Of a stretch of 32,000 bases of DNA, positions 1 to 32,000 are shown in pieces. Numbering within the stretch: the first letter of the stretch is position 1; each line of letters starts with the position of its first letter. Below the pieces are notes generated by a model. It did not search any database. It saw only the letters and a program-made list of their open reading frames with translations, and was not told the origin of the DNA. Source of the stretch: Erysipelotrichaceae bacterium (GTDB lineage Bacteria > Bacillota_I > Bacilli_A > Erysipelotrichales > Erysipelotrichaceae); contig JAUVVC010000008.1 in the NCBI GenBank assembly GCA_030604855.1, forward strand, positions 1-32,000, in the 5' to 3' direction. Both the position numbers and the translations under genes were made by a program.

Positions 1-1
1 T

Positions 2-100
2 GCTTATTTAAATGAGTATTTAAACTGGTTTAATGAACTCAGAATTAAGACAAAGTTTAGATGTAGTATTAACCAAAATAGAAAGAATCTTGGTTATTAA
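2..100 (+). mobile_element. 3' end of a transposase gene (DDE/rve integrase-core type, IS3-like), 5' part outside the window
   Basis: Frame 2 is open from the window edge and reads AYLNEYLNWFNELRIKTKFRCSINQNRKNLGY* (stop 98-100). The E-Y-[IL]-x-[WY]-[FY]-N-x-x-R-I-K pattern is what I recall for the C-terminus of IS3/IS150-type OrfB transposases. The IS terminus lies somewhere in 100-160 and I could not place it. Confidence 0.5.
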
Positions 101-240
101 AGTCCAACTTTATGTCCGCATGCCCCTACCTATAAGTATCATGTAGAATACTATATTAGTATACATGAATATTTGTTCAATTAAACATATATTATCAAAA
201 ATTTAGATTGAAAATAAATAATTAGAAAAGGAAATACATA

Positions 241-1428
241 ATGCGCTTCAAATTCACGATTATTGTTAGTCTATTATTAATTCTATTTGGGTTTACCAAT
301 GTGTCAGCCAGTGATAAACAAGTCAACTTATATTACTTCCATGCGGAAGGGTGTCCTACATGTGCACTTGAAACGACATATCTCGAAGAACTTACTTCGA
401 AGGATACGAATCTCGTACTACATAAGTATGAAATCGCATTTGATAAAGAAAATCAAAAGCTAAGTAAAGATGTTGGTGAACTCTTAAACCAACCGATTAA
501 CTCAACTCCAACCTTAATTATTGGACGAGAAGTAATAGTAGGATTTAAAGAAGGTTCAACTGAAAAGACCATTGAAGAAGCAATCACTTTCGTAAGAGAT
601 AACAATGTACGTGATGTTGTAGGTGAGATGTTAGGTATAGTAGAACCTGGACAAGGCGTAGATATTATTAATGAAGAATCTAAAGTCAATTTACCATTCT
701 TTGGGGAAGTTGATGCGAAGAGTGTATCGTTACCGTTATTAGCAATTGTATTGGGTGGATTAGATGGATTTAATCCATGTGCAATGTGGGTATTACTCCT
801 CTTAATCAGTATGTTATTCCATCTTGAAGAACAATGGAAAAAATGGTTCTTAGGGGGATTATTCCTACTAACAACCGCAATCATGTATTTCTTCTTTATG
901 TTGAGTTGGTTAAATATAACCATTCTATTCGGCACATTAGTTTATATCCGATGGTTAATTGGTGGTTTGAGTATTGGTGGAGGAATATTTAATATTCGTC
1001 GTTATACCCAAATGGAACCAGGATGTGAGATTGTTGATGAATCCAAACGTTTAAAAATCAGAGATCGTTTAAAAGCAATCTACTCGCAACCTGTATTCGC
1101 GCTTGCGGCAGTTGGGATTGTCGTACTTGCGGTTTCAGTTAACTTAGTTGAATTAATTTGTTCAGCTGGATTACCGGTATTATTTACACAAATATTAACC
1201 TTAAACGATTTAAGCAGTACGCAACACATTATGTATTTATTGTTATACTTAGCGATGTTTATGCTTGATGATGTTATTGTGTTTGTGATTGCGATGAAAA
1301 CTGCAGAACTTACTGGTATCTCTACGAAATATGCACGTAATGCACATTTAATCGGTGGGATATTAATGATACTACTTGGTATCTTGATGATCTTAAAACC
1401 CGCTTGGTTGTTGTTAAACTTTGGATAG
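241..1428 (+). CDS. Exported thioredoxin-fold domain (CPTC) fused to a DsbD/CcdA-like polytopic membrane domain; thiol-disulfide oxidoreductase candidate
   Basis: 395-aa ORF with an N-terminal signal-like segment (IIVSLLLILFGFTNVSA). Thioredoxin/glutaredoxin-type CxxC in YYFHAEGCPTCALE. The C-terminal half is about 6 hydrophobic helices with one Cys each in FNPCAMW and ELICSAGLP, as in the two-Cys DsbD/CcdA electron-transfer core. The SD-like AAAAGGA lies upstream. Confidence 0.6.
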   Translation: MRFKFTIIVSLLLILFGFTNVSASDKQVNLYYFHAEGCPTCALETTYLEELTSKDTNLVLHKYEIAFDKENQKLSKDVGELLNQPINSTPTLIIGREVIVGFKEGSTEKTIEEAITFVRDNNVRDVVGEMLGIVEPGQGVDIINEESKVNLPFFGEVDAKSVSLPLLAIVLGGLDGFNPCAMWVLLLLISMLFHLEEQWKKWFLGGLFLLTTAIMYFFFMLSWLNITILFGTLVYIRWLIGGLSIGGGIFNIRRYTQMEPGCEIVDESKRLKIRDRLKAIYSQPVFALAAVGIVVLAVSVNLVELICSAGLPVLFTQILTLNDLSSTQHIMYLLLYLAMFMLDDVIVFVIAMKTAELTGISTKYARNAHLIGGILMILLGILMILKPAWLLLNFG

Positions 1429-1518
1429 AACATTATAAATCATTAATTTAAGTTTAGTAAATTGCGATGAGAAGTCGTCTACTTTGATGATATTGGTTAA
1501 GTATTACTAACTATTTTA

Positions 1519-1587
1519 CCAAGTGATAAAAGTGCCACGCCTCACTTCCACCAATTTGGTGAACTAACCGCTGAGAAGCGGTTTTTG
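1519..1587 (+). repeat. Copy 1 of a 69-nt intergenic repeat ending in a Rho-independent terminator hairpin
   Basis: CCAAGTGATAAAAGTGCCACGCCTCACTTCCACCAATTTGGTGAACTAACCGCTGAGAAGCGGTTTTTG. Contains the palindrome CACCAA-T-TTGGTG and the hairpin AACCGC-TGAGAA-GCGGTT followed by a T-run. It starts 91 nt after the stop of the upstream gene. Confidence 0.85.
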
Positions 1588-1743
1588 TTTTAACTAATCT
1601 TACCAAGCACATATGTTAAAATTGGGAATATACTCAAATTAATGAAAACAAAAATAAACCGAAGGTAGAATTATAAAGTAAACCATCGGTCGGTTTCTTA
1701 TTTAATACAAACTATTTAATATTAAACATGAAAGGAGGAACTA

Positions 1744-2499
1744 ATGGATCCAATCAAAACAGGGAATGTAATTAAAGAAGCGAGGAAAAGATTGAATATG
1801 ACTCAAAGTGATCTTGCTTCAAAAATCTATATTTCGGACAAAGCTGTAAGTAAATGGGAAAGAGGTATTTGCTTTCCTGATATTACTGTTTTGATTCCAC
1901 TTACAGAAGCATTGAACATAAATCTCTATGAGATTATTGGAGGAGAAATTTTGAACGAAGAAAATAAAGATGAGATTCTAAAGGAAACGATTGAGTTTTC
2001 AAGCAATGAAATCAAGAAATCCAAGAGTAAATATTTGAGAATAATCTCGGTATTGGCAGCAGTATTTATTTTGATTATTGCTACTTATTATTTGGGGTTT
2101 ATACAAGAACATGTTGTTAAATATAGTGATGAAATAATAGAGGTTATCGTACCTGTGGATAGTGGTCTAGATATTCATATCAAAGGTATCAACTATAAAA
2201 ACGGGAATGCTGTACTTGTAAAAACTTCTGAGAACAACTATGACATTTATATAAATGTTACTCAAACAATTTCGTCGAGAATTCTACCAGACTTGGAAAA
2301 GGACGATAACTTTATTAGACTTGGTGGTGAAATTTGTGTTGATTACCAATCGAATAATGTTAGATTTTATGTGCCTGAAAATTCAGTGATTAACAACATT
2401 TACTATATTGAAAAAGGATTAAGTGAATTCGATACATTAGATGACAAACAGTTAATGAATATTGTTGATAAGAAATTAGTTTGGTCAAGAATCGACTAG
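1744..2499 (+). CDS. XRE-family helix-turn-helix regulator with a central transmembrane helix and an extracytoplasmic C-terminal domain
   Basis: N-terminus IKEARKRLNMTQSDLASKIYISDKAVSKWERG is a classic HTH_3/XRE motif. A hydrophobic helix (ISVLAAVFILIIATYYLGFI) follows at about residue 100. Strong SD AAAGGAGG sits 5 nt before the ATG. Confidence 0.75.
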   Translation: MDPIKTGNVIKEARKRLNMTQSDLASKIYISDKAVSKWERGICFPDITVLIPLTEALNINLYEIIGGEILNEENKDEILKETIEFSSNEIKKSKSKYLRIISVLAAVFILIIATYYLGFIQEHVVKYSDEIIEVIVPVDSGLDIHIKGINYKNGNAVLVKTSENNYDIYINVTQTISSRILPDLEKDDNFIRLGGEICVDYQSNNVRFYVPENSVINNIYYIEKGLSEFDTLDDKQLMNIVDKKLVWSRID

Positions 2500-2563
2500 A
2501 ATTTAAACAATTTAATATGATGTATTTTACTTATGATATTTCGTATAAAAATCATACAATTAC

Positions 2564-2599
2564 AAAAGGTTCGCAATAATATGAGAACCTTTTGCTTTT
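2564..2599 (+). terminator. Rho-independent terminator of the XRE-family gene
   Basis: AAAAGGTTC-loop-GAACCTTTT followed by GCTTTT (stem AGGTTC 2567-2572 pairs with GAACCT 2585-2590). Confidence 0.6.
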
Positions 2600-2603
2600 C
2601 TAA

Positions 2604-2681
2604 CCAAGTGATAAAAGTGCCACGCCTCACTTCCAGCAATTCCTGCAATTTGGTGAACTAACCACTGAAAAGCGATTTTTG
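2604..2681 (+). repeat. Copy 2 of the intergenic repeat (78 nt: a 9-nt internal duplication and a degraded hairpin)
   Basis: Identical to copy 1 over CCAAGTGATAAAAGTGCCACGCCTCACTTCCA. It then carries an extra GCAATTCCT, and the terminal hairpin is mutated in both arms (AACCAC...GCGATT). It starts 105 nt after the upstream stop codon. Confidence 0.8.
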
Positions 2682-2832
2682 TATATCTGAATATGATTTC
2701 ATCTTATTATCTAGTCTTCTAGATTTTCAAAACTTCTCAAAGATATTTAATTTAAACAGAAATTACAAGTACATTTTGATGTACAGTTCTCAATATAAAG
2801 CATATATTTAGTTGAAATATTATAATTTTGTT

Positions 2833-3420
2833 ATGGAAAACTCAGCACAAAATAATGATAATAATGAAGTAGTTTTTAGTGATGATGGGCTTGAATTAAG
2901 AGTGAATTTTGATACAGAAAAAGAAACATTTTGGTTATCACAAAAACAAATGTCAGAGCTATTTGAAACTGATCAATCTGTAATCTCAAGACATATAAAC
3001 AGTGCCTTTAGAGAAAAAGAATTAGAGAGAACGACTTCTATGCAAAAAATGCATAAAAGTAAAGCTTCAAGACCTGAGATGCTTTATAACTTGGATGTAG
3101 TAATATCTGTTGGCTACAGAGTTCACTCGAATCGAGGAGTTAGATTTAGAAAATGGGCAAATGGAGTATTGAAGGATTTTCTATTAAAGGGCTATGTTAT
3201 TAATCGAAACAAACTATCCACTCCTAATCTAACAGAAATTACGGAAATTCTGGATAATTATCGAAAATTTGATGGGGACTTACATTTAAGTGGAAATGAA
3301 CTTTTAGAGTTTATGATTGCTTATAATCGAAGTTTAACACTTTTAGATGATTATGATCATCAAAGCTTTGAATTACCGAATGGAAGTAAAGATGTATATA
3401 GAATAGAGTATAAAGAATGA
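2833..3420 (+). CDS. RhuM-family domain; N-terminal part of a RhuM-Fic/Doc gene interrupted by an in-frame TGA (3418-3420)
   Basis: WLSQKQMSELFETDQSVISRHI...YNLDVVISVGYRVHSNRGVRFRKWANGVLKDFLLKGYVINRNKL matches the RhuM signature as I recall it. The ATG at 2833 is preferred to the TTG at 2812. The reading frame continues unchanged after the TGA into the next ORF. Confidence 0.7.
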   Translation: MENSAQNNDNNEVVFSDDGLELRVNFDTEKETFWLSQKQMSELFETDQSVISRHINSAFREKELERTTSMQKMHKSKASRPEMLYNLDVVISVGYRVHSNRGVRFRKWANGVLKDFLLKGYVINRNKLSTPNLTEITEILDNYRKFDGDLHLSGNELLEFMIAYNRSLTLLDDYDHQSFELPNGSKDVYRIEYKE

Positions 3421-3432
3421 CTTGATATCGTA

Positions 3433-3792
3433 TTGAGAAGTAAATTTGCAGGTAAAAATGATAATTTTGCTAAGGAAAGAGATAAATCTTTTGATTCAAG
3501 TATATCCACAATTTACCAAACATATGATGGGAAAGAACTCTACCCAACACTAGAACAAAAAGCAGCAATGCTTCTATATCTAGTAACAAAGAATCATAGT
3601 TTCATTGATGGTAATAAGCGAATAGCTTCTACAGTATTTCTCTATTTTCTAGATCGTAATAAGAGTTTATTTGTTGATGGTAGAAAGAGAATATCAGATG
3701 AGACACTCGCAACCCTTACTATCTTATTTACAGCTTCTAACCCCAAAGATAAGGACATTATCATTAATCTCATTCTCGCGATTCTAAACTAA
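3433..3792 (+). CDS. Fic/Doc (death-on-curing-like) domain; C-terminal part of the same interrupted RhuM-Fic/Doc gene
   Basis: Fic core motif HxFxDGNKR is present as HSFIDGNKRIAS. Same frame as 2812-3420, separated only by the TGA plus four sense codons (LDIV). The track start is a TTG without an obvious SD, so independent translation is doubtful. The combined length of about 320 aa fits fused RhuM/Fic/DOC proteins. Confidence 0.7.
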   Translation: MRSKFAGKNDNFAKERDKSFDSSISTIYQTYDGKELYPTLEQKAAMLLYLVTKNHSFIDGNKRIASTVFLYFLDRNKSLFVDGRKRISDETLATLTILFTASNPKDKDIIINLILAILN

Positions 3793-3885
3793 GAGAATTG
3801 AATTTGAATTTCAGAGCACTTATAAACTTAAATTAAGAGTTTTATAAAAGTATAAGATTTAATCATACTATATTAGATAGTTTTT

Positions 3886-3954
3886 CCAAGTGATAAACAT
3901 GACACGCCTCACTTCGACCAATTTGGTGAACTAACCGCTGAAAAGCGGTTTTTG
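3886..3954 (+). repeat. Copy 3 of the 69-nt intergenic repeat with intact terminator hairpin
   Basis: CCAAGTGATAAACATGACACGCCTCACTTCGACCAATTTGGTGAACTAACCGCTGAAAAGCGGTTTTTG. By hand alignment 64 of 69 positions are identical to copy 1. It starts 94 nt after the upstream stop codon. Confidence 0.85.
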
Positions 3955-4089
3955 TTTGCTCTTTGAAGTGTATATCGAACAAACTTGATAATAGATGATA
4001 ATAAAATCAGATTAGTCTATTGCATAAAAGTGCGTAAATATGCAGAATAATGCAATTGAGAATGCAAATCGACAACTAGACTTAAACAG

Positions 4090-4127
4090 TACAAAATAAA
4101 TACCCTAGTCATAAAATGCACTAGGGT
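4090..4127 (-). terminator. Rho-independent terminator of tpl
   Basis: An 8-bp stem, ACCCTAGT (4102-4109) pairing with ACTAGGGT (4120-4127). On the minus strand it is followed by ATTTATTTTGT. Confidence 0.6.
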
Positions 4128-4166
4128 CTATGTATGATTTAGTTAATTAAAGATCTTAGAAGTTAA

Positions 4167-5552
<1,386 letters not shown>

Positions 5553-5560
5553 TTAAATTT

Positions 5561-5589
5561 ACTTTATCGATGATTGTAAGCGCTGTCAA
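5561..5589 (-). promoter_or_regulatory. Putative sigma-A promoter of tpl (TTGACA-17-TAAAGT)
   Basis: On the minus strand there is a perfect -35 TTGACA (5589-5584), a 17-nt spacer and a -10 TAAAGT (5566-5561). This lies about 20 nt upstream of the SD and ATG at 5540. Confidence 0.5.
5574..5588. promoter_or_regulatory. Catabolite-responsive element (cre, CcpA operator) overlapping the tpl promoter
   Basis: TTGTAAGCGCTGTCA satisfies every constrained position of both published cre consensus forms, WTGNAANCGNWNNCW and TGWAANCGNTNWCA. Confidence 0.7.
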
Positions 5590-5875
5590 TGAATCTTAAG
5601 GATGTAAATAATGATAGTAAAAGAAACAATATTTTATATTCTGTAAATATTCTCAGTAATGATTTCAATATATCCAAAGGTGCTCATTCTGCTCAACAAA
5701 CACAAAACTAGCATAGAAAGAATGATTTGAAAATTGAGCTCTTTCAATTATTCAGTTTCATAAGTAAGGTGGTGTGTACATTCAACCGAAGTTGTTCTTC
5801 TTTCTTAAGACCTTATCTAAAACAACTTAAAATGATATCATTGAACATAGAGAATACAGAATAACGGGAGTACTC

Positions 5876-6559
5876 ATGAAATATCTACTCGACACTGCAA
5901 ACATCGAAAGCATTCAGAAATACATTGCGATTTTACCCATCGATGGCATCACAAGCAATCCAAGCATCGTTAAACGAGAAGGAAGAGTTGATTTCTTCAA
6001 TCACTTTAAAACCATTCGTTCCATCATTGGCTTTGAACGATCCTTACATATTCAAGTCACTTCTCAAGACTGTGAAGGCATGTTGGATGACGCACAAGCA
6101 ATCTTAGATCATATCGATCAAAGTGTCTTCGTTAAACTTCCCGTAACGCTTGAAGGACTCAAAGCGATGAAAATACTGAAAGCTAAAGGCGTTCAAGTTA
6201 CAGCGACGGCAGTTTATTCCAAAGCACAAGCATTCTTAGCTTTAGAAGCTGGTGCAGATTATATCGCACCTTACTTCAATCGTATCCAGAACCTTGGAAA
6301 CGATCCCATGGATCTTATTCAGAGTCTCTCGATGATGATAGATAAGAATCAATATCCATGCAAGATCTTAGCTGCCAGCTTTAAATCAATGGACCAAGTA
6401 AGCGATGCTTTTGAAGCAGGGGCACACACTGCAACGATGAGCGTTGATCTGATTGTGGATGCGCTGAATCAAGCTGAAATCCATAAGGCTGTCGATGTCT
6501 TTGAACAAGATTGGGAGAGCATTTATGGCATAGGGATGAGAATAAAAAACTTAAAATGA
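5876..6559 (+). CDS. fsa: Fructose-6-phosphate aldolase / transaldolase-family class I aldolase (FsaA-like)
   Basis: 227 aa. MKYLLDTANIESI...GITSNPSIV, Schiff-base lysine context FVKLPVT, TATAVYSKAQAFLALEAGADYIAPYFNRI, ILAASFKS and FEQDWES closely parallel E. coli FsaA as I recall it. They are closer to FsaA than to B. subtilis Tal. Confidence 0.75.
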   Translation: MKYLLDTANIESIQKYIAILPIDGITSNPSIVKREGRVDFFNHFKTIRSIIGFERSLHIQVTSQDCEGMLDDAQAILDHIDQSVFVKLPVTLEGLKAMKILKAKGVQVTATAVYSKAQAFLALEAGADYIAPYFNRIQNLGNDPMDLIQSLSMMIDKNQYPCKILAASFKSMDQVSDAFEAGAHTATMSVDLIVDALNQAEIHKAVDVFEQDWESIYGIGMRIKNLK

Positions 6560-6627
6560 TTGATCATAAAGGTCTTAACCTCATTTTTTAAGAGGTAAGA
6601 CGGAAAACACAAGATCTCAATCAATTG

Positions 6628-6660
6628 AAAACCGCTTCTCAGCGGTTTTGGTTTATTTTT
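6628..6660. terminator. Bidirectional terminator between fsa (+) and ppk2 (-)
   Basis: AAAACCGC-TTCTCA-GCGGTTTT followed by GGTTTATTTTT, with an A-run on the other side. The core CCGCTTCTCAGCGG is the exact reverse complement of the hairpin core in repeat copy 1. It overlaps the last codons of ppk2. Confidence 0.7.
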
Positions 6661-7516
6661 CATTTATAAGCAAATCTCTAATCTCCGCAAGCTTCTGTTT
6701 TTGCGCTTCACTTACTTCAGGAAACTTAGGATCGATGGACTCTAAGGTACTCACAATAATCTCCGCTATGACAGCACGTGCAAACCACTTCTTATCCGAA
6801 GGAATGACATACCAAGGGCAATCCTGTGTGGAAGTCGCATTGATCGCATCTTCGTAAGCTTCCATGTATTGGTCCCAATAACCACGCTCCACCACATCTC
6901 CTTCACTGAATTTCCAGTTCTTTGCAGGATCATCAATCCGTTGTAAGAATTGTTTTTTCTGTTCGTCTTTAGAGATGTTTAAAAAGATCTTAATCACGCG
7001 AAACCCATTCTGATGCAAATGTTTCTCATAATTCTTTATTTGTTCATAACGATCTTCAAAGATATCTTTCGTTAAGACTCTTTCAGGAAGGGCAACTTTC
7101 TTATGTAAATCATGCACCTTCACAACCAATACATCTTCATAGTAGGAACGATTAAAAATAGTGATCATGCCTCGTTGAGGGGCAGCCTTCATTGCTCTCC
7201 ATAAATAATCATGCGCTAATTCTTCTGACGAAGGAACCTTGAAATTATGAACCGTAATCCCTGCAGGATTAACACCACTCATGACATATTTTACGGCTCC
7301 ATCTTTACCAGCCGCATCCATGGCTTGAAAGATGATGAGAACACCTTCTTTACCCTCGGCATAAAGACGATCTTGAAGACTTTGCAAATCCATGATGTGG
7401 TCTTCACGTAAGTCTTCAGCTTCTGCTCGATCTTTAAACTTGCCATCTTGATTCGTGTCAAAGTCTTTAATCTTAAATTTCTTACTTCCATCAAAACGGA
7501 AATCATTGATATTCAT
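6653..7516 (-). CDS. ppk2: Polyphosphate kinase 2 family protein (polyphosphate:nucleotide phosphotransferase)
   Basis: 287 aa. Walker-A-like QAMDAAGKDG, then VHNFKVPSSEELAHDYLWR and IFNRSYYEDV are the PPK2 motifs. SD GGAGGAA lies before the ATG. Confidence 0.8.
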   Translation of the reverse strand: MNINDFRFDGSKKFKIKDFDTNQDGKFKDRAEAEDLREDHIMDLQSLQDRLYAEGKEGVLIIFQAMDAAGKDGAVKYVMSGVNPAGITVHNFKVPSSEELAHDYLWRAMKAAPQRGMITIFNRSYYEDVLVVKVHDLHKKVALPERVLTKDIFEDRYEQIKNYEKHLHQNGFRVIKIFLNISKDEQKKQFLQRIDDPAKNWKFSEGDVVERGYWDQYMEAYEDAINATSTQDCPWYVIPSDKKWFARAVIAEIIVSTLESIDPKFPEVSEAQKQKLAEIRDLLINEK

Positions 7517-7623
7517 TATAATTCCTCCACTTGTTTAAATAAGTAGTCTTAGTTGTTTTCATTATAACATTATTAATGAATGAGATTAGTTTCACAATTG
7601 TCGGAAGATTATAATCAAATAAG

Positions 7624-7649
7624 ATTATAAAAAACCGCTGAGATGCGGT
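7624..7649 (-). terminator. Rho-independent terminator of the 8344-7711 two-gene unit
   Basis: Minus strand reads ACCGC-ATCTCA-GCGGT followed by TTTTTTAT. The core differs from the repeat hairpin core by one loop base. Confidence 0.6.
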
Positions 7650-7710
7650 AATTACTTACGTTATGTATAGTGCTGGAATCAAAAATAGGGATAGTATAAA
7701 AATGAATGAA

Positions 7711-8034
7711 TCAATCCAAATCTTGAATCGTCATACGACTGATTTCTTGATTTGGAGCGTTATTTTTATGAGCTTTCATATAAATGATAAAGAAGACTGC
7801 AGTGGGCAAGTAGAGAATTATAGTAAGCAGAAAAACCCTAGTCAAATTGTTGGCGAGACTGTTCACTAATAGGAGAAAAGCAATAAATGTAGCATTGATA
7901 GCCGACACTACCGGCAAAATCAGACCTGGCCAAGCTTGTTTCATTTTGGAAAGGTAAATCTGCAGTACGATCATTATCGCAATTGGAATCGTAGCTAAAA
8001 ATGGAATCACTATCATTGAAAGTACTGTTTTCAT
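7711..8034 (-). CDS. Small integral membrane protein (3 predicted helices), function unknown
   Basis: 107-aa hydrophobic ORF. Its ATG lies 1 nt after the stop of the upstream gene, which suggests coupling. The overlapping plus-strand ORF 7663-7869 was judged a shadow ORF. Confidence 0.55.
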   Translation of the reverse strand: MKTVLSMIVIPFLATIPIAIMIVLQIYLSKMKQAWPGLILPVVSAINATFIAFLLLVNSLANNLTRVFLLTIILYLPTAVFFIIYMKAHKNNAPNQEISRMTIQDLD

Positions 8035-8035
8035 A

Positions 8036-8344
8036 CTAAATCATGTCCTTCTTGTTCTTTTTATACTCGGAAATTAATAGCTTCGCCGTCTCAAAATCAA
8101 TTTTCTCATTGACCGCAAGTTGCTTAATTAAGGCAACATAGGGTTCACTATAGGATTGTTCACTAATGTGTATTCTCTGTATCAATCGATCAAGTCTCAA
8201 ACGAACGGTAGGATATGTAACAGAATAAATGTTCGCAAGCTCTTTTAAGGACCCCGAAGCAAGTAAAAATTTCTTTATAAAAGAAACATCTTCATCGTCT
8301 AAATTCGTCATCCACTCTGGTAAAATATTGATTGGCATTCTCAT
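8036..8344 (-). CDS. DUF2089-like helix-turn-helix protein (no zinc ribbon), putative regulator
   Basis: LDDEDVSFIKKFLLASGSLKELANIYSVTYPTVRLRLDRLIQRI resembles the C-terminal HTH of DUF2089 proteins (...G.LKE....ISYPTVR.RLD...). Confidence 0.5.
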   Translation of the reverse strand: MRMPINILPEWMTNLDDEDVSFIKKFLLASGSLKELANIYSVTYPTVRLRLDRLIQRIHISEQSYSEPYVALIKQLAVNEKIDFETAKLLISEYKKNKKDMI

Positions 8345-8367
8345 TACCTTTAATAAAATTAAAGGTA
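8345..8367. promoter_or_regulatory. Perfect 10+3+10 palindrome abutting the start codon of the DUF2089-like gene; candidate operator or RBS-sequestering hairpin
   Basis: TACCTTTAAT-AAA-ATTAAAGGTA begins at the nucleotide next to the ATG (8344-8342, minus strand). Confidence 0.45.
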
Positions 8368-8659
8368 TTATTGAATATTATTAAAGTCAACATAAAATGA
8401 ACTCAATTGTAGACACAAGATACATTGGTTCATAAAGTTGCACCAATCTTGTCTGGAAAGTTCAGTATCATTGAGATTGTGTAATTTATGATTACTATTA
8501 TCCAACGATAACATCCATGTAATATTTATCTATTAATGAATGATTTGGAAACATCATATTCTCGCATAAAATTGGAACAAATTTTCATTGTGAATCCTTT
8601 ATCTAAACTAACTTTAATGTTAGGATGAAGATTAAGTGGAAAGCAGGGGAAATATAATA

Positions 8660-9484
8660 ATGAATGTAAAACTCGTAATTGCAGACATCGACGGGACCTT
8701 GGTGAACTATGGCAAAAACATCATGCCGTTGACACGACAAGCACTCATCGATCTTCATGAGAAAGGTGTTTTGTTAGGCATCGCATCCGGACGTCCTGTA
8801 GGAGATCAACTTAAAGCAAATGCAGAGCGTTGGGGCTTGGATTTTCAATTCGATGTCATCATTGGTATGAACGGTGGACAACTCTTGGACGTTCGCAACG
8901 ATACTTATCAAGAATTCTACAAGTTAAAGGGCGAAGTCATTCACGAAATCATCGATATGATGCGTCCATTGGATTTGAATCCTTTTGTTTATAAGACTGG
9001 TTACATGTTAAGTGGACGTTTGGATGAGGAAATGAAAGCGTCGGCTGTACGAAACCATGAACCTGCCCTTCCGGTTAATGACGAAGCTGAACTGTGGGAA
9101 GAAGATAATGCGAAATTGTTATTCAGATTGCCGCCAAATCCAAACGAAGTAAAGCGTATCGTTGAGTTTGCGGCAGCACATCCTAAACCCTACTATCAAT
9201 CCTTCTTATCTGGACCTAAGATGTTGGAGTTCCAAGATCCACGAGTTAATAAAGGCGTCGCTTTGATTGAGTATTGTCGTGCCAACAATATCGAGCTTTC
9301 TGAAGTCATCGCCATTGGGGATGCGTCGAATGATAATGATATGTTAAAAGTAGCGGGCGTAGGAGTATGTTTGAAGAGTGGTACACCGGATACACTTGCG
9401 ATCGCCGATGTCATCACAGAGTATGATTGTGATGAGGATGGCACAGGCCGATATCTTTATGACTATGTGTTGAATGTTGCTTGA
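8660..9484 (+). CDS. Cof-type HAD-IIB family hydrolase (sugar-phosphate phosphatase-like)
   Basis: Motif I VIADIDGTL, motif II GIASGR, motif IV GDASNDNDM. The ATG at 8660 is preferred to the GTG at 8636 (GGGGA about 9 nt upstream). Confidence 0.8.
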   Translation: MNVKLVIADIDGTLVNYGKNIMPLTRQALIDLHEKGVLLGIASGRPVGDQLKANAERWGLDFQFDVIIGMNGGQLLDVRNDTYQEFYKLKGEVIHEIIDMMRPLDLNPFVYKTGYMLSGRLDEEMKASAVRNHEPALPVNDEAELWEEDNAKLLFRLPPNPNEVKRIVEFAAAHPKPYYQSFLSGPKMLEFQDPRVNKGVALIEYCRANNIELSEVIAIGDASNDNDMLKVAGVGVCLKSGTPDTLAIADVITEYDCDEDGTGRYLYDYVLNVA

Positions 9485-9506
9485 ACAAGATAAATAGAAA
9501 TTCATC

Positions 9507-9540
9507 AAGGTCGTGAAAGTTAAAACGACCTTTTCATTTG
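9507..9540 (+). terminator. Rho-independent terminator of the HAD gene
   Basis: AAGGTCGT-GAAAGTTAAA-ACGACCTT followed by TTCATTT. Confidence 0.65.
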
Positions 9541-9758
9541 ATTTAACTCAAGCACAAATCAAAAGTTCATGGATTATAGAAGCAATATTCACGACTTAAC
9601 AATGTGACAAATTTGTCTCTAAACATAAGCAGAAACATACGACAATTGATGATTTGATGATGTATAATTGTGGCAAAGTTAAGCTATCGTGTGAATCATT
9701 GAATACAATTTAAGTAAAAGATAAGTTCAATAATCACCGACATCTCGATGGGGTCATC

Positions 9759-10640
9759 ATGACAACGATAAAGAACGGTTTTGTGCTACACGACATTAAG
9801 AAGGATATCAAAATTGAATCCATTCATGCGATTTTTTACTCTGAACTTAAGAATACGCACATATTTAGTGGTGAGAGTCATGATTTTTGGGAATTCATGT
9901 ATGTCGACCATGGACACATCATCGGACATATTGAGTCAAATAATATGATGGTAGAAAAAGGGTACGGGATATTGATTCGACCTAATGATTTTCATGACCT
10001 ATATGGAAACGGACGCGATGCTTCAAATATTGTTAATTTTAGTTTTGTGTGTCATTTCGAAGGTCTTAATCAAGTGTGCAATCGGGTTAAAAAACTGACG
10101 CAGTTTCAATCCAATATTCTAAAGAATTTATTTGTTGCATTGGAGTTGCCTAAGACGAGCTTATACAAGCTGAATCTATACACCGCTTTGGATGGAAACA
10201 TAACAGGTAAACAGCAAATGATCGCCAATTTATTGGAGGTTTTTCTCATTGATTTCTATCAAAGTAACATCACCATCAAAACTACGGAACACTTACCGAT
10301 TCTGAGTGAAGAAGAACTTGACAAGGAAGCGGCAAACATCTTGTCTGTCATTCACTCAAACATCAATATCAAAATTGATTTGGAGTTCATTTCTGAAGAA
10401 ACAGGGTACACTGCAGAACGGATCCGAAAGGTCATCAAACAGAATTTTGATGTGCCTCTCAAAGTCTTGGTGAATCAAATCAAGATTAATAAAGCGAAAA
10501 CACTTTTACGCGAGACAGATATGAACATCTCAGAGATATCGGAATTCCTTGGATTTTCACGTATTGGCTATTTTTCTGATGTCTTTACATCCATTGTTGG
10601 AATGCGCCCAATGGATTACATCAGTTCGATTAAGGTATAA
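9759..10640 (+). CDS. AraC-family transcriptional regulator (cupin-like sensor plus C-terminal double HTH)
   Basis: 293 aa. The C-terminus KAKTLLRETDMNISEISEFLGFSRIGYFSDVFTSIVGMRP is the AraC/XylS HTH signature. The N-terminal region FWEFMYVDHGH...IRPNDFH is cupin-like. Confidence 0.85.
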   Translation: MTTIKNGFVLHDIKKDIKIESIHAIFYSELKNTHIFSGESHDFWEFMYVDHGHIIGHIESNNMMVEKGYGILIRPNDFHDLYGNGRDASNIVNFSFVCHFEGLNQVCNRVKKLTQFQSNILKNLFVALELPKTSLYKLNLYTALDGNITGKQQMIANLLEVFLIDFYQSNITIKTTEHLPILSEEELDKEAANILSVIHSNINIKIDLEFISEETGYTAERIRKVIKQNFDVPLKVLVNQIKINKAKTLLRETDMNISEISEFLGFSRIGYFSDVFTSIVGMRPMDYISSIKV

Positions 10641-10641
10641 A

Positions 10642-10655
10642 TGTAAGCGCTTATA
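10642..10655. promoter_or_regulatory. cre-like box (one mismatch) just downstream of the AraC stop and upstream of the transporter genes
   Basis: TGTAAGCGCTTATA versus TGWAANCGNTNWCA. It matches all positions except the penultimate conserved C, which is T here. Confidence 0.35.
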
Positions 10656-10747
10656 TTTTGTAAAATTAACTAAGGTTTTTGTAAAGACTTTATTTTGTTG
10701 CCAGATTAAACTGTAGATACAAGCACATAATGTGCAAGGAGGACAAA

Positions 10748-12100
10748 GTGAAGTTACGTAAGTTATTCGCTTTATTAACAATTGCTTCCTTAACGCTGGC
10801 CGGGTGTTCTCAAGCAGAACCTGAACCAGAAGTTGAAGAAATTGTCTTAAAGCTCGCCATCCAAGATGCTGGTTATGGCACCGCACACTGGGAACATATC
10901 ATCGAAACCTTTGAAGCGGAATATCCTAATGTCAGTGTTGAAATGACAGCAAGTCCAGATATTGGAACCTTGATCTCAACATTGGCACAAGCTGGTGATG
11001 ATGAAGAGATGTTCGACCTGATTCAAGCCTATAGCCCTTATGCGGCAGAAGGATTGCTTGAACCCTTAGATGATCTTCTTGATATGCCGTTACCAGACAA
11101 TCCAAATATTTTGTTAAAGGATGCATTCTTGGAAGGTGTCGACAAAATGGTCGTACCTGAAGCAGATGGTAACGTGTACAAGTTGCCTAAATCGATGTGG
11201 TTGGGTGGATTGTTCTACAATAAGGCTGTTTTCGAGAAATATGGATGGAACACCAATCCACAAAATTGGGAAGAATTCCTAGCCTTGATGGCGGATATCA
11301 AAGCAGATGGTTTAAGTCCAATGACCTATGCGGGCATCTATAACTACTTGTATTTCACCGTAGGTTGGCACAAAGCCTTTGAACTTGCGGAAGAAGCAGG
11401 AGATGCAGGATTCAGAAATGATTTCGTAAATTATGGAGATAACCGTTTCAATAACGAGTACATGTTGGCAGTTTATGACAAGGTCTATCAATTGGGTGAA
11501 TTAGGCTACTTTGATCAAGGTGTTGCCGTATTGGATCACACACAATCGCAAATGCAAGTCATTCAAGAGGAGTCTGCTTTGGTATCCTCTGCTGACTGGA
11601 TTGATAATGAAATGAAGAGTGCTTATCCAGTTGATGGTTTCACATGGGGATACATGAGCATTCCATTTGTTGAAGAAAAAGGCGGTAAGATTTATGTGAC
11701 GGCAGGTGCTTCGGATTCCCTATCCATTTGGGCAGGAAAATCTGATGTTCAAAAAGAATGGGCTAAGAAGTTCTTATTGTGGACATTCACGGATGATGCA
11801 CAAAAAGTGACTGCAGAAGCCGCAACTGCGCTTCCAGCTACAGCAACATTCTATGAGGATGAAGCCAATGTCGAGAACCTCGTATCGGCTCAAAAAGCAA
11901 TATTTGCATACATCGCTGAAAATAACGTTGTCATCGAATCCAACTATGCGATTCCACCAGCAAATCTAGATGGTGAATTGATGCAGATGGCAAATACAGA
12001 ATTTGAAACCAATATTCCTTTGATTAGCTTGGCTCAAAAGACAGCAAAAGAAGTCTTGGATGCTGCAAACGATTATTACCAACAAGCGGTTGGTCGATAG
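10748..12100 (+). CDS. ABC transporter extracellular solute-binding lipoprotein (CUT1 sugar/oligosaccharide type)
   Basis: Signal peptide plus lipobox, MKLRKLFALLTIASLTLAGCSQ. About 450 aa, acidic and Trp/Tyr-rich, typical of family-1 SBPs. GTG 10748 is preferred because SD AAGGAGG (10736-10742) sits 5 nt upstream. The ORF is open from 10730. Confidence 0.8.
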   Translation: MKLRKLFALLTIASLTLAGCSQAEPEPEVEEIVLKLAIQDAGYGTAHWEHIIETFEAEYPNVSVEMTASPDIGTLISTLAQAGDDEEMFDLIQAYSPYAAEGLLEPLDDLLDMPLPDNPNILLKDAFLEGVDKMVVPEADGNVYKLPKSMWLGGLFYNKAVFEKYGWNTNPQNWEEFLALMADIKADGLSPMTYAGIYNYLYFTVGWHKAFELAEEAGDAGFRNDFVNYGDNRFNNEYMLAVYDKVYQLGELGYFDQGVAVLDHTQSQMQVIQEESALVSSADWIDNEMKSAYPVDGFTWGYMSIPFVEEKGGKIYVTAGASDSLSIWAGKSDVQKEWAKKFLLWTFTDDAQKVTAEAATALPATATFYEDEANVENLVSAQKAIFAYIAENNVVIESNYAIPPANLDGELMQMANTEFETNIPLISLAQKTAKEVLDAANDYYQQAVGR

Positions 12101-12146
12101 TACAACGCTTGTAAAACCGTTTAACGAAAACCGTTAGCGATACCGC

Positions 12147-12183
12147 AAAAGACCTATCGCTTCTCGCGTAGGTCTTTTGTTTC
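12147..12183 (+). terminator. Intra-operon stem-loop or partial terminator between the SBP and permease genes
   Basis: AGACCTA (12150-12156) pairs with TAGGTCT (12169-12175) across a 12-nt loop, followed by TTTTGTTT. Confidence 0.5.
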
Positions 12184-12200
12184 ATAAGAAAGAAGGCTTT

Positions 12201-13133
12201 ATGAACCGAATCAAAAAATTCTTAAGTGATCATCCATGGATTGCCAAATATAGTTTTGTCTATGGTTTCTTAGCCATTCCATTGGCATTCTACTTGATCT
12301 TTTATCTCTTTCCCAATATTCTTTCCGTCTATTACTCCTTCATGAAATGGAGTGGATTATCGGATCCAAAGTTTATAGGATTGCAGAATTACACACGGCT
12401 CTTCAACGATCCCTTCTTCTACCGTTCTTTGACGCATAATTTCGTGTTGATGTTGCTGGTGCCAATCGTGACACTCAGCCTCGCTCTGATCTTGGCTTTC
12501 TTTCTTGCCCGTGGGCAATCTAAACGACACGACTTGCTTCAAGCGTTGTTCTTTGTCCCAAACATCATTTCTTCAGTTGTTATTGGTTTACTTTGGGCCT
12601 TTATTTACAATGGGGACTTTGGCTTATTGAATGCATTGTTTGGACTGATTGGAATCGATATGGATGGCTTCTGGTGGTTAGGCAATACGGATACGGCCTT
12701 GTTGGCTTTGGTACCTGTCTATGTATGGGTAAATGTAGGTTTCTACACCTTGATCTTCACTAATGCTATTAAAGGTATTCCAGACTCTTTGTATGAAAGT
12801 GCAATTTTAGAAGGTGCCACAGAAGGTCAGATTCTCCGTAAAATTGTCATTCCCATGATCATGGGTGTCATTTCCGTCAGTGCTTTGTTTCTTGTGTTGA
12901 TGACATTCAGATCGTATGATCTCGTCTTGATCTTGACCGGAGGTGGGCCTGGTGGTGCTACTCAAGTCGTTGGTCTATACATGTTCAGTATGGTCTTCCA
13001 AATCCTAGGAACAGCGGCTCGTACACCCAGTTATGGGTATGCATCCGCAATTGGAATCATTCTGTTTATTATCTTAATCGTTGCAAAATTCATCATCGAT
13101 AAGTTGACCAAAACCGATGATATTGAATTCTAG
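12201..13133 (+). CDS. ABC transporter permease (MalF/UgpA-like, CUT1)
   Basis: Six hydrophobic segments. The EAA-type loop AIKGIPDSLYESAILEGATEGQILRKIVIPM is present. The ATG at 12201 is preferred (GAAGG upstream). The ORF is open from 12177. Confidence 0.8.
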   Translation: MNRIKKFLSDHPWIAKYSFVYGFLAIPLAFYLIFYLFPNILSVYYSFMKWSGLSDPKFIGLQNYTRLFNDPFFYRSLTHNFVLMLLVPIVTLSLALILAFFLARGQSKRHDLLQALFFVPNIISSVVIGLLWAFIYNGDFGLLNALFGLIGIDMDGFWWLGNTDTALLALVPVYVWVNVGFYTLIFTNAIKGIPDSLYESAILEGATEGQILRKIVIPMIMGVISVSALFLVLMTFRSYDLVLILTGGGPGGATQVVGLYMFSMVFQILGTAARTPSYGYASAIGIILFIILIVAKFIIDKLTKTDDIEF

Positions 13134-13138
13134 GAGGC

Positions 13139-13969
13139 ATGATGAAAAAAAGAAACTCAATATTCGCAGAAATCATACTCTCTGTATGGGCTGGCTTGAT
13201 CGTCTTGCCATTGATTTGGATCGTATATGTTTCATTGAAAACAAACTATGAGTTTTATCTCGACCCTTGGGCATTGCCAGAAAGCTTACAATTTTCCAAC
13301 TACACCAATGCCATCACGACACTGAATCTTGGGCCCGTTTTTCTCAATACGATTTACTTCGTCTTTGGAGGTTTGATTCTCGGTGTTACAGTCAATACCA
13401 TGGCTGCTTACATTCTGACGCGCTTGGAATGGAAGGGAAAGAAGTTCATTCTCGGAGTCATCATGTTGTCTTTGTTCTTACCAGGCATCAATATCTTGGT
13501 TCCACAATATGTACTCGCCGTTTTCTTCAAATTAAACAACTCCTTAACAGGCTTGATTCTTTTGATCAATGTCGCATTAAGTGCGTTTGACATCTTGTTG
13601 ATGAGCAGTTTCATGCGTTCCATTCCTAAAGAACTTGAGGAAAGTGCACGGATGGATGGTGCAAGTTTATGGATCATTTTTTGGAAGATCATCTTTCCAC
13701 TATCAATGCCTGGAATCATTACGATTTCAATCTTCCGTTTCTTAAATCTATACAACGATTTTATCAATCCCTTTATCTATTTGACTGATCCAAGCAAACA
13801 TACGGTGGCAGTCAGTGTTTATTATGCGAATACGGTCTTACGTTATACCTCAAACTATGTCACGCTCTTTGCGGCCATCGTCGTATCACTGGTTCCTACA
13901 CTCGTGGTCTACGCGATCTTCCAAAAACGTGTCGTTGCAGGGGCAACCATTGGAGCTGTGAAAGGCTAG
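13139..13969 (+). CDS. ABC transporter permease (MalG/UgpE-like, CUT1)
   Basis: EAA loop SIPKELEESARMDGASLWIIFWKIIFPL with six hydrophobic segments. It starts 5 nt after the previous gene, behind AGGAGG. Confidence 0.8.
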   Translation: MMKKRNSIFAEIILSVWAGLIVLPLIWIVYVSLKTNYEFYLDPWALPESLQFSNYTNAITTLNLGPVFLNTIYFVFGGLILGVTVNTMAAYILTRLEWKGKKFILGVIMLSLFLPGINILVPQYVLAVFFKLNNSLTGLILLINVALSAFDILLMSSFMRSIPKELEESARMDGASLWIIFWKIIFPLSMPGIITISIFRFLNLYNDFINPFIYLTDPSKHTVAVSVYYANTVLRYTSNYVTLFAAIVVSLVPTLVVYAIFQKRVVAGATIGAVKG

Positions 13970-13981
13970 AAAGATATTCAT

Positions 13982-15226
13982 ATGAACTTAATTCTTATTG
14001 GTGCAGGCAACCGTGGTATGGAAATTTATGCACACTGGATCAAAGCCAAACATCCAGATGTGAAATTTGTTGCCATGGCTGATCCCAATGTGAACAAACG
14101 CCTGCGCTTTTCTCGTGATTTTAATATACCTCCCGAAGCGTGTTATGACTCTTGGGAAAGCATCTTAAGTCAAGATAAGCTTGCCGATGCGGCCATTATA
14201 TCCACACAGGATTTCATGCATTATGAACCAACGATTCAAGCCTTATCAAAAGGGTACCATGTCTTGTTAGAAAAGCCGATCTCAGGCTCTAAGAAAGAAT
14301 TGATTGATTTGCGTGAACATGCCAAAGCACAAAAACGCATTCTTTCCATAGCGCATGTGTTGCGCTATTCAGATTTCTTTGGTGTGATCAAACATTTACT
14401 TGATGACAAGGTTATTGGTGAGCTTAAAAGCATTCAACACGAAGAGAATATTGCGTACTACCACTACGCACATAGCTTTGTTCGTGGACCTTGGAACCGC
14501 TCTGACCTCGCCAATCCCATCATCTTAGCGAAGGCTTGCCATGATATGGACCTGATGGCATGGTATGTGGATTCAAAATGTATTCGTGTTTCCTCTTTTG
14601 GAACGCAAAACACATTGATACCCAAAAACAAACTCAAGGATGCACCACGTCGATGTGGTACGCACTGTCCCCATGCGGAGACGTGTGTCTATGAAGTCAA
14701 TAAATTGTATGGTCAAGCAAAAGCCCAACACCTTGCAAAAATCATTGAAAATGAATATGGAAGTCTCGAAAAGGGGTTGAATTCATCCAACTATGGACGT
14801 TGCGTTTACGATATGGACAACGATGTCATGGAGACACAAACAACTTTGCTCGAATTTGAAAATGGTGTGCACGTAAGTTTCCATTTATGCGCATTTACCG
14901 ATGAAATCTCACGTTACTTGCATTTGATGGGAACAGAAGGTGAAATTCGTGGAAACACCCTTGAACGCAAAATCGTTGTGAAGCGTTATGATGAAAAAGA
15001 AGAACGTGTCATTCAAATCGGAGAATCGGATTCACTTCATGAAGGTGGCGATGCAGGCATCGTCAAAGGATTCATCGAAGAGGTTCGAGCAAATAATATT
15101 GAGAACGGACGGACTTCTGTGGATAAATCCATCATGAGTCATTTGATGTCTTTAGCGGCGGAAGCTTCACGCTTAAGCCATCGCGTTATTGATATGGAAG
15201 TTTTTGAAAAGGAGATCGATGCATGA
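13982..15226 (+). CDS. Gfo/Idh/MocA-family NAD(P)-dependent oxidoreductase, paralogue 1 (four-Cys insertion)
   Basis: Rossmann motif ILIGAGNRG, EKP motif VLLEKPIS, K-x2-H-x2-D (KACHDMD), HEGGD near the C-terminus. Cys cluster C-GTH-C-PHAET-C ... GRC (14654-14803). Confidence 0.85.
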   Translation: MNLILIGAGNRGMEIYAHWIKAKHPDVKFVAMADPNVNKRLRFSRDFNIPPEACYDSWESILSQDKLADAAIISTQDFMHYEPTIQALSKGYHVLLEKPISGSKKELIDLREHAKAQKRILSIAHVLRYSDFFGVIKHLLDDKVIGELKSIQHEENIAYYHYAHSFVRGPWNRSDLANPIILAKACHDMDLMAWYVDSKCIRVSSFGTQNTLIPKNKLKDAPRRCGTHCPHAETCVYEVNKLYGQAKAQHLAKIIENEYGSLEKGLNSSNYGRCVYDMDNDVMETQTTLLEFENGVHVSFHLCAFTDEISRYLHLMGTEGEIRGNTLERKIVVKRYDEKEERVIQIGESDSLHEGGDAGIVKGFIEEVRANNIENGRTSVDKSIMSHLMSLAAEASRLSHRVIDMEVFEKEIDA

Positions 15227-16446
15227 AACTGGCACTGGTTGGAGCAGGGAATCGAATCACATTTCAATATGCCTTGAATCTGCATGATCATTATGCGGAT
15301 CAAGTCGAGATCGTCGGTATCTTTGATGCCAACACGACACGTGCCGAGCGCTTGCGTCAACGACTCGACGGTAAAGTAAAGACCTATCAAAGCATGGAAA
15401 GCATGTTGGCTGAAAGTGGTTGTGATACGGTTCTTGTAGGAACGATGGATGCCACACATGATGTCTATATCGATCAGGCAATGCGACATGGTTGTGATGT
15501 GATTTGTGAAAAACCAATCACGACGACACCCGAGAAATCCAAGGTGATTCTCAATGCTGAGCGAGAAACACAAAAACGATTGACGATCACGTTCAATTAC
15601 CGATTCACTCGCTTCGCTACGACCATCAAAGAGACTTTGCGTACACATTCAATTGGAACTATCAAAAGTGTTCATTTTGAGTGGTTGTTGGATCAGGAAC
15701 ATGGTGCGGATTATTTTAGACGTTGGCATCGTGAAAAAAAGAATTCAGGTGGGTTGGCGGTTCATAAGGCCACACATCACTTTGATTTGGTCAATTGGTT
15801 GATCGAGAAGAAACCTTTAGAGGTCTATGCCAAAGGGGGCCTCTACTTCTATGGGTCAAAGAACAGTTCATTTAAAGGAGATTATTGCCGTGTTTGTCCT
15901 CATCAAAAAGAGTGTCGCTTCTATAAGAATTACAAAGCTGACGAAGCCATCCATTCGATGTTTTTTGAAGCGGAACATGAAGATGGATATCATCGTGACG
16001 GATGCGTATTCTCGGATCAGATCGATATTGAAGATACCATCACGGCCTTAGTGTCGTATGAAGATGGGATTGATTTAAGCTATAAACTGATCGCCTATGC
16101 CCCGTATGAGGGCTATCGACTTACGATCACTGGTGATAAAGGACGTATAGAGGCTGAAGATTTCCATGGTCTGGTGGGTCCGTATGCAAATGAACAGATT
16201 TATCATCTTGTTGTATTCGATGATCAAGGAAATAAACAAACTATTGAGGTTCCAGTTTCAATAGGTTCACACGGGGGAGGGGATGATCGTATGATGGAGA
16301 TGATCTTTTCTGGAAAAACGATGGAAGATCCACTCAACCATATGGCAGACAGTGAAGCTGGCTTTGATGCGGCCTTTATTGGAATGGCGATCAATCATTC
16401 ATTGGCTGAAAAACGTGTCGTAAGAATTGAAGAATTGAGAAAGTAA
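15223..16446 (+). CDS. Gfo/Idh/MocA-family oxidoreductase, paralogue 2 (four-Cys insertion)
   Basis: LVGAGNRI, VICEKPIT, KATHHFD, HGGGD. Cys cluster C-RV-C-PHQKE-C ... DGC (15886-16005). ATGA start/stop overlap with paralogue 1. Confidence 0.85.
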   Translation: MKLALVGAGNRITFQYALNLHDHYADQVEIVGIFDANTTRAERLRQRLDGKVKTYQSMESMLAESGCDTVLVGTMDATHDVYIDQAMRHGCDVICEKPITTTPEKSKVILNAERETQKRLTITFNYRFTRFATTIKETLRTHSIGTIKSVHFEWLLDQEHGADYFRRWHREKKNSGGLAVHKATHHFDLVNWLIEKKPLEVYAKGGLYFYGSKNSSFKGDYCRVCPHQKECRFYKNYKADEAIHSMFFEAEHEDGYHRDGCVFSDQIDIEDTITALVSYEDGIDLSYKLIAYAPYEGYRLTITGDKGRIEAEDFHGLVGPYANEQIYHLVVFDDQGNKQTIEVPVSIGSHGGGDDRMMEMIFSGKTMEDPLNHMADSEAGFDAAFIGMAINHSLAEKRVVRIEELRK

Positions 16447-16459
16447 GGGTGTAATACAC

Positions 16460-17641
16460 ATGCAAAAATTTATCATCGTCGGAGGGGGTGCCCGTGGCAT
16501 CTTCTTCTCGGAAATACTTGAAAATGAACTTAACTGCAAAGTGCTTGCGATCATGGACAAATTCGTAGAGGGGAATCCATTCATTGAGGCTCGATTGAAA
16601 GAAGCGAAGATTGAAGGCGTTGAAATTTACAACGATTTAGAAGCCATGCTTGAAAAATATCCAAGTGATTCAGTAGATGGAGCCTTTATTATGACACCGG
16701 AGTGGACGCATTTAAGCGTCTTTAAGCGATTAACAAAGGGAAATTACAATATCTTTCTTGAGAAACCGATTGCGACCACCAAAGAAGCCATATTAGAAAT
16801 TGGTCAAATCGCAAAGAGTTATCCAAAAGTGATTCAAGTAGGCTTTGTCATGCGTTATTCTCCTTTCTATCGTAAGATCAAATCTTGGATCGCAGAAAAT
16901 GATATGGGACGCATCGCACACATTCAAATGAGTGAACGTTTGACTGTTGCGCATGGTACAAAGTTCAAAAGAAGTTGGCATCGTATGAAAGAATTCACGG
17001 GGGGCTTCATGAATGAGAAGTGCTCACATGACTTGGATATGATGTGTTGGATCAAAGAAAAAGACGCCAAACCTGTAGGGGTCATGTCCATGGGAACACG
17101 TGCGTTTGCGCATGAATCGGTTGGACAGACATCCTGTTCAACATGTCCAGACAAGAAGTGTATCTATCGTGAAGACATCACTCAGTATGCGAAATATCAT
17201 GCGGGTAAGGTTCTTCTGGATAGCACAGCGGGTGGCGTGAATGAATGCATTTATGGCAATGCATCGGACATTCACGATACACAGTCGGTTATGATTTTAT
17301 TTGATGATGGGACGCACGGAACCTTTTCGGTCGTCGCTATGAGTGGTAAGGATGGCCGTGACATCACGATTCATTTCGAATATGGCATGATCTACGGTGA
17401 TCTAGAAGCAGGTGATTTGACGAAGATTGACTATCGTACGAATCAAACAGAGAAATATCATATCTCTGGAATGAATTTTCATGGGGGTGGTGATACCATC
17501 GTTGTTCGTGAATTTACTGAATGTAGCTTAAATGGAACGAAGCCAGTGGCATCCGTTGAAGATGGTCTTCGTGCATCCCTGCTTGCTTTCTGCGTAGACG
17601 AAAGCATAGAATTGAAATCATTTGTGAGGCTGCCTGAATGA
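16460..17641 (+). CDS. Gfo/Idh/MocA-family oxidoreductase, paralogue 3 (four-Cys insertion)
   Basis: IIVGGGARG, IFLEKPIA, KCSHDLD, HGGGD. Cys cluster C-ST-C-PDKK-C ... NEC (17135-17248). Confidence 0.85.
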   Translation: MQKFIIVGGGARGIFFSEILENELNCKVLAIMDKFVEGNPFIEARLKEAKIEGVEIYNDLEAMLEKYPSDSVDGAFIMTPEWTHLSVFKRLTKGNYNIFLEKPIATTKEAILEIGQIAKSYPKVIQVGFVMRYSPFYRKIKSWIAENDMGRIAHIQMSERLTVAHGTKFKRSWHRMKEFTGGFMNEKCSHDLDMMCWIKEKDAKPVGVMSMGTRAFAHESVGQTSCSTCPDKKCIYREDITQYAKYHAGKVLLDSTAGGVNECIYGNASDIHDTQSVMILFDDGTHGTFSVVAMSGKDGRDITIHFEYGMIYGDLEAGDLTKIDYRTNQTEKYHISGMNFHGGGDTIVVREFTECSLNGTKPVASVEDGLRASLLAFCVDESIELKSFVRLPE

Positions 17642-18567
17642 TAAAATATCGCACTTTAAAGACACAAGCAGAGTTGAATGAAGCGATTCAATTAAGTAAT
17701 CATGTGTTTTTTCAGTGCGATTCTTTTTTTGAACGACGCTATCCCCATGTGTTTAGTTTGGATAATCTAGATCATCTGTTTGGAGCTTTCAATGAGGGTG
17801 AGTTGGTGAGTTTCATAGCGACTTATCCTTCCATTGTATCGTTTAAAGACAGTCTAGTCTCTGTTTGTACACTGGGGTCTGTTTGTACTCACCCAGATTT
17901 TCAAGGCCAAAGGATTTCTTTTCGCTTGTTGGAATACGTAGGAGATGCTTTGAGCGATCAAGTGGATCTGCTCTTCATTTCAGGCGAAGGAAAAAACTAC
18001 CTTCGTTTTAATGCGAGTGTTGCGGGCAAGATCTACGAAGTTCATGTCCCGAGTACAGCTTTTTCAGAGACATCAAAGCCGTATCGAATCATCAAGCGTG
18101 CTGAAGATTTGGATGTGAATGCTTATCATCGAGCGTATCTCAATGAGCGGAAACCTAAATTTGAGAGAAGTCTAAAAGAACAGAAATTGATGGTGAAAGG
18201 TCATTTTGAAGAACTGGGAAATGAACAGAATCTCGTTCTTCAGGATGTTGAGAAGAACGTCTTTGCATGTATTCGTATCGCTTTTGAAGGAGAGAATAAG
18301 ATTGCTTTTATGATCGAACGTGTTGGGGATTTCGACTTACAAATCGCAGAAGATCTTGCTAAGCATTTAAGCTGCGACAAATTTTTCTATCGTTCGCAAT
18401 ATGAAATCTGCTCGCGACATCAGATTTATGCTCAATCTATTCCGATCACTGGTACGATTAAAGTGATCCGCCCCAAGTTTGGATTGAATGCGGTCGATTG
18501 GTTTGGAAACTTGAACCATGAAGGACGATTGCCATCGTTACGTGTGGATCACTTAAACTTTTTATGA
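17638..18567 (+). CDS. GNAT-family (Eis-like) acetyltransferase-fold protein
   Basis: 309 aa. GSVCTHPDFQGQRISFRLLEYV is the GNAT acetyl-CoA (motif A) region. It has extra C-terminal domains, as in Eis-type enzymes. ATGA overlaps at both ends. Confidence 0.6.
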   Translation: MIKYRTLKTQAELNEAIQLSNHVFFQCDSFFERRYPHVFSLDNLDHLFGAFNEGELVSFIATYPSIVSFKDSLVSVCTLGSVCTHPDFQGQRISFRLLEYVGDALSDQVDLLFISGEGKNYLRFNASVAGKIYEVHVPSTAFSETSKPYRIIKRAEDLDVNAYHRAYLNERKPKFERSLKEQKLMVKGHFEELGNEQNLVLQDVEKNVFACIRIAFEGENKIAFMIERVGDFDLQIAEDLAKHLSCDKFFYRSQYEICSRHQIYAQSIPITGTIKVIRPKFGLNAVDWFGNLNHEGRLPSLRVDHLNFL

Positions 18568-20492
18568 GCACTTTTATTAAGATTGAAGAAAAAATGGGAC
18601 TGAGTATGCCCTACGAGGATTTGAACAATCAATTGAATCGTATGGTTTTAAACCGTTCCAAGCAAGCATATGCAAAACGAGATCGGATTAAGCATGAGTT
18701 GAATGACTTGAACCTTCTTAAAAAGCATCAAGCTTCGATCAAAGCGAATGTCTTGAATGCATTGGGAGGGCTACCCAATGTATCGGGTCTGACTCGAGCT
18801 CAAATAAGGTCTATTGAGGAATTCGATGGATATCATCGCGAGAATATCGTATTTGAATCTTTACCCAAGGTGTATGTGACGGCTAATCTGTACAAACCAA
18901 AATTCATACAGTCTGAGCAATATCCCTGCATCATTTTAGCCTGTGGTCATCAAAGACTGGGTAAACATTCAGAAGAATATCAGTTTGTGGCTCAAACCTT
19001 GGTTTCTTATGGGTTCATTGTTTTTGTGCTCGACAATTTTGGTCAAGGGGAGCGATTCAGCTATCTTAAAGAAGGTGTTCAATACATTGAAGCTTTGACA
19101 TACGAGCACGATCATGCGGGTTATCAAAGTAGTCTCTTGGGGGATAATATCGCCCGATACATGGTGCATGACTTACGTCGTGCAATCGACTATCTCGTTA
19201 CAAGGAGTGATGTTGATGCAAAACGGATCGGTATGACAGGCAACTCGGGTGGTGGGACCTTAACATCCTTAATGATGATCTTGGATGATCGTATCCAAGC
19301 AGCCGCACCCGCAACCTTTATTACGCGTCGAGACATCTATCAAATGACGGGTCAAGCGCAAGATCGTGAGCAACATTGGTTTAATCTGGCTGATCAAGGC
19401 TTTGATCATGAAGATTTCTTATTGGCATTCACGCCTAAACCACTTCGATTATTGATTGCGAACCATGACTTCTTCCCTGTCGAAGGCACCTTGAAATCGT
19501 ACTCATTGGCTAGAAGAGCCTACGCTCTTTACGAAAGCATAGATCAGCTGAGTTATATGCGATTTCCGGTTGAACACAGTTATCCAATCGAGATGGCAAA
19601 GGATGCGGCACTCTTTTTTCAGTCTGTATTCATGCTAGAGGGTCATCATCCCATTCGGCATCATTTTGATGAGCATTGTTTATGCACTGCAAAGGGACAT
19701 GTGGTAAGTACGTATCCAAATGCTCGTTTTGTTTATGATTTGAATTTGGAACGACTCGAAGCCATAAAAAAGAAACGTGATCTAGATGCCAATACGCAAT
19801 TGATTCAGTATTTGAAAGATATTGTTTATAAGCATCGACATTTTGATGCGTTTCATACAAGATTTTTAGGCGTTTTGGATGAGATATCGACTTGTCATTT
19901 AGAACATTGGACCTATCAATCACAAGTAGATATGTCTTCGAGTATATTATGGTTTAGAAACAAAGAGCAGAGCACACATCAAGTACTAGCTATTTGGGCA
20001 GGGGGAAGTTCTAAGCTGAGTCAATATGAGGTGTTCGTAAACGAATGTCTCAAAAACCAAAAGGATGTGTTTGTCTTAGATCTAAGTGGAGAAGGCTATC
20101 TTAGACAAAGTGATTTGATTGAATGGGCAAAGAGCGATGAGAGTTATGGCTCACTTTATAAGCTGAATGATGATCTGTTCTGGCTTGGAGATTCATTGGC
20201 TGCGCTGCGCACCTATGAGCTCATCCAAGCGATTGAATGGATTCAAACACAAGAAAACAAACCTCTTGAAATCCAAGCCTTTGGTAAACACAGCATTTAT
20301 GCAAAGATTGCGTCTTGTTTAAGTCGTCATCGATGCACATATCATGAACACGATGGATTTAAAGGATATGAGGATTGGTTGAAACAATGGACATATGTGG
20401 AAAGTGATGGCTGGAATTTCTTGTTTCCGGGAATACTTCGTTATGGGGATCTTTCCGATCTCCAGTGCAATGATAATCAAGCGGGTGTTTAG
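18564..20492 (+). CDS. Alpha/beta-hydrolase (esterase-like, Ser nucleophile in GNSGGG) with a second, apparently degenerate alpha/beta-hydrolase-like half
   Basis: 642 aa. The oxyanion-type segment ILACGHQRLGK, the nucleophile elbow IGMTGNSGGGT and the downstream D/H-containing segments resemble acetyl-esterase or dienelactone-hydrolase-like families. Residues from about 470 on (VLAIWAGGS...VFVLDLSGEG...LGDSLAALR) look like a repeat of the fold without a clean GxSxG. Confidence 0.6.
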   Translation: MSTFIKIEEKMGLSMPYEDLNNQLNRMVLNRSKQAYAKRDRIKHELNDLNLLKKHQASIKANVLNALGGLPNVSGLTRAQIRSIEEFDGYHRENIVFESLPKVYVTANLYKPKFIQSEQYPCIILACGHQRLGKHSEEYQFVAQTLVSYGFIVFVLDNFGQGERFSYLKEGVQYIEALTYEHDHAGYQSSLLGDNIARYMVHDLRRAIDYLVTRSDVDAKRIGMTGNSGGGTLTSLMMILDDRIQAAAPATFITRRDIYQMTGQAQDREQHWFNLADQGFDHEDFLLAFTPKPLRLLIANHDFFPVEGTLKSYSLARRAYALYESIDQLSYMRFPVEHSYPIEMAKDAALFFQSVFMLEGHHPIRHHFDEHCLCTAKGHVVSTYPNARFVYDLNLERLEAIKKKRDLDANTQLIQYLKDIVYKHRHFDAFHTRFLGVLDEISTCHLEHWTYQSQVDMSSSILWFRNKEQSTHQVLAIWAGGSSKLSQYEVFVNECLKNQKDVFVLDLSGEGYLRQSDLIEWAKSDESYGSLYKLNDDLFWLGDSLAALRTYELIQAIEWIQTQENKPLEIQAFGKHSIYAKIASCLSRHRCTYHEHDGFKGYEDWLKQWTYVESDGWNFLFPGILRYGDLSDLQCNDNQAGV

Positions 20493-20558
20493 TCGGCTAT
20501 CATAAACTAATGAGACTTATAAGAAAATCTAAGAGGATGGAAATAAGAGAGGCTTGAA

Positions 20559-22481
20559 ATGAGATACATTTTACGACAAACGATTTTAGAGTCAAAATGG
20601 GAATGTCAGATTGAAGAGATCTTAACACTGGCCAAAAAGGTTCCAATTGAAGAAATCATGTTCATGGAGCAATCACACCAAATCGTAATGGTTCCTTATC
20701 CCCTTGAAAAACATCAGAGGATGGCAGAGATTTATGCAATCATGGGGCAACGTCTGCGAGAGGCGGGAATTGATTATTCAGTGAACATCGCTACGATTGT
20801 CGGACATGCGGATGCGCCAGTTTCGGAATCCATGGCTTTTCCGTTTCAGAAATTTATCGGTGAGGATTTGAAAGAGTGCAATGCAGTCTATTGCATTGGA
20901 GACGAAGATTGGCAATCCTATGCACAAGAAGTCGTCAAACTCTACGCACAAACGCATCCAAAGCGCATCATGATCGATGATGATTTCAGGTCGCTCAATC
21001 ACACGGCACAATTCGGCTGCTTTTGTGATCTGCACATGACATCATTAAGAAATGAGCTTCAACTTTCAAAGGATTTTACATCGGATCAGCTCGTGAGAGT
21101 TCTACTCGGTCATTCAGTGAATGAGATAATAATCAAACAGGCATGGCAGAAAGTCAATTTTGATTTCCAGCTCAATGCCGCAAAGAAGATCGAACATGCG
21201 ATCCATTCAATTGATCCTATGATAGAAGTCGGATTGATGAATTCAGGTGAACAAACGCATTCTTTACAGGGACGAGACATGTCCAAGCTTCTTCAAACAT
21301 TTGCAGGGGAAGATCGTAAAGCACTTTCAAGACCAGCAGGCGGTGCTTATGCGGATGGTCTCCATGCACAGATCATCAATATGCACCAAATGCCCGCACT
21401 GAGCTATCATGCAGCAAAAGTTGATACATTTTGGGTTTCTGAGGTTGAAAACTGGCCACATACACGATACAACAAAAGTCTTGCCATAACAAAACTACAA
21501 CTTTTGATGCATGCCTTGTTTGGTGCGGATGCATTGACACTGAATTTATACGATTATCTAGCGACTCCGCATGCGCTTGAGCCTGGATGGGAAGACATAT
21601 TAAGAACGAGCAAGCCACAGTTGGATAAAATTAAGGAAATACGTAAAGGTAAAAGTCTCAAAGGCGTTTCTTTACCCTGGAAAGATAATTATGCATCTGT
21701 AACGAAGAATCGCTCTCATACATTTTCTGATCTCTACCCTAGACGGCCTCTAGATTTACTTTTACCACAGATGGGGATTCCAACTCAATTTGAGATATCA
21801 ACGATCAACATCCTACTTGGTGATGAAGTCCTGGCGTACACACTGGATGAACTTGAAATGTTCTTAAGCAGAGGGTTGTTGTTGGATAATATCGCAGCCA
21901 GACATTTGATTGAATTGGGTTATCAGAAGGATTTAGGCATTCGTTTTAAAGAGCGGATTGAAGGGCCTTGTGTTGAGCGCTTAAGTGATGTTTATTTTTC
22001 TGAAGCTTACCATCAACGTGATATTCCAACAAACTGGTTTAGAATGAACATTCAAGGGGATGCCATTGAAGTGATGGAACTTGATGCATCCGCAAAAGCC
22101 ATTGCTCATTTTGTTGATCCAGAAGATAACGTCCTCAGTCCTTCAATAGCTTTGTTTGAAAACGCAAGAGCTGGCAAGATTGCGATCATGGCTCAAACAG
22201 TTCAGGAACTGGCATTTCTTCATCGGGGAAAATCCATTCAAATGCAAGCCATCTTTAAGTGGATGGATCCAGGAATCGAAACTTTTATGATTTATGAGAG
22301 ACCCAATATCGCTCCTTTTGTATACGAAGATGAAAAAGAAGGTCTCTATGTTTTGGTCAATACAGGCTTGGATGAAGAAAGTATAGAACTCCCTGAGCAA
22401 TTCCTTGCAATAGATGGAATTGATCATCGAAAGATTACCCTTAAACCCTTGGATTTTAAAGTGTTTAAATATCAAGTCTAA
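20559..22481 (+). CDS. 640-aa conserved-looking cytoplasmic protein of unknown function (last gene of the operon)
   Basis: Long uninterrupted ORF with an SD (AGAGAGG) and no signal peptide or TM segments. I recognise no family motif. Segments such as IMIDDDFRSLNH...GCFCDLH and VSEVENWPHTRYN could be active-site-like, but that is speculation. Confidence 0.6.
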   Translation: MRYILRQTILESKWECQIEEILTLAKKVPIEEIMFMEQSHQIVMVPYPLEKHQRMAEIYAIMGQRLREAGIDYSVNIATIVGHADAPVSESMAFPFQKFIGEDLKECNAVYCIGDEDWQSYAQEVVKLYAQTHPKRIMIDDDFRSLNHTAQFGCFCDLHMTSLRNELQLSKDFTSDQLVRVLLGHSVNEIIIKQAWQKVNFDFQLNAAKKIEHAIHSIDPMIEVGLMNSGEQTHSLQGRDMSKLLQTFAGEDRKALSRPAGGAYADGLHAQIINMHQMPALSYHAAKVDTFWVSEVENWPHTRYNKSLAITKLQLLMHALFGADALTLNLYDYLATPHALEPGWEDILRTSKPQLDKIKEIRKGKSLKGVSLPWKDNYASVTKNRSHTFSDLYPRRPLDLLLPQMGIPTQFEISTINILLGDEVLAYTLDELEMFLSRGLLLDNIAARHLIELGYQKDLGIRFKERIEGPCVERLSDVYFSEAYHQRDIPTNWFRMNIQGDAIEVMELDASAKAIAHFVDPEDNVLSPSIALFENARAGKIAIMAQTVQELAFLHRGKSIQMQAIFKWMDPGIETFMIYERPNIAPFVYEDEKEGLYVLVNTGLDEESIELPEQFLAIDGIDHRKITLKPLDFKVFKYQV

Positions 22482-22538
22482 GAAGGTTTTTGTGAGCAAA
22501 ATCAAGCATTCGTTTATTCGAATGTGTATAATATCGTC

Positions 22539-23123
22539 ATGAATCAGCTCAAGAAAAAATACAAACTCAAACAGATGTACATCATCATACTTAGAGCATA
22601 TCGTTCCATCCTCAGTCTTTTCAAAAATCGTATTAAAAAAACTGTCGATCCGATGTTGATTGAACGTTTGATGTTAGCGACGACTGAAGTAAATGGCTGT
22701 GATGTGTGTTCTTATGCACATACAAAAATGGCGCTTATGGAAGGATTCAAGCAAGAAGAAATCGATGCATTTTTAAGTGGCAGTGCGGATTATGTACATG
22801 AACATGAAGCTAAAGCAATCTTTTATGCCCAACATGTCGCGGATACGATGGGTGAACCTGATTCTGATGCCACACGTGTTTTATTGGAAAACTATGGTGT
22901 TCAAGCCTCAAAAATCATGCGTGCTGGAATAAACATGATGATGATGGGTAATGTCAGTGGAATTCCATTGAGTGCCTTGCTTAGAAGAATGAAGGGAAAT
23001 CCCTATCAGAACAGTACCCTGCTCTATGAGTTAGGTATGTTGGCAGTGCAGCCCCTCGTATTTGCCTTCGCTTTTATTCATGCGATCCTAGATGCGTTAA
23101 TATTTAAAAGATTTGGGCTGTGA
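22539..23123 (+). CDS. Carboxymuconolactone decarboxylase/AhpD-like family protein with a hydrophobic C-terminal tail
   Basis: TTEVNGCDVCSYAHTKMAL is the AhpD/CMD CxxC...H core. The C-terminal LLYELGMLAVQPLVFAFAFIHAIL is hydrophobic. The start is ambiguous: GTG 22524 or ATG 22539, neither with an SD. Confidence 0.6.
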   Translation: MNQLKKKYKLKQMYIIILRAYRSILSLFKNRIKKTVDPMLIERLMLATTEVNGCDVCSYAHTKMALMEGFKQEEIDAFLSGSADYVHEHEAKAIFYAQHVADTMGEPDSDATRVLLENYGVQASKIMRAGINMMMMGNVSGIPLSALLRRMKGNPYQNSTLLYELGMLAVQPLVFAFAFIHAILDALIFKRFGL

Positions 23124-23135
23124 GGACGTGTTCAA

Positions 23136-23695
23136 GTGGAAAAAATACTCGTTAACGAACTACTAACTTTGCAGTATAAATGGGTTTTGGAGCTTGGACT
23201 TGTCATCTGAGAATTCCAGGAACATCTAAATTGGATGGTAAATGGGGCTTGTTGAAAGTGTCTGGAACCATTGATGGCTTTCCGGTATCGAATTTCAATC
23301 TAGCACCTCGAAAAGGAGAAGATCGCATCATCTCAATCAATAAGAAGATACGAGATGCGATTGGGATTGGACTTCAGAATTTTCCTGAAGGCGCTGCTGT
23401 ATCCATTCCATTACGTCGTGAAGGGTTCAGTCGAACAAAAGCGTTCTTATATGGGCAAGCTTCAGGGATAGTAGAACCACTCGCGGGTGTTCTTGGTGCA
23501 TATGCGGTTATTAAGATTCAACCCATCTTACCTTATGCGCTCGCATTTGCGGCAGGCGCCATGATTTACGTCGTTGTTGAGGAACTTATTCCCGAAGCAC
23601 AAAGAGAAGAAGGTGGTTCAAAGACGGATGTTGCGACGATTGGTGCGATGTTAGGTTTTGCGGTCATGATGGAACTTGATGTTGCGTTAGGTTGA
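23136..23695 (+). pseudogene. Decayed chimera: a frameshifted DUF1905-like gene fused in frame to the C-terminal roughly 110 codons of a ZIP (ZupT/GufA-like) metal transporter
   Basis: GTG 23136 (SD GAGGA) opens [15 protein letters not shown]..., which stops at 23210. The +2 frame from 23180 continues [13 protein letters not shown]...[13 protein letters not shown]...[10 protein letters not shown] (DUF1905-like). At about 23360-23372 it switches to [13 protein letters not shown]...[19 protein letters not shown]...[13 protein letters not shown], the last helices of a ZIP transporter. The N-terminal roughly 150 residues of that transporter are absent. Confidence 0.6.
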
Positions 23696-23744
23696 TTATC
23701 CAATACGTTCACATTGTTGATCGTGTTTATTTCTGATAAATATT

Positions 23745-23775
23745 AAAAAGAACTGATTTGAAAGTCAGTTCTTTG
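23745..23775. terminator. Bidirectional terminator between the ZIP remnant (+) and proA (-)
   Basis: AGAACTGA (23749-23756) pairs with TCAGTTCT (23765-23772). It is flanked by an A-run on the left and a T-run on the right. Confidence 0.65.
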
Positions 23776-23804
23776 CATTTATACCTTTATTGAATTACAA
23801 ACAT

Positions 23805-25046
23805 CTATCGAACTTGACCATCCCCATGGATCAGATACTTGATTGTACACAATTCATTCAACCCCATCGGCCCACGCGCATGAAGCTTCTGTGTTGAAAT
23901 CCCAATTTCTGCCCCATAACCAAACTCTGAACCATCGGTAAAACGTGTCGACGCATTGACGTAAACCGCTGCCGCATCAATCTCTTTCTGGAAACGTTGA
24001 GCAGCTGATAGATCTTGCGTCACGATGCTTTCAGAATGTTTAGTACCGTATTTTTGAATGTGTTCAATGGCTTCTTGTAAACCATTCACAATCTTTACTC
24101 CAATGATTAAATCAAGGTACTCAGTTTCCCAATCCTCGGGGTTTGCTAATATAAGATCTGGATAAAGTTCTTTCGTTTTATGACAAGCTCTGATTTCCAC
24201 ACTCGCCTCTTTTAGTGCAGGAATGAGTAAATCCAAGAACTGGGGAGCGATACTTTGATCAACTAAGCACTTCTCCGCCGCATTGCATACACCTGGTCTT
24301 GAACACTTCGCGTTGATCACAATGGCCAGTGCCTTGCGTAAATCCGCACTTTGTTCGACATAAATGTGACAATTTCCAACACCGGTCTCAAGGACAGGAA
24401 CTTTGGCGTTCTCAATTACAGATTGAATGAGTTTTGCGGAACCACGTGGAATCAACACATCAATGTGCTCACGATCCTGCATGAGTTCAAGAGCAAGTGT
24501 ACGATCATTATCTTCAATGAATTGGACACTGTCTGGTGATATGGCATTTCTTGTCAAAGCTTCTTTGATGAGTGAGACGAGGTATTTGTTGCTATGGTAG
24601 GCTTCTTTTCCACCACGTAGAATAACCGCATTCCCTGCTTTTAAACACAAGGCTGCCGCATCGATGGTCACATTGGGTCTTGCTTCATAAATCATCGCAA
24701 TCACACCCAAGGGTACACGAATTTTTTGTATATCTAAGCCATTAGGACGTGTGAATTCTTCAATCACATAACCATTGGGATCATTTAATGCAATGATATC
24801 TTCACAACCCTTGGCCATAGCTTCGATTCTGTTTTCATTCAGACGTAAGCGATCGATTAAAGCAGGGCTTAAACGCTCTTGATTGTTCTGGATATCGATT
24901 TCATTCTCATCCAATATAAATTCACTGTTTTCTCTTAGTAGGGTTGCTAGACTTTGTAAGAAAGCATTCTTAACTTCTGCTGAAACAAGTGCCATCTCTA
25001 AGGATGCTTGCTTTGCTAGGATTGCTTTAGTTTTCACTTCATTCAT
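23805..25046 (-). CDS. proA: Gamma-glutamyl phosphate reductase
   Basis: Aldehyde-dehydrogenase-fold ProA hallmarks: IYEARPNVT, AVILRGGKEA, CNAAEKCLV (catalytic Cys) and ASTRFTDG. The ATG at 25046 is preferred. It overlaps the proB stop by 8 nt. The track ORF extends to 25073. Confidence 0.9.
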   Translation of the reverse strand: MNEVKTKAILAKQASLEMALVSAEVKNAFLQSLATLLRENSEFILDENEIDIQNNQERLSPALIDRLRLNENRIEAMAKGCEDIIALNDPNGYVIEEFTRPNGLDIQKIRVPLGVIAMIYEARPNVTIDAAALCLKAGNAVILRGGKEAYHSNKYLVSLIKEALTRNAISPDSVQFIEDNDRTLALELMQDREHIDVLIPRGSAKLIQSVIENAKVPVLETGVGNCHIYVEQSADLRKALAIVINAKCSRPGVCNAAEKCLVDQSIAPQFLDLLIPALKEASVEIRACHKTKELYPDLILANPEDWETEYLDLIIGVKIVNGLQEAIEHIQKYGTKHSESIVTQDLSAAQRFQKEIDAAAVYVNASTRFTDGSEFGYGAEIGISTQKLHARGPMGLNELCTIKYLIHGDGQVR

Positions 25047-25848
25047 TTCTCTTACCTTTGAACCATGTACCAATCAGTTCACCTTTTGTAAGGGCATAGA
25101 GTATACTTGGGTTTTCACCATGTGCAATGATCATGTTGATGCCTTCAGCCATAACGATTTGTGCAGCTTTAAGCTTTGTGCTCATTCCACCTGTCCCAAG
25201 GGAGGAAATTGCCCCTTTCGCATTATTGAGTAGATCTTCAGTAAGATCATCCACATGATCAATCAACACCGCATCTGAATTCACTTTAGGATTGTCCGTA
25301 TAGAACCCGTCGATGTCGGATAGAAGAATAAGCAGATCCGCATGAACATTCTTCGCAACCAAAGCACTTAAAGTGTCATTATCCCCAATGGATTTCTCAC
25401 CTTCGATTTCATCCGTGGCGACAGGATCATTCTCATTCACAATTGGGACGATGCCTTGAGATAACAACTTAGCAAAACTGTTCTGAACATTCTTCCTTAA
25501 GACAGGTTTTTCAAACACATCAGACGTTAAAAGAATTTGAGCAACCACATGCCCGTATTCCCCAAAGAACTTTGAATAGAGATGCATCAATTCGGATTGC
25601 CCTACAGCCGCTGCTGCTTGTCGCTCGACAACCGTTACAGGACGATGGGTCCATTTCATCTTGGCAGCCCCAATACCAATCGCACCAGAGGAAACCAAGA
25701 TGATCTCTTTGCCTTCATTCGCAAGATCACTTAAAACTTCGGATAATTTGTCCAAACGTGCGAAATTGATTTTACCGTTTTCATGTGTAAGCGTTGAAGT
25801 TCCTACTTTAACCACGATTCTCTTTGCATCCTTGATCGATGTGCGCAT
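25039..25848 (-). CDS. proB: Glutamate 5-kinase (short form without PUA domain)
   Basis: 269 aa. RIVVKVGTSTLT, ILVSSGAIGIG, PIVNENDPVAT and GDNDTLSALVA are amino-acid-kinase/ProB motifs. SD AAGGAGA lies upstream. Confidence 0.9.
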   Translation of the reverse strand: MRTSIKDAKRIVVKVGTSTLTHENGKINFARLDKLSEVLSDLANEGKEIILVSSGAIGIGAAKMKWTHRPVTVVERQAAAAVGQSELMHLYSKFFGEYGHVVAQILLTSDVFEKPVLRKNVQNSFAKLLSQGIVPIVNENDPVATDEIEGEKSIGDNDTLSALVAKNVHADLLILLSDIDGFYTDNPKVNSDAVLIDHVDDLTEDLLNNAKGAISSLGTGGMSTKLKAAQIVMAEGINMIIAHGENPSILYALTKGELIGTWFKGKRNE

Positions 25849-26001
25849 GGGAGGTCTCCTTATTTTTGCTTATTATACACGATACAAACAGAATACGTGT
25901 ACATTTCAGTGATACGCGTGCGTATAACTCACGATATAGATAGACCTGAATTCAGTGTATGATTAACTTAATTAATAACGATTGGCAAAGGAGGCAAGGA
26001 C

Positions 26002-26586
26002 ATGATGAAATTTAAAACGATTGAGATCGAAGACTTAAACATCAATCCCGTGACCATGATTGGACAAGATTGGTGGCTTGTGACGGCAGGCAATGATATC
26101 AAGGGATACAACACCATGACCGCTTCATGGGGACATCTTGGTGCCATTTGGGGCAAAGAAGGCAAGAAACATAAGAACTTATTGGGTTTACCAACAGCAG
26201 TCGTCTACGTACGACCTCAACGTTACACAAAACAGTTCATGGATACAGAAGCGATCTTCACGCTCTCAGTCTTTGATCGTGCGTATCGTCATGCCTTGGT
26301 AACCCTCGGTTCACACTCAGGGCGAGATGGGGATAAGGTTTCAAAGTCAGGATTGACGCCTATGTTCGATGAAAATGCGACGTACTTCAAAGAGGCAAAA
26401 ATGGTGTTCATCTGTAGGAAAATCTACCAAGCTCCACTGCTTGAAGAAGGGTTTGTCGATACATCGATCCTAAAGTTCAATTATGATGGGGGTGATCTTC
26501 ATGAGATGTATATTGGAGAAATCCTTAAGGTGCTTGTTTGTGAGGAACAGACAAACGAACGCAACATTAAATCGGTGGAGTTATGA
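26002..26586 (+). CDS. Flavin reductase-like (FMN-binding split-barrel) domain protein
   Basis: 194 aa. IGQDWWLVTAGNDIKGYNTMTASWGHLGAIWGK is typical of the flavin-reductase-like family. SD AAAGGAGG sits 7 nt before the ATG. Confidence 0.65.
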   Translation: MMKFKTIEIEDLNINPVTMIGQDWWLVTAGNDIKGYNTMTASWGHLGAIWGKEGKKHKNLLGLPTAVVYVRPQRYTKQFMDTEAIFTLSVFDRAYRHALVTLGSHSGRDGDKVSKSGLTPMFDENATYFKEAKMVFICRKIYQAPLLEEGFVDTSILKFNYDGGDLHEMYIGEILKVLVCEEQTNERNIKSVEL

Positions 26587-26739
26587 TCTTTAGAAAGATG
26601 TTATCAAGCAGGGTTTATGAAAGATTATTAAGTGTCAAATATTTGCAGGGGGATCAATTCGTTTATTCAAACACATGAGCACAATTCGTGCATAATTGAG
26701 TTGTAGAAGTTAATATGATTAACAAAAAGGGAGATTATT

Positions 26740-27615
26740 ATGGACATCAAACGAATTGTCATCTATTCATTTTTGTTTGTATTGATAACGGCTTTGGCGA
26801 GCCAAGGTTTTACACAACTAGGGCTTGTGATTCCGCTAATTCTAACCTTTGTATATTTCACTGCTATCTTTATTTATGCCCAAATTATTAAAAACAACTC
26901 GATCGTCGATATTGGTTGGGGCATGGGCTTCGTGATTGGTAGTTGGGTCACCTTATTGACAACTGAAACCCCAACATTACTTTCCTATCTTGTGGTCGCT
27001 TTCATTACAGTATGGGGCGTTCGTTTATCCGTTCGTTTATTCAAACGTAATTGGGGCAAGCCGGAAGATTTCCGTTATGCGCAATGGCGTGAAGAATGGG
27101 GGAAGAATGTCGTTATCACAGCCTTCTTTAGAGTCTTCATGATTCAAGCTTTGATCAACTTCATCGTTGGGTCCGCTGCCTATTCCACCATTCGCTACAA
27201 CACATTCAGTGGAGGAATTGACAGTATCTTTGTCTATGGGGGCTTGTTAATTGCTTTGATTGGTTTATATTTTGAAGTCGTTGGCGATGAACAACTTCGT
27301 AAGAATATCGAAGAAAACAAACGCAAAGGAACAAAGACTTTGATTCAAACTGGCTTATGGTCCATTACGCGTCATCCAAATTATTTTGGTGAAATCTTGA
27401 TTTGGGTGGGTCTCTACTTGGTTGGATTTACCTTGTTAATCACACAAGCTGTTCATCCTCTGTATTATGGGCTATTGATCATCTCACCTTTATTGATGAG
27501 CATCGTATTGATCAAAATTTCAACACCCTTGTTGGAGAAGAATATGGAGAAATATGCAGGTTGGGATGAATATGCAAAACGTGTCCCGATGATCTTTCCT
27601 GGATTTAAGAAATAA
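26740..27615 (+). CDS. DUF1295 / steroid 5-alpha-reductase-like (ICMT-fold) membrane protein
   Basis: Polytopic membrane protein. The C-terminal motif LIQTGLWSITRHPNYFGEILIWVGLY is the DUF1295/ICMT-type signature. SD AAGGGAG is present. Confidence 0.7.
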   Translation: MDIKRIVIYSFLFVLITALASQGFTQLGLVIPLILTFVYFTAIFIYAQIIKNNSIVDIGWGMGFVIGSWVTLLTTETPTLLSYLVVAFITVWGVRLSVRLFKRNWGKPEDFRYAQWREEWGKNVVITAFFRVFMIQALINFIVGSAAYSTIRYNTFSGGIDSIFVYGGLLIALIGLYFEVVGDEQLRKNIEENKRKGTKTLIQTGLWSITRHPNYFGEILIWVGLYLVGFTLLITQAVHPLYYGLLIISPLLMSIVLIKISTPLLEKNMEKYAGWDEYAKRVPMIFPGFKK

Positions 27616-27620
27616 TAGAG

Positions 27621-27662
27621 AAGCTTGGTCGTTATAAGAGGTACTTATAGATCAAGCTTTTA
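27621..27662 (+). terminator. Long stem-loop terminator after the DUF1295 gene
   Basis: AAGCTTGGTC (27621-27630) pairs with GATCAAGCTT (27650-27659, one G-T pair). An inner stem TATAAG/CTTATA is present. The trailing run is weak (TTTAATATT). Confidence 0.5.
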
Positions 27663-27685
27663 ATATTCCTTATTAGAGACAATAT

Positions 27686-27714
27686 TTGATTTAAATGTTT
27701 CTATGGCTTATAAT
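27686..27714 (+). promoter_or_regulatory. Sigma-A-type promoter of the DUF1538/PII-like pair (TTGATT-17-TATAAT)
   Basis: -35 TTGATT (27686-27691), an exactly 17-nt spacer and a consensus -10 TATAAT (27709-27714). It lies about 20 nt upstream of the ATG at 27735, with a GGGGG SD in between. Confidence 0.65.
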
Positions 27715-27734
27715 TAAATAGATAGGGGGTAAAG

Positions 27735-29222
27735 ATGAATCGACTTTACGATAAGTTCAATGAAGTGGTCCGGGTTGTGTTGCCGTTTATCCTCTTCGTG
27801 TTGTTTTTTAATTTTACATTGGTTCCGTTGGGCTCTGAATTATTAGGCGCCTTTTTAATAAGTTCTGGTTTTATTGTGCTGGGTTTAACCTTCTTTTTAT
27901 TAGGTGTTGACCTCGGTATCACGCCCATGGGCAATCAAATTGGTCCATTATTGGGTAAGACAAAAAGGATATGGAGTTTAGTTTTATTTGCGTTCATTAT
28001 TGGTTTCTTTATTTCCTACGCAGAACCAGCTTTACTGGTCATGTCAATTCAAGTGGAAGAATTAAGTTTAGGTTTGCTAAGCGCAAGTGTATTGAATGTG
28101 AGTGTTTCTGTTGGGATCGGCGTGATGGTTGTGGTGGGCTTCATACGTATCTTCTACAATCTACCTTTATATAAGATTCTCTTTGTAAGTTATGGTTTGG
28201 TACTTCTCATTGCCTTGAGTGCTTCACCACAGATGTTGGCGATTGCATTTGATGCCTCAGGTGTTACCACGGGTGTCTTAGCGGTTCCTTTCTTGCTCTC
28301 CTTATCCATGGGAGTAACAAATCGACGTAAAGATAGTAAAGCGTCTGAGAAAGATAGCTTCGGAATGATTGCGATTGCGTCCGTTGGGGCAATTCTCTCG
28401 GTGCTCATTCTAAACATCGTTTTTAAACCTGGTTTCGTTTCCATCCAGAGTTTACCTGAACTTGAAACAGGCAATAATCTGCTTTATCGCTTTTCTGACA
28501 TCTTTTTCCCAGTTGGACAAGAAAGCGTACAGTCTATCCTCCCTTTATTTGTGATTTTTCTGATTATCACATTGTTAAATCGTCTATTTAGGACAAAGCT
28601 CTTCAAACGAATCAGTATTGGATTCATCTATGCTTTATTGGGCTTATTTCTATTCTTGGTGGGGATCAACGCCAGCTTCATTGAAGTCGGACGTCTGCTT
28701 GGCTCAGAATTGATTTTGAAGTTTAGTGCACCTTGGGTGATCTTGATTGGCTTTGCATTAGGGGTGGTGACGATCTTAGCAGAACCCGCCGTTGCCATCT
28801 TAACCCAGCAAATTGAGGAAGTCACATCCGGTTATATCAGTCGGAAAGCTGTCAATGCCTCCTTGGCCATCGGTGTTGGTTTCGCCATTGCTTTATCTGT
28901 CTTACGCATCGTTGTGGTGGATATCCAGTTGTGGCACTATCTTTTGCCAGGTTATCTGTTTGCCTTGGCCCTCAGCTTGTTTGTACCTAAGCTGTTCGTT
29001 GGGATTGCCTTTGATGCAGGGGGCGTAGCGACAGGTCCAATGATTTCAAGCATCGTCATGGCCTTTGTCCATGGGATTGCCAACACACAAAGTGGTGCCG
29101 ATATTCTAATCGATGGTTTTGGCATGGTAGCCTTGGTAGCCTTGATGCCTGTCATCACGATTCAAATACTTGGTCTGATTTTTAAACTTAAAATGCAAAG
29201 GAGTGTTCTCAATGATGCATGA
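27735..29222 (+). CDS. Polytopic membrane protein made of two DUF1538-like halves (uncharacterised putative transporter)
   Basis: 495 aa with 12 or more hydrophobic segments. Clear internal duplication: GVDLGITPMG / GINASFIEVG, AEPALLVM / AEPAVAIL, IAFDASGVTTG / IAFDAGGVATG. Confidence 0.7.
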   Translation: MNRLYDKFNEVVRVVLPFILFVLFFNFTLVPLGSELLGAFLISSGFIVLGLTFFLLGVDLGITPMGNQIGPLLGKTKRIWSLVLFAFIIGFFISYAEPALLVMSIQVEELSLGLLSASVLNVSVSVGIGVMVVVGFIRIFYNLPLYKILFVSYGLVLLIALSASPQMLAIAFDASGVTTGVLAVPFLLSLSMGVTNRRKDSKASEKDSFGMIAIASVGAILSVLILNIVFKPGFVSIQSLPELETGNNLLYRFSDIFFPVGQESVQSILPLFVIFLIITLLNRLFRTKLFKRISIGFIYALLGLFLFLVGINASFIEVGRLLGSELILKFSAPWVILIGFALGVVTILAEPAVAILTQQIEEVTSGYISRKAVNASLAIGVGFAIALSVLRIVVVDIQLWHYLLPGYLFALALSLFVPKLFVGIAFDAGGVATGPMISSIVMAFVHGIANTQSGADILIDGFGMVALVALMPVITIQILGLIFKLKMQRSVLNDA

Positions 29223-29895
29223 AAATTGCTTTTATCTCACTGTGTTCATAATCGACCGTGAAAAGGGAAGTACGGTTTTAAAACACGCTAAACAGAATGG
29301 AGCTTTGGGCGGATCCATCCTTTTGGGCAGAGGTACCGTAAACAGTTCGTTGCTTCATCTTTTAGAACTTGCAGACAATCGTAAAGCTGTTGTGTGGATA
29401 TTGGCTGGCGCACAATCCGCAGTCAACATCGTGACCAAGACAGCCGAAAAGTTTCAGTTTGCGAAAGCCAATAAGGGCATCGCCTTCAGTGTTCCCATTA
29501 GTAATCTCTTTGGGACAACAAGCAGTATCGGGGTGGGAACACATTGCCACATTCAAGAGGAGGATCTCATGACAACGCATCAAACCATCATTGCCATCAT
29601 CGAAAAAGGTCAAGCAGAACGTGTTGTGGAAGCGGCACGTCAAGCAGGCGCTTATGGGGCAACCATCATCAATGCGCGTGGATCTGGCATTCACGAAGAG
29701 TATAAACTTTTCGCGATCGAAATCGAGCCTGAGAAAGAAATCGTATTGATGGTCGTAAAGAGCGAACAAGTTGATAAGATATGTAAACAGATCATAAAAG
29801 AAACTCAGATCAACGAACCTGGTAAAGGCGTTCTATTCACTCAACCAATCAATCATGTCTTTGGTTTGGATGAAGGGACTGTGAAAGCTAAATAG
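29212..29895 (+). CDS. Tandem PII (GlnB)-like signal-transduction protein (two PII-like domains in one chain)
   Basis: Two ferredoxin-like halves: YLTVFIIDREKGSTVLKHAKQNGALGGSILLGRGT... and TIIAIIEKGQAERVVEAARQAGAYGATIINARGSG.... The ATG at 29212 is preferred (SD AAAGGAG 29197-29203). It overlaps the upstream stop (29220-29222) by 11 nt. Confidence 0.7.
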   Translation: MMHENCFYLTVFIIDREKGSTVLKHAKQNGALGGSILLGRGTVNSSLLHLLELADNRKAVVWILAGAQSAVNIVTKTAEKFQFAKANKGIAFSVPISNLFGTTSSIGVGTHCHIQEEDLMTTHQTIIAIIEKGQAERVVEAARQAGAYGATIINARGSGIHEEYKLFAIEIEPEKEIVLMVVKSEQVDKICKQIIKETQINEPGKGVLFTQPINHVFGLDEGTVKAK

Positions 29896-30104
29896 TTCAT
29901 TATTTAGGAATGTATTATTTTGGGATTTAAATCAAGCTGTGTTGTGTGAAATCTGTGTTCACAAACTGTTCACGAGACCTTCATCCAGAAGTGTTGAATT
30001 CTAAGGAGAACGTGCTATGATGAAGATACCCTTTAGGATGGTTGCAAGTCTTGAATAAAATAATGCGATATCGATGAGAGGCAACCTATAAATCCTGAAG
30101 AGCG

Positions 30105-30134
30105 GGGCATCTTAGTGAAATAAGATGCCCTTTC
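30105..30134 (+). terminator. Strong Rho-independent terminator in the PII-to-30190 intergenic region
   Basis: Perfect 10-bp stem, GGGCATCTTA (30105-30114) pairing with TAAGATGCCC (30121-30130). The loop is 6 nt, followed by TTTC. Confidence 0.7.
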
Positions 30135-30159
30135 ATATGCTTAGCCTGTTAATTATATT

Positions 30160-30168
30160 TGTTATAAT
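30160..30168 (+). promoter_or_regulatory. Extended -10 promoter element (TGTTATAAT) for the 30190 gene
   Basis: TGnTATAAT matched exactly, 21 nt upstream of the TTG start. SD AAAGGAG lies between them. Confidence 0.5.
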
Positions 30169-30189
30169 GAAATCAAAAAGGAGACCAGC

Positions 30190-30654
30190 TTGGAAACACC
30201 AGAAATCAGCTTAGACCAACACAAACAATTTGCCATCGAACTTTTTAACAACACTTGGGATATGCTCGAGAAAAACGATCGCAGTGATTACGATGATGTC
30301 CGCATGATCCATATGGCGCACACTTCACTCTATCATTGGAGCTATGTGGGTGAAGCTGTGAATATGACCAGAGGTGAATGGCTGGTTTCAAGAGTCTATT
30401 GCAGCGTAAGTCTATTGGAAAGTGCTGAATACCATGCCCAAAAGTCGTTATCCATTTGTTTGAACAATGCCATCGGGGATATTGATTTGGCGTTTGCGTA
30501 TGAAGCCTTTACACGTATTTCTGCTCTAAGAAAGAATGAAGAAGACTATCATAAATACAAAGCTTTGGCCGAAGCGGCTTCAAAGCAGATCGAATCAATC
30601 CATAATCGTGATTACTTTATGAGTGAACTGGAAAAAATAGAACTTAAAAAATGA
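30190..30654 (+). CDS. Hypothetical cytoplasmic all-helical protein, 154 aa
   Basis: The TTG start is supported by a strong SD (AAAAGGAGA) 6-7 nt upstream. No motif recognised. Confidence 0.55.
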   Translation: METPEISLDQHKQFAIELFNNTWDMLEKNDRSDYDDVRMIHMAHTSLYHWSYVGEAVNMTRGEWLVSRVYCSVSLLESAEYHAQKSLSICLNNAIGDIDLAFAYEAFTRISALRKNEEDYHKYKALAEAASKQIESIHNRDYFMSELEKIELKK

Positions 30655-30688
30655 CCTCATTAGAGATCATTATCAATACAGTACGATT

Positions 30689-30730
30689 AAAGCCATCTTT
30701 AACCATAGTTATGGTTGTGAAGATGGCTTT
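30689..30730. terminator. Bidirectional terminator between the 30190 gene (+) and the PRD regulator (-)
   Basis: AAAGCCATCTT pairs with AAGATGGCTTT. An inner AACCATA/TATGGTT stem is present. T-runs are available on both strands. Confidence 0.65.
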
Positions 30731-32000
30731 TTAATTACGATCGATGATTTTGATAAAGTCATCATAATCATTGGCTTGGATTGCGGCATTGATGTCATTC
30801 GCACTGGTTAAGAACTGAGCGCTCTTCGCAAAGAAAACATCGAGATTATCGTGTTCATGATCACCATAAGCCAACATGAAGACCAATTGAACCATGCGTT
30901 CCTTCCATTGAATGGGTTTCTTCAGGATGGCGACGGAAACGATGGTGTTGGAGCTGAAAGCTTTATCCGGATGAGGGATGGCGATCAAGTTGCCGAATTC
31001 CGTTGAGGCAACTTCTTCACGTCTTAAAATGGATTCATAGAAGCCTTCTTCGAAGTTTCGAAGTTCACTGATTTTCTGAGCCATAAAGAAAATGATTTCT
31101 TCTTTACTGCTGACCAACACATCTTTGTAAAATAATTTGCGATCGAAGTATTCCGCAATCGAACTTTCATTCTGATTGAAACGATGACGCAATGCTTGAA
31201 GATCCTGAGCACTCAACAATGTGGATACATAGATGATCGGAGTGATGGTTTTGACGCTTAACGGTACTGTGGAGACAATCAAATCGAAATCCCTGAGATC
31301 CAGGTTTCTGATGGACAGTGCATCTTTTGTGATCACTTCTTCAAGGAAGGGATTGAATTCTTGTTTGAAACGATACTCGAGCAATTTGGCAGTTCCATGT
31401 CCGGTTGAACACACTAAGAGTACGCGTTTTCGATTAACTGCTACTTTATGTCTTTCCAAGGCAAGATAGAAATGGAGTGCGATATACGCGATTTCATCTT
31501 CGGTCAATGTTGTGTTATAGCGTATGTTTATGACTTCAGACGCAACCATGGCGGTCTCAAATGCCTGCTTATGTGCTTTGATGTCTGCCAACAAAGGATT
31601 CTTCATCATCAACTTATAGCGGATACGCTTGACCATGGGTTCTGAATGCAAACCGAGTGCGACACGAAGTTCCAGGTCCTTGGTCAAATCGACATCCAAA
31701 ACCAAACGGACACGCTCGATCATGGCCACGACCAACTCATCAACTTCGGAACTCACGACATGAGGTTCCAGTTCAGACTGACCATAGACCCGCTTGCCGG
31801 ATAGATGCATCGATACATAGCCTTTTTCATCCTCAGGAAATCTATAACCGAATTGACGTTCCAACTCCGAGATGATTTCATGGGCGATCTGGTATTCCAC
31901 AGAATCTTTGAGACTTTCCAAATGGGATGTGTCCATCACAATCGATTCACCGATTTTGACACGTTCCAAGGCCACAAACAAGTGAATGACCAAGTTGTGG
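30731..32000 (-). CDS. PRD-domain transcriptional regulator with C-terminal PTS EIIB-like and EIIA-like domains (BglG/LicR/MtlR class), N-terminus outside the window
   Basis: PRD-type helices (YVSMHLSGKR, IALHFYLALERHK). EIIB-like RVLLVCSTGHGTAKLLEYRF with the phosphorylatable Cys. EIIA-like FGNLIAIPHPDKA with the His. The frame remains open to the window edge beyond the TTG at 31993. Confidence 0.8.
   Translation of the reverse strand, partial: HNLVIHLFVALERVKIGESIVMDTSHLESLKDSVEYQIAHEIISELERQFGYRFPEDEKGYVSMHLSGKRVYGQSELEPHVVSSEVDELVVAMIERVRLVLDVDLTKDLELRVALGLHSEPMVKRIRYKLMMKNPLLADIKAHKQAFETAMVASEVINIRYNTTLTEDEIAYIALHFYLALERHKVAVNRKRVLLVCSTGHGTAKLLEYRFKQEFNPFLEEVITKDALSIRNLDLRDFDLIVSTVPLSVKTITPIIYVSTLLSAQDLQALRHRFNQNESSIAEYFDRKLFYKDVLVSSKEEIIFFMAQKISELRNFEEGFYESILRREEVASTEFGNLIAIPHPDKAFSSNTIVSVAILKKPIQWKERMVQLVFMLAYGDHEHDNLDVFFAKSAQFLTSANDINAAIQANDYDDFIKIIDRN

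Follow-up and report, generated by a model that had tools for sequence, protein, structure and literature searches.

In the 32,000-nucleotide stretch of Erysipelotrichaceae DNA analysed here (the window), a 640-aa protein that the initial annotation could not place was found, by its predicted fold, to be a very distant relative of GH42 glycosidases, belonging to a family without a Pfam or NCBIfam model. The protein is encoded in a ten-ORF block on the (+) strand (9759-22481), which we read, with somewhat more confidence than doubt, as a catabolic operon under AraC control whose imported substrate, an oligosaccharide or glycoside, bears an ester substituent as well as an amino sugar. The pathway of this operon probably does include a glycosidase, with the 640-aa protein as the candidate, and the earlier statement that no glycoside hydrolase is recognisable in the block fails at the fold level.

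A GH42-like candidate glycosidase

Searches of the 640-aa protein against Pfam and NCBIfam, including the Glyco_hydro_42 model, returned no match, and neither phmmer nor a family profile retrieved a GH42 chain from the PDB. The AF2 model (pLDDT 94.1), by contrast, was matched by Foldseek to GH42 over its full length (E 4e-21, TM 0.67), and more than 20 GH42 chains gave such full-length matches (TM 0.60-0.67). The domain layout of the model is that of GH42, i.e., a (beta/alpha)8 barrel followed by an alpha/beta domain plus a C-terminal beta-sandwich. At the level of sequence, the kinship was detectable only by hhalign and not by HMMER, the alignment of the family with the GH42 profile reaching a probability of 95.1% (E 3e-8). 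At 50% identity, the family falls into approximately 2,600 clusters, with members in Bacillota, Spirochaetota, Verrucomicrobiota, Lentisphaerota, Planctomycetota, and Actinomycetota.

Three acidic residues, D141, D142, and E295, are invariant in all 35 diverse family members compared (20-57% identity). According to DSSP, D141-D142 directly follow strand 136-139 of the model, while E295 lies within strand 290-297; in DSSP strand order only, the spacing between the two sites is exactly three strands, and a further strand comes after them. From invariance and strand position alone, we propose the Asp141-Asp142 pair that follows barrel strand 4, together with Glu295 at the end of strand 7, as the catalytic residues of the modelled protein. 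Retaining glycosidases of clan GH-A carry their two carboxylates on beta4 and beta7, at the barrel's C-terminal face. In the alignment with GH42, N156-E157, the catalytic pair at the end of strand 4, corresponds to T149 and a gap, and E314, the nucleophile at the end of strand 7, corresponds to F291, four residues upstream of Glu295. The same alignment pairs C112, C154, C156, and H159 with C122, C162, C164, and C167 of the Pantoea GH42 protein, a cluster that in GH42 forms a metal site close to the acid/base loop, and metal binding is predicted for these residues; the H159 position is occupied by Cys in 3 of the 35 members.

Organization of the operon and its importer

The initial annotation had described an AraC gene followed by nine tightly packed genes on the same strand. 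Re-reading of the DNA gave the same positions for all ORFs (Table 1), gaps between the ten genes of, in order, 89, 76, 5, 12, -4, 13, -4, -4, and 66 nt, and the same three ATGA overlaps at 15223, 17638, and 18564. Most gene identities were borne out by Pfam and NCBIfam, and an AraC gene heads the block in the loci L001, L002, and L055.

Table 1. Genes of the operon and the gene that follows it.
Coordinates	Strand	Feature	Evidence
9759..10640	+	AraC-family regulator, 293 aa	HTH_18 E 1e-12; AraC_binding match weak
10730..12100	+	Lipoprotein SBP of sugar ABC importer, 456 aa	TIGR03850, lipobox
12177..13133	+	ABC permease 1, MalF/UgpA-like	BPD_transp_1 E 2.5e-11; NCBIfam GlcT, UgpA, MalF matches
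13139..13969	+	ABC permease 2, MalG/UgpE-like	BPD_transp_1 E 1.6e-15; GlcU, MalG matches
13982..15226	+	GfoA, 414 aa	PF01408 E 3e-18; GAGNRG; EKP at 97; Cys 225/229/235/274
15223..16446	+	GfoB, 407 aa	PF01408 E 1e-22, PF02894 E 1e-21; EKP at 96; Cys 222/225/231/261
16460..17641	+	GfoC, 393 aa	PF01408 E 2e-11; GGGARG; EKP at 101; Cys 226/229/234/263
17638..18567	+	GNAT acyltransferase with Acetyltransf_9 domain at the N-terminus and unassigned C-terminal half, 309 aa	
18564..20492	+	CE19-like serine esterase with duplicated second alpha/beta-hydrolase-like domain, probably inactive, 642 aa	
20559..22481	+	GH42-like three-domain protein, candidate glycosidase, 640 aa	AF2, Foldseek, hhalign
22524..23123	+	CMD/AhpD-like protein (CxxC), perhaps an eleventh gene in the short form of the operon	PF02627 in L001

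The SBP carries the lipobox LTLAGC and matched, in both cases below the cut-off, the NCBIfam models for a carbohydrate SBP (TIGR03850, E 9e-50) and an NgcE-type GlcNAc/chitobiose SBP (E 2e-34). A lipoprotein SBP with two MalF/MalG-type permeases corresponds to the CUT1-type importer that had been recognised before, and, again in agreement, no ABC ATPase gene turned up in those parts of the window that were scanned. In many Firmicutes, an MsmX-type ATPase encoded elsewhere is common to several importers. The N-termini of all operon enzymes were read and lack a signal peptide.

An esterase with two homologous halves and a GNAT

Against Pfam and NCBIfam, the 642-aa protein matched AXE1/S9-like alpha/beta-hydrolases. 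BT1017 (6goc) was matched by phmmer (E 7.7e-19, residues 82-359) and was the top Foldseek match (E 4e-16). The motif G-N-S228-G-G-G as well as D302 and H338 show no variation among 38 sequences, and the spacing of Ser228/Asp302/His338 is that of the BT1017 triad. By motif, triad spacing, and top structural match, the protein is a predicted CE19-like esterase. The earlier term "double esterase" holds structurally, the two halves being homologous (hhalign 95%), but only the N-terminal half keeps the nucleophile serine; the C-terminal half is without a conserved serine, and this second alpha/beta-hydrolase-like domain is probably inactive.

The designation of the preceding gene product as an Eis-like GNAT may apply to the N-terminal GNAT domain only (Acetyltransf_9, found in 7 of 7 orthologues); Pfam detected no second GNAT or SCP2-like domain in the protein. 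Matches of its profile to the PDB were weak, the best being the Eis-like 2i00 (E 6e-4), with AAC(2') at E 3e-3. A C-terminal motif, RLPSxRVDxLNFL, is conserved, and the protein in the window has an Arg in the acetyl-CoA motif where relatives have a Gly.

Three oxidoreductases with a common four-cysteine insertion

The presence of three Gfo/Idh/MocA oxidoreductases in a row was confirmed, as PF01408 scored above its cut-off in GfoA, GfoB, and GfoC, each of which also matched at least one C-terminal model (PF02894 or PF22725). GfoB has GAGNRI in place of GxGxxG. With pairwise identities of 25-27%, the three are, judged from their sequences, ancient paralogues, and they have in common a four-cysteine insertion that has not been described before. 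Their PDB matches are restricted to the Rossmann half and end before residue ~211.

None of the NCBIfam dehydrogenase equivalogs was reached (21-101 bits against cut-offs of 330-750). This includes IolG (57-101 bits, cut-off 355) and levoglucosan dehydrogenase (25-50 bits, cut-off 650) as well as the BT_2158/BT_2159 families of glycoside/disaccharide 3-dehydrogenases (21-33 bits, cut-offs 650-750). Moreover, Pfam detected in none of the three the Glyco_hydro_109_C domain of GH109, the NAD-dependent alpha-N-acetylgalactosaminidases. On these scores, the trio is orthologous to no characterised dehydrogenase, known inositol and sugar dehydrogenases included.

Gene neighbourhoods in related genomes

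Comparison across genomes showed that the block is not a chance arrangement, its gene order recurring in other assemblies (640-aa identity 56-89%) in a short and a long form. Literature searches returned no description of this gene block. The short form, conserved at a 640-aa identity of 72-89%, is the form found in the window. In all short-form loci (L001, L055, L056, and L057), a CMD/AhpD-like gene follows the 640-aa gene, and in the window it does so at a distance of 42 nt.

Long-form operons keep the gene order and add genes for a NagB-like protein, NagA, tagaturonate reductase, a GD_AH (altronate-dehydratase-like) protein, and AgaS. NagA (256.6 bits, cut-off 225.65) and tagaturonate reductase (470.8 bits, cut-off 359) score above their cut-offs, while the NagB-like gene is divergent (126.8 bits, cut-off 326); when it is aligned with E. 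coli NagB, the equivalent of Lys208 is retained and that of Arg172 is ambiguous. In individual relatives, further genes are carried: a GalNAc PTS, AgaS, and KbaZ in L053, KdgK and Eda in L050, and ROK and PfkB kinases in L005. NagA, NagB-like, UxaB, and UxaA genes were not found in the window, and the tie of the operon to amino-sugar breakdown is drawn by analogy, through related genomes and not through the window's own genes.

At about half of 44 genome loci, the 640-aa gene lies directly after an SBP-permease-permease set, and three contexts recur: Gfo with NagB-like and NagA genes, an SGSH-type sulfatase, and a GH109-like gene. Approximately 30 of these 44 loci have no Gfo gene; conversely, the 640-aa gene is absent from all 48 metagenome loci of GfoB. 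Orthologues of GfoA occur in L029, L049, L050, L053, L054, and L072, and GfoC accompanies the GNAT in L005 and L050. The GfoB orthogroup is widespread, its commonest neighbours being NagB-like genes (first), NagA, GfoA, and the esterase.

Proposed pathway and alternatives

From gene content, folds, homologies, and synteny, we infer all enzyme activities, the succession of steps, and the nature of the substrate as follows. The lipoprotein SBP and the two permeases would take up the substrate, presumably with a shared ATPase from elsewhere, and all processing would be cytoplasmic. The CE19-like esterase would take off the ester group through Ser228/Asp302/His338, and the GH42-like protein would hydrolyse the glycosidic bond via its proposed Asp141-Asp142 and Glu295. 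The Cys4-bearing Gfo trio would then carry out an NAD(P)-dependent conversion of the freed sugar(s), and the GNAT would N-acylate the free amine. As read from relatives, the product could be passed on to the NagB-like deaminase, NagA, tagaturonate reductase, the altronate-dehydratase-like protein, and AgaS, to which relatives sometimes add a GalNAc PTS, or KdgK and Eda, downstream; the short form in the window would rely on genes elsewhere for these later steps. Because of the CE19-like esterase and the NagA, NagB-like, AgaS, and GalNAc-PTS genes of relatives, an acylated and/or amino-substituted glycoside, as surmised initially, is the likely substrate. Since the 640-aa gene often occurs without Gfo genes, and GfoA and GfoB occur with NagA and NagB-like genes in the absence of the 640-aa gene, we suggest that the Gfo enzymes act on the sugar after its release and do not themselves break the glycosidic bond.

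The initial annotation had suggested an oxidative, non-hydrolytic pathway, in which one or more Gfo enzymes would oxidise C3 (or C2) and elimination would free the aglycone. In such a scheme, the 640-aa protein would be no hydrolase but would serve as an accessory lyase or hydratase for keto/ene intermediates. Models cited for such a pathway are GH109, GH4, and the 3-keto-glycoside route. The three consecutive Gfo genes speak for it, as do the GfoA/B/C-type genes that adjoin the 640-aa gene in the distant lineages of L005 (Actinobacteria), L006 (Clostridiales), and L029 (Lachnospiraceae), the true GH109 genes in two related clusters (L051; and L072, with Glyco_hydro_109_C at E 1e-59), and weak matches of the Gfo proteins to glucuronide-3-dehydrogenase, DgpA, NanOx, and YjhC. 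Furthermore, it keeps standing because the 640-aa protein lacks the canonical GH42 Asn-Glu. However, the many loci of the 640-aa gene without Gfo indicate that its activity is independent of Gfo, GfoB modules likewise do without the 640-aa gene, the trio itself resembles neither GH109 (no Glyco_hydro_109_C) nor BT_2158/BT_2159 (see above), and the xylose-isomerase-like lyase/hydratase of the known 3-keto route is not present. Given the GH42 fold of the 640-aa protein and its separate occurrence from Gfo, oxidative cleavage is not needed to explain the locus, and we consider it unlikely, although the Gfo trio and the missing Asn-Glu that speak for it stand.

A second alternative, which we regard as decidedly doubtful, is a non-phosphorylative route: the Gfo enzymes would oxidise HexNAc/HexN to an acid sugar, or the substrate would itself contain a 2-acetamido-uronic acid, such that a carboxylate replaces the 6-phosphate for NagA and the NagB-like protein, with tagaturonate being converted to altronate and KDG. 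This would fit the long forms, which join NagA, NagB-like, tagaturonate reductase, and altronate-dehydratase-like genes and contain neither a sugar kinase nor UxaC. It would also fit KdgK and Eda in L050, the closest structural relatives of the esterase (CE19 and CE15), which act on uronate esters, and the loci L029, L049, L072, and L096, which combine GfoA and GfoB with NagA and NagB-like genes and in which ROK and PfkB kinase probes gave no match. Yet it is drawn purely from the gene content of relatives, none of these downstream genes being in the window; we know of no Gfo enzyme that oxidises C6; and the GalNAc PTS, AgaS, and KbaZ of L053 would give 6-phosphates conventionally, with ROK and PfkB pointing the same way in L005.

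Finally, import and modification or detoxification of an aminoglycoside-like or other amine-bearing natural product is highly improbable: while weak profile similarity links the GNAT to Eis-like and AAC(2') acetyltransferases and sets of esterases and oxidoreductases such as this one are common in xenobiotic clusters, the GNAT matches are only at E-values of about 1e-3 to 1e-4, the importer is a CUT1-type sugar importer found together with a GH42-like protein, and the synteny of relatives (NagA, NagB, UxaAB, AgaS, PTS, KdgK, and Eda) points to energy-yielding catabolism.

Returning to the proposed catabolic operon for an amino-sugar glycoside, the 640-aa family appears, from sequence and model, to be a divergent GH42 offshoot with altered catalytic residues, which in gut and environmental bacteria adjoins sugar importers, sulfatases, and amino-sugar genes. 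Knowledge of its substrate would give an annotation to thousands of genes now called "hypothetical" and could show in what way sulfated or amino-sugar glycans are used by gut Firmicutes and spirochaetes. In addition, the Cys4-bearing Gfo paralogues, along with the NagA and NagB-like genes that recur as their partners, may point to a form of hexosamine metabolism not yet recognised. In an extended version, which we hold to be rather improbable, the window would encode import and the first stage of an amino-sugar glycoside route not described so far. Two new enzyme groups would underlie this route, a GH42-derived family with Asp-Asp in place of the canonical Asn-Glu, which might sense a 2-amino group, and a metal-bearing Cys4 Gfo subfamily; together with NagA and NagB-like proteins, they would lead from hexosamine to tagaturonate and KDG without phosphorylation. 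In sequence-only scans, failure to see a glycoside hydrolase motif argues only weakly for a non-hydrolytic pathway.

Comparison with known systems

The 640-aa protein has its three-domain fold in common with GH42 beta-galactosidases (Thermus A4, 1kwg; Gan42B, 4oif; Rahnella, 5e9a) at an identity of only 10-13%. The GH42 metal cluster, CxCxxC plus a distal Cys, aligns to C112/C154/C156/H159, whereas the Asn-Glu acid/base dyad is missing, an invariant Asp-Asp being inserted instead, and the loop behind the nucleophile strand is shorter. Like the 640-aa protein, GH42 enzymes are cytoplasmic and usually encoded beside sugar ABC importers; the gene neighbours of the 640-aa protein, however, point to amino and sulfated sugars and not to galactans.

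Archaeal GlmA has the same three-domain layout but is a weaker Foldseek match (E 6.5e-10). In GlmA, the C2-NH3+ of glucosamine is bound by an Asp that precedes the acid/base (PMC6566704). This acidic residue stands in place of the Asn of GH42 and is followed by a retained Glu (Asp-Glu, compared with Asp-Asp in the 640-aa protein); by analogy, recognition of a 2-amino or 2-acetamido group may fall to the Asp pair. GlmA is accompanied by a deacetylase and a SIS-type deaminase, and long-form operons likewise contain NagA and an AgaS-like protein, but the archaeal pathway is without Gfo, GNAT, or CE19 partners. Known aga/nag clusters (AgaA/NagA, AgaS, AgaI/NagB, KbaZ, and GalNAc PTS) consist of genes that are joined to the long form in relatives; they lack the Gfo trio, the GNAT, and the CE19-like and GH42-like genes, and none of their genes is in the window.

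Only one CE19 enzyme has been characterised, and its activity is on uronate methyl esters (PMC10483417). BT1017 is the best match of the 642-aa protein in both sequence and structure, yet at 21% identity, and unlike BT1017 the 642-aa protein is without a DUF3826 domain, cytoplasmic, and encoded outside any RG-II locus. The same layout is seen in the two-domain CE19 protein TBR22_41900 (~634 aa), the second domain of which superposes on the first (PMC7939467, PMC10483417).

Lastly, the Gfo trio resembles GH109, NanOx/YjhC, DgpA, BT2158/BT2159, and IolG in its Rossmann domain, EKP motif, and C-terminal alpha/beta domain. Its four-cysteine insertion sets it apart from NanOx, for which no cysteine or zinc site is reported in its paper. 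The context is similar too, with sugar ABC importers and NagA/NagB genes as in the nan cluster of R. gnavus (PMC7535918).

Gene content and conservation of the operon

The ten ORFs lie where the initial annotation had placed them, with successive intergenic gaps of 89, 76, 5, 12, -4, 13, -4, -4 and 66 nt, and the three ATGA start/stop overlaps that it reported can be seen directly in the sequence. Searches of the products against Pfam and NCBIfam supported most of the proposed identities: an AraC regulator encoded by the first gene; a carbohydrate substrate-binding protein (SBP; NCBIfam TIGR03850, E 9e-50, and NgcE-type, E 2e-34) with the lipobox LTLAGC; two permeases matching BPD_transp_1 (Pfam); three oxidoreductases, GfoA, GfoB and GfoC, each exceeding the Pfam cut-offs for Gfo/Idh/MocA; a GNAT matching Acetyltransf_9; and a 642-aa AXE1/S9/DLH-like alpha/beta-hydrolase. 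The description of the transport part as lacking an ATPase holds for the scanned parts of the window, within which no ABC ATPase gene was found. A scan for promoters and terminators returned sites no more frequently than in shuffled sequence.

A comparison of neighbourhoods across genomes recovered the gene order of the window in relatives, including independent assemblies in which the last protein of the operon, a 640-aa orphan, is 100%, 89%, 72%, 68% and 56% identical, and chance therefore does not explain the arrangement. The genes directly upstream appear unrelated to the operon, their beta-eliminating lyase being of the tryptophanase or tyrosine phenol-lyase type, and the low-GC start of the window is probably a mobile element or prophage remnant.

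Features of the operon and its flanks, with positions in the window
Feature	Position	Detail
Low-GC segment	1-4000	GC 28-33% versus about 41% elsewhere; HTH_3 regulator, short RhuM and Fic/DOC fragments
Upstream neighbours	4167-9484	beta-eliminating lyase (457 aa, minus strand), transaldolase/FSA, PPK2, DUF2089 regulator, Cof-type HAD phosphatase
Cof-type HAD phosphatase	8636-9484	directly upstream of the AraC gene
Operon	9759-22481 (+)	ATGA overlaps at 15223, 17638 and 18564
GfoA	13982-15226	cysteines C225/C229/C235/C274
GfoB	15223-16446	cysteines C222/C225/C231/C261
GfoC	16460-17641	cysteines C226/C229/C234/C263
Orphan	20559-22481 (+)	640 aa
Inverted repeat	22507-22524	18 nt, between the orphan and CMD/AhpD-like genes
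CMD/AhpD-like gene	22524-23123	CxxC motif (NGCDVCSYAH); 42 nt after the orphan gene
171-aa ORF	23180-23695	weak DUF1905 match plus C-terminal part of a ZIP metal transporter

The orphan protein is related to GH42 glycosidases

The initial annotation could not place the orphan, and indeed it matched nothing in Pfam or NCBIfam; its predicted fold and a profile-profile alignment, however, put it near GH42. An AlphaFold2 model built with 46 input sequences (pLDDT 94.1, pTM 0.93) aligned over its full length to GH42 beta-galactosidases in a Foldseek search of the PDB (E 4e-21 to 1e-14, TM 0.60-0.67, 10-13% identity), followed in rank by a GH35 beta-1,2-glucosyltransferase, a GH164 beta-mannosidase and the archaeal glucosaminidase GlmA. 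Because HMMER searches of the PDB with the single sequence and with the 46-sequence profile returned no GH42 chain and nothing else meaningful, we took five complete GH42 genes from plasmids and compared profiles; hhalign aligned the two over 561 columns spanning all three domains (95.1% probability, E 3e-8). The family, whose proteins of about 640 aa are all annotated as hypothetical, is large: a first search returned 109 homologues, and an exhaustive profile search yielded 2,610 clusters (50% identity, E <= 1e-3), 1,114 of which reach 1e-30, with genome matches in Bacillota, Spirochaetota, Verrucomicrobiota, Lentisphaerota, Planctomycetota and Actinomycetota.

In the hhalign alignment, C112, C154, C156 and H159 of the orphan fall on the GH42 cysteine cluster, position 159 being Cys rather than His in 3 of 35 family members. 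Opposite the Asn-Glu acid/base of GH42 the orphan has Thr149 and a gap, and the GH42 nucleophile aligns with a position four residues upstream of Glu295; register shifts around inserted and deleted loops account for the lack of a clean mapping of both, and the roles of D141, D142 and E295 are therefore ones that we infer. These three residues are invariant among the 35 members (20-57% identity), as are R6, M227, K306 and E473. In the model, D141-D142 sits in a six-residue insertion directly after strand 136-139 and E295 within strand 290-297; the two strands are three apart and one further barrel strand follows, a spacing that would correspond to the beta4/beta7 relationship in clan GH-A (PMC6566704). 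Homology to GH42, the invariance of these residues and their strand positions thus lead us to read the orphan, from sequence and model, as a divergent GH42-derived glycosidase with a putative Asp-Asp/Glu catalytic set. Acidic substitutions of the kind proposed here have published precedents at glycoside hydrolase catalytic motifs: in GlmA, the residue preceding the acid/base is Asp instead of Asn, and this Asp binds the C2-NH3+ group of glucosamine and determines specificity, while CsxA uses an Asp as its acid/base (PMC6566704).

The esterase, the GNAT and the three Gfo enzymes

For the 642-aa hydrolase, the best match both by sequence (E 7.7e-19) and in a Foldseek search with its model (pLDDT 93.8; E 4e-16) is BT1017 (6goc), the founding CE19 pectin methylesterase, followed structurally by CE15 glucuronoyl esterases and CE7 acetyl esterases. 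The motif G-N-S228-G-G-G, D302 and H338 are invariant among 38 homologues, from a family with more than 2,100 matches and one characterised member, and are spaced as in the BT1017 triad S282/D352/H388 (PMC7939467). The two halves of the protein are homologous (hhalign 95%), but the C-terminal one lacks a conserved serine; thus, the term "double esterase" fits the fold but probably not the activity. The same two-domain layout occurs in the CE19 protein TBR22_41900 (PMC10483417). Furthermore, C127, H129, H182, H282 and C374 are invariant or nearly so, and some of them might correspond to the Cys2His2 zinc site reported for BT1017, about 9 Å from its catalytic serine.

The GNAT combines its Acetyltransf_9 domain with a second, C-terminal half that received no assignment and a conserved terminal motif. 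The label "Eis-like" applies to the N-terminal Acetyltransf_9 domain only, and the resemblance to the Eis-like entry 2i00, like that to AAC(2'), is weak. At residues 89-94, part of the motif that binds acetyl-CoA, the window shares QGQRIS with L055, its closest relative, and more distant orthologues have (Q/R)GQGxS; in this lineage, Arg thus takes the place of a conserved Gly.

GfoA, GfoB and GfoC share just 25-27% pairwise identity, and each has separate orthologues in the same order in relatives. They are not orthologues of known inositol or sugar dehydrogenases: NCBIfam scores for IolG, UDP-GlcNAc 3-dehydrogenase, levoglucosan dehydrogenase, BT_2158 and BT_2159 are all far under the cut-offs, and the Pfam search found no GH109 C-terminal domain in any of the three. 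Their sequence matches in the PDB are limited to the Rossmann half, ending near residue 205-211. Beyond it, an insertion in the C-terminal domain carries four cysteines (CxxC-x4-5-C ... C) that are invariant in 18 of 18 sequences from the three orthogroups. The cysteines may form either an Fe-S site or a structural Zn site; we found neither a solved structure matching the region by sequence nor a published description of such a site. In public annotations, GfoA begins at the equivalent of 14018 and has 402 aa, a start that would cut off the GAGNRG NAD-binding motif; the 414-aa product starting at 13982 retains it.

Genomic settings of the orphan family

Members of the orphan family occur in three recurrent settings. 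In the first, an ABC importer is followed by GfoA and GfoB, in some cases GfoC and the GNAT, the esterase, a NagB-like gene, the orphan and NagA. In the second, a five-gene unit (SBP, permease, permease, orphan, sulfatase; L013, L014, L016, L017, L020-L022, L024, L026, L030, L048) is found in Hungatella, Blautia, Treponema, other spirochaetes, Lachnospiraceae and others; in L048, the sole such locus with Pfam annotation, the sulfatase has an SGSH-type C-terminal domain. The recurrence of the unit suggests that this subfamily acts on a sulfated amino-sugar disaccharide. Hungatella hathewayi DSM 13479 is a cultured carrier of a sulfatase-type locus, whereas none was identified for loci with Gfo genes. 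The third consists of a GH109-like gene, two permeases, an SBP, the orphan, a metallo-beta-lactamase-fold protein and an MFS transporter.

Relatives of the first type with 52-68% orphan identity keep the gene order of the window in a longer operon, with the NagB-like gene between esterase and orphan and, downstream, NagA and tagaturonate reductase, which exceed the cut-offs of TIGR00221 and NF002969 respectively, and a protein of the altronate/galactarate-dehydratase family. AgaS is next in L053, L054 and L008, L053 further carrying a GalNAc-type PTS and KbaZ; in L050, KdgK and Eda (KDPG-aldolase) take the place of AgaS at the operon end, and a tandem duplicate of GfoC (4047-6436 of that locus) brings the Gfo genes to four. 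The window has a 66-nt gap at the position of the NagB-like gene, and relatives at 89% and 72% identity retain this short form, which is thus a maintained variant rather than a product of decay. In every short-form locus (L001, L055, L056, L057), a CMD/AhpD-like gene directly follows the orphan and may be an eleventh operon gene. At the equivalent of the 171-aa ORF, only a 92-aa DUF1905 gene is called in L055, and the ORF looks like a fused or truncated remnant.

Parts of the operon also travel separately: GfoA and GfoB accompany the esterase, the NagB-like gene and NagA (L029, L049), and GfoC accompanies the GNAT (L005, L050). A search of metagenomes for orthologues of GfoB returned at least 590 stretches. 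Of these, 48 loci span at least 8 kb, and in them GfoB most often had as neighbours the NagB-like gene (7), NagA (6), GfoA (5) and the esterase (5); a true GH109 was present in one, several lay inside SusC/SusD loci, and none contained the orphan. Since the orphan occurs without Gfo genes in other settings and these 48 GfoB loci lack the orphan, the orphan does not depend on the Gfo enzymes, and the Gfo/NagA/NagB-like module pairs with other glycosidases.

Proposed pathway and comparison with known systems

The best-supported reading is a six-step hydrolytic pathway, all activities of which are inferred. The substrate would be imported through the CUT1-type system and de-esterified in the cytoplasm by the CE19-like enzyme, after which the GH42-like orphan would hydrolyse the glycosidic link. 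The Gfo enzymes would then convert the released amino sugar(s) in an NAD(P)-dependent manner, the GNAT would N-acylate a free amine, and NagA, NagB-like, UxaB, UxaA and AgaS-type enzymes would continue catabolism; the genes for these are part of the operon in relatives and, if present in the genome of the window, must lie outside the operon.

A more speculative variant would dispense with kinases, a carboxylate taking the place of the 6-phosphate, and would lead to tagaturonate. The long-form set of NagA, divergent NagB-like protein, UxaB and UxaA-like protein, with no kinase and no UxaC, is consistent with it, as are the uronate-type esterases. Loss of phosphate-binding residues from the NagB-like protein would support a carboxylate substrate; the relatives' protein keeps the Lys208 equivalent, is ambiguous in the alignment at Arg172 and shows the changes D141N and E148D. 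The initial annotation instead suggested that the Gfo enzymes may take the place of a hydrolase in non-hydrolytic cleavage. Its operon is real and its Gfo trio distinct from known dehydrogenases, but the genomic context disfavours such cleavage, and a replacement of the hydrolase by the Gfo enzymes is not required; it keeps a lower probability because the orphan lacks the canonical GH42 acid/base. Inositol, L-galactose, pectin-oligomer, GPI or GIPC head-group and sialic-acid substrates were rejected as specific proposals, since each accounts for no more than a part of the gene set and their signature genes (iol, UxaC, NanA/E/K) are all absent.

We found no description of the operon block in the literature. 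In its general type, this sugar-utilisation operon is a familiar one, but three of its components are outside characterised families: the orphan family, which is GH42-derived with changed catalytic residues and has no model in Pfam or NCBIfam, the two libraries compared; the Cys4-bearing Gfo subfamily; and the two-domain CE19-like esterase.

Follow-up and report, generated by a model that had tools for sequence, protein, structure and literature searches.

A conserved operon of a duplicated DUF1538 membrane protein and a tandem PII-like protein: a candidate PII-gated cation/proton transporter

Two overlapping genes from an Erysipelotrichaceae bacterium encode a membrane protein with two DUF1538 repeats and a cytoplasmic protein with two PII-like domains. 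Because these genes are so tightly conserved together, the best reading of the pair is a transporter and its dedicated PII-like regulator, as a preliminary description of this DNA had proposed. With moderate confidence, we further propose that the module (positions 27686-29895) is the operon of a PII-gated monovalent-cation/proton transporter. The window, which is the whole stretch of DNA that was analysed, comprises 32,000 nucleotides (GenBank assembly GCA_030604855.1, contig JAUVVC010000008.1, positions 1 to 32,000 of the forward strand).

In the proposed mechanism, gene 1 would encode a secondary transporter with 14 transmembrane helices and two oppositely oriented DUF1538 repeats, which would be a single-chain version of the UmpA/UmpB type of heterodimer. 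Four acidic residues at predicted helix breaks (E97, E350, D173, and D427) are the likely ion and proton sites, and the complex would most likely exchange monovalent cations (Na+, K+, or Li+) for protons. Gene 2 would encode the regulatory subunit, a cytoplasmic protein that contains two PII-like domains. The short invariant T-loop of its C-terminal domain may dock on the cytoplasmic face of the transporter, in a manner that depends on a small ligand, and thereby switch transport (compare GlnK/AmtB and SbtB/SbtA). We infer the physical complex, its substrate, and the action of the T-loop as a plug from the evidence below.

The module and its putative control elements are as follows.
27686..27714, + strand: SigA/sigma-70-type promoter-like site, TTGATT (-35), 17-nt spacer, TATAAT (-10) (consensus scan, 10/12)
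27724..27729, + strand: Shine-Dalgarno sequence AGGGGG of gene 1 (from the sequence; 5 nt 5' of the ATG at 27735)
27735..29222, + strand: gene 1, 495-aa membrane protein with two DUF1538 repeats (ORF and Pfam)
29197..29203, + strand: Shine-Dalgarno sequence AAAGGAG of gene 2, within the 3' end of gene 1 (from the sequence; 8 nt 5' of the ATG at 29212)
29212..29222, + strand: 11-nt overlap of genes 1 and 2 (from the sequence)
29212..29895, + strand: gene 2, 227-aa cytoplasmic tandem PII-like protein (ORF, Pfam, AF2, and Foldseek)
30105..30130, + strand: perfect 10-bp hairpin GGGCATCTTA / TAAGATGCCC, then TTTCATATGCTT; candidate operon terminator (inverted-repeat search)

Gene 2 starts with the ATG at 29212 and gene 1 stops with the TGA at 29220-29222, so the two genes share 11 nt, just as the preliminary description had it. 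Judged by this layout, the overlapping genes are a self-contained, translationally coupled two-gene operon. The promoter-like site lies 20 nt before the ATG of gene 1 and is the best in the region, matching the consensus at 10 of 12 positions. The near-consensus promoter that had been reported is therefore a real match, but the region contains 7 promoter-like sites compared to 6.9 in shuffled sequence, so the site is plausible without statistical backing. It may be the SigA-type promoter (27686-27714) that drives the operon. The hairpin at 30105-30130 (fold -20 kcal/mol, z -2.7) was missed by the terminator scan because its T-run is short, and it may be the terminator of the operon. When we looked for a riboswitch or leader RNA that might hint at the substrate, Rfam gave no match near the module in the window, nor in the DNA that precedes it at 13 homologous loci where the upstream gap is long. 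The DNA upstream of the module is conserved between close relatives only.

The layout in which both genes are fusions is standard in Bacillota and has relatives in at least 533 species. At all 78 of the other loci that have upstream DNA, which come from different species, the fused DUF1538 gene is directly upstream of a tandem PII gene and on the same strand; at 70 of these 78 loci, gene 2 has an overlapping in-frame start (most commonly by 8, 11, or 17 nt). Plasmids tell the same story: in PLSDB, the DUF1538 gene and this PII clade occur in the same 9 records only, and they are adjacent in 9 of 9. The preliminary description had made its reading depend on co-conservation of the two genes, and these counts bear it out. 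PII-gated transporter systems of the GlnK-AmtB and SbtB-SbtA type are marked by a PII-like gene that shares a transcript with its transporter gene and is strictly conserved beside it, and the pair fits this pattern. Canonical PII genes are instead recognized by linkage to amtB, glnA, or nif; here the linkage is to DUF1538 (78/78 loci), and the Amt and GlnA families are absent from the top neighbour families of gene 2 homologues.

The form of the module varies by lineage. In Proteobacteria it is split, in the order DUF1538, DUF1538, and one PII, and in other lineages a triple PII gene follows the fused DUF1538 gene. (One of the triple-PII loci adjoins a gene for an MgtE_N+CBS protein.) The preliminary description saw both genes as fusions of usually separate genes. 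Split versions do exist, but the double fusion is the norm in Bacillota and is not peculiar to this window. Furthermore, the number of PII domains in the partner chain of the DUF1538 membrane unit ranges from one to three among lineages. This variation weakens the earlier argument for a fixed stoichiometric complex and makes any docking geometry tentative. We also found three single-chain proteins of the form DUF1538x2-PIIx2, with the PII part at the C-terminus. This end is predicted to be cytoplasmic. The single-chain proteins hint at physical binding of the regulator to the transporter, but each is a singleton and possibly an artefact of a frameshift in the short overlap.

The features of the membrane protein that we discuss are these.
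28020..28028, + strand: AEP motif of repeat 1 (A96-E97-P98), at a predicted helix break (conservation and AF2)
28248..28274, + strand: FDASGVTTG motif of repeat 1 (residues 172-180), at a predicted helix break (conservation and AF2)
28317..28364, + strand: basic cytoplasmic loop of repeat 1 (residues 195-210, TNRRKDSKASEKDSFG) (conservation and K+R count)
28779-28787, + strand: AEP motif of repeat 2 (A349-E350-P351) (repeat equivalent)
29010-29036, + strand: FDAGGVATG motif of repeat 2 (repeat equivalent)

The product of gene 1 matches the Pfam family DUF1538 (PF07556) in two stretches (E = 2.7e-123), and its score of 409.6 bits, compared to a gathering cutoff of 22.6, places it in the family. 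Pfam identified no other domain in this protein, and Sbt_1 (SbtA) was not matched. The repeats correspond to residues ~1-230 and 249-495, and the halves are 29% identical (E = 5e-20), with signatures IAFDASGVTTG at 28242-28274 and IAFDAGGVATG at 29004-29036. This confirms the two-fold DUF1538 repeat that had been described for the 495-aa protein. The AF2 model is all-helical (pLDDT 82.7). Across 51 homologues, equivalent loops of the two repeats show opposite biases in lysine and arginine, which indicates a 7+7 inverted topology. From this, we predict an inverted repeat of 7+7 transmembrane helices, 14 in all, with the N- and C-termini both inside.

The glutamate and proline of the AEP motif never vary, whether in repeat 1, in repeat 2, or in the split homologues from Proteobacteria, and the AF2 secondary structure has a helix break at residues 95-98. 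Similarly, D173 and D427 do not vary between the repeats or across phyla, and the AF2 model has another helix break at residues 178-183. In the loop at residues 195-210, D200, E205, K206, D207, S208, F209, and G210 are invariant, while conservation is 90% or higher at K199, S201, K202, and S204. This loop has a mean of 4.3 lysines plus arginines, compared to 0.4 in its equivalent in repeat 2, and it is a candidate docking surface. A sequence search of the PDB with the gene 1 protein gave zero matches. Nor did Foldseek yield a fold assignment: its best match, CLC-ec1, was not significant (E = 0.012, TM-score 0.14).

The preliminary description stated that DUF1538 has no assigned function. This is outdated: a 2017 study showed that UmpAB from Halomonas zhaodongensis, a split DUF1538 pair, acts as a Na+(Li+,K+)/H+ antiporter (PMC5484666), and models for UmpA and UmpB are included in NCBIfam. 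The activity was described by one laboratory, using heterologous complementation and vesicle assays (PMC5484666). Like gene 1, UmpA and UmpB belong to PF07556 and comprise two homologous units of ~7 transmembrane helices that work together; they differ in being two ~250-aa genes whose products form a heterodimer, while gene 1 encodes a single chain. The order of the units also agrees: UmpA is the better-scoring model for the N-terminal half of the gene 1 protein, and UmpB is the better-scoring one for the second gene of the split modules. UmpA and UmpB (NF041627/NF041628) are the only NCBIfam matches of the gene 1 protein, at 179.6/157.5 bits compared to equivalog cutoffs of 490/500 (the separate halves score 97/84 and 94/88 bits). 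Because these scores are far below the cutoffs, the substrate can be transferred at the level of the family only. DUF1538 is also among the genome features that are predictive of optimal growth pH (PMC13255231).

The preliminary description had suggested surveying genomes for neighbours that hint at a substrate, and the split and fused modules gave different answers. The split modules adjoin genes for P-type cation ATPases, an MrpA-like antiporter subunit, a Na_H_Exchanger+TrkA_C protein, and Usp and CBS proteins. For the fused loci, in contrast, BLAST clustering of 608 flanking ORFs identified no family in more than 8 of ~79 loci, Pfam tallies of the nearest genes reached at most 4/67 upstream and 4/71 downstream, and no conserved small ORF was found upstream. 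This scarcity of conserved neighbours at the fused loci, like the lack of a riboswitch, counts against a cation/proton transporter. The antiport activity of UmpAB, the cation-related neighbours of the split modules, the invariant acidic residues, and the growth-pH listing count in its favor.

Ammonium, bicarbonate, and nitrate are the substrates of the PII-gated transporters known to date. It is somewhat doubtful, but worth weighing, that the architecture and the PII gating are as we propose and that the substrate is instead an anion, bicarbonate, ammonium, a divalent metal, or a small metabolite, so that the Na+/H+ activity of UmpAB would be specific to its clade or a side activity. The very distant kinship to UmpA and UmpB and the uninformative neighbours of the fused loci would fit with this, as would the MgtE_N+CBS neighbour of one triple-PII locus. 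The top Foldseek matches, which are CLC Cl-/H+ exchangers, would fit as well, but they are weak and, as noted above, not significant. Moreover, cation/H+ antiport is the sole experimental datum for the DUF1538 family (PMC5484666), the split modules lie beside systems for monovalent cations and pH, and the acidic character of the invariant residues within the membrane is suited to cations or protons and not to anions.

The second protein contains these features.
29230..29514, + strand: N-terminal divergent PII-like domain (residues 7-101) (hhalign and AF2)
29575..29868, + strand: C-terminal PII-like domain (residues 122-219) (Pfam and homology to single PII)
29677..29730, + strand: short T-loop and start of beta3 in the C-terminal domain (R156-G-S-G-I-H161-E162 ... 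I171-E-P-E-K175-E) (conservation)

Residues 125-216 of the gene 2 protein match P-II (PF00543) with 52.8 bits, compared to a cutoff of 25. The N-terminal domain is invisible to Pfam, even at E = 10; we count it as PII because it is homologous to the C-terminal half, both by BLASTP (E = 6e-11) and by hhalign against a profile of the C-terminal domain (99.5% probability, E = 2e-23). In the AF2 model of the 227-aa protein (pLDDT 81, pTM 0.80), both halves have the order beta-alpha-beta-beta-alpha-beta, and Foldseek matches each domain to GlnK/PII structures (best match 2j9c, GlnK1, E = 8e-7). The two PII-like halves of the preliminary description thus stand, and its assignments of both proteins, to DUF1538 and to PII, were upheld by profile searches. 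We found no two-domain structural precedent for the tandem arrangement, as the long Foldseek alignments had an rmsd of 13-18 Å.

The single PII proteins of the modules from Methylocystis, Chelativorans, and Bradyrhizobium align to the C-terminal half of the gene 2 protein and carry its invariant motifs. At the sequence level, the C-terminal domain is the counterpart of the single PII of the split modules. In this domain, R156, G157, H161, E162, F167, and I171-E176 show little or no variation, and neither the T-loop nor the IEPEKE motif varies across phyla. Residues 160-171 have pLDDT values below 50, which indicates that the T-loop is flexible (a prediction). This flexibility and the invariance of the T-loop and IEPEKE count for a regulatory role.

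The T-loop is 4-5 residues shorter than that of GlnK in HMMER alignments, and the canonical full length is ~20 residues. Compared to GlnK1 from M. jannaschii, K90 is replaced by isoleucine or valine, R101 is replaced by the invariant G218, and the position of Q39 is deleted. More broadly, the canonical ATP-phosphate contacts (K90, R101, and R103) and the 2-oxoglutarate contact (Q39) are absent from this PII clade, while equivalents of K58 are retained (K58 and K175). With the canonical nucleotide contacts missing, the residues point to no particular ligand.

As in GlnK-AmtB, a PII-fold gene lies right after a membrane transporter gene, and by analogy the expected mechanism is insertion of a flexible T-loop into the cytoplasmic face of the transporter. 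AmtB, however, is unrelated to DUF1538 and forms a trimer, while the gene 1 protein is pseudo-two-fold; and GlnK has the longer T-loop and all four of those contact residues, and is a homotrimer of single domains rather than a two-domain chain. SbtB-SbtA is a cyanobacterial bicarbonate transporter with a PII-like regulator. It resembles our pair in that a PII-like protein of non-canonical type serves a single transporter, which is co-transcribed with it and has an internal repeat, and in the concept of a valve plug. It differs in that gene 1 has no SbtA-family Pfam domain and gene 2 has no sequence-level link to SbtB. A third comparison is AexB (YvjA) from Bacillus subtilis, an aromatic amino acid exporter with 5 transmembrane helices and a fused PII-like cytoplasmic cap that contributes to transport efficiency (PMC13170310). 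It also has a PII-like cytoplasmic module on a poorly characterized Bacillota membrane transporter, but the membrane family is different and the PII-like domain is in the same chain, so this is an analogy only.

If the AexB cap is a guide, then the PII-like protein might be an obligatory activating or assembly subunit, which concentrates the substrate or stabilizes the active state, and not an inhibitory plug. We consider this unlikely. The conserved translational coupling and the occasional full fusions suit a permanent subunit, and the canonical effector-binding residues have been lost; on the other hand, the invariant T-loop is predicted to be disordered, much like the loops with which GlnK and SbtB form a switchable plug. 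Furthermore, the clone of UmpAB that was active in E. coli (4.2 kb) has four ORFs and no PII gene (PMC5484666), which implies that PII is not needed for activity in the UmpAB clade and also counts against our own reading. Our pair differs from UmpAB in having a strict PII-like partner gene, and neither the UmpAB paper (PMC5484666) nor the growth-pH paper (PMC13255231) mentions PII. The other papers found to mention DUF1538 concern, by title and abstract, other antiporter families or stress-tolerance elements. We found no published description of the DUF1538-PII pairing in the literature searched, part of it as titles and abstracts, and searches for tandem or double PII yielded NIF3-type proteins only.

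PII proteins commonly have several targets. One could imagine that the membrane protein serves chiefly as a sensor or anchor that sequesters the PII-like protein, whose output would be cytosolic targets (compare AmtB/GlnK); the transport data come from UmpAB and not from the present subfamily. This seems very improbable, as no conserved third partner gene was found at the fused loci, the membrane protein has transporter-like traits (the inverted repeat and the invariant acidic residues at helix breaks), and its relative UmpAB transports ions (PMC5484666). Finally, chance adjacency of functionally unrelated genes is effectively refuted by the co-conservation in 78/78 loci from different species and 9/9 plasmid records, across phyla and in split, fused, and triple forms, with a conserved start/stop overlap.

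We also suggest, tentatively, a bolder version of the PII-gated transporter: that the DUF1538 and PII clade is a distinct, undescribed class of PII-gated ion transporters, with a new membrane fold, a new signal, and a one-, two-, or three-domain regulator. The membrane fold would have no counterpart among solved structures. The regulator would have given up the sensing of ATP and 2-oxoglutarate, and might instead sense Na+, K+, or pH directly (via the invariant His-Glu and the Glu-rich motifs) or bind a second messenger. It might also have been rebuilt as chains of one, two, or three domains that fit an asymmetric inverted-repeat transporter.

The antiport function of DUF1538 was already known from UmpAB (PMC5484666). 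New here are the opposite loop charges of the repeats, the invariant glutamates and aspartates at predicted helix breaks, and the PII clade with a short T-loop and without the canonical contacts. If the pair is recognized as we propose, then the valve-plug principle of PII would reach beyond ammonium, bicarbonate, and nitrate to a family with a member in Na+/K+/H+ homeostasis, and the pairing would add a missing regulatory layer to the story of UmpAB. DUF1538 has no solved structure, and a 7+7 inverted repeat with four invariant acidic residues would be of structural interest. Because chains with one, two, and three PII domains all occur naturally, they could be used to learn how a regulator fold of three-fold symmetry is fitted to a target with two-fold pseudo-symmetry. 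Regulators of the gene 2 type are annotated as "P-II family nitrogen regulator" in hundreds of genomes from Bacillota, Proteobacteria, and other groups; they are almost certainly not nitrogen regulators but dedicated partners of DUF1538 transporters.

The fused DUF1538 membrane protein (gene 1 product) and the tandem PII-like protein (gene 2 product) most probably work together as a monovalent-cation/proton antiporter, with the PII subunit's T-loop as its proposed gate. We consider the chances of this statement, taken whole, to be about even. We place more confidence in complex formation by the pair, and less in the substrate and the plug mechanism. The module and its expression signals are:

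27686-27714, forward strand: promoter-like TTGATT-17-TATAAT, the top-scoring site (10/12)
27735-29222, forward strand: gene 1 (DUF1538x2), 495 aa, from the ORF call
29197-29203: Shine-Dalgarno AAAGGAG of gene 2, 8 nt upstream of its ATG, read from the sequence
29212-29895, forward strand: gene 2 (tandem PII), 227 aa, from the ORF call
29994-30021: promoter-like site with TG extension, in the post-operon spacer
30018-30059: 13-codon ORF with an AAGGAG ribosome-binding site, in the post-operon spacer
30105-30130: perfect 10-bp hairpin, then TTTCATATGCTT, a candidate terminator

Gene 2 starts (ATG at 29212) 11 nt ahead of the gene 1 stop (TGA at 29220-29222), so the overlap reported in the preliminary description is correct, and what it observed in the sequence holds overall. 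The near-consensus promoter it described is present, but such sites are no more frequent than in shuffled sequence, which leaves the promoter plausible and unproven. The gene downstream has its own TGtTATAAT element, and together with the candidate terminator this makes "self-contained module" a reasonable label.

The two genes are strictly co-conserved. We fetched 80 species loci and left out L005 (an Erysipelotrichaceae MAG from the window's own organism, 99% identical to the window) and L047 (upstream DNA absent). In all 78 remaining loci, a fused DUF1538x2 gene (489-506 aa) lies directly upstream on the same strand. In 70 of them, the PII gene has an in-frame start inside the end of the DUF1538 gene, most commonly with 8, 11 or 17 nt of overlap, so translational coupling is a conserved feature of the family. 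On plasmids (PLSDB), the records with a DUF1538 gene and those with a PII from this clade are exactly the same nine, and the two genes are adjacent in every case. Searching the 72,556 plasmids with the tandem PII at E ≤ 1e-8 gave nothing beyond those nine records, which implies that this clade is distinct from ordinary GlnB/GlnK. This strict co-conservation, across phyla and architectures, strengthens the earlier proposal that a PII-like regulator is dedicated to this transporter.

A profile search confirmed that the gene 1 product belongs to DUF1538 (Pfam, E = 2.7e-123, two stretches). Its halves are 29% identical by self-alignment (E = 5e-20), and the motifs quoted for the two-fold repeat lie at 28242-28274 and 29004-29036. 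The AlphaFold2 model is all-helical (pLDDT 82.7, pTM 0.80), and in each repeat the helices are broken at two motifs, AEP and FDAxGxxTG. We also counted K+R in the equivalent loops of both repeats across 51 homologues, and found that the content is opposite between them:

Mean K+R in equivalent regions of the two repeats
Repeat 1 N-terminus, 2.1 (net +0.6); repeat 2 linker, 1.6 (net -1.2)
Repeat 1 loop 1-2, 0.0; repeat 2 loop 1'-2', 3.4
Repeat 1 loop 3-4, 0.0; repeat 2 loop 3'-4', 2.6
Repeat 1 loop 6-7, 4.3; repeat 2 loop 6'-7', 0.4
Linker ending repeat 1, 1.6; repeat 2 C-terminus, 4.3

Under the positive-inside rule, every loop fits a 7+7 transmembrane inverted repeat whose N- and C-termini are both cytoplasmic. 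In keeping with this, UmpA and UmpB, the split DUF1538 pair of Halomonas, are each predicted to have seven transmembrane segments (PMC5484666). The topology would also put the C-terminus, to which the PII domains of the single-chain fusions are joined, on the cytoplasmic side. E97 and E350 (AEP), D173 and D427 (FDA), and R138 do not vary, whether in the two repeats or in the split proteobacterial proteins; four acidic residues at predicted helix breaks are what would be expected of a cation or proton site. A basic cytoplasmic loop (K199-G210) is highly conserved in repeat 1 only and is a candidate surface for docking. Phmmer matched the gene 1 product to no solved structure, and Foldseek with its model found nothing similar (best, CLC-ec1, E = 0.012, TM-score 0.14).

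In the gene 2 product, only residues 125-216 pass Pfam's P-II model (52.8 bits, cutoff 25), and the N half is not detected by Pfam even at E = 10. Nevertheless, the N half is a duplicate of the C half, as shown by BLASTP (E = 6e-11), profile-profile alignment (99.5% probability, E = 2e-23, 98 columns), and an AlphaFold2 model with two beta-alpha-beta-beta-alpha-beta units (pLDDT 81, pTM 0.80). Thus both PII-like halves stand, the C half by Pfam and the N half by its homology to the C half and the model. Foldseek matched GlnK/PII structures to each domain singly (best 2j9c, E = 8e-7) and gave no credible two-domain precedent. Because Pfam's P-II model is blind to the N-terminal domain (window 29230-29514), automatic annotation reports a single PII domain and a "nitrogen regulator."

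Aligned to M. jannaschii GlnK1, the protein has a T-loop shorter by 4-5 residues and a deletion at the Q39 position; Ile/Val stands opposite K90, and the invariant G218 opposite R101. The K58 equivalents (K58, K175) and the B-loop glycines are shared. Given these altered contacts, canonical binding of Mg-ATP and 2-oxoglutarate by this protein is improbable. In the C-domain T-loop, R156, G157, H161, E162, and F167 are invariant, yet residues 160-171 are predicted to be disordered (pLDDT below 50). This pattern would fit a loop that becomes ordered on a partner.

The tandem PII is not rare, and the window's copy is a typical member. A word-indexed search gave 1604 clusters at 90% identity (212-246 aa in all 120 matches listed), and at least 533 GTDB species representatives encode relatives. 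Exhaustive search of 50% cluster representatives gave 2245, 1080, and 123 matches at E ≤ 1e-3, 1e-10, and 1e-30. The DUF1538 protein had 4021 matches, and nearly all of the 120 listed were about 490-500 aa. The window's protein also recurs, identical and beside the same neighbours, on several metagenome contigs. The main hosts are Clostridia, Erysipelotrichaceae, Christensenellales, Acholeplasmatales, and Bacilli (including Halobacillus, Virgibacillus, Thalassobacillus, Gracilibacillus, and Bacillus methanolicus), with one Kosmotogaceae MAG. The double fusion, which had been taken as a feature of this window, is instead the ordinary Bacillota form.

The separate genes mentioned in the preliminary description do exist, in several Proteobacteria (Methylocystis rosea plasmids, where IS66 elements bracket the module; one Chelativorans plasmid; Bradyrhizobium and others). 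These split modules encode DUF1538 (~230 aa), DUF1538 (~245 aa), and a single PII (105-122 aa); adjoining genes overlap by 4 nt or lie 1-8 nt apart. This PII aligns with the C half of the tandem protein and shares its invariant motifs, namely R-G at the T-loop base, a conserved loop Glu, and I-E-P-E-K-E starting beta3, so the C domain is its counterpart, the N domain being an additional copy that has diverged. On M. rosea pGW6_2, a mobilizable plasmid (L085, 57-10684), the flanking IS66-family elements suggest horizontal movement of the module.

Exhaustive search also found triple-PII proteins, P0361 (357 aa, a 22-member cluster on long contigs) and P0501 (325 aa), each preceded by a fused DUF1538x2 gene (L093, 3466-6074; L095, 1004-3526). 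Their domain order is N-type, C-type, C-type. The number of PII domains in a chain thus ranges from one to three for the same membrane unit. Directly 3' of the triple-PII gene, L093 encodes an MgtE_N+CBS protein and a DUF1003 protein. Three proteins join DUF1538x2 and tandem PII in a single chain: P0452 (709 aa), P0498 (720 aa; L094, 3001-5163, on a 17-kb contig), and P0414 (a fragment). If genuine, these fusions would count as Rosetta-stone evidence that the proteins associate physically. Each is a singleton in a collection of 15 billion proteins, so a frameshift in the short overlap is a possible origin, the alternative being a rare true fusion.

The antiporter reading draws on UmpAB and on neighbours of the split modules. 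UmpA and UmpB of Halomonas zhaodongensis form a membrane heterodimer, are both required, and give Na+(Li+,K+)/H+ antiport activity between pH 6.5 and 9.5 (PMC5484666), so DUF1538 has a characterised member, contrary to the preliminary description. The gene 1 product scores 180 and 157 bits against the NCBIfam UmpA and UmpB equivalogs (cutoffs 490 and 500), and split proteobacterial proteins likewise fall far below, so function can be transferred at the family level only. DUF1538 is among the genomic predictors of optimal growth pH listed by a 2026 machine-learning study (PMC13255231); neither study mentions PII. AexB/YvjA, a Bacillota exporter with a PII-like cap (PMC13170310), is analogous and belongs to a different family. 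The novelty lies in the class to which the system belongs: its PII clade is widespread and mis-annotated, has chains of one, two or three PII domains, and is tied to transporters of a family without a solved structure.

Neighbours had been suggested as a guide to the substrate. Unlike the Bacillota loci, split modules have informative ones: P-type cation ATPases, an MrpA-like Mrp antiporter subunit, a Na_H_Exchanger+TrkA_C protein, tandem Usp proteins, and a CBS+BON protein. Around fused modules nothing is conserved: besides the pair, no family was shared by more than 8 of about 79 loci, Pfam tallies for the closest genes peak at 4/67 and 4/71, and we found no conserved small ORF, no upstream Rfam match (13 loci and the window), and no upstream DNA conservation beyond close relatives.

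Near the window's module are genes for a flavin-reductase-like protein and a DUF1295 membrane protein (upstream, 26002-27615 and in L001), a proB-proA-like kinase/dehydrogenase pair (AA_kinase, Aldedh; opposite strand), and a PRD/PTS regulator, a cellobiose-type PTS, and a GH1 enzyme (downstream); these are not kept beside it in other species. A 154-aa protein without a Pfam match (30190-30654) lies 3' of the module and accompanies it on contigs of the window's organism. The intervening spacer (29896-30189, 294 nt) has no Rfam match. Finally, 50 of 58 homologous loci (within L006-L084) start the DUF1538 gene with TTG, downstream of a conserved GAAAGGAAGTGA ribosome-binding region, which suggests deliberately weak translation initiation in most species; only 5 use ATG, the minority choice shared by the window (27735).
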